Shown here: positions 1-64,000 of the stretch, one piece after another | How the letters are laid out: each line of letters begins with the position of its first letter | Position numbering within the stretch: position 1 is the stretch's first letter | From: Monocercomonoides exilis PA203 | Taxonomy: Eukaryota > Protista > Preaxostyla | Length of the DNA: 64,000 bases | Reading direction: 5' to 3' | Assembly: GCA_001643675.2 (NCBI GenBank) | Contig: LSRY02000002.1 | Location: 620,001-684,000 of the forward strand | The notes under the pieces: model-generated | The model's database searches: none | Told to the model about the DNA's origin: nothing | The model's input: the letters and a program-made list of their open reading frames with translations, nothing else | Position numbers and translations under genes: made by a program

Positions 1-2173
1 AGCTCTCTCTCCTCTCTTCCTGCTTTTCTTGTCCAGACCCACCCCAGTCGCTTCCCCAGCCAGAGCCGTCTTGCTTCTCAGCGCTTTGGGGCAGTGCACT
101 TGTTGGATCCGGCTCACCCCATCCATCGCTTGCGGACTCTGAGGAATCGCTCCATCCGCCCCATCCTTTGCTGCCTTTGGATCCAGATGCATCCTTTTTT
201 GTGCGCTGCTCAGGCTTCTCGCTGGATTCTTCAGTACCCCAGCCATCGCTTTGGAACGAACTTGATGTTGAAGAAGTCGAAGAGGATGAAGGAGCAGAAG
301 CAGCAGCAGCAGAAGAAGAAGAAGAAGATGTTTCATTCCCCCATCCATCTGATACTGCTTGAGGTTGATTGTCAGCCGGCTCTCCCCATCCACCTGAAGA
401 AGACGAATCAGCTGCAGACTTCTCCTCTCCCCAGCCATCAGTGCCCCAGCTGCTTTTATGAGACTGATCTGACTTTGCCGATGACTTTGCTGTTTGTGGC
501 GACGATGCAAAAGAACTCGAATTAGCTGCCGGGGCCGTAGCAGAAGTCGATTCACTGCCCCATCCGTCAGACACCCCCTGCTGTGCACCAGCTTCGTATC
601 CACTTCCCCATCCGTCGCTACTTCCTTCGCCTTTCCCGTCTCCCTCCGCATCCCACGACGACCAACCAGCACTGCGTTTTGGCTTTCCGCCAGTTCTTCC
701 TCCGAAGCTGTCGTTGTGCTGGCTGCGGCTCCAGTCATCGCGTGTGCTTCTTCTGTCCTCTCTCTCCTGCCACCCGCCATTCTCTCTGTCGCCATAACTC
801 CCGCTGCTGCCAAAGCTGCCTCTTCCTCGAAACTCCCCGTCTCGCTCGCTGCTTCTCCTCGACGAATATCCAAAGTCTCTTGTTGCATCGTCCCTCCATC
901 CACCGCCTCCTCCTCCACATCCACCTTCTCCTCCCCTTCCCCTTCCTCTTCCTCTTCCTCGCTGCCCTCTATCGAAGCTCCGCCCTCCTCCGTCGTAGGA
1001 GCGCTGAGACGAATATGAACGGTCCTCTCCATCAGGATAGCGCGAGCTGGACTGCCAAGATCTACTGCCTGAGCTTCGGCCTCCTCGAAATGACGAAGAC
1101 GATGATGACGACGATGATGAAGACTCATATGAGCTGTTGTTACACCTTCCATCTTGCTCTTGCCCCCAGTCAGAGGAACCAGAATCAGAAGAAGAAAAAG
1201 ATGATGATGATGACGAAGATGAGGAGGAGGACGAAGGAGAAGAGTCCCAAGCAGAATCAGTATTACTCGTAGAAAATGAGGAGGAAGAGGAAGATGATCC
1301 TGTCCCCCACCCTGAATCGCTTCCTTCTGCACTTCCCCAGCCATTGTCTTGCTTTGCTTGTGTGGAAGAAGCTCCAGCTGAACTTGATTCTCCCCAGCCA
1401 TCGCTCGCACTCGAAGACGTTGCTTCCCAAGGAGATGGCTCTGCATCACTTTTGCTCTTTTCGATGCTCGATTGCTGGTCTTTTGCTTGCCAACTGCTTT
1501 TGTGTTGATCTGTCATGGAGGACTCGCTTGAAGAACCAGATTGCCCCCAATCATCTGCATCTGATTCATTAGCACTCCAATTTCCCCAATCCGAATTTTT
1601 AGCATCGCTTCCTTTTTCTTTGCTTGCGTTGCTCTTGCTTGGGAGATTGTTTCTTGCTGAGTTTCGTATTTTCTCATCAGCTATCGATTTTCCTTTTGAA
1701 TCATCAACTATGCATTGTTCATTGTTCATATCTGAAGAAGATATGCCCACCTGCCAGCCACTGCTGCTCCAATTATCCTCAATTTGCTCTTCATCTCCAA
1801 TTATAGTCACTTTTTCATGTTGGTATTTTGACTGAGAAGAATGTTTTCTCTGATCTGCACTTCCTTCTTCGTTTTGTTTATCGTTACTAATTCTTATGTC
1901 ATCTGCTGAAGGCATCCCAAAGTTCTCACAGTGTCTTTCACTTTTTTGTTCACTTTCATTATTCTTTATTATTGAATCACAATTACTTCTTTTTATTGTA
2001 AATGTTGCATCATTCGAATCAAACGATTGACTTTCATTGTTCTTATTCAAATAAATATCATATTCTTTGCTTTTATCTCTCAAAGAAGAAGATTTTGATG
2101 AAACTTCAATATTTTGCTTTTCATTTTGATCTAAATTCAAAGGATCAGAAACGCATGATAATATACATTGCAT
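1..2173 (-). CDS. GW/WG-repeat and RG/RGG-repeat disordered protein (candidate Argonaute-hook protein), 3' part runs off the window
   Basis: Missing from the ORF track because it has no stop in the window. Manual translation from ATG 2173 (MQCILSCVSDPLNLDQNEK...) stays open to base 1, with at least 15 WG motifs (DGWG, SGWG, DWG, KGWGGW) and an RGQRGRGRGRGRGG / FRGRGSF block. An upstream exon from ATG 2365 is possible. Confidence 0.75.
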   Translation of the reverse strand, partial: MQCILSCVSDPLNLDQNEKQNIEVSSKSSSLRDKSKEYDIYLNKNNESQSFDSNDATFTIKRSNCDSIIKNNESEQKSERHCENFGMPSADDIRISNDKQNEEGSADQRKHSSQSKYQHEKVTIIGDEEQIEDNWSSSGWQVGISSSDMNNEQCIVDDSKGKSIADEKIRNSARNNLPSKSNASKEKGSDAKNSDWGNWSANESDADDWGQSGSSSESSMTDQHKSSWQAKDQQSSIEKSKSDAEPSPWEATSSSASDGWGESSSAGASSTQAKQDNGWGSAEGSDSGWGTGSSSSSSSFSTSNTDSAWDSSPSSSSSSSSSSSSFSSSDSGSSDWGQEQDGRCNNSSYESSSSSSSSSSSFRGGRSSGSRSWQSSSRYPDGEDRSYSSQRSYDGGGRSFDRGQRGRGRGRGRGGEGGCGGGGGGWRDDATRDFGYSSRRSSERDGEFRGRGSFGSSGSYGDRENGGWQEREDRRSTRDDWSRSQHNDSFGGRTGGKPKRSAGWSSWDAEGDGKGEGSSDGWGSGYEAGAQQGVSDGWGSESTSATAPAANSSSFASSPQTAKSSAKSDQSHKSSWGTDGWGEEKSAADSSSSGGWGEPADNQPQAVSDGWGNETSSSSSSAAAASAPSSSSTSSTSSSFQSDGWGTEESSEKPEQRTKKDASGSKGSKGWGGWSDSSESASDGWGEPDPTSALPQSAEKQDGSGWGSDWGGSGQEKQEERRES

Positions 2174-2543
2174 TTTTGTAATTAAGAGCACAATAGCGAT
2201 GTTATTGAGTTACCGTTTAAATATGTACAAAAAAGAAAGAATATATTAAAAATCAAAAATTCTCATCAAACATGTTTCCTTTATTATTTCCTCTTGCATG
2301 GTCATACACCTTGCATTTTCTTGATTTTGTTTTGATACTTCTTCGATTTGTGATATTTTGCTCATTAAGATATTTAAGATAAATTAAATAAGAAAAAAAT
2401 ATGAAATTATTATGTTTTAAAAAAAAGAATTGTATTATGAAGAATAGCTATTACTATTTATATATATTTTCTTTTTATGTGAAAGATATGAGAAAATAAT
2501 TGATGTCGATATTTATTATAGTCTCATTGATCAAAGACAGCTA

Positions 2544-5500
2544 ATGAACTTGCTGTCGTGCCTTATTTTTGCGTTAATATGTCTTCCAAAATACGTATTA
2601 CTAAATGTAAATGAAAGTAATAATGAAGAACGTTGCTTTATAAACGGAAACTCGCAGAAAAGGAGTGATCAACTAAAAAATCTAGATTGTGTATATTCTG
2701 TTACCCAGCACACACCGCATTCACAAAATTCATTTTTCTTTTCTAATTTATTAAGTACTTTACAAAAAAACTCGACATTTCATTCTTTTCTTCATTATAA
2801 CTCATTTCTTTCATCAACTTTTTATTCAGCAAATTCTTCTCTATTATTTACTTCCATATCATTTATCCAGATGCAGCGAAACTGCACACTTTTTATTAAT
2901 AATAATTCAGTTTTGGAGATTAAAAGTTGCTTTGTTTACCAATTGCAATCAGCAGTTGTTAGTCAGTTTTATTCAATTGGTGGACAATTTCTTCTCAATA
3001 ACATGTCTTTTCATTCAAGTGATACATTTCAATGCACTTCACCGTTGATAAACTCCTCGTATACTCATCTCCAATCATCTTTTCATTCAAAATTAAGCAT
3101 CGAATCTTCACAGTTCACTTCACTAAACTGTCCCTCATCTTCTTTTTTATATCTTCCTTCCCTCCGATTTTTACATATTAGTTCTTGCAAATTTTGTAAT
3201 TTCTCTTCAACTGCACCAACACTTCATGAATCATTTCATTACATTTCATGCCAAAGCATATTAAGTGGAAATGAATTTTCATCTGTTGAAAACATTTTTG
3301 GTGGATCTATCTTTTGTGGATTTCATGAATTTTCAGAATTTATTTCATTCAATTGCTCATACTTTAAATTGGCCAATTTTAGAGGAAGAGAAGAAAATGA
3401 AATCTTCACAAAACAGATTGTTATTACGCCTTCATCAGACATTAGCTTTTCTTTTGACACATTTTCCAGCTGTTGCACAAATAACAGTAAGGGAACAGAT
3501 TCAACTGACCCGACATGTTCTGGAGGAGCAATTTATGCGAGAGGACTTAAAAGGTTCGACTTGAAAATAGATAGCTGCTCATTCAAACTTTGCCAATCTG
3601 GAGCTCATGGTGGAGCTGTATATTCATCTGGAACAAGGCGTATGATGATCTCTAACTCAAATTTTACCGATTGCTATGCAAATAATGGAGAAGGTGGTGC
3701 AGTTTACAGCGGTCATAATGAAATTCATGAATGTGTTAATTCTTCAAATATCAAAAATTGCACTTCAAAGCATAAAGGAGGAGGAATTGTTATGGATGTA
3801 ATTCGTTATGAATTGATTGTCAAAACTGAACGTATGGTGTGCGGACATAATCAATTTGTCAACTGCAGCTCCTTATCAGGATGCGGAGGGTCGGCTGTTA
3901 TAACTGGATTCGGTTTGTGCAGCTATGTTGTTGGTTGCTCTTTTTTTTATTCACGTGCAGAAACGTTTGGAGGAGCACTATTTCTGCAAATTCCCAGTGA
4001 TCAAACATTTGATTATACGGTGTCGAAATGCTTTTTCCATAAAAATATTGCATGTAATGGTAAAGGCTATGATTGCTATTTTGTTGATCTGTCCAAATTA
4101 TTCAAGGATAAATCGTGCATTTCTGGCTCGTTTAGTACCACAGATAGCCCCAACAGAGTGTGGTGGGATGGCGGTGACGAATCATGTGAATGCGGAGGCT
4201 GGATTAATCACGGAGTGACTGTCCTTTATGTTGATGAAAAGCAGGGGATCGATGATATTGGCTGTGGATTTCCCACAAATTTTGGAAAACCGTGTAAAAC
4301 TCTTCAGTTTTCTATAGAAGCACCTTCTCATTGGAATACAAATCAAATTGATGTTTCAAGCGGAACGTATGAAGAGACAAGTTGCATTTTTATTGAATCT
4401 CTCTATCTTAATATTGTGGGCTCTGACAACGAAAAGCCAATAATTATTCCAAAATTTGATAAAGTGCAAGAAGCCATTTTTTATATAACGGATAGCCGTT
4501 TTATTTTATCAAAAATAGACATTATTCACACCAGATCAGATACTCCAATATTTAAGTTTTTTGGGGAATCCCCAAACATTATTCTTACAGTTGTCAACTG
4601 TTCAATAAAGCCCGAAACAAAAGCAATCGTGATGAATGTCCCTCTCTTTGATTTGAGCGTTCATCGTTCGAGAGTATCACTTTGTAACATAACAGTTTCT
4701 AACTTCCATTGCGATGGAGTACCGGTCATACTCGTAAAACCTACAATTGACATTGGAGTTTCAAAATTACGAAGCAAAAGCAATGAACATTTTCCAACTG
4801 ATCATAAGTCAATCTTACACAGAATGAATTTGGCCGAACAATACAGCAAATTTTCAGCTGACGGCCCATTCGAATCAGATCAGAATATTGGACTGGCTTT
4901 GGTTAATAGCAACTTTACATCAATTATTACCACCGGTGGTTGTCCGTGCGTTCTCGTTACAGAATTAAGTGTTGTTGAAGAAACTCATATACTTCTCTGT
5001 CAATTCAAAAGCTGTTATGCAACAGACTCCAAAGGTGGAGCGTGCAGGATAGAGATGCAAAAGTCGCAGAAAATGAAAATTAGTAATTCAACTTTTAATT
5101 TTTGCTGCACACTTTCTGATGAACAATCATCGCATGAAGCAAAGCCACAATTAAATGCAAACTCAACAGCTATTTCACAATTAAAAACAAATGAAAATGT
5201 AAATAAAGGAGGTGGTCTTTTTTGTATGCTTATGGAAAAAGCAAATGATTTTATTTTCAATAATGTGTCGTTTACTGGTAATGGAGCCAAAGTTGGAAGA
5301 GACTTGTATTTTTTGTGCATGAATATTGTTGAAACAGTGACTTTTGAAAATTTTTTGAATATCTTTTTCCCGACTTTTTTTTCTTATAACTCAATGATGG
5401 GATTTGATAGCAGAAGTTTGACAGATATCTCACTATTCGACATATTGAAATTACAAAGCAACGACATCTACGTATCCGATGAAGGAATAGCAGCTGACTG

Positions 5501-8500
5501 GTTTTTATGCGGAAATGATGACATGCCGTGTAAAACACTGTCAGTTGGAATAGAACATATAAACTTCGGCAACAATTCTCATTGCATTATAAAGAACAAC
5601 GCTCTTTTGGGAGACCCGTTTATAATCAGTTCAACGACTATTTCATCAGCAACTGAGCAATTTGCAAATGTTAGAATCCGGAACGATAAAGACGTTATTG
5701 ATGATTTAATCTATATTTTGAATAATGGCACGAACACGTTTGTGCGCATTTTGTTTGATGTAACATCAACAATATCCAATGCTGCAACCATCTTTTGTTC
5801 TAAAAGGTTACATGATGACGTTCAAAATCAGTCATTGAAGCTTGACGATTGCGATGTTTTGGTGAGTGCTGTCTATTTTTCGGATATAAATTATTTTCTG
5901 TTCAAAATCGAAGAAGGAGATCTCGTCCTATTGAACACATCAATCGAAGTTAATAGTCCTTTTGGTTATGCTTTGCTTACAAGGCCTCTTTTTCTGTTTT
6001 ATGATCAGTGCTCACTTATTGAATTCAATGAAGTAACTATATCTTCTTTTCACTTCAAGAATGATCCAGCTTTAAAATTGCTTGAAGAGCCAAAAGAAGA
6101 AACTGCCACAATTTTGTCCGGTTTGCATTCCAGCACTCAAGTCCCTCCAAATGATGGAAACGTTGAACTGAATGTCCGCTTTCACGATTCAAACATTTCA
6201 GATATAGAAACATCTGGAAATTGTCCAGCTTTCGTTGATTTCAAAGTTTTTCGGAAAAAGTCATTTATGATCGTAAGGAATGTTGATCTTTCAAGATGTG
6301 TATCTGCTCAATCAAATGAAGGGGGAGCAATGCGCTTTGATTTCCCTAACGAAGGAAGACACAATTTGTATTTTTTTGATCATTCAAATGTATATCATTG
6401 CGAATGCTCAAAGGAGAATGGAAAAGGGGGTGGGATATTTATTAGACTTCGATCCAAGCAATCAATGACCGTTATGTTTGTGCCACGATTTCGAGGTAAT
6501 GACGCATTTGTTGGGAGAGATCTTTATCTTTCTCAGGCAAATTTATTAAAAACAAATACGGAGTTTCATTTTGCCAACGATTCAGGCTTATTCAACGATG
6601 AACAAAATTCAATGATTTTTGAAGACATTGAAACAAAAACTCTCGGTGATCTTTTAGAACTTTTGGCATATAAATCCAGAATTTTGTATGTTTCAGGATT
6701 GATATTACCTGACCAGAATGCTAGAAATTGGGTTAATTGTGGTTCTGAGAAATATCCTTGTTTCTCAATTGATTATTGTGTAAAGCATCGGTCAGAAGAA
6801 ACTGAGCTACAAATTGTGTTGATGGGTCCATCTCTTTTTGAACAACCTGCAGATCTGTCATCCACAATTCTTTTATCAAAAGATGAAAAGAAAGAAATCA
6901 GCTTTGAAGGGTATCCAATTAATGAAAGCTATACATATATAGTCTCAACAGCACTTTTAACTTTCACTAACATAACTTTTTTACTCCCAACTGTAAATGT
7001 CTCTCGCCTCGTGAGTTTAATTTCGTTTTTTGACGGTCAGGTTATCATTATGAATAGCAACTTTTGCCACAGTGACAAGGCACCTAAATGTTCTGTGGAT
7101 TATTCATTAGTCACAGTTTTATCGGGTATTGTCACAGTAGAAAATGTATCTATTGACATTGGACAAGGAATTATGGGATCACCTTTATTTCATTTGTCGG
7201 TTAGCATATCGAGATTTGAATGTATTTTTGTTTCTGTTCAAAATGTCAAATTGCAGCAAGCACCGGCTATAAAATTCTCAAAGTTCAATAATCTCAATTC
7301 TGTGATCTGTTCAAGTTCATCATCTTTTAAACATAAAAGTAATTCTGTGTTAAATATTTCTTGCCAGAATTGCATTTTTAGCAACATCAAAACAAACCGA
7401 AGTTACAGCTCAGTTTTTTATTATGAAGACAGCTTATTTGTTGATGTAACATTTTCGAACACGACTTTCAATTATTGTGTTTCTGATGGATTTTCGACAG
7501 GCGGTGCTATTCATTTCTCTTTCAACCCACTCAGCTCAATTTTTGTAGGCAACTGCACTGCTTCAGGATGTAGCGCTGTTCCTGGTGTTGGTCACAGAAC
7601 CTTTTCATATGGAAGTAATTTTCATGCTCAAAGCAATAACTCTGGGAACGTGTTGGCTTCTTATAGAAGTGCGAATTATGAAACTTTGGGTGGTTGGATG
7701 TATTTATCGTTATGCTCGAATAAGACTCATCAAAAGTCCTCCGATTTATCGTCTTCGAGTGCATACGTTTCTTCAGCCGTATCATCAGATTTAAGAATTG
7801 AATTTATCGGAGACATATTTACTAATAACAAAGCAACACGCGGACGTGATTTGTTTCTGGTCGTTGATAGTATCAAAGATTCCGTGAATCCGTCACAATT
7901 CACTCTTGATTTCGATTCTGAAAATTTCAAAAAATCAAATGCTCTAATTGGAAGTGACGATAAAAATTTTTATGTTGATCTTCTGGACTATGTATACATG
8001 TATCGTGCAGAAAACTTATATTTTTCCAATCAAGGAAGCGACAGTACGCAATGTGGTAGTATTCAAAAGCCATGCAAATCGTTCCATTTACTTGCATTGC
8101 ATAGGCTTCCAGACAGAAATGCCATCGTGCACTTTCAAGGAAATGTATTCATTGATCGTTGTCTCAACGTAACTGACACTAATATTGTGCCAGGGTTTAA
8201 TGAACTACAATCGAATCTTTCTCTGTCAAGATCGTTTTATTCTTCTAAAGATTCAGTTTTGTCTATCGCCGGAAGTTTTACGATAACAAGCATGTGGATA
8301 ACTTCACAAGGATCTTCTTTTTCTGAGTACTGTACTTTCTTTAAGGGATTTGAATGCGAGATGATATTTTACAAAATTGGGTTTGACATAATTGACATTA
8401 TGAAAAATCCATTGATTTGTGTGCAAAAAGGATCATTGACCATTTTCAATAGCAATATCTCATGTATGTCTTGGAGGACTTGTTCAGCAATTGTTATTGA

Positions 8501-11500
8501 TGAGTCTTCCATTGATATTAATTTGCTATCAAAAAGTATTGATGTGAAAGAAGGCTTATTTTTTGATATTCGATCGTCAAATTCTGCTACTGAAGGTGAA
8601 CAGTCTATGTTTACATGGAAAATTACCAACTCGAGTTTCGTTAATTGTTCATTTGATCCTCCACGTGAACAGAAGAGGTGCATTGGGGCCATTGGTCTGA
8701 TGAAAGTCAATGAAAAAAGTAATGCGAAAGATGATATTATTCAAATGTTCTTGCATAACAACACTTTAAAAGATATCCATTCGTCTTCTTCTTTAAGGGG
8801 CGGTGCAATTTTCTTTGGATTAGCAGAGCCTTTATGGAGTATTTCAGTTGATTCATCCACATTTGATAATTGTAAAGTCGAAAAGGGAAATGGAGGTGGT
8901 TGTTATGTGGATATAAATCATTCTTCGAATCCTCATTTCAGCTTTCAGGATGTCATATTTACAAATAACAAAGCAAAATATGGACATTCAATGTTCTTTA
9001 GATTTGCTTTGTTAGAAACACAAGTTGTGAAAATGAAAATGCATCTTTATACCAATCTTAAGAACTTTTATCGAGAAAACTCGATTGTTGGAATTGATCC
9101 ATCAAAAAGTTCTCCAATTTTGCTGTTGCCATATTTTGATCGCGTTGAATTTCAAAGGAGGGTTGTGTCTGAACAAGGAAACAACACTAAATGTGCGAAG
9201 AATGACGAGCCCTGCAGAACTTTTAAAGCTGCAATTGATACGCTTCTACCAAGCGATGATTCTGTGGTTCTGATTGATGGAGATATCTCTGTAACAGAAG
9301 TCTGCACAATAATTAAAGGAACAATAAAGTCTCAGAACAACACGACTGAAAGTGGAAAGCTAATTTTTCAGCAAGTGAAAGAGCTTGGTAAGAGCAAAGC
9401 AGTTATAATATTGCGTGGCAATGTGTTATTCTCAAGTCTGACTTTTGCTGCTCAACTGATCGATAAAGAAATCAAATTGGAGAAAATATTTGAATGTGAA
9501 GCTGGAATGTGTATCTTCAATAATTGCACAGTGCCAACGATCAGCCTGTTGAATGCCTCTTTCATCGTGGCGGGTGGAGAACGATTTTTATTACAAAACT
9601 GCATTTTTGAACATGTCCAATCACTCTCACATTTTTTCCGTCTTGCGAATGGAACTTTAGAGCTTGAAAATTGCGATTTTTCTTCGTTTGCAATTCAAAA
9701 TTCTGTTATTCAAATAGATGGGCCTTTCTTTCTCAAAATTTCAAAATCGAAATTCAACTTGTTCAATTGCATCAATGGAATTATTAACAATAATTGTTAT
9801 TCTCTTTCAAACAAAAAAAGCATGATTCAACTGTATGCTACAAATGTCACAAATTCTAAGAATGTTGTAGATTCCACTGCGTTTTTTGAGAGCTGCAGTC
9901 CATTGTGGGCTATGATTATTTATGATTGCTATTTTTCAAATATTCAAGCATTTACCTCCAGTTTTGGAGGGTCCATTCGTTCAATGTTTGGACCTAAATC
10001 GTATTTTTATGCAAATGATTCCAGTTTTATAGAATCAAGCGCTCACCCAGTAAGTGGAAGAGGTGGGTGGCTTTACGTTAACTTCTCTCATGATTGTCCA
10101 TCTTATGACATCGTCTTCAAAATTGATGGAGGAATTATTGCCCAAAATAATGCTGCATACGGTTTAGATATTTTTATGTGTTATGAAAAGGGGACTAATA
10201 ATATTTCTAGCTGTAGCTTCACATTAAATTTCAAAAATTCATTCCTTAATCATTCAAATTCAATTTGTGGTTGTGACTGGAGGGATACTACAATTATTGA
10301 GAATCTGTATGATTATTTTGTGTTTTATAGCGATCGCATTGCATACGTTTCATCTAGTGGTGATGATTCACGTGGTTGTGGTAGCTCTGAAATGTGCTGT
10401 AAAACAATTGCAACTGCTTTGTGTCATGTACTGCCTGAAAAAGAGGATTGCCAAGTTACAATCATTGACAGTGCTTTGCTGAATGTTGGCTGCGGTATTT
10501 GCGATATCACAATTACGGCCAGTAAGGATACAGTTGGCTGTGATATTTTTGTGGATTTTGATAACAATTTGAGTTCCAGTTGTGCAATTGTTTGCGAAGG
10601 ATCAAGCCGCCTTGCGAATATCAATTTTTGCATCATAAATATTCCAATTATATCCTCGTTTAAATTAATTAAAGCGCGCAATGACAGCTTGATTATTTTC
10701 AATGTTGGTGTTGAAGTTCCACAAAACAAATTCGTGAATGACATACTGTTAGGAATGACACTGGTTTACGTTGGCGGTGGCAGTGTACAAATCAGTCAGA
10801 TGCACTTGGCGAATCTGAATTTTTTTTCAAATCCAATTCAAATATCGAATTTTGAACAATTTGTGATTGCAGAGTCAACTTTTGTTGATATATCGATAAA
10901 AAGCAGCTCGTTTATAACATTCCTCAATGAATCATCTTTTGATCAAAAGTCGCTTTTGATAAATTCAACCAACTTTACTCGCGTCAATGCAATAGATAAC
11001 CAACCATCAGTGTTATCGTCAACTGTTGGCTTAATTTTCAACATATGCGACTCATTTTTTATTTCTTGCAATGCAAATGATCGAAAAGGATCTGCCATGG
11101 AATTTCACAACTCTGTCAGTATTTCAATTGCCGGATGTACATTTATTGGATCATTAATGTTAAATTCTGCTTCATCATCATTGTCATTTCTTCCATATCC
11201 CCAGGAATTATCAGCAGGTCAGTATTTTGAAGAAGAGGAATATGCCTCTTGTGGATGGTCTCATTCTCTTGTATATATTTTTAACGCTAAATGCAGCTGC
11301 ACAAATACGCGTTTTTTGTTCTCGGAGCGTGGAGCACTTGCCGTTTCTGAGTCAAATCTGAATATTACTAATTGCACATTTGCTGGAAACTCGGCCCTGG
11401 ACAATGATTTCCCTCATATAAGACACAACATCCTTTGCGAATCTCACTCCGAAATCCAGCTGAGCAGTTTAAGTTCTGGTGATGGTACACATAATAAAGT

Positions 11501-12578
11501 TGATAATTATGATGTACCTTTTTCAACTTCATTGTGGTTACTCCAAAATAATTGTGAAGTGCATAGTGCATTGAGCGAAGATATTCCGTCGCTGTATTTC
11601 GTTCCTTTAATAACCCAAGCTTCTTATTCTACAAACCCTGCTGATTCGTCTTCCTATAAGTTGATGGTGAATGGTTCATCATTTTTCCCTTGCGGCATTC
11701 GTGTTGCTTTGAGATGTGGAAATGATTCTCCTGAAAATTGGGTGAATATATCATCTTTCGCTTTGGATAATGAGAATACTATCACCGCATCCATTTCCCC
11801 TGCACAATTCAAATGTAAACTTCAACATCTTAAAAAGTCATCAGAAAAGAATACGCCAACTCTTTCGGTTGCGTTAATATATCCAACTTCGCTATTAATG
11901 GATACTGTGCAAAAGTTGCCATCTACATTGTCGAGTTCAACATCAAAATATGATTCAGACTTTTCTCAAATTGATTTTCTGGTCACTCCATTTGTGCCTC
12001 TTTCAACTTCGCTTACGAAATCGTTTCCATGGTATTTTGTTGTAATTCCTGTTGGATCGATTACTTTCATTGTAATCATCATTGCGACTATTGTGGCTAT
12101 TGTGCGATGGAAGCGAAGAAGCGATGAAGAAACTGATCAAATTGTGACGCTTGGTTCAGAGGCTCTGTTTGATGTAAAAGAGGTAACGCACAAGGAGCTA
12201 CGCAAAATGAATCGAAAGAAACTGAAAAAGTTGCCAAATCTGATAACATCGGAATCGTCTACTGTCACATCTTCATCTTATTCTTCATCAGAAGAGTCTT
12301 ATTCTACAATTGATTCGGCCGATAGTGAGCATTTGCAATCATCAGATGAAGGAAACTTTTCAGAAGAAGTGGACGAAAATGAATTAGGATTCAAAGAGAA
12401 AAAAGCACAAGATATTTCGTCACGCACTTTGGAGCAAAAAAGTTCAGGCAACTTTTTGACTCATTTTTTCAAGACAAACTTTCGATTTATGCGGAAAAAG
12501 GATCAGTACTCGTTGCTTGGATTGGATGAGCATAACTCCTGTTCCCCATATGGCTCATTTGAAACAACAATTAATTGA
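2544..12578 (+). CDS. Giant single-pass surface protein with PMP-like/parallel beta-helix repeats
   Basis: 3344-aa intronless ORF with an N-terminal signal-like segment, repeated GGAI/GGAV and FxxNxA motifs, and recurring CGxxxxPCxT motifs. A TM helix lies near the C-terminus (WYFVVIPVGSITFIVIIIATIVAIVRWKRR), followed by a short Ser/acidic tail. Confidence 0.85.
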   Translation: MNLLSCLIFALICLPKYVLLNVNESNNEERCFINGNSQKRSDQLKNLDCVYSVTQHTPHSQNSFFFSNLLSTLQKNSTFHSFLHYNSFLSSTFYSANSSLLFTSISFIQMQRNCTLFINNNSVLEIKSCFVYQLQSAVVSQFYSIGGQFLLNNMSFHSSDTFQCTSPLINSSYTHLQSSFHSKLSIESSQFTSLNCPSSSFLYLPSLRFLHISSCKFCNFSSTAPTLHESFHYISCQSILSGNEFSSVENIFGGSIFCGFHEFSEFISFNCSYFKLANFRGREENEIFTKQIVITPSSDISFSFDTFSSCCTNNSKGTDSTDPTCSGGAIYARGLKRFDLKIDSCSFKLCQSGAHGGAVYSSGTRRMMISNSNFTDCYANNGEGGAVYSGHNEIHECVNSSNIKNCTSKHKGGGIVMDVIRYELIVKTERMVCGHNQFVNCSSLSGCGGSAVITGFGLCSYVVGCSFFYSRAETFGGALFLQIPSDQTFDYTVSKCFFHKNIACNGKGYDCYFVDLSKLFKDKSCISGSFSTTDSPNRVWWDGGDESCECGGWINHGVTVLYVDEKQGIDDIGCGFPTNFGKPCKTLQFSIEAPSHWNTNQIDVSSGTYEETSCIFIESLYLNIVGSDNEKPIIIPKFDKVQEAIFYITDSRFILSKIDIIHTRSDTPIFKFFGESPNIILTVVNCSIKPETKAIVMNVPLFDLSVHRSRVSLCNITVSNFHCDGVPVILVKPTIDIGVSKLRSKSNEHFPTDHKSILHRMNLAEQYSKFSADGPFESDQNIGLALVNSNFTSIITTGGCPCVLVTELSVVEETHILLCQFKSCYATDSKGGACRIEMQKSQKMKISNSTFNFCCTLSDEQSSHEAKPQLNANSTAISQLKTNENVNKGGGLFCMLMEKANDFIFNNVSFTGNGAKVGRDLYFLCMNIVETVTFENFLNIFFPTFFSYNSMMGFDSRSLTDISLFDILKLQSNDIYVSDEGIAADWFLCGNDDMPCKTLSVGIEHINFGNNSHCIIKNNALLGDPFIISSTTISSATEQFANVRIRNDKDVIDDLIYILNNGTNTFVRILFDVTSTISNAATIFCSKRLHDDVQNQSLKLDDCDVLVSAVYFSDINYFLFKIEEGDLVLLNTSIEVNSPFGYALLTRPLFLFYDQCSLIEFNEVTISSFHFKNDPALKLLEEPKEETATILSGLHSSTQVPPNDGNVELNVRFHDSNISDIETSGNCPAFVDFKVFRKKSFMIVRNVDLSRCVSAQSNEGGAMRFDFPNEGRHNLYFFDHSNVYHCECSKENGKGGGIFIRLRSKQSMTVMFVPRFRGNDAFVGRDLYLSQANLLKTNTEFHFANDSGLFNDEQNSMIFEDIETKTLGDLLELLAYKSRILYVSGLILPDQNARNWVNCGSEKYPCFSIDYCVKHRSEETELQIVLMGPSLFEQPADLSSTILLSKDEKKEISFEGYPINESYTYIVSTALLTFTNITFLLPTVNVSRLVSLISFFDGQVIIMNSNFCHSDKAPKCSVDYSLVTVLSGIVTVENVSIDIGQGIMGSPLFHLSVSISRFECIFVSVQNVKLQQAPAIKFSKFNNLNSVICSSSSSFKHKSNSVLNISCQNCIFSNIKTNRSYSSVFYYEDSLFVDVTFSNTTFNYCVSDGFSTGGAIHFSFNPLSSIFVGNCTASGCSAVPGVGHRTFSYGSNFHAQSNNSGNVLASYRSANYETLGGWMYLSLCSNKTHQKSSDLSSSSAYVSSAVSSDLRIEFIGDIFTNNKATRGRDLFLVVDSIKDSVNPSQFTLDFDSENFKKSNALIGSDDKNFYVDLLDYVYMYRAENLYFSNQGSDSTQCGSIQKPCKSFHLLALHRLPDRNAIVHFQGNVFIDRCLNVTDTNIVPGFNELQSNLSLSRSFYSSKDSVLSIAGSFTITSMWITSQGSSFSEYCTFFKGFECEMIFYKIGFDIIDIMKNPLICVQKGSLTIFNSNISCMSWRTCSAIVIDESSIDINLLSKSIDVKEGLFFDIRSSNSATEGEQSMFTWKITNSSFVNCSFDPPREQKRCIGAIGLMKVNEKSNAKDDIIQMFLHNNTLKDIHSSSSLRGGAIFFGLAEPLWSISVDSSTFDNCKVEKGNGGGCYVDINHSSNPHFSFQDVIFTNNKAKYGHSMFFRFALLETQVVKMKMHLYTNLKNFYRENSIVGIDPSKSSPILLLPYFDRVEFQRRVVSEQGNNTKCAKNDEPCRTFKAAIDTLLPSDDSVVLIDGDISVTEVCTIIKGTIKSQNNTTESGKLIFQQVKELGKSKAVIILRGNVLFSSLTFAAQLIDKEIKLEKIFECEAGMCIFNNCTVPTISLLNASFIVAGGERFLLQNCIFEHVQSLSHFFRLANGTLELENCDFSSFAIQNSVIQIDGPFFLKISKSKFNLFNCINGIINNNCYSLSNKKSMIQLYATNVTNSKNVVDSTAFFESCSPLWAMIIYDCYFSNIQAFTSSFGGSIRSMFGPKSYFYANDSSFIESSAHPVSGRGGWLYVNFSHDCPSYDIVFKIDGGIIAQNNAAYGLDIFMCYEKGTNNISSCSFTLNFKNSFLNHSNSICGCDWRDTTIIENLYDYFVFYSDRIAYVSSSGDDSRGCGSSEMCCKTIATALCHVLPEKEDCQVTIIDSALLNVGCGICDITITASKDTVGCDIFVDFDNNLSSSCAIVCEGSSRLANINFCIINIPIISSFKLIKARNDSLIIFNVGVEVPQNKFVNDILLGMTLVYVGGGSVQISQMHLANLNFFSNPIQISNFEQFVIAESTFVDISIKSSSFITFLNESSFDQKSLLINSTNFTRVNAIDNQPSVLSSTVGLIFNICDSFFISCNANDRKGSAMEFHNSVSISIAGCTFIGSLMLNSASSSLSFLPYPQELSAGQYFEEEEYASCGWSHSLVYIFNAKCSCTNTRFLFSERGALAVSESNLNITNCTFAGNSALDNDFPHIRHNILCESHSEIQLSSLSSGDGTHNKVDNYDVPFSTSLWLLQNNCEVHSALSEDIPSLYFVPLITQASYSTNPADSSSYKLMVNGSSFFPCGIRVALRCGNDSPENWVNISSFALDNENTITASISPAQFKCKLQHLKKSSEKNTPTLSVALIYPTSLLMDTVQKLPSTLSSSTSKYDSDFSQIDFLVTPFVPLSTSLTKSFPWYFVVIPVGSITFIVIIIATIVAIVRWKRRSDEETDQIVTLGSEALFDVKEVTHKELRKMNRKKLKKLPNLITSESSTVTSSSYSSSEESYSTIDSADSEHLQSSDEGNFSEEVDENELGFKEKKAQDISSRTLEQKSSGNFLTHFFKTNFRFMRKKDQYSLLGLDEHNSCSPYGSFETTIN

Positions 12579-13213
12579 ACAAAAAAAAAAGTGAAATAAA
12601 TAGAAAGTGCATATACGATCTGGGACGAATTTTCAGAGTTCTTTTATTTTTCAATTCTTTGAAAAATAATAAATCTTTTTTTCTTTCCGTAATTCTTCTA
12701 GAAAAAAAAATTAAAAAAAAATTATGTATTTTGTATGCATTTTTTCGTTGCCAATATAAGTTTTAAGATTTTCGTTGTTGTGATAAATTTTTTACTGCAT
12801 TTTTTAAGTTTTTTTATATCTCTTTAATGTTAAATGAACATATTCCTTTTTTTAAGTTGATTCTTATTTTTCAATTTCATCACACAAAGGAAAGATAAAA
12901 CATTTTCGAGAATGATATGAAAAAATATTGAAAGAAAAGATTTTGCTCTCAACATTTTTGTGTTGGATTGTCATCCTGTAACTGTCATTATTAACCAATA
13001 TCAAAATTTGTTCTGTAAACAACATATGACTTAAACTGAATAAAAACATCTAATTTGCTTTTTCTGTTTTCTGAAAGGAGGCAAAATGTGACATCAATCG
13101 CATTTTTTAAGATATTATTTATTCAGATTACAAGTTATGTTCAAAAAGCAAAAATATGTGAAAGTTCATAAACTTAAAAATGTAATAATTTCAATCCGCA
13201 ATTTATAATAGCT

Positions 13214-14275
13214 TTAATCTTTCTTCTTTTCTTCTTCCTTCTTTTCTTCCTTTTCGTCTTCTTCCATTTTCGCTTTTTCTTTTTCTATCAATTCTTTCAG
13301 GTCATCTGGATCAGTGTTGGTCAACGCAATGAGTGAAAATCCCATTTTATCGTTAGACTCTTCGATCATCTTCTTCACAACGTTTGCTGTTCCTTTTAGC
13401 AAGTTTTCAGGAGAGCATGGCCCATGATCTTTTGATTATTCAGTTGACATTAATTCATAAAAATTGTTACAGTTATTGAAAATCACCAACTTTAATTTAG
13501 GAGTTCAAATATTTCATCATACCAACTGGTCTCGGTTTAATTCCGTCAAGTTCAATAAGTCTTCCTTTCTTCTCAATAAACGCAATAAAATGATAATCCA
13601 CGTGAGCATCTTCTGGAGGACATTCGGATTGACCCTAGCCAATAACAATAAAAAGAAAAATATTACTTATAAAATTCCTCTTTTGAACAACCTCATGGGC
13701 AGCTCCAAGATGAGCTTGCTCTAATTCTTGTTCACCCATCACTGCTTTCCCTCTTTCAGCAGATGACATTGAACGAGTTTGTTCATAAAAGCGTGGAAAG
13801 AATGAATTTGGCTCTATTGAAGTTCAAAAATGTTTTGATTATCAATCTGAAAAAAATATACACACTAAATCTAATCTTATCTCCAATGTTCCCAAATGAG
13901 TTCATGATGGCAATTGTGCCGCATGCTAAGCATAAAGTTTTCATTGAATGAAAATTTTTGAAACAATATTTCTCCAACCATTTCCAATTGCAGGATCTTG
14001 ATCAACAAAATAAATAGAATCATCTTTTGAAAGAGTTGATTCATCAAAATCAGTTTTCTCATGAGGAAATAAAACATATATTGCATGCACTGGTTGGGGA
14101 ATCATTTCCAACAACTGAAAAAAGAAAAGCACAAATTGAAATATTGCCATAAAACAGCACAAACGTCATCGTCAAGTCCATAAATATCAGCAAATGTGTG
14201 TTCAATGCTCAAGCCAAGAGCACGTGTGTAAGCATTAAGAACATCGGGATTGGATTCAAGAGGAAGCCAACGCAT
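13214..14275 (-). CDS. UCHL3: Ubiquitin C-terminal hydrolase, peptidase C12 (UCH-L3-like), 6 exons
   Basis: Starts MRWLPLESNPDV. Spliced motifs are IGN|ACGTIA (catalytic Cys), DYHFIAF (His) and IELDG (Asp). Introns: 14115-14164, 13926-13978, ~13815-13864, ~13635-13692, 13429-13522. Confidence 0.92.
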
Positions 14276-14468
14276 TGATATTATTTCAATTATTTTTTTG
14301 GGAATGATTGATCGAAATTCCATTCCCCTTTGTAAAAATACTATATTTTACAAAAATAATAAAACATATTCTAATCTAAATAATGAAATAAAATGAACGA
14401 TGTGCATTTATAAAAGGAAGCAAAAATTGCAGAAACGAAAATTTAAGAACATTCAATATTCAGTAGAT

Positions 14469-17400
14469 TTATTCCCACACAAAATGCTGCTTAGGTCTTG
14501 CCTCTGCCAAAGCGTTGATTGTTTCGTCATTCGAAGAGACACCACAATCCGAAAGACCAATGATTTGCACGTTTTGGCACACCCGAAGTAAATGAGCGAC
14601 AGAGCTTGCCTCGGCAGCAGAAGCTCCGCTAAGATTGACAACTGAAAGGGCAGGGCAGCAAAGAGCAGCAGCATCAACAGCGATTGTGTGCCGTATGCGT
14701 GTCAGATTAAGCGACAAGACAGACGACGCAAGGCCCAGCCCAGCTTGCGTGGCGAGCGGTGAAGGAAGTGCCAGTGAAGAGATGGATGACGTGGTTGAAG
14801 CTGAAGGTGCAAATGACACAGAAAGAGACGAGCGAAGGTTCGAAGCGGAAGAAAAACGAAGCGATGAGGAATGAGATGATTTGGATTTGGTGCTGAATGG
14901 AAGCCAGGGAAGAAGAGGAGCCAAAGACGGGTGAGAAAATGAATCGATATTGTGAGCAGAAAACGGAACATTGCCGGCAGATGCAGAAGACATCGTGTTT
15001 GAGAGAGAAAGAGTTGATACAGAAGAAAACGTGACTCGAGAGGAAGTGCCCACAGAAGAATGAGCGGAAGGATACGAGCGAAGAGGAGAAGACGCAGGCG
15101 GCTTGATGGAAGATAAAATAGATGCAAAGAGGGTTTCTGCAGTGAGTCTGTACCAGTCGGCCTCGTGTTCTGAGTAGCGAGGCACAGTTCTGGTTGCAGA
15201 AGGATTAGAAGAAGAAGATGATGATGATGATGATGTGATAGAAGTGGAAGACACCTGAACGTAGCGGACATACCAAATCAGGTCGATTGCGCGGTCGCTC
15301 AGAAGATGAAGAGCAGAGTAATTGGCCGAGTTCTTGCTCGGATTACCTCCTACAGATAATCGCTTGCCTCCCCACTCTTCTTCCTCCTCAAATTGCTCTG
15401 CCTCGCTGCTGTTGTCCATCTCCCCGCCTCCAAGTTTTTCCTCCTCTTCCTCCATAATCTTCTCAATCTCCTCATCAACATCCAAATTCCGCTCCCACAA
15501 CGCCTGCTTCTCGTTGGAATGGCAATATTTTCTGAAAAATGCGACCAGCTCACTGTGCTCCAGTGACTCCAGCCACACCGAATTCACAATCCACGAAATT
15601 ACAGGCTTCAGTTTGATTGTCAGCGACGTATGAGGGGTGCGAGAAGAAGAAGTGGTAGTAGAAGAAAGCTGATTCGAGGTTTGTGGCTGGAGAAGGGCTT
15701 CAATCCAATGTGTCAGGATGTAAAATAGAAGAGACGGACACTGAAGCGTCTCGGCTGTCGAAAGAAGAGACGACAAAGAAATTGGCAGCTCAGCAATTGA
15801 ATCTTCTGACGATGCGGGTGCCACTTCTGCTTTGATCATATCGTCAATCAGCTCAAACCGGAAAGCATCTTCGTCAAACACCTCTGACTCAATCGCAAAC
15901 TTCTTCAACACACGTGACTGGTTGTGCGCTTTGTCCCACTCTTCCTTTAAGGCCTCAAATTTCTGTGCTTGCTTGATTTGAGCGTCAACGTCACTTCCTG
16001 AATCGTTCTCGCGTTGAGCAGCTGCCTTCCGCTTTGACTTCAGCTCTTTCTCTTCTTCAACCTTCCACCAGTCATTCCACAGCGTGAGAGCTTCTTTAAT
16101 TCTGTCTGACTCTGCAGTCGCAATCTTCTTTCTTCTCTCGCCTGCTGTTCCTTGCTTCGCTTTCTGTGTCTTCGCAGCCAAAAGCGCGCTGACGAACGCC
16201 ACTGCAATCTCCAGTGCATCCGACGGCACATCGCACCAGAAGTGGCAGAATGCAGACGAAGCTGACGAAACACTTGTGCATCTTCGTGAAGAAGGAGTCG
16301 ATGGTGGAGAAAGAAAACTGTGGACTGCCCCAAACCCTCCTCCTGCCCCTGCCGTAAAAGTGCTCATGTTTGGCAGCGGCTGCACAGTAACTGACAGGAA
16401 CTCTTCAGCCGCAGCGAGCTTGCAGTGCACCTGGACGCGGTCGGACGAGAGAAGGATGCAGTCCCCTGGCTCGACCGGCTCCCACACGATTTGCTCTTCT
16501 TTGCTCTCTGCCAGGCTGTTCTCTGCTTCACTTGCAAGCGAGCGGCCAGCGGCGGTTGACGAAAGATCAGACGCAAATGACTTCACTCTTTGCAGATCGT
16601 GTGCCTCACCATTTGTGCTTATGCTGGTTTCTTTGATGTTGCTGCCTTCTCCTTCTTCGGCTGTCTTAATGATGGAAGACAACGACTCTTCAATCTTGTT
16701 GTTTATCAGTGCCTCCTTTCGCTTTGATGCAACGCCTGGATTCTCTTCTTCCTCAATTCCATCCAGAATCTGCATCATAAAGTCATTTTGCCTCCGTTTT
16801 TTCTCAAATTCACTAAGCTCTTCTTCCACTTCTTCGTTTTCGACTTGTTCTGCTCCTCCTTTCTCCTTCTCTTCCTGTTCTCTCTTCTCCTTCAGCCTCC
16901 TCATTATCTGCTCTTTCACCGCTTGCTCTCTTTCTCTTTCTTCCTTTTCTTTCTCTTCTCGCTCTTTCTCTTCTCTCTTCCTTTTCGCCTCGCTTCCTTC
17001 TCTTCTTCCCGTAAGCTCCATTTTTCGCCTTTCTCTGTTCTTGATTTTCAACTGAGCCGCCTTCAATGCAGCTTCTTGTCTGTTTTTGTCCTTCAGCATC
17101 TTCTTTTCCTCCTCTTCTGCTGCTTTCCTCTGCTCCACAATGTCCTTCGCCTTTGCCGCTGCGTCGGCAGAGAAAACTGACCAGTCTTTTCTTTTGATCG
17201 TCGACGGGGTGATGCTGCGAGTCGTGTTCGGGCGAGCGCGGTGTGTTGGAGTGTACTTCGGAATGTTTGCAGAAGGCGTCGAGAAGAAAGAGGTGGAAGG
17301 AAGAGGAGTGGAGATTGACGAAGAAGAAGAAGATGATGATGATGATGATAGTACACAGGGGGACAATGCCAAGGGATGAGAAAAGACTCCTTTTCGCGTG

Positions 17401-20174
17401 GCGGATGCTGTTTTGACTGAAAGTGGCAGTGAAAAGAGGCCAGTTGTGGATGATGCATTATGATTGCGAGAAGAGGAAATGGAAGACCGTCGAGTGAGCT
17501 TTGCTTCATTTTCCTTGTTTTCTTCTTCTTCATTCTCAAAATCGTACACAAGCGCAGGCTCTCTGTACCCTTGCTCTCTGTCGTAGTCTTCAAACATCGC
17601 ACCGTATCCTCCTTGCCCTTCCATCTCCTGCTCATCCAGCGGCTCCATCACTCCAAAGTAGTCTGGATTGTTCTCAAGTGTCTGCTCGCCTTCAGACGGG
17701 GTGTGTGGGGGAGAATAGAACGAAGCGCCGAGTGTGATTGAAGTAGACGACGGAGACAAAGGCTGTGTGGCAGACATCAGACGCTGCTGGTACAGCCGCT
17801 TCATTTCTTGCCGCTTTTGCAATTTGTAGTCGTCTTCGCTGCTTTCGCCTTCTTTGCCTTCTCTTTCTTCTCTCATTTCTTCTGCTTCTGCTTCGTTTGC
17901 AGACCTTCTCTCATTCTGTTTCCCTTTCTTGCTTAAGCCACTTTCTTCCTTCAGCTCTTTCCTTGTTTGCTCTGTTGCCTTCAGCTCCTTTTCTTTCTTC
18001 AGATAGACTTTCTCCTTCTCCTTCACTTGCGCCACTGTGCTGCAAAGTGCAGTTGCTCCTTCGTTTATGTCGCTGATTGTGTTCAGCACATCATAAAGCG
18101 TCGTGAGTGAGGTTGTCAGAACCATCCACTCTGACAGCAGTCGCCTCTCAGCCTGCTGGAAAGGAGAACAATAAGAAGATCGAGTTTCTATAGAAGAAGA
18201 AGAAGAAGAAGAAGAAGGCGAAGCGGAATCCTCTTCAGCTGACGAATTTCCTGGTCTGCACAGTGCCGGCCCAACCTCCTTCTCTCCCTCGCGGCAGCTG
18301 TGGATGAACTGAGACTCGTCAGCAATCGCCAGCGAATATCCCAAAAAGTCCACATCTCTTTCGATGGGGGGAAGCGGCAGCAGCTCCTGTGCAGCCACCA
18401 GATATTGCTCTTTCACCTGGGCGCGGCGCTCTTCTTCGGTCATCTCCTCTTTCCTAGGCTCTTCTCCAAACACCTCCTCGTTTGCTGCCACAGAGCTGTT
18501 TTCGCTGCCGTCGGCTTCTGCAAGCCGGTCGAGCTGCAGCCATCTTCTGCGCACATCCGCCTCGTCCTCGTTCTCTTCGGCTTCGTTTGCCCCTTCTGTG
18601 CCAAGCTCCTCGTCGTCCTTCATCAGCCGCATCAGCTTCTGGAACGACGGCTCGGCTGCTGAGTCTGTTGCAAGCAGCTGCTTATCTGAAGTGTCTGGCA
18701 AAGTTTCAGTTGAGCTCAGTCTGCTGGACTTGTGCCTCTTCAGTTTGGGTGCTTTATCTTTTGCTTTTGCTTTTGTGGATCCAGATGAATCTGGCTTCGG
18801 CTTCGGCTTGTGGGTGAATAGCTGGTTGAGCTCTTGCTCATCGACTTCACTTTCTGATTTCATTTCTTCTTCTTCGTTTTCTTCTGAATTTGATTTGTTT
18901 TCTTCTTCCTCCTCCTCTTCTTCTTCTTCTTCCTCTTCATCTTCTTCATTCTCGTTCTTCTCTTGATAATGTTGTTGTCTCAAACGCTCCAGCTCTTTCT
19001 CCCTTTCAAAGCTCAAAACATCTCCAATGATCGCTTCCAGAATCATTCCACAATTCAATTCTGCTTCGACTTCGTCGATTTCTCCTTCGCTTTCTCCTTC
19101 ATTTACGTTTCCGCCGACTTCATCTTCATCTTCCCTCCCTTCAAACTGATCAAATCGCTCGTCAAATTCATCTTCAATCGTTTCTTTATGTGTGATTTGT
19201 GGGGTGTGCTGTTTTTTAGTTTGTTGATCAGAAAAATCAGATGAAAGAAATTGTATTTGTATTGAGCTCATTATCTCTTCAATATCAATGTCTTGCTTAG
19301 AATCTTCCTCTTTTTCAGTTGCATCATTCTGAGCCTTCTTAGGCAAAGGATGAGTAAAAGAAGGAATCAAGCTGTTGTATTCGTTCGGAGATTGTTGAGG
19401 CATTGGTGAAATTTGTGGAGAAAGTTCAGTTGTTGGTGGTGGATGTGGCTGGGGAATATGACTGCTTGTTCGCGCAAATTCATCATCATATTCTTCGTCT
19501 TCTTCTCTTTCAAATTCTTCAACAACTTGAGTTATCTGAAGCTCTGGTTTTTCGTCTTCAAAATTTTGTTCTGTGATAAGTTGATATTCATCGTCTTGTC
19601 TCAATGGTGGAGTTGGCGTATGTGGAACTGGATCATAGCAAGCATCAGACAATTCAATTTGCTGTGAAGCTAACCGTTCAAATTCTTCCAATTTTCGTTG
19701 TTTTGAGATAACATTTGGAGCTAACTTCTGTTTTGTTGGTCGATTCTCTTCCTGTAACGAATGAACTTTACCACCTGAAACTCTCTTAGCAGCCAAGGAA
19801 TTAGCTTTTTGAGCATTTGCTATTAAAAGAGATATAAGATAACGTTAGTTTAAAAAAATTTAGTCAAAAAAACGTTGAAATGTCAAACAGCCATGCTCCT
19901 TTTCCACACAAAGGAAAGGTGCTCCGTCCAGAAGCTTTAATGAATAAAAAGAATCTTTTTGTTTAAGATGAGCCCCATTCATATCAGTCATTCCTCCAAT
20001 TTGATGAATTAATTCGTACTTCGTTTTTAAATCTCGAAGTGTTATTCCAAGTTTCAATGCAATTTGTTCTAAAAATGGATCCGAAAGAAAAGGTTGGTGG
20101 GGGTTTATTACATTAATTTTTATTGGATGCTTTGGCTTCTGGTTTAAAGGAACAACCCTAAGTTTAACCCACAT
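14469..20174 (-). CDS. Large protein: N-terminal ubiquitin-like domain, acidic/coiled-coil region, possible BTB/Skp1-like segment, C-terminal LRRs (2 exons)
   Basis: ORF 19860..20174 joins ORF 14469..19796 in frame through intron 19820-19888 (donor GTTTGA, CTAAC branch site, TAG acceptor). Exon 1 resembles a beta-grasp fold (GAHLKQKDSFYSLKLLDGAPFLCV). The C-terminus has AMN1-like LRRs (CPALSVVNLSGA, CQNVQIIGLSDCG). Confidence 0.7.
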
Positions 20175-20322
20175 TTTGATGAATAATTTTATAATGGTTA
20201 AGAAAATTCTGAATGAGAAAAATAAAATTCTTTTTATATCAATGCAAGGTTGAATATTGAGGTGAACAAAAAAGAATTTTAAAATTTTTCAAAAATTTGT
20301 TATATTTTTAGGATCTTTTGAA

Positions 20323-21933
20323 ATGATCATCCATTTTATTTTTTCACTTGGTATGATTGCAGAATGTACAAAAAGCCCTTCAAATAAAATAGAGGATTAT
20401 ATGAGTGAAGCACGAATTGTTGCAGCGAATATGACTGATATTGATTTGGTGGGTCAATTATTAATGCCTCATTTTTCGATGGTAGATGGAACAACAAATT
20501 ATATTGAATTATTTCAAAAATATAGAGTCGGTGGATTGTTGCTGGACGGTTCTGTAACTAATAGTGTTGGAAACCCTGCAAGATATGTTCGAACATTGAC
20601 TGACAAAATTAAACAAGCTGCACGACAGCTCCAAAAAGAAACTGGTTTAAATGCGGATCCCCTTCTGGGCATCGATCAAGAATTTGGGGTGGTTACGCGT
20701 GTTCGCGCTGGAATTGCGATTCTTCCATCAGCGATGGCTCTTGGAGCAATTCATGAACCGATGTTGGTTGAAAGAGGTTGGCTATATGCAGGGGAGGATC
20801 TTGCTGGTTTAGGGTTTAACATGGACTTTGGAACAGATGCAGATGTTTTGTCGAATGAAAAGAATCCAGTAATTGTGTCAAGATCATTCGGAGATAGTGT
20901 GAAGGCTGTGGCTGATAATGTGATGGCATCAGTTCGAGGACTTCAAAAATTCGGAGTTGCAGCAGTACTTAAGCACTTCCCCGGCCATGGAAACACTTCA
21001 TCTGATAGTCATTCAAGTCTTCCTGTTCTTAGTCAGTCTCTAGAAGAACTTAAAAACACTGATCTTCCTCCATTTCAAGCAGGAATACGAGCAGGGGCGT
21101 GGGGAGTGATGAATGGGCATTTGGATGTACGCGCTATTGATCCAGGAATGCCAGCAACGTTTTCATCGAAGATTTCAGGAGACTTGCTTCACAGCGGAAT
21201 GTCCTTCCAAGGAGTTGCTGTAACTGATGCAATGGGGATGGCGCCAGCACAGAAATGGGACTTTGGTGAAGCAGCTGTGCGAGCCGTGCTTGCCGGCAAC
21301 GACATTCTCCTCAAAACACCAGACGTTGCCAAGGCGCAGGCAGGGCTGTTGGAGGCCCTGCGGAGCGGGAGGCTTCCTCGAAAGGTGCTTGAGGATCGGG
21401 CAACGAAGGTGATCTCTCTCAGATTGCTTCTTTCTTCGTTTCCTCAGCCTGGGTTGGAAAAAGTGAACACCAACGAGAAGCAGCAGTTTGTGCGGTCTCT
21501 GCAGCGCATGGCAGTAACGGTGCTGAAGGGCCTTTGCGACAAGGCAATGATCACTTCGCCTGTGTTTGTGTCTGGGGGATTGGGAAATTACGCAGATCAG
21601 ACCTCTCGAATGAAGGCAAACCTGGCAGCGCTTGGATACATTGTGACAGAGAAGAGAGAAGAGGCGCTCAGCCACATCCACCTCGTGGGGTATAGTCAAG
21701 GTGAGGATGCACTGGACGACCGTGCGACTGTGACGGTTGCTATGGATACTCCTTTTATTTTGGGAAAGGCTAAATCACCATACAGAGTGGCAACTTACAA
21801 CAGCTGGCCCGACGCTATTGACGCTGCTACGGATGTGATCACTGGCCGACGCAACGCAAAGGGCATTTCACCAGTTAAGGTGGAAGGACTTCCGAGGTCT
21901 GCTTGCGTTAAAAAAACGCATTTGTTATTCTGA
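20323..21933 (+). CDS. GH3 beta-N-acetylhexosaminidase (NagZ-like), bacterial type, probably secreted
   Basis: Has IDQEFG, the NagZ signature KHFPGHGNTSSDSH and the TDAMGM nucleophile motif. Intronless, with a short hydrophobic N-terminus. Confidence 0.9.
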   Translation: MIIHFIFSLGMIAECTKSPSNKIEDYMSEARIVAANMTDIDLVGQLLMPHFSMVDGTTNYIELFQKYRVGGLLLDGSVTNSVGNPARYVRTLTDKIKQAARQLQKETGLNADPLLGIDQEFGVVTRVRAGIAILPSAMALGAIHEPMLVERGWLYAGEDLAGLGFNMDFGTDADVLSNEKNPVIVSRSFGDSVKAVADNVMASVRGLQKFGVAAVLKHFPGHGNTSSDSHSSLPVLSQSLEELKNTDLPPFQAGIRAGAWGVMNGHLDVRAIDPGMPATFSSKISGDLLHSGMSFQGVAVTDAMGMAPAQKWDFGEAAVRAVLAGNDILLKTPDVAKAQAGLLEALRSGRLPRKVLEDRATKVISLRLLLSSFPQPGLEKVNTNEKQQFVRSLQRMAVTVLKGLCDKAMITSPVFVSGGLGNYADQTSRMKANLAALGYIVTEKREEALSHIHLVGYSQGEDALDDRATVTVAMDTPFILGKAKSPYRVATYNSWPDAIDAATDVITGRRNAKGISPVKVEGLPRSACVKKTHLLF

Positions 21934-22106
21934 ATTGTAATAACAAAGAGATGCTTTTAGTTTTATTACACATTGTAATTTACCTTGAGAGCCCAATATG
22001 TTTGAGGATTTTATTTGTTTGTTATAAGTTAAATTAAATAGATCTATTTTGTTTTATTTATGTTATTTGTCTGTGATACATATCTTCAATTTTTGTAAAT
22101 GATCTG

Positions 22107-24701
22107 ATGACAATAACAAAAACTTTTTCAAAAGTTTTTGAAATACTTACGATTTGCTTGTTGTTTACCGTCTTTGATGCAGTAAAGTTCATTTGTCCAT
22201 AACGCATTCTCCGAATAAAAGATGATAGCATGTGAAAATTTTTTTGAATTTCAGTTCTCAAAGTTTAACTTTATTAACAGAAAGAATTTATTGATGAAAG
22301 CTATCCTTATGTTTCAGGGAGTGTTTGCCCTAAAGGCAACAAAAATGTTCAAATTCTTCGCTCTGTCCTTCATCAACTTATCGACAGTTTGAAACAAACA
22401 TTAGATTGATTTTAACTTTATAAAAAACAATTTCAGAGCCCGGAAGCTGTAGAGATTTTATAAGACATGGAATCATTGAAAATGTGATAGAGCTACTTTG
22501 TAGTGATGCAACAGATGAAGAAATAGTATGATTTTTTTTTTTTTTCCTTGAATGAATATATTCTTTTGTTTGCAAAAGACTCTTTGCACTCAACTTTTGA
22601 GTGTTTTTTCTCTTCAACATCAAATTTCCAAAAATGTAACTTTAGAATGGAAAGAAGATTTTTCGCTTCAGCACTTGATAAAACTTTCAATGGTTAAATT
22701 TTTTTTCTCCAAAAGTTAATTTAAAAAATTTAAATTATTCATTATTTTCAGAACTCAAATCTAGAAACAAGCGCACATAGCATTTGTGCATTAATCCGAC
22801 TTGTCCAATTAGATCCAAGTGTTTCATCTTCAATATGTTCAAGCGTTTTAATAAAGAAATGTGTTACGATTCTCCTATCAACAAAAAAAGATGTCAATGA
22901 AGAAAAAAAGCAAATGCTGATAACTCAAAAATTGAAGCTTCTTGAGCTTCTTCGGAACTTGATTGCTATTCCAACAACTCCACTTTCATTGTTTGGAATT
23001 CAAAAGAAAAAAGGAAGCTTCTGTTTCGCAACAAATCTGCCTCCTCAAACACATCTGAATGAAAAAGATGTACTCTCAGAAACGAAAATCACTTCATCTC
23101 ATTCTTCTCCTTGCTTAACATCTCCTGAATCTTCCTCATCATTGTCTTTTTCTAAAGTCCCAGCTTCTTCTTCCACTCTTCTTTCAGTCATTGTGGATAT
23201 GGAAGCGAGTCCAATTGATGAACTTTCCGATGCTGCAACGCTTCTTCTTAAGCAGATCAAAAAACGGATTGCTTCGCAATTGCAGAACACGAAGGGCACA
23301 ATTGGATTGGGTGGAGATGTGATTTCTATGCTTGTCTGCTCGGAGCAGCGAACAGAATCGAATGAACCTGAACCTGTTCAAAAAGAAAGTGCAAACATCA
23401 CTTCACAGCAACTTCCCATTCCCCAGCCAGACATCAAAGATCATCCGATTTCTTCAAACACTCAGCTCTCCTCGCAAGTCTCCCTCGTCAAACTGAAGCA
23501 GTCTCCGTGTGCTTCACACTCTCCTTCACCTTCGCCATCGCCCCAGCTATCTGCATTTCATCCTCTTCTTCAGCACCCGCTGCCTTCGTTTGTGAAGGCC
23601 GAGCTTGTTTCGAGCTTCTCTCTCTGCCACGACGAGGAGGGCAGCGACGACTCATCGCTGGAGTCAGAAGAGGAATCTGAGCAGAGCGCAGCCCCTGTCC
23701 AATTGGATGGCCTGAATCCCTTGATGCGCGAGCTCGCTTCCTCTCCAGTAAACACCTCATCACCAGAACTCCCAATTTCATCTGTCTTCCCGCTGATGCC
23801 TTCGTTCAGCTCTCCAAATGCGCTTTCTGCCTCTCCGTCTCCGTTTCCGTCGCCGTCTCCCAATCTGCCTTCTCTTCTGCAGCTCGTGTGGAGGCGCGAG
23901 CATTACGGCGTGTGTGTTGTTGGCAACTGCCTCGGCAAGCCTCATCCAACTCCTCCTGTGCAAACAACAAAAGATGGAGTGGTCAGCGAGGAAGGTGGAA
24001 AAAGCAAAGGAGGAGTGTATGAAATGCAAGTGGCATTCCAAAATGACTACGATGCATTGTCGACTGGAGTTGGCATTGTTGAGGAAAACCATTTGTTTTT
24101 GCAGCGTGACATGTTGGGCGAGGACAGATGTTTGCTCAATTGTGTTAAATGCATTTAGATTTCTTATAATTGATATTATTGTTTTTTATTCATTAAAAAT
24201 ATATATATTCGCCTTATTTATTCATTAATTTTTTTTGTTACTTCCCTGTTTGCGCATTAGATTGTGGATCATTTGGATGTGGGTATGTTCATTTCATTAT
24301 TGAATTTCTTGTTTAAGTTTTTTTTTCTTTTATTGTACTTTTTTTTAGAGGGACTTTATGGTATGACAGTCAAATGAGCGATGGAAATTCCACCTGGCAC
24401 AACAACGCGATCATTACTCTTGTTGCGGATACGCGCGGATCTGTCTCTACTCTCCATCTCTTTATCAATGGAGAACAGCAACCATTGTTTTTTTCGCACC
24501 TGCCAAAGCATTTTCGTTTTGCGGTTTGAAATTTTAGTGCAAATATTATTTTTTTAATGCAATTTTTTTTTATTTCTTTAGATCGACTCTGAGTATGCGG
24601 GAACAAAAGTAACTTTTCTTTCACTTATTGAATGCTCTGAAACAAGAGTTAAGCAAAATCGCTTTCAAAAAGAATTTTGTTGGACATCTCATTCAAGATG
24701 A
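22107..24701 (+). CDS. ARM-like/SPRY(B30.2)-like protein, 8 exons (start tentative)
   Basis: Phase-consistent exons: 22107-22181 (tentative), 22281-22386, 22437-22525, 22579-22692, 22752-24129, 24261-24282, 24349-24523, 24582-24701. The C-terminus GNSTWHNNAIITLVADTRGSVSTLHLFINGEQQPLFFSHLP is SPRY-like. FIRHGIIENVIELL is ARM-like. Confidence 0.7.
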
Positions 24702-24849
24702 TACAATTCATGATTATGCATTCGTGCACATTTTTAATTTTATTTTCATAAAACTATTTCAATTAAAAGAAAATTTTTGAAAAAAAAAATATATTTAGAT
24801 CATAACCATATTTTCCCGAGAATTAACCATCATTCATATCCAACATTCA

Positions 24850-25537
24850 ATGGTTTGCTCTTTCTTGTATTTACGATGACATCACATGATCTTACGAAAA
24901 TCCTGTTAATTAATATTTAATAATTTAATATATTCTCAATGGTCAATTGAAACTTTTAGCGCGATCGCTTTGTTCAAGTCGGAAGAGTTTGCATACTCAA
25001 TTATGGCCGTAGACAACGTCTATGCACAATTGTCGATATCATTGATCAAAATAAAGTTTATTTTGCTTATGCTTTTTGTAATGTACATTTGATATATTTT
25101 TTTTCTATGGTTTTTTTAATAAATCTATCTCATTTCGAAATGCTTCGTCTTCAAAGGTTTTGATCGACGGACCAAAAGCATTGACAGGAATTAGCCGTCA
25201 GGTTTGCAGTCTGAAGCGCCTTGCCCTTACACCATACACAGTCAAGATTCCACATGGAATTCATCATAAATATTTGGTTAAAAAATTCAAGAAAGCCCGC
25301 ATTCTTCGTCGTTTCGCAAGAACTGCATGGGCTAAAAAGATCAACAAACGTCAACACAAGCTTCATGAATCTGACTTTGACAGATACAAAGCAATGAAAA
25401 TGCATCGTGCTTCATTCTTTGGTCCTCATGTTCCAACAATTCCAGGAAAAGAGAAGCCAGAAAAGAAGAAGCCTGCAGTTAAAAGATCAAAGAAAGTTGC
25501 AAAGAAATCAGGGAAAAAAATTGAAAAGAAAGAATAA
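24850..25537 (+). CDS. RPL14: 60S ribosomal protein L14 (eL14), 3 exons
   Basis: Coding exons 24850-24852 (ATG only), 24960-25055 and 25157-25537 give MRDRFVQVGRVCILNYG...IVDIIDQNKVLIDGP...ESDFDRYKAM, followed by a Lys-rich tail. Confidence 0.95.
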
Positions 25538-25715
25538 ATGATTGCCATGTTTCTTTTTTCATCTCAAAATAAACGTTCCGACTCGTAAAACAAGCAATTT
25601 TTTTTTTTTAATATAAAAACAATAACACAAATAATGAATATGTGCCATTAAATTGAGATTTTAAAGGGGCATTATGGTATTTAAAGACTATTTTTAACGG
25701 ATTTGCTTTGCCTAT

Positions 25716-26600
25716 TCATTCTCCAATTTCGTTTGTTTCCTCTTCTTCTTCTCCTTCACTCTCATCACCTAACTCATCCTTCATTCTGTAAATGAACGGG
25801 AAAAGTTAAAATGCAAGATATTGAAGATAAAGCAACAAACTGCATCCTCATTGAATTGGCAACAGCAGCCAGTCTCATTGATAATGTTTGTTCTGTTGAT
25901 TTTTCTGTTTGTGCAACAGGAGAAGATGTAAGTTTTTGTGATATTATTGGCAAGCTTAGCTCGGATGAAACTGTTGCTTGTTGATTTTTTGTAACGGATA
26001 AATCTTCAGAGGTCTCTGATTCTGAGTTCGTCGGTTGGTTTATTGATGTTACTGCACTATCAAATAGTTTATGGATTTGTGTTTGATATTGCTTTTGAAG
26101 TTCAAGTTCGACATCTCATGAAATAATCACAAGAAATGGCAAATATATTTTATTGAAGTGAAATTTTCTTTATTGAAAAGAATCGATACCTGATAATTGC
26201 TCACTGTATAGATTTGATTTAACCATTTGAATAATTTTTGGATAAGGATGCAAATATCCGGATGGTTCGACAAAATTCTAATGGAAAAACGTTCAGTAAA
26301 GAAAGGATGAAAAACAAACTTCCGGGATATCTGTAAATAAAGGCTTGTACGATGAATAGGCAAGTCTGTGTCCATAATCGATAACATGTCCAACAGATAT
26401 TTCTTGATTTAAAAGAGGTGGTTGATTTATAATAAAAAAGTTGTTTGCAAACTTTGTGAATTTGCAGTGCGCTTTCGGTATTCATCTATAATTTCTTTAG
26501 CTTCATCTAAAACATGAATTGTTTCATCTAGTTGCAACAAATATGTTTGAAAAATAAATTGCTTCGCTTGATGACGAGTTAATTCATCTTGAATAGACAT
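25716..26600 (-). CDS. MED4: Mediator complex subunit 4-like, 5 exons, 220 aa
   Basis: Exons 26453-26600, 26320-26402, 26190-26277, 25841-26114 and 25716-25785 splice in frame. ISVGHVIDYGHRLAYSSYKP and HPYPKIIQMVKSNLY match the Med4 core (LLxYAHRISxxTxAP...PxPxxxQMRxSxLY). Acidic tail. Confidence 0.7.
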
Positions 26601-26750
26601 TATTATTTATTATGGGTGTTTTGATTAATTCAAAATACACAAGAAAACATATTCGTTCTTAAAAACAATAACTATTTGAGAAGTATTTTGTTAGTTGCAA
26701 GTTTGGCTTCTTGCGCCCAACTTTCATTGTGCAAAAAGTTTGTGATTCTT

Positions 26751-28155
26751 TTACTTCTTTTGGCCAAGGTTGTATCTCTAAATATTTAAAATTATGAAAA
26801 ATGAAAATTCTTAATGAAAATAGTAATTAATAAGTGCCATACAAATAGCAAAATGTCTCCATCAGCAACTTCATAATCCTTTCCTTTTGTTACATTTTTT
26901 CCAGCTTCTTTAACAGCTTTTTCTGATCCAAGTGCTTTAAAATCTTCGTACTTCATTGTTTCAACGCATACAAATCCTTTCTCAAAATCAGTATGAATAA
27001 CAGCACCAGCACGGGGAGCTTTTGTTCCGTGTCTAATTGTCCAACATCTAACTTCATCTTCTCCTGCTGTAAAGAAATGAATCAATGACAATGCACTGTA
27101 TCCAACAAGAATAATCTTTGGAATAGCAGATGCAGTTTTATTTTCTTTGCAAAAGTTTTCTCTGTCCTCTGGTGTCATTTCAGAAAGCTGTTCAAAAATG
27201 TTATTTTTATAATTTTATTGAAGATAAAAAATAATTTCTTTACCTCTCTTTCAAGATCTGCAGAGAAAAGAATCATTGATTCTCCTGGTTGATGCTCATC
27301 GACCCATTGTTTAACCTGAAGAACGTGTCTACCTCTTTTGTGAATGTAACTTTCTTTGTTCATGTTTACAAGAACAACTTGAGGTTTTGTTGTGAGTAAT
27401 CCAAATGTGTTAATCACTTCAACTTCATTCGGTTCCCACTTTCCAAAGCGCACATCAGTTCCACTTTTCATGAGTTCAATGCATTTTTTAATTGTATCCT
27501 AATTATTTATAAAAAATATATAATATTATTGTTTTAAAAATATCATACCAATTCAAATTTTTTCACTTTATCGTTTGTTCTTCCAACTATTCGTTCTAAT
27601 CCCTCAACTTTTGAAGTGAGAACTTCAATATCCTTCATTCGTAATTCTGAGCATACAATATCCAAATCGCGACATGGATCAACACTTCCTTCAACATGAA
27701 CAATATCTTCATCTTCAAAAATACGTACAACGTGGTATATTCCATCAACTGCGGAAATATTACTCAAAAATTGATTTCCAAGCCCTTTTCCTTCTGAAGC
27801 TCCTTTGATCAATCCAGCAATATCAGTAACCTGCAAAAAAGCTGGAATACGTCTTTTTGGCTTGTAAGATTCACATAAATGCTCCCATCTTTCATCTGGA
27901 ACTTGAGCGCGGGCTGTCGTTGGATCTGCAGTATGAATTTATCGTAAAAAATTATGTAACGACAAATTATTTGAAAAACAAAAACAGAAAACCTATTGTG
28001 CAAAAGGGATAGTTTTCAGCTGGAACTTGGCTGTTTGTCAAAACATTGAAAAAAGTGGACTTCCCTACATTGGCTAATCCAACCACTCCCATTGTTAAAG
28101 TATTGCTTGAGCGGCCAAATAATACTTTTTTAGGTGCTTGTTCCTTTGGTGGCAT
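26751..28155 (-). CDS. OLA1: Obg-like ATPase 1 (YchF/OLA1), 5 exons
   Basis: P-loop [41 protein letters not shown], and TGS-domain [14 protein letters not shown] / IHTDFEKGF / [11 protein letters not shown]. Confidence 0.96.
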
Positions 28156-28858
28156 TTATGATAAAAATATGGGCTACCCCAATATTTTCAAATACAAATT
28201 CAAATTATCATTTTTTTTATGTGGCGACTTTCACCGAAATTTATTCAAAATAAGAATTGTTTCATACAAAATAGTAATTTCTGCATTTTAAATCAAAAGT
28301 TTGGCAGAAGAAAAAAATAATTTATGTTATCTATTCAGTTATTGAAAAATAACCTTCAAATTATTGTTCATAATCTCACGGAATTTTGCAAATCCCATTT
28401 TTCCCCTTGTATGTTTGCATTGAATGAGTATTGAGACATTCTATGTGCATTTTTGAACAATATTTTTAAATTTTTCATTTTGAATTATTTTTAGCGTTTA
28501 ACTCAAAAACAACATCTTCACATAAGAAATGTCTCCTTTTTTGTTTTATAAACTGAAACTATCATCATTATCAAAAGATATTCTATTCATTTTGCATTTT
28601 GTTGGTTCATATTTCAATTGACGAATGCTTAATTATGTTTGAAAATTGAAATACAACCTTTTCAAATTAGTTTTTTTTCAGAAATGTTAATAGAAAAGTC
28701 TTTTTTGTAAATCAATAAGCAAAATCTAATTTTGTATTTGAAAGAATTAAATTCGATGAATGACTCCATTGGAGTGGATTAAAAAATTATCCAACTTATT
28801 TTTCTCAGAGTTCTTGATAATGTGATTTTTGATCATTCATATAATAAATATTATTGAT

Positions 28859-30136
28859 ATGGATATGGAAAAACTGTTACCTTCTGAAAAAGTTAAATTT
28901 GCTGCAATTCAAAAATTCGCTGAAACTCTGCCAGATCAACAGAAACAAAAATGCACGCAATTGTTTATGCCCAATGATGATTCTTTACCAGATGCTGTTT
29001 CAATGGAAGAATTTTCAAAAGAGCTTTCTGTCAGAGATAAAGTTTTGTTTTGGAAAGCTGTTAATGAATGTAATGATGCATTTAATCCGAATTTGCAATC
29101 TGAATTACACAAAAATAATATGGACGGAGAATTATTACATCCGGAGATAATCAATCAAAAGGAATTCACATCCATTGAGAAAGAATTACAATTTGAGCAA
29201 CAAACATGCTGCGAACCTATGCATTTACAAAAATCAGCCATTCACCAGATTTGGGAAGCAAGTTATGTTGCTCCAATTTTGGATAAGGATGGAGTTCCAT
29301 CAGTAATTCATTATTCTCGTCTTATGCTTGACTACGATGAATATTTGCCTTTTCTAAAAGCAGATGATTTGTGGAACAATAAAACGCAAATACAGTTAAA
29401 TTTGGCAAATAAGGCAATTTGTTCGAATTTATTTTTGGATGATCGATCACTTGGAGATGATCAAAAAGCAGTAATAATTGAATTCAATCGTCTATTGCAA
29501 AAGGAACGTGACAAAGCATATTTCCAAACCAAATTTTATCTAAGCAAGGAATGTGTGAATATTGTTTCCTGTATATTTATTTTTATTGGAATAATGATGA
29601 TTTTTGGTCATTTCTATTTTCGACTTTACGGGGGATATATATCGAGAAGAATGCTACTTATTCCTGGGGTAATTCTTTTATTGTTGCATTTTACGATATT
29701 TGGGTTTCAATGCTTTGCAAGTGGCTATTTTGTTTCGTTGGGAAAAAAGCGATCTCTAACAGATCCTGCCTTTGAAGGCAAATTGAAGAGAGTAATGAGG
29801 CCCTGTGTGGAAAAGCGAGTTAAAAATTGGAAGTACAAAAAGGAATGGAGATGGATAATGAGCAAAAAAGAGCAAAAGATAGCCAAGAGATTTGAGGAAA
29901 TGGAATATTTTATGGGAGATGGAAATGATTTAATTATTGGAGACGAAGAGGAGGAAGAGAAAAAGCGTCTTAGAGCAATTCAATCAAATATTATTCACAA
30001 GAAATTTACCACAAATGCAGCATTTGAACAAGATAGTCATCTATCTTTACCAAGAAATGATAGCCAGTCATTTTTTTTAACTTCTTCTCGTTCAGCTTTT
30101 AACATTTTCAAGAAGGATGTTCATGCAGTTAATTAA
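28859..30136 (+). CDS. Hypothetical membrane protein with two predicted TM helices
   Basis: Long open frame with first ATG at 28859. Two hydrophobic stretches (IVSCIFIFIGIMMIFGHFYF; MLLIPGVILLLLHFTIFGF). No family recognised. Confidence 0.65.
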   Translation: MDMEKLLPSEKVKFAAIQKFAETLPDQQKQKCTQLFMPNDDSLPDAVSMEEFSKELSVRDKVLFWKAVNECNDAFNPNLQSELHKNNMDGELLHPEIINQKEFTSIEKELQFEQQTCCEPMHLQKSAIHQIWEASYVAPILDKDGVPSVIHYSRLMLDYDEYLPFLKADDLWNNKTQIQLNLANKAICSNLFLDDRSLGDDQKAVIIEFNRLLQKERDKAYFQTKFYLSKECVNIVSCIFIFIGIMMIFGHFYFRLYGGYISRRMLLIPGVILLLLHFTIFGFQCFASGYFVSLGKKRSLTDPAFEGKLKRVMRPCVEKRVKNWKYKKEWRWIMSKKEQKIAKRFEEMEYFMGDGNDLIIGDEEEEEKKRLRAIQSNIIHKKFTTNAAFEQDSHLSLPRNDSQSFFLTSSRSAFNIFKKDVHAVN

Positions 30137-30635
30137 AGATTTTTATTAAAAACGAACATTTCCTTCCTTGTATAGTTTTATTTTCAATTGTTTATTGTTA
30201 TCATTTTGAGCAACATTATCTTTTAAATGAATTCCTGAATGTTAATGTTGCGATTAATATTTTGAATTAATTATTTATTTAGTTTGCAATAATTTTTTGA
30301 TGATGTTTTTGATATTTTTTAATTTGTAATGATAATGATTAATTTTGTTCATGCACTTACTTTTTGAGTTTTAATATTTTTTCTGTTTTTTGCGTATAAT
30401 TTTTCATCATTTTCAATTTGATGATTTTATTTTGATGTGATTTTGCATGGAGTTGCAATTCAAGGAATGTGCATTAACATGCATGTAACGATGAAATGAA
30501 TATTTTTTTTTTTTTTTGTTTAATGATAATAAAAAAGGGAAAAATTTTTTTGGTTAATCAAATTAGTGAATTCAGACGAGTTAAAGAACATGATTTAAAG
30601 CTTTATGACAATTCTCTTTTATTTTTGTTTTAAAC

Positions 30636-30636
<1 letters not shown>

Positions 30637-30668
<32 letters not shown>
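30637..30668 (+). repeat. A32 homopolymer
   Basis: 32 consecutive A in AT-rich intergenic DNA. Confidence 0.9.
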
Positions 30669-30671
<3 letters not shown>

Positions 30672-31534
30672 CCCTATGAATATCTTTCAAAAGGAAAAAT
30701 GTGGAATTTGGTTTACAGTGAAAACCGCATGAGTTTCTGACTTAATATTCTAAACAAGGTAATATTGAATATTTTTTCATGGAAAAAAGGTGGTCATTTT
30801 CAAAATCATATTTTTTTTCTATGTGTGGATAACATCTAAGTTCAAAAGTTGTTGATAAGTCGGCATACTGCAACGAAAAGCGCATCAGTTATTTTTCACA
30901 ATTTTGTAACTCCAAGAAAAAATCGAAGTTATTTAAGTTAATTATAATCCCTTTGTTATGAAAGCATGAAAAATTTTCAAAAAAAACTTTATATTGAGTA
31001 AGATAATTTAAAAAACAAAAAAATTGATCCTATGATCATTTTGATCTAAAATTGACAAATTAAAGATTCTCTCGAAATAAGACTTTTCTGAATAAAAAAA
31101 AGAGTATAAGTACAAAGACACCTAACGAATGAATGAGTATATTACAAAAAAGAGACAAAATTTGAAAATTAAATATTGGGTGTATTTTTTCGTTTTTCCG
31201 TTTTGGTTATTTTTTTCTCTTTAAAAAAAATTCATTGTCAATTTATCCATTTATTTCTCACACAGAAACTATTTTTAAATTCAAAATAACTAAAAAGAAC
31301 AGAATAATTATAATTTTTGATTTATAAGGTTTCATTGATGTCCTTCAAGTTTCATTATGCCGATAAGTCTTTTAAAACTAAATGTTTTATTATTTGTTAT
31401 TGTTTGCACAACAACCAACTTTTATGAAAGAATGACAATGAAGTGTGGAATAATAACAACACAATCATTCATTCGATAAACAAGCTTTTGTGAAAAAAAA
31501 TTTTTTTCTCGAAAAAATTGACTGATGAAAATCT

Positions 31535-31739
31535 GACTGATCCTTTTTGAAATCACACTTTCGTTCGAGTTTTAATCAAAATTTTTATCTCTATGGGATT
31601 TTTATCAAATTTTGTTTTTCGATAACAACACAATGAACAATATGTATTAACAGTTTAAGTTCATTTTCTTCAAAACCCCATTGAGATAAAAATTTTGATC
31701 AAAACTCGAACGAAAGTTTGGCTTTGAAAAGGATCAGCC
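31535..31739. mobile_element. Degenerate MITE-like inverted repeat (~60-bp arms)
   Basis: CTGATCCTTTT...CTTTCGTTCGAGTTTTAATCAAAATTTTTATCTC is inverted relative to GAGATAAAAATTTTGATCAAAACTCGAACGAAAG...AAAAGGATCAG. The ends resemble the GGGTGATTCTTTT family. Confidence 0.7.
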
Positions 31740-31756
31740 GTTTGATATTATTGTTA

Positions 31757-32110
31757 GGTACAAAACCCGCACATATGCAAAAGCCTGCACACTTGACATT
31801 TTCCTTCGAAATACTCATCCACATTCATATTTGTAAAAGAATTTTGCATTTAAATGTCACCAGAAACTTCTTTTTGTCCAATATTTTGCATTTCGATTGA
31901 AAAATCAAAAATAAAATTTTTTGTTTAAAAGATTAAAATAGATCAAAATTTTTTGTTTTTGATTTTTCAATCGAAATGCAAAATATTGGACAAAAAGAAG
32001 TTTCTGGTGACATTTAAATGCAAAATTCTTTCACAAATATGAATGTGGATGAGTATTTCGAAGGAAAATGTCAAGTGTGCAGGCTTTTGCATATGTGCGG
32101 GTTTTGCACC
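31757..32110. mobile_element. Near-perfect foldback element/MITE, ~165-bp TIRs, flanked by TA
   Basis: TA|GGTACAAAACCCGCACATATGC...GCATATGTGCGGGTTTTGCACC|TA. The arms differ at only a few bases and the spacer is about 25 bp. Confidence 0.85.
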
Positions 32111-32462
32111 TAACTATTTTATAAAATGAAACAAACAATAATGAACACTTTCAAGGACTTTATAAAGCACTTTAAATAAGATTTGTTGATTGTTTCTGAA
32201 ATATCTGTCATTTTCTCTTTTGACAGTGACTGTTAGTGCGGCCAATGACAAATTGTGACAAAAAATTCCTCAACTGATATTTTAAGTCAATAATAAAATA
32301 ATTATTGGGATCTTGAACTTCAAAATTGAAAGTTTGATATTTTTGAAATATCTTGAATTCATTTGTGTTAATTCACAGATATTATTTTATTGTTATTTAA
32401 AATTGTGGAATAATGAAAAAATTACGATTTTTGACTTATTAACAAAATCTTGTCATTCATGT

Positions 32463-32560
32463 GGGTTATTCTTTTTGAAAAGTCGCAAATGATCAAATAA
32501 TGGGTTTTTTTCATAAAACCCAGAAATAAATCATTTGCGACTTTTCAAAAAGAATAACCC
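32463..32560. mobile_element. 98-bp MITE of the GGGT(G/T)ATTCTTTTTGAAAAG TIR family
   Basis: GGGTTATTCTTTTTGAAAAGTCGCAAATGAT is a perfect inverted repeat of ATCATTTGCGACTTTTCAAAAAGAATAACCC, and nearly identical to the TIRs at 63721-63960. Confidence 0.85.
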
Positions 32561-33211
32561 ACACTGTCATTGCATAAAAGTTCTTTTGTCACATCAAAGA
32601 GATCCAGCTTGTCTTTGTGAAAATTTTGAATTATCAAAGAAGAAAATTGTCTGAGAGAATGAGTTTATGTGAAAGATTATTTTTTATAGCAGAGAAAGAG
32701 AAATCTCTTAAGTTTCCAAATATGATCCTTCACGTCTTTTTTGTTTTCTTTCATTTTCAATGGTTTAATAATTAAACAAAAAATTCAAACACTTCTTCTT
32801 TTGAAAAAAAAGTCGAGCTTTGTTTCCATAAAAAAAAGAAAACCACAAATCAATAAATTTTGTTCACAATTAAAGCAAATTTTCATATCTTTGTTTCTCA
32901 TTAACGTGAAACATAAGCATTTTCAACAAAATATGAATCAAATATGAATGTGGACATATTTTCTATTAATGCTCAAATCTCATTTCATTTATTGAATTTA
33001 TCTCAGATTAAATTGAGCAAAGGTCTTATTCTTTAATTAAAACATATTTAATAATTTACAACAAAATAAAAACATTGCATATACAATTTATATTTTGAAC
33101 GCAAATTTTCTAATTTATAACTATTCATGACGCATATCTCCAAAACAAAAAAAAAATATTTTTTGAGTTAATTGCAGTAATCTGATTATCAAAAACAAAA
33201 TTTCTAAAAAT

Positions 33212-34347
33212 TCAAATACGAATGTGATCTATATCAATAATTGGCTCTATTATTCCTCCATTTCTTCTTGTAATCTTTCTAAGATCATGCAAAGCTTTTC
33301 GTTTCTCTTCAACTTCATATTCTTTGATAAACTGTTCCATATAATGACTAATCGTAGCATGAAGTGAAAACTCCCTAATTCCCCGAACATCCAGCGACTG
33401 AAGAAGCTCTGTGATGTTTTGCCGCGAGCAATCAAAATAAGCCCAAGTCGGCCGAGCAAGCGGTACTGTCTCATTTGAATCATTCTGCTCCAATGAATGG
33501 GAAGAAGCAGAGGAAGAGGTTGAAGAAGAAGAAGAAGAAGAAGAAGAAGAAGAAGAAGAAGATGATGATGATGATGATGAGACCAACGAATTAGACTGCA
33601 TTTGAAGAGAACTTGCATTTTGCTGATTTAAATGTGTTGGCTCTGATTTATGTGCAGTGAATGGAGTGAATGGCTGAAGTTGTTTGTGCATAGTTTGCAT
33701 CGCTGAAAACGTAAGAGGAGTCAAATTAGCAGGAAAAGCAGCCAAGTGCGAATACATCTCAGATGCTTCCTTGCCAGACTCGCTCTTATCATCTTGCTCA
33801 ACAACGATTTTCCTCCTTCTGTTGACTGCAGGCGGGGTAAAAGCGAGCCCAGGGTCATAAACATAAATGCGTCCCTTTTCGCCCGCAAACGAATAGTAAG
33901 TTCTCAGCACTCTATCTTTTCCCAGCACAAGCGCCCCAACGATCGACCTCAGAAGTGTGTTGTTTGTCGTGTTCTTCTTCTGGTTCATCTCTTCTTTCTC
34001 GACAAACTTCTGCAGGGCATTCTGAGCATCTTCTACATCTTCAGTCACTTGCCGCAGGAGTACAAGAGCAGAAATATAAGCATTGTATTTCTTGTGGCTT
34101 GTGTGGCTCGGCAGAGAAGAAGTAGCTCGAAGCTTGCGCTTTGTCTGGGAGGGGGAAATGGAATACAATGAAGGTGAAAGAGAAGGAGAAAACGAAGGAG
34201 AGAAAGAAGGAGAAAGTGAAGGAGAAGAGGAAGAGGAGGAGGAAGATGAAGAAGAAGATGAAGTGTCTGGTGATGAAGATTTGTTGGTGAATGGCTGCTG
34301 TGTGGGATGTGTGGATGTGATGGTTGTGGTTGAAGAAGATGAAGACA

Positions 34348-34378
<31 letters not shown>

Positions 34379-37300
34379 AGATGATGATGTGGAAGGAAAT
34401 GAAGGAAAAGAAACATTGGTAGAAGATGAAGAAGATGATAGAGGAGAGAAAGAGGAGGAGTAGAAAAGCGGAACAGGTGTTGGAAGAAGAGAGGAATTAG
34501 AAGCAGGTGGAGAAGCAGAAGGAGTAGCTACAGAAGAAGAAGGTGAAGAAGAAGCAGAAGAAGAAGAAGATTGAGATGGAGATGATGAAGGAACCGCAGG
34601 AGACAACTTCGCAAACAGCAATTCTGGTTTAACCTCTTTCTCAGATTCATTGCTGTTCTTATTATCTCCGTTCATTTCTTCTTCATCCTCTGAAATATCC
34701 ACCTCATTTTCTTTGTTCTCATTCCCATTCCCTTTCGTCTTCCCCTTCGCCTTTGGCTTCTCATTCGTCTTCTCATTCGCCTTGGCATTAGCCTGTGCCT
34801 GCGCCAATATCGACATTTTCTCCCCATGCATCAGCACCTGCTGCTTCTCCTCTTTGTCCACAGGGCACCCGTCTTTCTTCATCTCCGTCTCGATCTCTTT
34901 CACCTGCCTCTCCGCAGCCCGCTTTGCCGCCTCCGCATCGCTCACTTTCCCTTTCAGCTCTCCAAACTTCTCTTCAGATATCCTTTTTTTCTGCTCTGCC
35001 ACTTCGAATATCTCCGCGAACTCGCTGCACACGCGGCCAGACGAAAGCGCCAGGCGAAGAAGAAACTGGAGCAGAGAAAGGCGGTCGGTGCAGCTGAGGC
35101 GGAAGTAGCCAGCGTGCGGAAAGAGAGGGACAATGGCGGGTGTGTCGGGGGAAGGTGGATAAGGGAGACTGATGATGGAAGAAGAAGGAGAAATAATAGA
35201 GGAGGAAGAGGAGGGGGAAGAAGAAGAAGGAGAAATTGAATGAGAAGAAGGAGAAGTGGAAGAAGCTGTCTGATTAGGTTTTAGTTGTATTGATGATGAA
35301 GAGCCAACAGCCTGAGATGTGTTCTGAGATGAAGGCAGTGCTTTCACAGTCAAAGAAGATGGACTATTGCTAGCAGGAGAAGTGGACGAAAGAGAATTCA
35401 TAGAAGAGAAGAAAGGGGTTGGAGTGGAAGAGAGAAGAGGATACGGAGAAGGAGAAGGAGAAGGCGAAAGAGGAAGAGGAAGAGAAGGCGATGAAGGAAG
35501 AGAAGGAGACAGCTGCTTCACAAACAGCTGGGAAGGTGACTGGGCAGATTTGAGATTCGGTTGGGAGTTGAGGGAGTGATGTGATGAAGAAGCAGAAGAA
35601 TTTGAAGAAGCAGAAGAATTTGAAGAAGCAGAAGAATTTGAAGAAGAAGAAGAAGAAGAAGAAGAAGAAGAAGAAGAAGAAGAAGAAGAAGAAGAAGAAG
35701 AAGAAGGAAACAGAGTAGTTTGATTGGGAGCTGTTGAAGATGGATTGCCAGTTGAGGACAATGGAGAATTCACAAATGGCTTCCATATTTTCGTCTGATC
35801 AGAAGAAAGAAGAGCAAGTGGAGAATTAGGCGGTGTGGGTGAGAGGAAAGGCGAAGCCTCAGGTGAAGAAGAAGAAGAAGAAGCAGAAGGAGAAGGAGAG
35901 AAAGGTGAAGAAGAAGAAGAGGAAGAGAAAGAAGCAGAAGGAGAAGCAGAAGATTTCTCATTATCTGCAAACACCAGAGTCGCAGTTTCTCTCCACTTCC
36001 CTGTTGACGAGTCAAGCTCGCCGCGCATCTTCCTCTCCTTCATCAGCTCCTGCGTGGCAGCACACTCCGGACAGAACCACTTCTCTGCATTTGGCACAGA
36101 GGAGATGCCCAGGCAGACGATGTGATAGGAATGCAGACATGTTCCATCGCAGCAGATGAGCTTGCCCTCCTTCTTGCAGATGAAGCAGATGTCTTCGTTC
36201 ATGTTGAGCGGCTCCAGAGGGACAAGAGGATGCGATGAAGACTGCTGATGCTGTTGATTCTGCTTGCTTCGAGAATACTTGGAGAACCGGCGAGATGAAT
36301 GAGAGCGATGGTATCCGTCGCTTTCTGAAGTGTTGTTTTCGTCGTCTTCATCTTCGCCTTCTTCGTCGTCATCTTCTCCCTCCTCCTCATCTTCTTCATT
36401 CACACTCTCAGCGCTCTCTTCTTCATCTCTCCTTGTTTTACGTTTAGTTCCTTCGCCTTTCCCTTCATCACCCTCCTCCTCTTCATCCTCTTCCTCTTCC
36501 TCTTCTTCTTCATCTTCTGACTCAGAAGTTCTTAATGCACGTCTTTTCTTCCTCATGTTCGTGTTCCTATTCTCTTCTTCTCTCTGACTCCCTCTTTTAG
36601 TCCTCTCAGCCACATTCGATCTCTGGCTGCCATTTCTCTTTCTTTGCGAAGACAGCGCTGAGTCCAAACGAGAAGAAGAACCAGAAGCAGACGAATAAAG
36701 CGACAGCACCTCAGAAAGTGCGTCCATCTCCCTCTTCTCCTGTGAACGTGTTGAATACCCCGTCTCGTTCGCTGCCGACGCCACATCCAGCATCATCTTC
36801 ATAATCTTCTCCTTCGAATGAATAGGAGCCCTTCTGTCGCTTCTGCTATTGCTGCTACTGCTGCCACCATTGTCATTGCGTCTTGTGTGATATCTTTCAT
36901 ATTCATTGTATCCTCTTTCTCTTTGATTCGTTCTGTGATTTCTATTGTCTCTTTGCCTGGTCTGATTCCTCCGTGTGCCGTATGAGGTTATGTCTGATAG
37001 AGAATCCAGCTCATCTGACCGGGCAGATGAGCCATCTGACACATTCTCCACCTCATCTGATGCTGATTCCCTTCCTTTTTCATCATCATCTTCTTCTTCA
37101 TTTCCACTTTCCTCTGATGAATAATCCAACATCCTCCGCTTGCCTCGTTCTCTTCCCCTTGTTTTGTACCGCTCTGCTGCCAACTCCTTCAAATCCATCT
37201 TTTCAGCCACCTCAGCCAGTTCTCTGAACTTCGACCGCGTTTCTATCGTTGCGTGTGTCAGCAGCCTCGCCAAGTTCTCCTCTGCTCTTTTCTTCTTGTT

Positions 37301-39043
37301 CTCTTCCTCTTTCTTCTTCTCCTCTTCTCTCTTTTTTTGCTCCAGCACCTGCAGGCGGTGACTTTTGCGCTGCGGATACAGCTCTTCGTACTTCTTCTTT
37401 TTGGCTGCTATTTTCTGCTTGTACGACAGACTTTGCTGTCTGCTCGACCGCTTTCTGCCATAAGACGAGTAATCATCGCTGCTTTCGTCCATCTCAATGG
37501 GATCATCTTCATCCTCTTCCTCCACATCGTCTTCGTCGTCTTCTGCATCTTCCCCTGAAAGCTCGTATTCTTTGTCGTCATCTGCTTCTTCTTCTTCCTC
37601 TTCTGCTTCTGCTTCTGCTTCTGCTTCTGCTTCTGCTTCTGCTTCCTCTGAGCCAGCTTCATCAACTTCAATTTGCTCTTCTTTTTCTTCTTCCTCTTTT
37701 TCTTCTTTGCTTTCTTCATTTTCATCTCCTTCTTCATCTTCCAGTGACAGTCGCTTTTTCTTTTGACTTGGAAGTGCTTTTGTTGTTTCTTTTGCTATTT
37801 TGTATTTTTCGTTTGTTGATTTTCTCAAATCATCATTTTTATGTTGTTTTACTTCTTCATTTTGATCTATTTCTTCCTCTTCCTCCTCCTCTTCATCATC
37901 ATCTTGTTCACCATCTTCTCCCTCCTCCTCCTCCTCCTCTTCTTCTTCTCCAAAGTCGTCTTCATCTTCATCATCTGGATCTTCATAGTTATCAGACCAT
38001 TTCTTTCTCTTTCTTCTTGTTTCATTTGGCTTATACTTCTTCTTTTTGTTTGTAAAGTTTGATTTGCCCCTTCTCTTTCCTCCTTTTCCTCCTCTTATTC
38101 TCGAAACCTCTTGTTCTCCTTCCCCTTCAACTTTGCATTGATCTTCCAACTTCACTTGATCTTGAGATGAAGTCATCACACTTACTACAAATTCTCCCCT
38201 TTCTGCTTCCTTTTCTTGAGATTCTTCATCTCCGCTTGATTCAACAACTATGGGCGTTTTGTCATGTTGCTTGTCCTCTGGCGAATCGTAGGCAACATCA
38301 ATGGAATGTGTTGATTGATACACAACGCTCTGCTTGATGCCCTGCAAAATCATTGCCACTCGCTTTATGGGGAAATCATTAGACGTTTCAAAAACTTCGT
38401 CATATTGAAGCAAAAATATTCCCAATGGAAATGCCCAAAATGTTGGTGATACACATTTCTGATGTCCAGGATGTAGTTTTAGCTCGTCCATCTCTTCAAT
38501 TAATACACGTAAAATTGATGAAACTGCTTCGCAAAAACTTATATTACATGTGTAGTCCATAAGTGCTTCTTCTATTACGCTGAAAGGAAAGATAGAATAA
38601 TTTAGCGCATGGGAAACAGCGATCAGTCCATCCCACACGTCAAGTGCTTGAGATATATATTTAGACGGAATCCTAAAAGACGACACCAAACTTGGTATCT
38701 TAAAAATATATTCATTCTTCTTTCGTGGAATAAAAATATCCTCAATCGGATATTTTGGTGCAACATCAATCGTGTGGTCATTCCCCTTGTCGTGTCGATA
38801 ATTGTAATATGTAACTTCTCCATCATCGTCCTCAATTATTTGTAATGCAATGAATTTTTTTGGTTTTTTTTGGAAAGATAATTTTGGAAAAGGCAGCATC
38901 TTTGAAGTTAAATTCAATAATGTTTTCTTTTCTAAATTTGATAATAATTCGCGTGAAGATCCTAATGGTTTTATAGGATTCATTTGCCCTTGTGATACTG
39001 TAACGGAGTGATGCGAAGTTGATTCATCCTGCCAACTTGTCAT
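33212..39043 (-). CDS. DDT-PHD-WHIM chromatin protein (BAZ/ACF1/PTM-like ISWI partner)
   Basis: DDT (ALDVWDGLIAVSHALNYSIFPFSVIEEAL), PHD (CFICKKEGKLICCDGTCLHSYHIVCL...WFCPEC), WHIM1 (YFRLSCTDRLSLLQFL), WHIM2 (LGKDRVLRTYY) and WHIM3 (WAYFD...LLQSLDVRGIREFSL). Confidence 0.85.
35586..35705 (+). repeat. 18-bp tandem repeat x3 plus (GAA)~22 microsatellite, encoding SNSSAS repeats and poly-Ser on the minus strand
   Basis: GAAGAAGCAGAAGAATTT three times, followed by an uninterrupted GAA run. Confidence 0.9.
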
Positions 39044-39279
39044 ACGATTTTAAAAAACAAACAAATTTGAAAGTTCCTTGACGAAAATAATACAATCTTC
39101 AAAAATAATTCCAATTATTTTTTAAATGCAGTTTGCTAACCAAATTCTTTATTGAATATAAATTATGCTATATTCAATACAATAACTTTATTTAAGTTAA
39201 TCAGATCTAAATAATAGGTTAGTTTTGATCATAGATTTCCCTTGGTTACCCGGATTCGTCTGAAAAAGATCTAGAAAAG

Positions 39280-42200
39280 ATGACACGCTATGTCTTTATG
39301 TTTGATGAGCATCCTAATGTTTGTCTTATGGATTATTCTTTATAATTAATGATTGTTATCTTTTTTATGATAAACATTGCTTTCATTTTAAATGCAACTT
39401 CGTTCTGTCAAAAATTTTGATTTATCGAAATTCTAACTATTTAGCCTTCCAAAGAGATTCTTGGAGGAAAAGGATATGGTCTTGCAGTAATGAGCAAGAT
39501 TGGATTGCCTGTGCCATATGGTTTCACAATTACAACTGAAACATGCAAATATGGAAAGGATCTTCCAGAAGATGTTGTTAAGCAGATTGACGAGCACTTG
39601 ATCAAGTTGGAGAAATCATCAGGAAAGAAATTCGGTGATCCTGAGAACCCTCTTCTTGTGTCTGTTCGTTCAGGTGCAGCTGTTTCCATGCCCGGTATGA
39701 TGGACACAGTCCTCAATCTTGGACTTAACGATGACACTCGCGCCGGACTCGCAAAGAAAACAAACAATCCTCGTTTTGCTGCTGATTCTTATCGTCGTTT
39801 CATGCAAATGTTCGGAAATGTTGTCATGGAAATAGAACACGACAAATTCGAAAAAGAACTGAACACAATCAAAAACAAGCACGGGAAAAAGCTCGACACA
39901 GAACTTACCACTGAAGAACTCGATGAAGTCATTGTTGCATACCGCGCTCTCATTCAAAAGGAAAGAGGTGAATTCCCAACTGATCCAAAGAAACAATTGC
40001 GTATGGCCATTGATGCTGTGTTCTCATCATGGATGAACCCACGTGCAATTGCATATCGTAAATTGAACGATATCCGTGGACTTATTGGAACAGCTGTGAA
40101 TGTTCAGATGATGGTCTTCGGAAACACAGGAGAGACTTCCGGAACTGGTGTTGGATTCACTCGCAACCCATCAACTGGTGAAAATGTTGCATATGGTGAA
40201 TATCTTCTTAACGCTCAGGGAGAAGATGTCGTTGCTGGTATTCGTACTCCTCATTCAATCAGCGTCATGGAGAAAGAACTTCCAGATACATACAAGCAAC
40301 TCATGGATGTGTTCCACAAACTCGAGGAACACTTCAAGGATATGCAAGATTTGGAATTCACAGTCGAGGAAGGAAAATTGTTCATGCTTCAATGCAGATC
40401 TGGAAAACGTACTGCTGCTGCAGCTGTCCGCATTGCAGTCGAAATGGTGAAGGAAGGATTGATCACAAAGGAAGATGCCATCATGCGCATTGAACCAAAC
40501 AGCGTCACACAACTTCTTTTCCCACAGCTTGATGCTGAGGATAAGAAGAAATTCGAAGTGTTGGCAAAGGGTCTTCCAGCTTCACCTGGTGCTGCCATTG
40601 GAAAATTGGCATTCACAGCTGAAGAAGTGAAAGAACGCGTTTCAGCAGGCGAGAAAGACGTCCTGTTGTGCCGTGAGGAAACATGCCCAGATGATATTGA
40701 AGGAATGAACTTGGCCAAGGGTATTGTCACTGCTCGTGGTGGAATGACAAGGTTTGATATTTGTGATAATATAAGAATATAGTATTATTGAGAAAAAGAA
40801 AGAAAAGAATATTTTTGAAAACATGGGTGTTACAAGATGCAAACCTAAAACGTTCCTTACTGAAATAAATCATGTGGAATGTTTTTTCAAGCTCAACAGG
40901 GACTGAGACATCCTTTTATTTTTTTTTCAGTTTTTTGTTATTTTCAAAAACCTCAATATTTTATTTTATATCGTTTTTTTTTTCATTTTTCATTTATAGC
41001 CATGCTGCTGTTGTTGCTCGTGGTATGGGAAAATGCTGCGTCTGCGGATGCGGCGACCTCCATATTGATGCAGCTACAAAGACAATTTCAGTTGGATCCA
41101 AGAAATTCGGACCTTCAGATTACTTCACACTTGATGGATCAACCGGTCAAGTTTATGCTGGAAAAGTCCAAGTTAAGGATGCTGAAGTTTCAGGAAACTT
41201 CGAAACAATCCTCAACTGGGCTAACGAATTCAAGAGACTTGGTGTTAGAACAAATGCTGAGACTGAAAGAGATGCAAAGAAAGCTCGTGAATTTGGTGCT
41301 GAAGGTATTGGTCTGGCAAGAACTGAACACATGTTCTTCCAGGGAACAAGAATCCGTGCTGTTCGTGAAATGATCTTGTCAGAAAATGTTCAAGGACGTG
41401 AGGTCGCTTTGGCCAAGCTTCTTCCTCTCCAGAAGGGAGACTTCAAAGATTTGTTCACAGTCAACGAAGGACTTCCAGTGAACATTCGTCTTCTTGACCC
41501 ACCGCTGCATGAATTCTTGCCGCAAACACCAGCAGAAATGGAAGAGATGTCAAAAGAAATGGGTGTCTCAGTTGAGAAAATTAAAGTTTTGTGTACAAAC
41601 ATGCACGAAACTAATCCAATGCTTGGGTTCCGTGGATGCCGTCTCGGCGTTGTCTACCCAGAAATCAGCCGCATGCAGGTTCGTGCCATCATGGAAGCTG
41701 CTTGCGAAGTTGTTGAATCAAGAGCTGACTTCAACTTCAAAGGTGTTGAAATCATGATTCCAGTTCTTGCACATATGGAAGAAATGAAAATGCTGCGTGA
41801 ATTGTCTGTTGGTGTTGCAAACAAGGTTCTTGAAGAACACAAACTCACCATTGAACGTGTTCCATACACTGTTGGTGTGATGATGGAATTGCCACGTGCA
41901 TGCATCTGTGCTGATGACATCGCTCAATATGCTGACTTCTTCTCATTCGGAACAAACGATCTTACTCAGACGACTCTTGGATATTCTCGTGATGATGCAG
42001 GAAAATTCATCCCATTGTACTTGGAGAAAGGAATCTACGAAAAAGATCCATTCCAGGTTCTTGATCAAAATGGTGTTGGTGAATTGATCAAGATGTCTGT
42101 TTCAAAAGGAAGAACAACAAAGCCCAACCTGAAATGCGGTATCTGCGGTGAACATGGAGGTGAGCCTTCATCTGTTGAATTCTGCCACCGTGTTGGCTTG

Positions 42201-42290
42201 AACTATGTTTCATGCTCTCCATTCCGTGTTCCTGTTGCTCGTATTGCTGCTGCTCAAGCCGCCATCAAGGAAAAGTGTGCTGCTAAGTAA
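39280..42290 (+). CDS. PPDK: Pyruvate, phosphate dikinase, 3 exons
   Basis: Exons 39280-39318, 39445-40751 and 41000-42290. Motifs LGGKG, PLLVSVRSGA, GEDVVAG, spliced GGMTS|HAAVVARG (phospho-His), FSFGTNDLTQ and CGEHGG. Confidence 0.97.
40825..40913 (+). ncRNA. Intronic box C/D snoRNA with two rRNA guides
   Basis: Terminal stem GGGTGTT/GACATCC, degenerate C box AAGATGC (40834-40840), D' CTGA (40860-40863), C'-like ATGTGGA (40872-40878) and D CTGA (40903-40906). The D guide TCAAGCTCAACAGGG is the exact complement of conserved LSU rRNA CCCUGUUGAGCUUGA. The D' guide pairs with LSU UAGGGAACGU. Confidence 0.85.
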
Positions 42291-42951
42291 ATAAAATTTT
42301 TATTTTATAACATTTATTCAACTACCATTCTTTTTAAGCATATTTAATAATGTAGTTAAAATTAATTTTCAAAAATGATTTTTTAAAAAATGTATTTTTA
42401 AAAAGAAACAATTTTATTGAAAATTTTAATTAAAGTTAAAATTTGTATTAAAATTTTATTGTAATTATTGAAAATTTGGTTTAATAAATCAAACAAAAAA
42501 ATATTCGGTGAATTTTTTGAGGACGATGATAGTTTTGAGATGTTCCTGCAATCTTTAAAGAAAAAATTTAGTGAGCGAAAGAATTATTTCTTTTCTTTTC
42601 TTTTCTTTTCTTATTTTTTCTTTTTCCTTTTCCTTTTAAATCAAATAATCTTTTGCAAACAAAAAATTCTTAATAATGAGTTATGTAATTTCATTTAAAA
42701 TATAGATTTGTCTTTTCATTGTTGATGAATAAACAAAAAATTTGAGAAGAAAAAAGTTCCTTGATAACTTGTTTGAGTGGCACCTCCTTTGCAAAGGAGT
42801 GTTCTTTCTGTTTTTTGAAAGTTGCACATATCCAATTACAACACAAAGAAAACAAAAAATGAATAAAATATTCACTCTTTATCATTTTTCAAAACTCACC
42901 AGTATTTGGTTCCTTTTGATCCTTTTTTGTGTATATTAACAAGCAACTGAC

Positions 42952-45900
42952 TCAAAGAGAATCAGTGATAAAATGGATGCTTGTTGTTGAACACGATTCG
43001 CTTCCCGACCTGCCACTTTCATTGATTCTGCGATCCCCATCATAGCCAGTATTAAGCCCTATTGCATCAGAAATGGTGAGCATCACAGCTCCAGCTGGAA
43101 AGCGTTGGATAAACTCCCGCTTTAGCTCGTTCAGTGATGGTCTCTCCTCTACTGACTGTTTTTCGCACCTTCCAATCAACACACAGAGTGAACTTCCTTC
43201 GATGGCTTTACAACCCTGCCTTTCTCCATTCACAATCTTCTGCCCCGCCACCTCTCCCTCATAATCTCCAAACGGGATCTGAAGTGTCAAGCACTCCCAC
43301 AGCATCATCCCAATTGAAAACACAACTGATTCCTTCGTCGCACCCATCTTCTTGTTCATCAGCAGCTCAGGCGCCTTCCACCTCAGACACTCTTTTTTGT
43401 AATAATCATCCTCATCCTCAAAAGCCGAAGAAGGCAAAGAGTCACTATCATCATCATCGTCATCGCTTGTTGATGTCACAACAGTCGATGAAGAGATGGA
43501 AGACGAGTCTGAATCATCAGATGAAAGGAAATCAGAGTGTATCACAATGCAGATGACCATGTGCTCTGAGAATAACACAATATGGGGACTCAAATTTGAA
43601 AGCGATTGAAGTGGATTTTCCATTTCATCAAATGAGTGGAGTGCGAGATTGGCCACCCAGAACAGGATCTGAGCAGCTGTTTGCTCCCTCTCCTGAAAAG
43701 TGCCAATAGCCATTTCCTTTGTCTTATTCTTTCCATGCAGTAGCATGAACAACGAATCCCTCAAGTCCACAATCAGCTTTTCGTGTGGTGATGAACATGC
43801 CATTGCATCCACCAGATTCGACATTGATGAAGTGGTTGGGCACAGACTCTCCGATCGAACAAATGTGGATTCTGTGTCTGAAGTGTCTGTTGTTGAGGTG
43901 GATGAGATGGATGGTGATGGCGTTCTCTTCCTTATCTCTTCCTCCTCTTTTTCTTCAACCTTCTCCAGCGCCCATTCTGGGATTTTGTCCGAATCCTTTC
44001 CAAGGATGTATTCAGTTGACCCGCTCTCACTCAACAAATGCTCTGACGACTCCGAGTGTCCCAGGCTTTTCTCATATATTCTCTTCTTCATTCTCTCTTC
44101 ATTCTTCTTCTCTGCCTCTCTTTCTGCTCTCCTCCACTGCTCCTCTGGCGACATCTCCATCGTCACCATCTCAAATGCCTTCGGATCCTTTCTGATGTTA
44201 TCGTTCACAATCTCTCTCAGATCTTCTGCTTCATTCTTCACCTTTCTCCATCGAACAACAAACATCACAAGTGAGATAAGAACAACCAATAATATCGCAG
44301 AAAGCACAATCACTATCAACAACCATGAAGATTTTCCTTCCTTTCCTCCTTCAGAAATCCTTTCATCTCCATTTGTTTTTGGTTCACTTTTGTTCTTCAG
44401 AATGAAAGAATCTGTTGATGATGGATTTTTTGCATCCCCAAAAAGAATGCACACGCTCACTTCTGTATCTTCTCCACAACTTCTGACCAGCTCTTTCTCC
44501 GCAATCCCTTTCACTTCAGTCTCTGATACATACCCTTCCTCCAGAAATGAATACTTCACAATCTCTTTCTCTTCTCCAACCTGTTTCACAATCATGAATG
44601 ACAGGTTGCATGGCAGAAGAAGAGTGCCTCTGAACACAATATTCAATGTTCCTTCATTCTCCTCTGTTTCAACTGATCGAAGAATGGGGATGAACAACAC
44701 CGATTCTCGCTCTGATCCAATCCCCCTCATCACACATCCATCATTCAGAATCCAAAGTGATGTATTTCTTTCCAATCCATCTCCCCCTTTCAAACTTTTC
44801 ACATCCAGTGTGCCTGAACCAGAGCAAACAATGTTCCTTCTCACAGAAGGATATTTTGTTATCGATGGATTGTTGTTCAAAAATTCTCCTTTCTCGATTG
44901 TCACTTCCCCACCAGAAACAGATAGTGCTCCATCATGTGCATTCCATATCGTTGTGTCTCTCACTTTCCCTTCACTCTCAGATATGTCTGCAACAGACCC
45001 ATTCCACCTGCATATCTCTTCAGCTGCATCTGCATTCACCTTCAAAGTGCTTTCTGTCTCGCTCCCATCAATTCTGCACCCATCCAGCACAACATCCCTG
45101 CTCTTCCATACTCCTATCACTCCTCCCTTTGCTCCTAAGCTCTGGCACATCTCAAATGAACAGTTAGACAGCTCCAACTTTGCTCTCTCGCATTGACTAG
45201 TCACTGCTGCTGCATTCTCTCCAGCACTCGAGATGTTCACAAACACAGCTCGACTCACTTGCACACTGCTCGCTCCATCTCCGCCTGCTGCTTCCTCCGC
45301 CTCCACCACTGACCCCTTCTCCGTCCTCATCCTATCTGCCTTCAACTCGTCAATCACCATACTCCCTTCTCTCACCACTATCCCTCCTCCTTGGCACTCA
45401 ACATTCCCTATCCTCAGCTGTCTCACAGTCACAGCTCCTCCACACCTCAGCAAGCACTCACCACACACATCCTCCATTTCACACCCCCTCATCTCCAGCT
45501 TCCCACTTGCACACTTCATGAGAATAGGAACTGATGCCTTGTGTCCATCTCCTTCCAATGAACTAAATCTCACACGATCAAACATCACATTTCCTTCCTC
45601 CATCCAGAATAGACTTGCGTGTGATGTGGGGAAGACTCGCGGCATCTTGAACTCCACCAGCTCCACAGCAGTGCTCCCTCCCACACCAATCATATATTCC
45701 CTGGTGTAGGATATGCCCGACCCAATCTTCACACTCGCCATCTCCCAGCTCTTCGACCTCACCACCATGCTCAAAATATCTATCTCCATCTCCACCTCGC
45801 TCTCCCCATCCACTGCCAGCATCGAGTTGAACTCTGCCACCACATGATCCAGTCCATATCCCAATGTCAGACACGGCTGCTCCACTGTCCCGCACTTCCG

Positions 45901-48900
45901 CCAGTTCCTGCCGCCTTTTCCAAGCACACTCGACACCACAATCGTCGCTGCCTGATACACTGTGATCAGATCCATCAGGTTCACTGGCGTCTCGCTCCGC
46001 TTGTCCACCCCATAGATTGCATTCCCTTGGATATACACCTCCTGCCGCAGATCCATCTTAAACTGGCTCTCGTTGATCTGCCGGCTGATGTTCGCACACT
46101 CAACAAAGATGTCCCGCCCCACAAACGCATTGTTCCCACTCAACGACACCTTCTCAAACACAAAGTTCAGATCTCCTCCAAGCTCTGTCCCCAAATACAC
46201 TCCGCCTCCCCGCCCTTGCGTTATCGAGCAGCTGCTTTGCACAATCTTCCCTCCCTTCATGCGGAACTCTCCTCCCTCATTCAGCCGGAACTCCACCACT
46301 CCACCTTTCTTGCTCTCTCCTGCCTTGCATGACTCGAATGTGCTCTCATTCACCACCACCTTCACACTCCCTCCACACACACTCTCCACAACACACGGTC
46401 CATCATCCTCCCGCTCCGCCATCACAAATGTCGATCCATTCACTGTCACACTCGTTCCACTCATCCCTCCTGCATTTTCCAATCTACCGATATCATTTAT
46501 ACTGCTGCTCACAACACTGATTGCACATCCCTCGTGATACTCCTGCGAGCTCATCCGCACCTCCCTCAGGTTGCAGCTCACTCCTTCAAACACCATCATC
46601 ACACAGCCCTTCACCTTCATTCGCTCAAATCTCACATCCACCACCACCAATACCCCTGCTTTCACAACAACAACAGATCCACACAACTCCCCGCCAGATC
46701 CTGCTCCTCCAACCACACATCTTTCCATTTCCAGCAGTGTTCCTGATCCACTCAAAACCCCTTTCTTCTCCACTCCACCTGAACCCCCAACCACCATCTT
46801 CATCCTCCGAACACACAGCGTCCCAGCGTATGCGATGAATGGATCTTCACTCAACACACTCTCCCCTCCTTTTCCACTGAATACAAGCTCATCCTTCACA
46901 TCCTCCTCCTCTCCTTCTCCTCCCACACCACTCACAACCATGTTCTTCATTGTCCAGTCATCCTCCACTCTCGCCTCCCCTTCCACCACAATCTCTTTCA
47001 TCTCCTCTGTCCTCTCCACTTGCTCCATCCCCTTCCACAGCGTCTCACACGGATCGTCCACATTTCCACACCGCATCACATCCTGTCCTTCTGAGCTCAC
47101 ATGTATCTTCCGGCTCTTGAATCCCACAACATATCGCAGGAGATCTGTCTCGTTCCTGCTTTCATCGCTCCCAACAAATCCGTTCCCGTTCTCTTTCATC
47201 CCCTGATAGTCAAACCCAAACGAAGTTGTTGTCACAGTTTTGTTCAGATCTCTTGCCAAAACAAACATGTGCTCTCCCACTTTTGCACTGTTTAATTTGA
47301 ACGAAACCTCCTTCAGCTTAAACGGGTGAACAATCAGCGACCCTGAGCAATCCACAAACAAAAATCCTCCTCTCCCAAATGCAACTGAGCACTCGCATTC
47401 TTCTGCTGTTGTGTTCTTCAGCATAAGAGTCTGCTCACCCTTCACAATCATTTTCATCCCTCCACCCTCTTTCTCTTCTGGTGCTTTCACCTTCTTCATT
47501 GCACAACCTTCAATCATCACATTCGATCTGAACTCAAAAGCACTCTCACTGAATGTTGCCTTTTCTATCGAGCATCCAACGAGCTCCACCTTTCCGCCTG
47601 AAGTCTTCATCACTCCATATCTCATCACACTTCCACTCTCAAACTGGAATATGCAATCCGTCATGCTCAATGCCCCATCTTCTGTCTCCGAAAGCAGCAC
47701 CACTTCCTGCCCACTTGCAAGCATCTCCGGAAGCACAAACTCAACTCCTTCAAACCCTGCTCTCTCACTGTTCTCAAACACACACTTCCCATCTCCTCCA
47801 CTGATCTCCTCCCCAATCTCCATCACACACCTTGTGACTGCTCCTGTTCCTGCCCCATTGCACACCGTTCTTATCCCTGACACATCAAACCAATCTGCAA
47901 CCCTCATCTTCCCTTTCACCAAGATCTTAGCTCCCTCAACTGTTTCACGATCTGCGTTCTTCACCCCTCTCCAAAATGTTTCACATGGCATTTTCTCACT
48001 CCCACATCCTATCATGTCACATCCGCCTTCCCTCACATGCACTTCTCCCCACTTATGCTCAACAAGAAACACCACAAGTTCCACCGCCTCTTCAACAAAT
48101 CGCACCCGATCCACTCCTTTCATATCAACAATCACCTCCCCTTCTCCGTTCTTCACTGCAAACCGGAATCGAGATCGAGTCACTGTCTTGTTCAGATCCT
48201 CACACTCCACAAACACATCTCTTCCACATGCTCCTGCGTTCTCTGCAAACTCAAGCCCATCAAAATTCATATCTCCCATTCTTGTGCTTGCAACATTCAA
48301 ATATATTCCTCCACCTCTTCCACTTTCACCATTCACACAACAACTCTCCAACGCTCCATCCGTGATGCACAAGCTGCTTCCTTCACTCACTTCGCAGTGC
48401 ACTCCTCCTCCATCCCCATGAGCAGATTGACATCCATTGAATGTGCTACCTTCCGTAATCTCCACGCTTCTCACATTCTCCATCCACACCACTCCCCCGT
48501 CCGTCGCATCCACTTCCTCCACACATCCCTTGTGCATCCCAAACTCAGCTTCTCCGCTCCCTTCAATCAGCCCCTTCCCAGTTCCTCCCACATTCGATAT
48601 GTTCGTGTTGTTCATGATGAGCATTCCTCCCTCCATCTTCACAAAGCCTCCATCCACTCCAAAACTCACACCTTCCACTGCCACTTGATTCATCCGGACC
48701 TCTCCTCCGGTTTCCCTCACTATTCTCATCCATGTCTCCCACCTCACATCTGCTCCTGCTTCCTCTTCCCCAGCATCTGTTCCTGAACCTGCTCCAAACG
48801 CACAGTTCATCACAATCACCATACCAACACTCACACTGATCAGCCCATCCACTTCCTCCGATGCCACCTCCGGCAGTCTGAAATTCAGGCGGCTGAGCGT

Positions 48901-51900
48901 CAGTGTTGTCTGCGAGTCTCCAATGCTCTGCCTGAAGCACCCATGTTCTCTGACCTCCAAGCTGCATCCAGCACTTTTCCCCCGCACTGCCAGCGATTTC
49001 CCCTTCCGATCAATCACATAATCCATCCAGTTTCCGTTGTTCATCTGGATCGTCGTCTTCTCCTCTCCCATGTTCATAAACCCATCGATGAACCTGTCAC
49101 AGGGCGAGATCTCGCTTCCACACGAGTCTGCTGCTGTGCTCCTCCCTGCCTCCACATACACAATCGCCCCTTCCACAGGGAACAGATACTTTTTCACTGA
49201 CAAGTCGATCACTGTGCCTGTCACAGAGTCAACCACCCACACATTCACCTCTGGCGTGCTCTCCTCATCCACTGTCCCCATCCACAGATCCTCCCGCAGC
49301 ATCACCTCTGGCTCCCCACACACAACAAACACATCCAGTCCCTTTGCTGCAGCATTCCCCTCAAACACATCCTCTCGAAGCGAGTACTTCGCCTCCCTGT
49401 CCTCCAGCTCCGCAAACACTCCTCCTCCATATCCTGCTGTTCCCACCACTGCACACCTCTCCACTCTGTTCGAATCAAACACAAACTCCCCTTTCCCTGC
49501 AACACTCACAAATGCACATCCTCCACAAGACGGATTCCCCATGCACACATCCTGTACAAATGTGCTCTCCTTCACCTCCACTTTCTGCCCTTCTCCCACT
49601 CTCCCTGCAAACACACCTCCATTCCCGCTCTTCCGTGTCTTTCCCTCCACGCTGATGTTCTTCGCAAAAACACTCGCCCTTTCTTCAAACGCAACAACAC
49701 TTCCATCATCCATTGTTGTTCCCTTCACTGTACTGTTTTCCACCCTCAGTGCAGATCCCTCCCTCACACCAATCAGCCCACTTTCTGCTCCACAAACAAC
49801 ATTCTCTATCTCCAATCCTTCAAACACTCCTTCACCTCCACACAGCTCAAACAACTCAAATTCCCCTGTGTTCATATTCTTCATCTTCAACCCATTCACA
49901 ACCACCTTTCCTCCACTCGCTTTTATCAATGAATACTTCATTTTCAACTGCCCATTAACTTGCTCCACCTGGCAGTTCTCCAGCTTCAGCTCCTCTCCCT
50001 TGCACGCAAACAGACACTCCCATCTGGCTGCCGAAAACTCGTTGGGAACAGCAAACGATATGTTTTTCACAAATACATTCACTCTCGTTTCCAACAGCCC
50101 TTCTCCCTCCCCTGTTCCATCATTACGCACATGAACACTTGTCTCTCCACCCTCAATAACACCCTTCAACTTCACTCCCTGCAACTCAAGCACTACATGA
50201 TCTTTCAGCTCAAATGATTCCATCGCCACCACTTCTCCACTTCCAACCACTCCTCCAAAACGCACTTTCAGCGCCTGCTTAATTGTTCGACACGGTGCAT
50301 ATGCCATCCCACAACCTGAATGATCATATCCCCAGTCTGATTCTCCCCCAACATATGCCGTGCCTCCAAACTTATCAAGATATGCAACAAGTGGAATTCC
50401 AAAAGTATCACCGGTTGAGCAACGCTCATATCCCATCAGATCCCCCATCTCCATCCCACCTCTCTCAAAATTCATTGAGCCTCCACTCACAATAACACTC
50501 AAATCCTTCCCTTCCACAAACACATTCTTCCCCTTCCACGCTTTGCACACCTCAAACTCCAGCCCTTTCAATTCAAACCCACTCACACCATCTGAACACA
50601 ATAAAAATACCCCTCCTCCCAATCCCCTTCCTTCTCCTCCTTCTCCTTCTCCTTCTCCCTCAGGCACTTCACATCCTTCAAACTTTGTCCCCTCTATCAC
50701 TACTTCTGCTCCCTCACCCTGATTCACAATCATCCCTCCTCCTCGAAGCCCATTCCCACCTCTGCACTTTCCTTTGATCGTGCAATTCTCCACATGGACA
50801 TCTCGCAATTGACCAGGTCCACTCTCTACTCCAATGCACCCTCCATCTCCTCCTCTGTGCCAAGCACAGCCAAAAACACTGTTGTTCACCTTCATCTTCC
50901 CACCTCCTCCAATATCAATTGGCACTCCCATAAACCCTATTTCCCCGCTTCCCTCAACCACAAACTCATCCAATATCACTCCGCCTCCCTCAACTTTCAA
51001 CAGCCCACCACTCACACCATCAAATCCCTCTTCGCCAGACAGCCTCATCACACACCACATCATCTCCAAATCACCTCCAATACACTCAATCAAACTACCC
51101 ACTGCTTCACTCTTCACCAACACCCCAAATGTGCAGTTTGCCATCTGTGTTCCTGTTGTTGTGTGAATCATCCCATTCCCAACTCCCGCCTCTCCCCACA
51201 CCACATTCACATTTGTTCCTCTCTCCACACCCTTCAGCTCCCACTTCTGTCCGCTCATCTCCACCTTCTCGCTCCAGCTGAACCCTTCATTCACAATTAT
51301 CTTCTTCTCACTGTTCGCAAACCTCAATCCAACAAGCTTCCCAATAGTCGCACATCCATATCCTTCAAACCCACACCCTGAAAAGTCTCGCTCATTCACT
51401 CCTCCAACATACTCTGCGATGCCTTCCACTTCAATCATGAAAAACATCAGCGGAATCAGAAAACTCTCATCACCACCTTCAAACCCCATCGCTTCTCTCA
51501 CCCTCCCTTTATCTGTTGCAATCACTCCCACAAACTTTCTTCCACTCACTGCTTCACTCAGATCTTCAGCTTCCACAAAAACATTGTCTCCTCCTCTCAC
51601 TGCTTCATTCTTTCCCACACCTGTCCCAAACGCCACTCCACACACCTCATAATCCCATCCTTTTGATTCACTGCCTCCCTCCATTTTCAAAAACATCCCT
51701 CCTCCACAACCTCCAACTCCTTCTCTCAAACTGCTCCTGCACTTTTCAACCAATGTTTCTTCCTCGCTCCTCCCCATTCGAAAATATCCTCCTGCTTCTA
51801 TCTCCATACACACTCCCCCTCCACATCCTTTCTTCACACAACAACCAGAAAAGCTGCTGTTCCCAATCACCACACTCTCCCCATCTCCAATCACGCACCG

Positions 51901-54900
51901 CACTCCACTCCCATTCCCTGCTGTGCTCTCAATCCTGCTGAAAGTGCACTTCTCTATCTCCAGATTGCTCCCTCCTCGTCCAACCACAATCCCACTCAAC
52001 GAGCATCTGATCCCCTCAAATTTCGTCTGCTCAACAACAAGCTTCCCACTGGATGCATAATATACCAATCCATTTTCACATTCCACTGTTCCTCCACTAA
52101 TGTTTGTCTGGGAAATCAATCCTTCTCCATTATTGCTCACACAGACCATGCAGCTCCCCCCAAAGCTCAGCCCACTCACAGCCACCTGTCGCACACTCAA
52201 CTTGCCTCCGATACATTGCATAACCACATATTCGATCCTCTCCCCTTCCCCTCCCTCGAAATTGCACTGTCTCACCTCCACACTCCCACTCCGGCACGCA
52301 ATCACGCTTCTTCCTTCACCCACACTTGCTGGAAGCGATATCACCAGATTCACAATCGATGTTGTTGCTCCAGCTGTTGTGATCACTCCCTCTGCTCTCC
52401 CACTCTCTCTGCTCTCTATCACCACTCGAGGTGGAGATGCCTGTCCTTTCACCACAACAACTCCATTCATAAGTTCAACCTCACCTTTCACAACAGCCCC
52501 GCTGTTCGCCACAACTGTTATCCCTGCCCCAGTCCCATGCTTCCTGATCGCATAATCCACACTTGCACACTGCACATCTCCAAATCCACACATCTCCCAG
52601 TCTCTCTTGTTCAGTCCTCCAACATGATATTCGCTTGGCTTGCTCCGCAGATACACCACAAGTGGAATCACATTCGCTTCATCCCCATTCTCAAAACCGC
52701 ACACCTCACTCAGATTGCTTTCATCAATTGCAAACTTCAGCCGCTCTCTCTTCGCCACCTCTGCCAATCGAGGCCCTCTCACGAACAGCTTGCTCCCTGC
52801 TTTTGTTGCCACACACCCTGCGAACGATGCTCTTTCAATCACAAAATCATATCCTCCTTCCTTCACTTCAATCATCATCCCTCCTCCACACCCTCCTCCA
52901 CTGCTCTGCCCTTCTCTCGCCTCACACCCACCAAACAAAACTTCGCTCTCATTCCCCACACGAACACATGCTCCTGATTCCATCCTCACTACTATTCCTC
53001 CTCCATCCCCGCTCTCACATCGGCATCCCTGCATCGTCACATTGTTCATCTGCAGCACTTCACCTTCTGCCACATTCTTCGATATCACACTCCCATCTCC
53101 CCTCAACCTCACAATATTCCTGAAAGTGGTGAATGATATTGTCACTTTCCATTTCCCTTCAACACCAACAATTGGCGCATCTTCCAGCACAAAGTTTCCA
53201 ATCTCAACCTGCTCCATTCCCACTTTCCCCTCTCCTGCTCCAGACATGATCAGTGATGCACCAAATGCATTCAGAGATGAATGTCCGTTTGATGGCCGCA
53301 TCCGCATCCTCTTCAATTCCACACTTCCACTTCCCCTCACAACAAACAGTTTCATCTCGTGCTTTGCGTGTGAGTGCTCGATTGTGAACAAGCTCACAAA
53401 AACTCTTCCGCTTGTCACACTAAACATACTGTCTCCATTCATCATGCTGCTTGTGCTCACAACAGTCTCTTCTACACCCTCCCCACACACACTCAGCTCT
53501 CGAATTCCAGCACTTATTTCTCCCGCCTCTGATATATGTGTTCCTTTCCCCAAAAATATCCTCGACTCAAATTGAGTCATGCACTTCCCCAGTGAATGGG
53601 AAATTGTTCTGCATCCCGATTCGTCAGATAACCCACACAGCTCATCCCCGTCATTCCCACTTGTTGAAACAAAGCAAGAGGTGAACAACTTTTTCGTTGT
53701 TGGAAGCCAATCTTTTTCATATTTACCTGTGCCCGTATGAAAGAGCCGTTTTTCGTTAGTGTTTGTTGTATAACTCTCTTTGAAAGGTGTTGATGTGATA
53801 TTCACATTTGAACTTGTTTGAGTAAGATAAACATCATGCCCCAATGGATTCTCACCATTTGTGCAAGAACATTCGTGGAAAAACAAAAAGAAAAATGCTT
53901 TCAAATTCGTTTGATCTCCTGGGCATTTAACAAAATGGTGGCGAATTGCACCTCCTTCTTTAACAGCCGAACATTTGATAAATTGGCAGCTTCTCATTGC
54001 AAAAATGCTGGAGTATGACCAACTCATAACAGCCCCGTAATTTCCTTTATTTAAGCATTTCACAAATTGGCAATCAATAACCTGAGCTTGCCCTCCATTT
54101 CCATCGTCAGATCCAAGACAGCTTGTTGGAGAATCAATGGGATAAACGCTTAAGCAGAAAGCACTTCCTCTTCCTTGTTCGTTCACCCTATTGTTTTTGA
54201 ACAGACATTTTTGAGTTATTGTGCATCCGTTATTCCCAGCCATATTCAAGCTTCCTCCTTGAGTCTCTGATGTATTATTCAGGAAAAATATTTCAATGAG
54301 CATTGCTCCTTTTGAAGTTGTTGCATCGATGGCACCTCCTCCTGTATATGCATAACATCCTGTGAAATTGCATCTCGTCACACTCAGCAACATGAAAGAA
54401 GATTTAACACTTAAAGCCCCTCCTGATCCGGTATCAGTTCTGCAGCCTTCGAATGTGTCGTCCTCAAATGAAGCCGATGCATCAAGTTCTCTTCTTCCTT
54501 CGCTCCCATTGAAAATATCGTATTTGTTCGGATGTCTGATGTTGCCTTGATAGGTGCAGTTTCGCGAGACAACAGATGATGATGGCATGCTCAGTGGAGG
54601 AACAATAGCCCCATCCAGCACATCCTCCACTCGCATAAATTCCACGCATTCAAGCCTTGTTTTGCAATTGTATTGTCCTCCATCCACGAACCTCCACTGG
54701 CTCCAAACTGTGATGTTCGCAAATCTCGAGCCGATCACTTCAGCATTCCCAAGTGCTGGCGATACAATAAACGGTGATGATCCCCACAAGCTGAATGATC
54801 CAAAGCTGCACGCAATAATCTTTGCCTCTCCAAGCTCGTTCTCACTTCTGCTCCATGATTCAGGATGAAGCATTGGAGGCATCATTTTCTCTTCCCCAAC

Positions 54901-55485
54901 TATTTTCAGGCTTGTATTTTCCAGAAGGATTCTTCCTCCGATGCACAGAATTGGTGATTCATCTGCGCATTCCATCATCATCTCCACACACTCGAAATGC
55001 AAAAACGAGTTTCTTCCCACATCAATTCCCTTTCCTTTCTCTGATCCAACAACTTGCAGTTTGCGTATCGCAACTGAAGAATTCCATGCTCCAATCAGAC
55101 ATCTTATAATGCTTTTCACATCTTGTTGTTTGTCATTAGATATCAATAAATCTTTATTATCAATATATTCTTCTCTTCTTTCTCGAGTTTCCTTTTCTGT
55201 TTCTTTTTCAATCTTCTCTTTAACATGCTGTTCTTTCGTTCCGTTCAAAATCAAGTCTTTGAAATGCCTTCCAGAACGTTGAACTTCATTTACCAAATTT
55301 TTATTTTCGTTTTCCATTTCATTGAGTCCTCTTTCAAATGGATTTCTGCCTTTTTCTCTGAAATCAATAGAAATTCCTTTTTCTGCTCCTTCTTGTGCGA
55401 CCACACTTTTCTGGACAGACGAATGGACAATCACCAAAAATATCAATATGCAGATACCATTGCATTTTGCCAATCCCACGCGCAT
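42952..55485 (-). CDS. Giant receptor-like protein: PMP/beta-helix ectodomain, TM helix, degenerate TKL-type kinase domain (pseudokinase)
   Basis: First ATG at 55485 (MRVGLAKCNGICILIFLVIVHSS, signal-like). GGG/CGxxxxPC repeats, TM WLLIVIVLSAILLVVLISLVMFVVRW, and kinase C-lobe RWKAPEL, VFSIGMMLWECLT, RPSL. No recognisable HRD or DFG. Confidence 0.88.
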   Translation of the reverse strand: MRVGLAKCNGICILIFLVIVHSSVQKSVVAQEGAEKGISIDFREKGRNPFERGLNEMENENKNLVNEVQRSGRHFKDLILNGTKEQHVKEKIEKETEKETRERREEYIDNKDLLISNDKQQDVKSIIRCLIGAWNSSVAIRKLQVVGSEKGKGIDVGRNSFLHFECVEMMMECADESPILCIGGRILLENTSLKIVGEEKMMPPMLHPESWSRSENELGEAKIIACSFGSFSLWGSSPFIVSPALGNAEVIGSRFANITVWSQWRFVDGGQYNCKTRLECVEFMRVEDVLDGAIVPPLSMPSSSVVSRNCTYQGNIRHPNKYDIFNGSEGRRELDASASFEDDTFEGCRTDTGSGGALSVKSSFMLLSVTRCNFTGCYAYTGGGAIDATTSKGAMLIEIFFLNNTSETQGGSLNMAGNNGCTITQKCLFKNNRVNEQGRGSAFCLSVYPIDSPTSCLGSDDGNGGQAQVIDCQFVKCLNKGNYGAVMSWSYSSIFAMRSCQFIKCSAVKEGGAIRHHFVKCPGDQTNLKAFFFLFFHECSCTNGENPLGHDVYLTQTSSNVNITSTPFKESYTTNTNEKRLFHTGTGKYEKDWLPTTKKLFTSCFVSTSGNDGDELCGLSDESGCRTISHSLGKCMTQFESRIFLGKGTHISEAGEISAGIRELSVCGEGVEETVVSTSSMMNGDSMFSVTSGRVFVSLFTIEHSHAKHEMKLFVVRGSGSVELKRMRMRPSNGHSSLNAFGASLIMSGAGEGKVGMEQVEIGNFVLEDAPIVGVEGKWKVTISFTTFRNIVRLRGDGSVISKNVAEGEVLQMNNVTMQGCRCESGDGGGIVVRMESGACVRVGNESEVLFGGCEAREGQSSGGGCGGGMMIEVKEGGYDFVIERASFAGCVATKAGSKLFVRGPRLAEVAKRERLKFAIDESNLSEVCGFENGDEANVIPLVVYLRSKPSEYHVGGLNKRDWEMCGFGDVQCASVDYAIRKHGTGAGITVVANSGAVVKGEVELMNGVVVVKGQASPPRVVIESRESGRAEGVITTAGATTSIVNLVISLPASVGEGRSVIACRSGSVEVRQCNFEGGEGERIEYVVMQCIGGKLSVRQVAVSGLSFGGSCMVCVSNNGEGLISQTNISGGTVECENGLVYYASSGKLVVEQTKFEGIRCSLSGIVVGRGGSNLEIEKCTFSRIESTAGNGSGVRCVIGDGESVVIGNSSFSGCCVKKGCGGGVCMEIEAGGYFRMGRSEEETLVEKCRSSLREGVGGCGGGMFLKMEGGSESKGWDYEVCGVAFGTGVGKNEAVRGGDNVFVEAEDLSEAVSGRKFVGVIATDKGRVREAMGFEGGDESFLIPLMFFMIEVEGIAEYVGGVNERDFSGCGFEGYGCATIGKLVGLRFANSEKKIIVNEGFSWSEKVEMSGQKWELKGVERGTNVNVVWGEAGVGNGMIHTTTGTQMANCTFGVLVKSEAVGSLIECIGGDLEMMWCVMRLSGEEGFDGVSGGLLKVEGGGVILDEFVVEGSGEIGFMGVPIDIGGGGKMKVNNSVFGCAWHRGGDGGCIGVESGPGQLRDVHVENCTIKGKCRGGNGLRGGGMIVNQGEGAEVVIEGTKFEGCEVPEGEGEGEGGEGRGLGGGVFLLCSDGVSGFELKGLEFEVCKAWKGKNVFVEGKDLSVIVSGGSMNFERGGMEMGDLMGYERCSTGDTFGIPLVAYLDKFGGTAYVGGESDWGYDHSGCGMAYAPCRTIKQALKVRFGGVVGSGEVVAMESFELKDHVVLELQGVKLKGVIEGGETSVHVRNDGTGEGEGLLETRVNVFVKNISFAVPNEFSAARWECLFACKGEELKLENCQVEQVNGQLKMKYSLIKASGGKVVVNGLKMKNMNTGEFELFELCGGEGVFEGLEIENVVCGAESGLIGVREGSALRVENSTVKGTTMDDGSVVAFEERASVFAKNISVEGKTRKSGNGGVFAGRVGEGQKVEVKESTFVQDVCMGNPSCGGCAFVSVAGKGEFVFDSNRVERCAVVGTAGYGGGVFAELEDREAKYSLREDVFEGNAAAKGLDVFVVCGEPEVMLREDLWMGTVDEESTPEVNVWVVDSVTGTVIDLSVKKYLFPVEGAIVYVEAGRSTAADSCGSEISPCDRFIDGFMNMGEEKTTIQMNNGNWMDYVIDRKGKSLAVRGKSAGCSLEVREHGCFRQSIGDSQTTLTLSRLNFRLPEVASEEVDGLISVSVGMVIVMNCAFGAGSGTDAGEEEAGADVRWETWMRIVRETGGEVRMNQVAVEGVSFGVDGGFVKMEGGMLIMNNTNISNVGGTGKGLIEGSGEAEFGMHKGCVEEVDATDGGVVWMENVRSVEITEGSTFNGCQSAHGDGGGVHCEVSEGSSLCITDGALESCCVNGESGRGGGIYLNVASTRMGDMNFDGLEFAENAGACGRDVFVECEDLNKTVTRSRFRFAVKNGEGEVIVDMKGVDRVRFVEEAVELVVFLVEHKWGEVHVREGGCDMIGCGSEKMPCETFWRGVKNADRETVEGAKILVKGKMRVADWFDVSGIRTVCNGAGTGAVTRCVMEIGEEISGGDGKCVFENSERAGFEGVEFVLPEMLASGQEVVLLSETEDGALSMTDCIFQFESGSVMRYGVMKTSGGKVELVGCSIEKATFSESAFEFRSNVMIEGCAMKKVKAPEEKEGGGMKMIVKGEQTLMLKNTTAEECECSVAFGRGGFLFVDCSGSLIVHPFKLKEVSFKLNSAKVGEHMFVLARDLNKTVTTTSFGFDYQGMKENGNGFVGSDESRNETDLLRYVVGFKSRKIHVSSEGQDVMRCGNVDDPCETLWKGMEQVERTEEMKEIVVEGEARVEDDWTMKNMVVSGVGGEGEEEDVKDELVFSGKGGESVLSEDPFIAYAGTLCVRRMKMVVGGSGGVEKKGVLSGSGTLLEMERCVVGGAGSGGELCGSVVVVKAGVLVVVDVRFERMKVKGCVMMVFEGVSCNLREVRMSSQEYHEGCAISVVSSSINDIGRLENAGGMSGTSVTVNGSTFVMAEREDDGPCVVESVCGGSVKVVVNESTFESCKAGESKKGGVVEFRLNEGGEFRMKGGKIVQSSCSITQGRGGGVYLGTELGGDLNFVFEKVSLSGNNAFVGRDIFVECANISRQINESQFKMDLRQEVYIQGNAIYGVDKRSETPVNLMDLITVYQAATIVVSSVLGKGGRNWRKCGTVEQPCLTLGYGLDHVVAEFNSMLAVDGESEVEMEIDILSMVVRSKSWEMASVKIGSGISYTREYMIGVGGSTAVELVEFKMPRVFPTSHASLFWMEEGNVMFDRVRFSSLEGDGHKASVPILMKCASGKLEMRGCEMEDVCGECLLRCGGAVTVRQLRIGNVECQGGGIVVREGSMVIDELKADRMRTEKGSVVEAEEAAGGDGASSVQVSRAVFVNISSAGENAAAVTSQCERAKLELSNCSFEMCQSLGAKGGVIGVWKSRDVVLDGCRIDGSETESTLKVNADAAEEICRWNGSVADISESEGKVRDTTIWNAHDGALSVSGGEVTIEKGEFLNNNPSITKYPSVRRNIVCSGSGTLDVKSLKGGDGLERNTSLWILNDGCVMRGIGSERESVLFIPILRSVETEENEGTLNIVFRGTLLLPCNLSFMIVKQVGEEKEIVKYSFLEEGYVSETEVKGIAEKELVRSCGEDTEVSVCILFGDAKNPSSTDSFILKNKSEPKTNGDERISEGGKEGKSSWLLIVIVLSAILLVVLISLVMFVVRWRKVKNEAEDLREIVNDNIRKDPKAFEMVTMEMSPEEQWRRAEREAEKKNEERMKKRIYEKSLGHSESSEHLLSESGSTEYILGKDSDKIPEWALEKVEEKEEEEIRKRTPSPSISSTSTTDTSDTESTFVRSESLCPTTSSMSNLVDAMACSSPHEKLIVDLRDSLFMLLHGKNKTKEMAIGTFQEREQTAAQILFWVANLALHSFDEMENPLQSLSNLSPHIVLFSEHMVICIVIHSDFLSSDDSDSSSISSSTVVTSTSDDDDDDSDSLPSSAFEDEDDYYKKECLRWKAPELLMNKKMGATKESVVFSIGMMLWECLTLQIPFGDYEGEVAGQKIVNGERQGCKAIEGSSLCVLIGRCEKQSVEERPSLNELKREFIQRFPAGAVMLTISDAIGLNTGYDGDRRINESGRSGSESCSTTSIHFITDSL

Positions 55486-56522
55486 TGGAAAGAAATTGCT
55501 GCCTGTTTTTCTCTTTCCTGCAACAATGATCAATCACAATTTTCTATTATGGTTAAAATAACTTTTTTTCCAAAAAGGAAAAATTATTTGTCAATAAATT
55601 GCACAGGAAAAAATCGATGAAGTCATAACAAATTCTTTTTGTTTTCGATTCTGTAAGTGAATTATGATAATTCATTCTGTTGAAAAGTGAATCAGTTATA
55701 ACGTTATTTCATCAACAAATTCTTATTGATTGCGTTGATCCAACGGATTCTGCTTTCAGTTGTGTGCAATATCTTTGATTTAACTTATTCTTGAGTAAAA
55801 TTTGAGGTTCAAGAACTTTCGAGAGATATTAATTCCTTTCTCGAATGTTGATCGTTTTGTTGTTTGTCCCTTCAAAATCAAGTGTTAAGCATTTTAGATG
55901 TTGCAGAAGTTCTTATTCCTTATCACGACCTTTGAATGGTTAATGTTTTTCGTTTTCCTTTTGTGTTTCTTTCCTGTTGTTAACTTATCAATCTTTGCGA
56001 AAATTTTGAAGTCCTTATTGAATTTATAAACAGATATCTTCAGCTTTTTCATTGGAAAATTAATCGAGCAAATATTTCACAGAATTTGCAAAAATGGCCC
56101 AAAGAAAAAGGATTTTATTTGACCATTTTATTTCTCAAATTGGCTTCATTCACGTCTTTTGTTGTGCTTCAAATGCTTTCACCTTAGACACAACATTGTG
56201 TTGTTGAAGATCCTAATTCATAGAAATATTTTCTTTGATTTCTTTGTTTTCTTCCCTTCAGGTTTTTCTTTTCATTCTTTGCACTCTCTCTCTCGTTTGA
56301 TAGTCCAATTATAAAAATGTGTAATTTTTCTCTTTCTTACACTTTATTTTATCTCTCTTTCCACATTCTTCATCTTCTTTTTCTTCTTCTTTATTTTCTT
56401 CTTCCCCCATTAACTTCTTCTTCATCGAATCAATAACTCCAACATCTTTTCAAAATGATTTATTTTTCTTTTCGTTTTTGCTTCTGTTTCTCTGAGCATT
56501 TGTCATTCTCCGTTAATTTTTT

Positions 56523-58080
56523 CTACTCTTTTTCTAAAGCACTAACTATATTCCGCTCACACAAAATCCGCAAAGAAGGGATTTCAAACAGAAAATGTGA
56601 TAACAGAGACAGATGAGGCGAATGAGATGCATCCGCCATTGGTGGCAGTCTGATGATGTTGTGGAGCTGAGTTGATGTTGGTGATGGTGCAGTTGGTGAG
56701 GGAGAGGGAGAGGGCAGGGGAGGTGGCAGAGGAGAGGACACAGCTGGCGGGTGAGGCTGTGGAGGTGATGTGGGTGATGTTGGGGAGTTGAGGGTGAGGG
56801 GATTTGTGAGGGAGATGAGGTGGAAGATGCTTTGGCTGTTGAGGGGGAAACGGGTGATTGCTGTGTGGTTGAGAGCGAGGGAGCCAGCAGTGAGGAAGAA
56901 GAGGGGTGTTTTTGTTGTTATGGAGGTTGTTCCTGTGATGGTGGTTGTGTTGAGGTTGAGGGAAGGGGAGTTTTGGGAGAGGTGGAAGAGGATGGGGGTG
57001 ATTTGATTTGAGGAGTTGTGAGCAATGGCGAGGGCAGAGACTGTGAGGGAGCCCTGAGTCTGTTGGAAGAGGGCAGACGAGGCAGATGGATCTGGTGAAG
57101 AAGATGCAGATGAAAATGATGAATATGATGAAAATGATGATGATGACTGTGATGACTGTGAATGTGAGTTTGGTGGTTGGGGAATGCCACTGGAGGCGAT
57201 GGTGGTGGCGGTTGTTCCATTTCCTGTGATAATGGTGCCAACGGCGCTGAAGGTGAGTGTCTGATTAGGAATAAATGTTGAACTGAGGAGGCTGAGGGAG
57301 GCATCTAGTTCATCTGTCATGCATTCAAGAGCATACTCAATTGTGGAGCATGGCTTAAGTTGTGTTGGTCCACACAAATCAACGTTTGTTCCATTATTTG
57401 ATACGATTTTATATGTTGTAATGAGAGGGAGCCAGCTATTATATTCGACATTATCAGCTGTTCCGCAATTCCAGACTCTTTGTGAGAGAGTTGTTGAGCC
57501 ACAATTCTCAAACGGAGATTGGGTGATGCTGCTTCCATTGAAGAACACATTATTTCCCCTTCCATCTGCAGCTGTATTTCCATCAAAGAAACAGAAAGTG
57601 ATAAATTTTGTTCCATTCATCCATGATAATGTGTCTGAAAAATATTGCAGCACCTCCATAATTAGTAGAGACAGTCAATTTATTTCTGATAAACTGGCAA
57701 TCATTAACCAATAATTTCTCTAGTTTGTTGCTTGGAGGATAATTAAATGTGAGAGAGTCAGATGAATCTCCGCCAGAATTTGCGATGCACTTGCAGCTTG
57801 AAAACAGGAATTGGCCAGACGCAGACAAGTCATTCAGCCTTAAATATCATCCAGTTCCACTCCAACTTGTTATTGAACAACTTTCAACTCTGTTTTTTGG
57901 GAATGTACGAACAGAATAAAATTATGAGTTACTGATAAAAACAGCTCCACAATTTGCAGCTAAACGTAATGCGAAATTGGAATTAGCAAAGCAAACTTTT
58001 TAGAATAGCATGCTATATACAGTTCTATCATGGTCACAGGGACAAATTGCAAAATGAGCAGGATGTGACAGTGAAATTTA
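56523..58080 (-). pseudogene. Frameshifted, truncated surface-protein pseudogene (PMP/CGxxxxPC family)
   Basis: Family motifs (FCFFDGNTA, GTNVDLCG...PCSTI, NGGCISF) are spread over different frames, with shifts near 57630 and 56780. The upstream part has stops, and there is no TM or C-terminus. Confidence 0.75.
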
Positions 58081-58949
58081 AATAAATAAAAATGTGATCA
58101 TTTCTAATTTAAAAGAGATAAGAAATATTTGAATTTATGCTTCACTTGCGGTTTTTTATATATTATGCTACTGATTGCGAAGATAAATCTTCAACTCACG
58201 GGCATTGATAATAAAAACAGCAATGACGTATTGAATCATTTAATAATGGTATTATTCTCATTTTTCATTCTAATAAATTTTTATTTATAAGTTGAATGTT
58301 GAAATTTAACAACTATTATTTTCTTATTATGTGATTATCTGTGACTCATTCCTAATGACTCAATTTTTTTATTCTTTCATCACGAAGAGTCTTTTTTTTT
58401 ATTGAAAAGTCGACACTTAAAACTTTCTTGTTTCATCAGGACATCTCATTGATTTTGAACAATTTTCACAACAAACATTTCTTTCGGCATAATAGTATAA
58501 TATAGCATTTTGTCAATTTCACAAATAACACCACATGGGTGATTTTTTTTGAAATCATAAAAAAAGATCAAAAATCGGAAAAATAATAAATATTGTGGAA
58601 CTTTTTGATCACTGAACAAAAATTGATTTTTCATTGACATTAAAATTTTTTATCATAAAATTGGTTCGTTTTATTCATAAAATAAAAATAAAAAAACAAA
58701 CCTTTTTGATATTTTCTGCTCAAATGAATGTGTTGATCAAATTTCAAAAAAAAAAAAACAAAGGATTGAAAAATTCTTTTTCAAAATGAAATGAAGTATG
58801 AAACTCGCAAAACGATCAAATTGATTGAAAACTTTATTGAAAAAGATTTTAAAAGATTGTTATTTGTAATAAAATTTGTTTGACTGTTAAAAAATGAAAA
58901 TTGTGAGTTTTTATTTTTTTTCCCAACTCAACAGCATTGGTAAATCACC

Positions 58950-61900
58950 GATCCGGCTGTGCGGACAAATTGTTTCAGTAAATGAATTAGATAAGTTGGG
59001 GAATCATTCAATTGATGATTTCAACTGACTCTATCTTGTTTTTTTTCTCCTCATTCTTTAAAAGGAAATGATTTTCAAACTTCCTTCTCCATCAGTAACT
59101 TCTTTTCCTTTTGTTTCATCTTTTCAATATCCAAATCCTTCCTTAGAAAATATCGCCAACGTTGTTTGCTTCTATCTTTAGCACTTTCTGTGATATTCAT
59201 CTCGCAGCATAACCTAATTACTCTTTCAGCTCGCAAACCTTTTCTTGAAACACGTTATGTTTTTTACACCAAGTTCACCGGCTGATGTGAAAGTATTGGA
59301 GGAAGAGGCAGAAAGGATGTGTATTTTGTGTGTGAATCCCTTGTCTCTTCTGTGAAGGAACCCTTGTTCGCCTTCATGATAAGCATCACTCAGAAAGACA
59401 ACTCAATTGTTGAATATGGTAGAAAAGATGTATTTGGCGATTGGGATGTCGATTTGTTTATATTTCTCGGTTGACAATACGCAAACACGGTGTATGCAGG
59501 TGGAGCGTCTGGTGCCAAGGAAGTGAATTGTGGTTTGGAGAAAGGATCGTGTATGAATATGAACGACGGGATTGGGCTCCTGAAAAAAGCGCAGAAAAAG
59601 GTGGAGAAGATAAAGACAGAGGAGAATATATGGAAGCAGAAGAGGATGAGGAAGAAGCAGATGAAGCAATAGATTTGTCTGTCTGTCTGTCAGTCTGTCT
59701 GTGTCTGTCTGTGTGTGTGTGTGTTTTACGGGAAAAGGAAAAAGTCTTAAAAGGAAGATTATAAATTTTTTTAATTCCATTCATTCTTTCTCATCCTCTT
59801 CCTCTCTTCTGCTTTTCCTTCTCCTCTCTCTATCTCCTTCTCCATCCTTTACTGCCTCCGCTGCTTCTTCTCTATCATAAGATTCCATCCTTTCTTCTGC
59901 TCTTTCACTTTCGTATTCTCACTGAAGATATCGTGAGAAGGCGCAAAAGAAAAAATTGGAACACAGATTCGGCTGGCGGTGTGCTTTAATACGGCAGAAT
60001 GTTAAAGTGGCTGATGTTGAAGAGGATATGCAAGAGTGGAAAATGGAGGAGAAGGAGTGACAAAAGAATGAGACACTGATGATGAAAAAGCTTTCTAATT
60101 GATTTTGCAGAGAATAAAGAAGAAGAAGAAGAAGAAGAAGAAGAAAAAGAAAAAGAAGAAGAAAAGAAGGGAGATTACAGAGGGTATTGAGAAGAACAAC
60201 GCTGTCAGCTGCAACGGCGAGATCATTGGTGTTGAGATGCACGATGGAGCAGCTGAAGCCATCGTCGAACACGAACAGGTGCGAGGAAGCACTGATGGCG
60301 GAGAGGTTGGTGCGGGAGAGAAAGAATGAAGAAGCCTGTAGAGCACGAAGAGCGGGGCAGGAGAGGTGGACGAAATTTTAATAGAAGATGGATAAAGAAG
60401 TTTTCTCATGAAAACACAAAAGAGTGCGGAGTTGAGGTGGGCATGTTTGCCGGCTGCAGAAAAGAGGGAAGAGTGTGCAGATGCGAAGGAAGAGAGAAAA
60501 AAAAAATTGCAGAAGGTGAGGATGCAGTTGTTGAGAAAAGCGACAATAGCAATGAGATAGTTGTGGCGAAGAAAACAAGTTCAAGATTTCCCGAGGTTTA
60601 ACGACGCGGATGAAAGCAAGGGAGATCGGTGTATCGAAGAAGGAGGAGGCGAAGATTCAGAAGGCGTTGCAGATGGCGTGGTAGATATGGAGGACGGCTG
60701 TGAAGAGTAAAGCGCAGGGGGCAAGCGGGGAGCAGTACTGGCAGGAAGAAGAGTCGGTGTATTATTCGACGAATATCTGGTGGGCGCGGAAGAAGGTGAT
60801 GAAGGGGAGGAGGTCGACATCAAGTACGGGGTCGGTGTTGGTGTGGGAGGAGTCGGAGCAGCTGATGGATGTGTTTGTGGCGAGGGAGGGATGGGTGAAG
60901 TCGAGGGAAAAGATGGACTCATTTATTTGTGCAGGGATGCTGGAGCACTGGATAAAGACATCCTCATCCACGAAGGCATCGTTCAATGCACGGCTGTGGT
61001 TAAAGATAGGGAAATGAATAGAGTATTTTCGAATTCGGTGCAGTCGACAAACATCTCGCTACCTCTGATGGTTGGCCGGAGCAGATACATTGCGTGAGAA
61101 TTTATGATAATATGCCCAACAGCTACTCCAGGCAAAATGGAACAAAGTATCTCCAAACATGGTTCAGCCGAATGCCTGCTTGCGAGGAAATTAAAGCCCT
61201 TGTCTCCTTTCACAAACGCCTTGTTGACCATGATTGCCCAGAAATACTTCACAAAAGAGATGGAGCGAGACGAATCAGTTGCGTCCAACTCAAATCCGTA
61301 AAGTTTATTGAGAAAGCTTAGGCTTGCGCAGATCATGATCCCGTAAAAATGTCCTATATCCATCACAGCCTGAAGCACGCTTCATCGTGTCAACTTCTTT
61401 TTGTTCTTCCTCGTATCGCATCCAGCAAACATCGCATGCACAAGGACAAACTACTTGATGACATCAGTTGCATCTTAGAACATTTCACCACCCAAGTCAT
61501 GGCACTGTGCCTCCCTTTTCCCAGTCGAGGCTGCACACTTCAAAATAATGAACGGTTTATTAGCAGGACAGCCCCTGTCGCCAGCTCGTCTGCAACACCA
61601 CCTCCTTTGGACTTTGTTTGGTTTCTTATTCCCTGACTTGCCTCGCCTTTTCAAACCTCTGCCATATTCACCTGCGCTCCATCTCAAATCCACTTCTGCA
61701 CATGCTCAGAAATCAATTTTCTTCATTGAACAACGCTGCTGCCTTCACGCTGTCGAAATGAAAACATGCTGCTCGCAATTTCTCACGTATTTTGAAGTCG
61801 TTCAGCATCAAACTTTCAGAGTTGAATATTATCATCCTGAAAAATAATCTTTCCTAATCCACAAGTTTCCAGCTGCAACATGAGTTACGCTGTTGGTATG

Positions 61901-62244
61901 GCCAGTTGTATTGGAAGCTGCACAAGCGGCAGAATGCACCAAAAGCTATCAAACTTCTGACTCAAACGATAAGTCAGAAAGATTTTTTTTATCAATTGAT
62001 GTAGAGTTATCAGTGAATTTAGAAGTTTAGCAAACAGGCAGATCAGCTATCGCAGCAAAGGATTGAACGATGTTGCAGTCCAGATAACAGAAGGCAGCAC
62101 CAACTTGGAGGAAGTGGAAGAAGGATAGCGAGAGAGGAAGTTTGAGGAAGATGAAGGAGAAGAAGTGTGGATATCCTGTAAGGAAGTTGTAATAACGTTT
62201 AGGGAGCTTTTGATAAGTCTGAAGTTACGCTTCCCGATTTGCAT
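58950..62244 (-). pseudogene. Decayed coding-like, GC-richer sequence inside the TIR element; identity unknown
   Basis: Clearly more GC-rich than its flanks. The minus frame from ATG 62244 (MQIGKRNFRL...) reads protein-like but has many stops. Strand and frame are uncertain. Confidence 0.45.
59676..59724 (+). repeat. (GTCT)n/(GT)n microsatellite
   Basis: TGTCTGTCTGTCTG...GTGTGTGTGTGTGT. Confidence 0.85.
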
Positions 62245-62825
62245 ATATTTTTGTCAAAACATTTTCTTTTAATATTTTTTTCTATAACTTTTTTGGATAA
62301 ATTTTTTTGATGTGTTTCTTTCTGAGAAACATTTGTTGATAAATAAAAAAAAGTTGCTCACTTTTGCTGATATGATAATAATTTTGTTGTTGAATCATTA
62401 AAAATGAAAACTGCTTTGAAAATTGAGAGATTTCAATAAATGGCTACAGATTAATAATTCCATTTTGATAATAACACATCAATAACCGAAACTACTGCTA
62501 TATTTTCCTATAGAAATTGTCTTAAGCATTATGGAAATAATTTTATTCATGTTTTTGAAACAAGAAAACTGATTATTTGTTCTGTTTTCTGAAGATTTGA
62601 TATTTTCGAATAATTTGTTTAATTTTTTTTCAAAATTTGTAATAGAAACAATTTAAAACAGATTAAAATCAAATAATAATAAATAACATTATTATATTTA
62701 ACAATATTTTCATGCAATTTCTAATATAAAATTCTTTCCCACCACACCCATTATGAAAATATTTTTTGATCAAACGTCGGAATTTTTTATGATATCAAAA
62801 AAAATCACCCACATTCTGATTATTT

Positions 62826-63079
62826 GGGTGATTATTTTTGAAATCATAACTTTTTTTTGTATGTTTGTTTTTCAAAGGTTGTTTCTATTTTCATGGAGGT
62901 TTTGTATTCGAATGATGAATTTATTTCATCTGTATTAAAAACAAATGTTAAAGCCGAAATAAAGATGATTATGTCATTTGAAAGTCTTTTCCTTTCTTTG
63001 TGTTCTTTTTTTGATGTTCAAGAAAATTATTCGAATCGATTATTTTGCAACAAAAATGTGATTTCGAAAATAATCACCC
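62826..63079. mobile_element. 254-bp MITE of the GGGTGATT family
   Basis: GGGTGATTATTTTTGAAATCA ... TGATTTCGAAAATAATCACCC (20/21 match). Flanks ATTT/ATAT. Confidence 0.75.
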
Positions 63080-63720
63080 ATATTTGTTGTCTGAAGCACG
63101 TGTTGTACAATAAAAGTTTGCGGAAGTGTGTGTTTGACAAAAAATAAAAAATAAATCATTTCTTTTTTATCATTATTCGAATTTCAACCAAAAAATGCAT
63201 TTTGAAGCAATTATCACTATCTCCATTTCCTTAATAAACATCTCAATCAAAAAATATTTTTTTTCATCTTTTGCATAATCGGATCTCAGTTTGATGTGTT
63301 TTTTTCTAATTTTGATTTTTTTATCATGTCCCATTAATTATTTGAAATAAAGAATTTTCCAATTATTTCGATTTCATGAAAAAACATTTCCTCACATAAT
63401 CATTAGCATTAAAAACAATGATTTAATATTTGTCAACATACCATGTTGTTTTTTTTCGATTTCAGTGAATATCATTAAGTGACATTATGCCTTTCTTTCG
63501 ATTTCATGAATTGAACAAAAGCTTGAAATCGCTGTTAAAGGGAAGATGCTTTAATCATTGAGAGATTTGAAGAGATTGTTGTGAATTCAAACAAAAAATA
63601 AAAATGTTCTGTAAAAATTGAAAATGAACAGTTGCAGCTTATCCAAAAGAATAACACAATAATGTTAAATCAAAATACCAAAAAGCAGATAGGGAAATAG
63701 TGATAATGAAAAACACACAT

Positions 63721-63960
63721 GGGTGATTCTTTTTGAAAAGTCACAAATGTTTGATTTACAAATAAATCTGAAATATCATATTTTACTCATATTTCTGTTT
63801 CAGCTCACAAATCTCCTCAAGAATGTTTGAAACAGCATTATCAAGAAATAGATTCCATTTAAGTGAAGTTTGATATTTGTTAACAAAATATTTAGCCAAA
63901 TATGATATTTAAGATTTATTTGAAAATTAAACATTTGTAACTTTTCAAAAAGAATCACCC
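63721..63960. mobile_element. 240-bp MITE of the GGGTGATT family with ACAT target duplication
   Basis: ACAT|GGGTGATTCTTTTTGAAAAGTCACAAATGTTTGATTT ... AAATTAAACATTTGTAACTTTTCAAAAAGAATCACCC|ACAT (35/37 match). Confidence 0.88.
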
Positions 63961-64000
63961 ACATGTGTGATAATTTTTGAAATCTTGTGTTCTTTCGAAG

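Follow-up and report, generated by a model that had tools for sequence, protein, structure and literature searches.

Can the intron of a gene in Monocercomonoides, a protist without a mitochondrion, carry a second gene, and what would the product of that gene do? The question is raised by the pyruvate phosphate dikinase (PPDK) gene of Monocercomonoides exilis PA203. A first-pass annotation had proposed that its second intron contains a dual-guide box C/D snoRNA aimed at the peptidyl-transferase centre. We analysed the window of 64,000 nt at positions 620,001-684,000 of contig LSRY02000002.1, and coordinates given without a contig name are window positions.

The PPDK gene and its second intron

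The spliced PPDK frame is open over 879 aa and is encoded by exons 39280-39318, 39445-40751 and 41000-42290. Database searches were performed exon by exon, and the joined protein was a local translation made to check the frame. The parts of the gene are as follows.

39280..39318, + strand: PPDK exon 1 (frame check; splice joint 39318>39445 in RNA contigs)
39319..39444, + strand: PPDK intron 1, 126 nt, without a snoRNA, used as a control (same position in Blattamonas and Streblomastix)
39445..40751, + strand: PPDK exon 2, PPDK_N and first half of the mobile domain (Pfam PF01326, PF00391)
40752..40999, + strand: PPDK intron 2, 248 nt, phase 2 in Ser449, snoRNA host (frame check, RNA contigs, orthologous introns)
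41000..42290, + strand: PPDK exon 3 with His450, PEP-binding domain and stop (frame check and Pfam)

The mean intron in the M. exilis genome is 119 nt (PMC8767320). Intron 2 has GT..AG ends, and the frame check confirmed that its 248 nt split AG/C of Ser449 immediately before His450. In contigs assembled from RNA runs, both PPDK introns have been removed at GT..AG joints. The intron had been described as splitting the catalytic Ser-His codons. It does lie inside the Ser codon, but the catalytic residue is His450 and not the neighbouring Ser. A special meaning of the Ser-His position found no support. Exon 3 had no exact match in the assemblies searched, and a PPDK search of 50%-identity clusters returned, among the matches listed, only distant PPDKs of at most 62% identity. 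Elsewhere in the window there are four very long unbroken ORFs of 1775-4193 aa (2544-12578, 14469-19796, 33212-39043 and 42952-55533), some with strong strand skew.

An island with the layout of a box C/D snoRNA

The 89-nt island annotated within intron 2 was recovered in full, with its terminal stem, its D and D' CTGA boxes, a C box degenerate to AAGATGC, and an end 86 nt 5' of the acceptor. Its elements are listed here.

40825..40913, + strand: box C/D snoRNA gene, 89 nt, predicted; 7-bp terminal stem 40825-40831/40907-40913; 0 differences from the contig-41 paralog
40834..40840, + strand: box C, degenerate, AAGATGC; GA and UG core retained; relatives have ATGATGT
40841..40859, + strand: D' antisense candidate; possible target LSU G5075 (own numbering), equal to yeast G2939; weak
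40860..40863, + strand: box D', CTGA, from sequence
40872..40878, + strand: box C' candidate, ATGTGGA, degenerate; a variant common to the U25-type snoRNA of the M. exilis genome
40887..40902, + strand: D guide; 15 nt complementary to LSU helix 74, followed by an unpaired A; the +5 base, A40898, faces LSU U4226
40903..40906, + strand: box D, CTGA, canonical, preceded by A

Two of the seven base pairs in the terminal stem are G-U. Relative to RUGAUGA, box C carries U2 to A and A7 to C changes, and the kink-turn GA and UG core is present. Four bases separate the stem from the GA of the C/D motif, which is non-canonical. M. exilis also encodes U3 snoRNA (two copies, 103 bits, on contigs C6 (L032:1501-1723) and C68 (L033)) and a U25-type RNA, and both have canonical box C cores, unlike AAGATGC. 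Fibrillarin genes were found at three loci. No Rfam family matched the island at gathering and E-value thresholds. Such a blank is not valid as evidence of absence, because the Rfam U25 model, like the U14 model, had no match in the M. exilis genome, and a pattern search did find the U25-type RNA. The ATG of the candidate C' box starts a 472-codon frame (40872-42290) that reaches into exon 3. This frame is probably due to chance, since its counterpart in the PPDK paralog is shorter (440 codons).

That paralog lies on contig 41 and is 97.8% identical. Its protein is entered as 'M. exilis PPDK2' in the database, and because its flanks are unrelated, it is a duplicate and not an allele. Between the two genes, the island showed no difference in 89 positions. 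The remainder of intron 2 differed at 11 of 159 (p=0.007 vs the island), and the whole of the intron DNA outside the island at 19 of 285 (p=0.005 vs the island). Four-fold degenerate sites differed at 25 of 412 positions.

The D guide is complementary to the LSU rRNA of M. exilis

The rRNA reference was one full rDNA unit from the M. exilis genome (contig C79), and own numbering refers to this unit. Its rRNAs are very long (SSU about 2995 nt, LSU about 5500 nt) and have AT-rich expansion segments. The full 15/15 complementarity claimed for the D guide was confirmed on this LSU. Pairing starts at position 2 from box D and places position 5 opposite U4226 (own numbering). The probability that a random intron-like 15-mer would match the LSU is 6.3e-5 per site (analytic), and the D guide was the longest rRNA complement among 550 CTGA-adjacent sites in the 64-kb window. 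The duplex has a predicted energy of -28.4 kcal/mol, compared to -15.6 +/- 1.7 kcal/mol for shuffled guides, and was reached by 0 of 60 shuffles. The genome has 18 copies of the 15-mer, in the two PPDK introns and at 16 other places, eight of which were inspected and are rDNA. An 11-nt rRNA complement at 10815, within a 3344-aa ORF, was rejected as chance. A metagenome pattern scan for the guide plus box D gave 13 matches, none with an upstream box C and most within ORFs, and these were also judged to be chance.

By the +5 rule, the predicted target corresponds to yeast U2408, as first annotated, with further backing from conservation in the paralog and in Streblomastix. The site lies in LSU helix 74. 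The D-guide target is close to the peptidyl-transferase centre, and one rRNA position there is probably methylated. The equivalence to yeast U2408 and E. coli position 2066 was assigned with Psi2416 and Um2421 of a cross-species table (PMC7672448) as reference points for the count.

Collectively, the boxes, pairing and conservation make it highly probable that PPDK intron 2 hosts a nested gene for a methylation-guide box C/D snoRNA. Trimming, snoRNP assembly and methylation are here inferred from the established pathway. The spliced-out intron would be trimmed to about 80-90 nt, and the trimmed RNA would bind Snu13, Nop56, Nop58 and fibrillarin through the C/D kink-turn. The D guide would then pair with helix 74 and direct 2'-O-methylation to the U five bases from box D, the yeast U2408 equivalent.

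The D' element is a doubtful second guide

The annotation had described a dual guide, in which the D' element would pair in two parts with the LSU and methylate the equivalent of yeast G2939. A two-part duplex is predicted here too, but the LSU of M. exilis reads CAGGGAACGU, not UAGGGAACGU, with a C in place of the annotated U. The extra pairing, to UGGGUUU over a four-base loop, would aid the first segment, and extra pairing of this kind is documented in yeast (PMC5389607). Among rRNA sites for the element, the two-part duplex ranks best (-19.3 kcal/mol), and 3 of 120 shuffles reached it. The D' box is a perfect CTGA, and the element is the same in both paralogs. Against this, the first segment forms 9 bp with one G-U on the own LSU and was equalled by 97 of 300 shuffles (32%), and a rival site in an rRNA expansion segment has nearly the same energy (-18.8 kcal/mol). 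Bases 40847-40856 of the element fold onto 40876-40885 with an unpaired probability near 0, which is indicative only, as the program does not model protein-bound kink-turns. No counterpart of the element was found in the orthologous intron of Streblomastix, and G2939 has no mapped methyl in the five-species table (PMC7672448).

The second D' segment, AAACCTA, looks like a spacer, because it also stands after box C in the U25-type snoRNA of M. exilis, which targets the SSU. A spacer similar to AAACCTA is present in the Rfam snR71 consensus. Of the two guides, the one before box D is supported, and the D' guide to G2939 is weak: its first segment is at chance level and internally paired, and the element was not found in Streblomastix. 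A true dual guide is a minority reading, and methylation of the G2939 equivalent is something we regard as possible but doubtful. The D' element probably serves either as a structural stem or as a weak second guide.

The predicted site lies beside mapped methylations

No ribose methyl is recorded at the U2408 or G2939 equivalents in the table covering Euglena, E. coli, yeast, Leishmania and human (PMC7672448). The U2408 equivalent carries no 2'-O-methyl in the Dictyostelium map, nor in the Giardia map when read with an offset of 513 that was inferred from five other sites. The neighbouring position 2409 is 2'-O-methylated in the published maps of Euglena (Gm2897) and Leishmania (Gm655 beta). 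In Giardia, a metamonad, 2409 and 2410 are both methylated (Um1896 and Um1897, by the same inferred offset). A putative trypanosome Um654, which would equal yeast U2408, was left out of this comparison.

These neighbours raise the reading that the same snoRNA directs methylation at +6, the yeast G2409 equivalent, with or without methylation of U2408, through a shift of register by the unusual C/D motif. Methylation of 2409 in Euglena, Leishmania and Giardia is in keeping with this reading, +6 use is reported in Dictyostelium, and in yeast, unusual motifs move the target or give two of them, as shown for C'/D' motifs (PMC5389607). The box D of the island is, however, a canonical CTGA preceded by A, and Streblomastix, with a near-canonical box C, has the same +5 register. 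We consider the +6 shift a genuine but unlikely rival and retain the U2408 equivalent as the predicted target.

Some other oxymonads have a different snoRNA in the same intron

The first-pass annotation had pointed to Blattamonas, Streblomastix and Paratrimastix for comparison. Streblomastix shares the D guide, Blattamonas has another snoRNA, and Paratrimastix has no intron at this site. Streblomastix strix (246 nt), Blattamonas nauphoetae (164 nt) and an oxymonad-like organism from two ENA assemblies (hereafter the ENA gut oxymonad) all have the phase-2 intron. Each orthologous intron contains one C/D snoRNA, and across the four species, M. exilis included, box D ends 71-98 nt short of the acceptor. 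Guide targets of the relatives were assigned on M. exilis rRNA.

The Streblomastix intron has a stem, box C ATGATGT, an 11-nt identical D guide, the spacer A and CTGA in the same register, and its guide is predicted to have the same LSU target as that of M. exilis. In Blattamonas the intron carries an snR71/U29-like RNA (RF00479; E 0.42, below the gathering score) with a D' guide to LSU A2946. In the ENA gut oxymonad it carries a U25/snR56-like RNA (RF01298/RF01188; E 5.5e-4, below the gathering score) with a guide to SSU G1428. The M. exilis island contains neither the U25/snR56 (RF01298) D' guide to SSU G1428 nor the snR71/U29 (RF00479) D' guide to LSU A2946. The M. exilis candidates for these two families sit elsewhere.

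Contig C2, about 1174375-1174455 (L038:1456-1536), - strand: U25/snR56-type C/D snoRNA; canonical box C, D' CCGA; apparently intergenic
Contig C36, about 527350-527425 (L056), - strand: snR71/U29-type C/D snoRNA; guide to LSU A2946

The U25-type RNA on C2 has two guides, one aimed at SSU G1428 and the other at the U in the CCCU that follows. Two oxymonad-like PPDK genes from other assemblies (L036, L047) have kept intron 1 and lack the snoRNA intron. In Paratrimastix, the PPDK intron at aa 708 (L046:4057-4146) holds a U14-like snoRNA whose guide points to SSU C414; its match to RF00016 (E 0.18) falls short of the gathering score. Another Paratrimastix PPDK intron, at aa 442 (L046:3003-3200), has a box C-like ATGAAGA and a CTGA 74 nt before the acceptor, with no clear rRNA target. 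This may be an orphan snoRNA, at a distance of eight codons from the site of the oxymonad intron.

Together, these comparisons identify PPDK intron 2 as a lasting snoRNA host in oxymonads, whose occupant was replaced between lineages. Streblomastix is classified in another family than Monocercomonoides and Blattamonas (PMC13002328), which suggests that the U2408 guide is the older occupant. A tree of PPDK exon 2 did not resolve the oxymonads, so that no order of replacement was read from it.

If the intron is a long-lived slot whose content may be swapped by recombination, the M. exilis RNA could be a chimera that joins the D-guide half of an ancestral U2408 guide to a 5' scaffold derived from U25 and bearing a new D' target, G2939. 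A weak, post hoc similarity between the island and U25-type RNAs (p=0.004 and 0.012 by segment shuffling, in a set of 15 comparisons) is partly explained by the D targets of both starting with CCCU. We regard a chimera as improbable; if true, it would give two methylation sites near the peptidyl-transferase centre that are unmapped elsewhere.

A decaying, non-functional copy, with a box C too degenerate to assemble and an identity due to recent duplication or gene conversion, would account for the two deviant box C positions and for a mature product not being evident in ordinary RNA-seq contigs. It would not account for paralog DNA that differs on both sides of the island and not within it, or for the conservation of the guide in Streblomastix. 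Moreover, among the ten inspected of the 18 loci, the 15-mer was found at no non-rDNA locus beyond the PPDK introns. We consider decay very improbable. A chance rRNA match or a scrap of rDNA in an AT-rich intron would fit the lack of an Rfam match, but is effectively refuted by the orthologous guide in another oxymonad family, with which boxes, stem, spacing and paralog conservation agree.

PPDK as an abundantly transcribed host

The expression data were assembled contigs of ordinary RNA-seq. Contig depth was 2000-3800 over the PPDK exons and 11-19 over intron 2, and the centre of intron 1 was uncovered. The PPDK transcript is thus abundant in the RNA runs. One RNA contig stops at 40913, the predicted 3' end; the paralogs also begin to differ right after this base, which makes the stop ambiguous.

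The idea that hosting in PPDK ties ribosome modification to energy-gene expression was not supported, as relatives carry unrelated snoRNAs in the same intron and two oxymonad PPDK genes have no such intron. In a comparative study, broad expression emerged as the main requirement for host genes, and unrelated snoRNAs recurred in equivalent introns (PMC3511168). The abundant PPDK transcript and the changing occupant fit this general view of hosts better than a specific energy-ribosome link. PPDK is most likely a highly and constantly transcribed host. Its second intron has retained an snoRNA in oxymonads, and the occupant has changed between lineages.

Comparison with known guide RNAs

Intron-encoded C/D snoRNAs are exemplified by yeast snR54 in IMD4. 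In the literature, we found no paper on snoRNAs of oxymonads or other Preaxostyla, and the PPDK snoRNA thus brings intron-encoded guides to a metamonad lineage. With Arabidopsis U60.1F/U60.2F in FIB introns (PMC8053127) and Dictyostelium CD38 (PMC8817022), the island shares the C, D', C', D layout and terminal stem, an antisense element of 10-21 nt ahead of box D, a single snoRNA in each intron and the sense strand of the host. It is unlike such guides in its box C, AAGATGC, its glycolytic enzyme host, its lack of an Rfam family and a target that is absent from the published maps consulted for comparison.

The helix-74 guides for Euglena Gm2897, Leishmania Gm655 beta, Giardia Um1896/Um1897, Um2417 (snR66) and Um2421 (snR78/U52) share the target region and the type of modification with the island. 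The base predicted here lies one to thirteen positions upstream of theirs, with no sequence evidence of orthology, so that the predicted ribose methylation falls beside, not at, the sites mapped in Euglena, Leishmania and Giardia. Members of U25/snR56 and snR71/U29 occupy the orthologous intron of relatives. AAACCTA and the C' variant are found both in the island and in the U25-type RNA of M. exilis, but the island carries the guide of neither family.

The island is an snoRNA of the ordinary kind, with a well-supported D guide and a doubtful D' guide, and calls for no new mechanism. The closest parallel for its setting is snoRNA mobility, or 'constrained drift' (Hoeppner and Poole 2012, PMC3511168), in which, as here, unrelated snoRNAs occupy positionally equivalent introns of broadly expressed hosts. 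The cases described there lie between supergroups, whereas here three different snoRNAs occupy one intron among four oxymonads, and the four-species comparison provides a compact case of snoRNA turnover inside a single intron.
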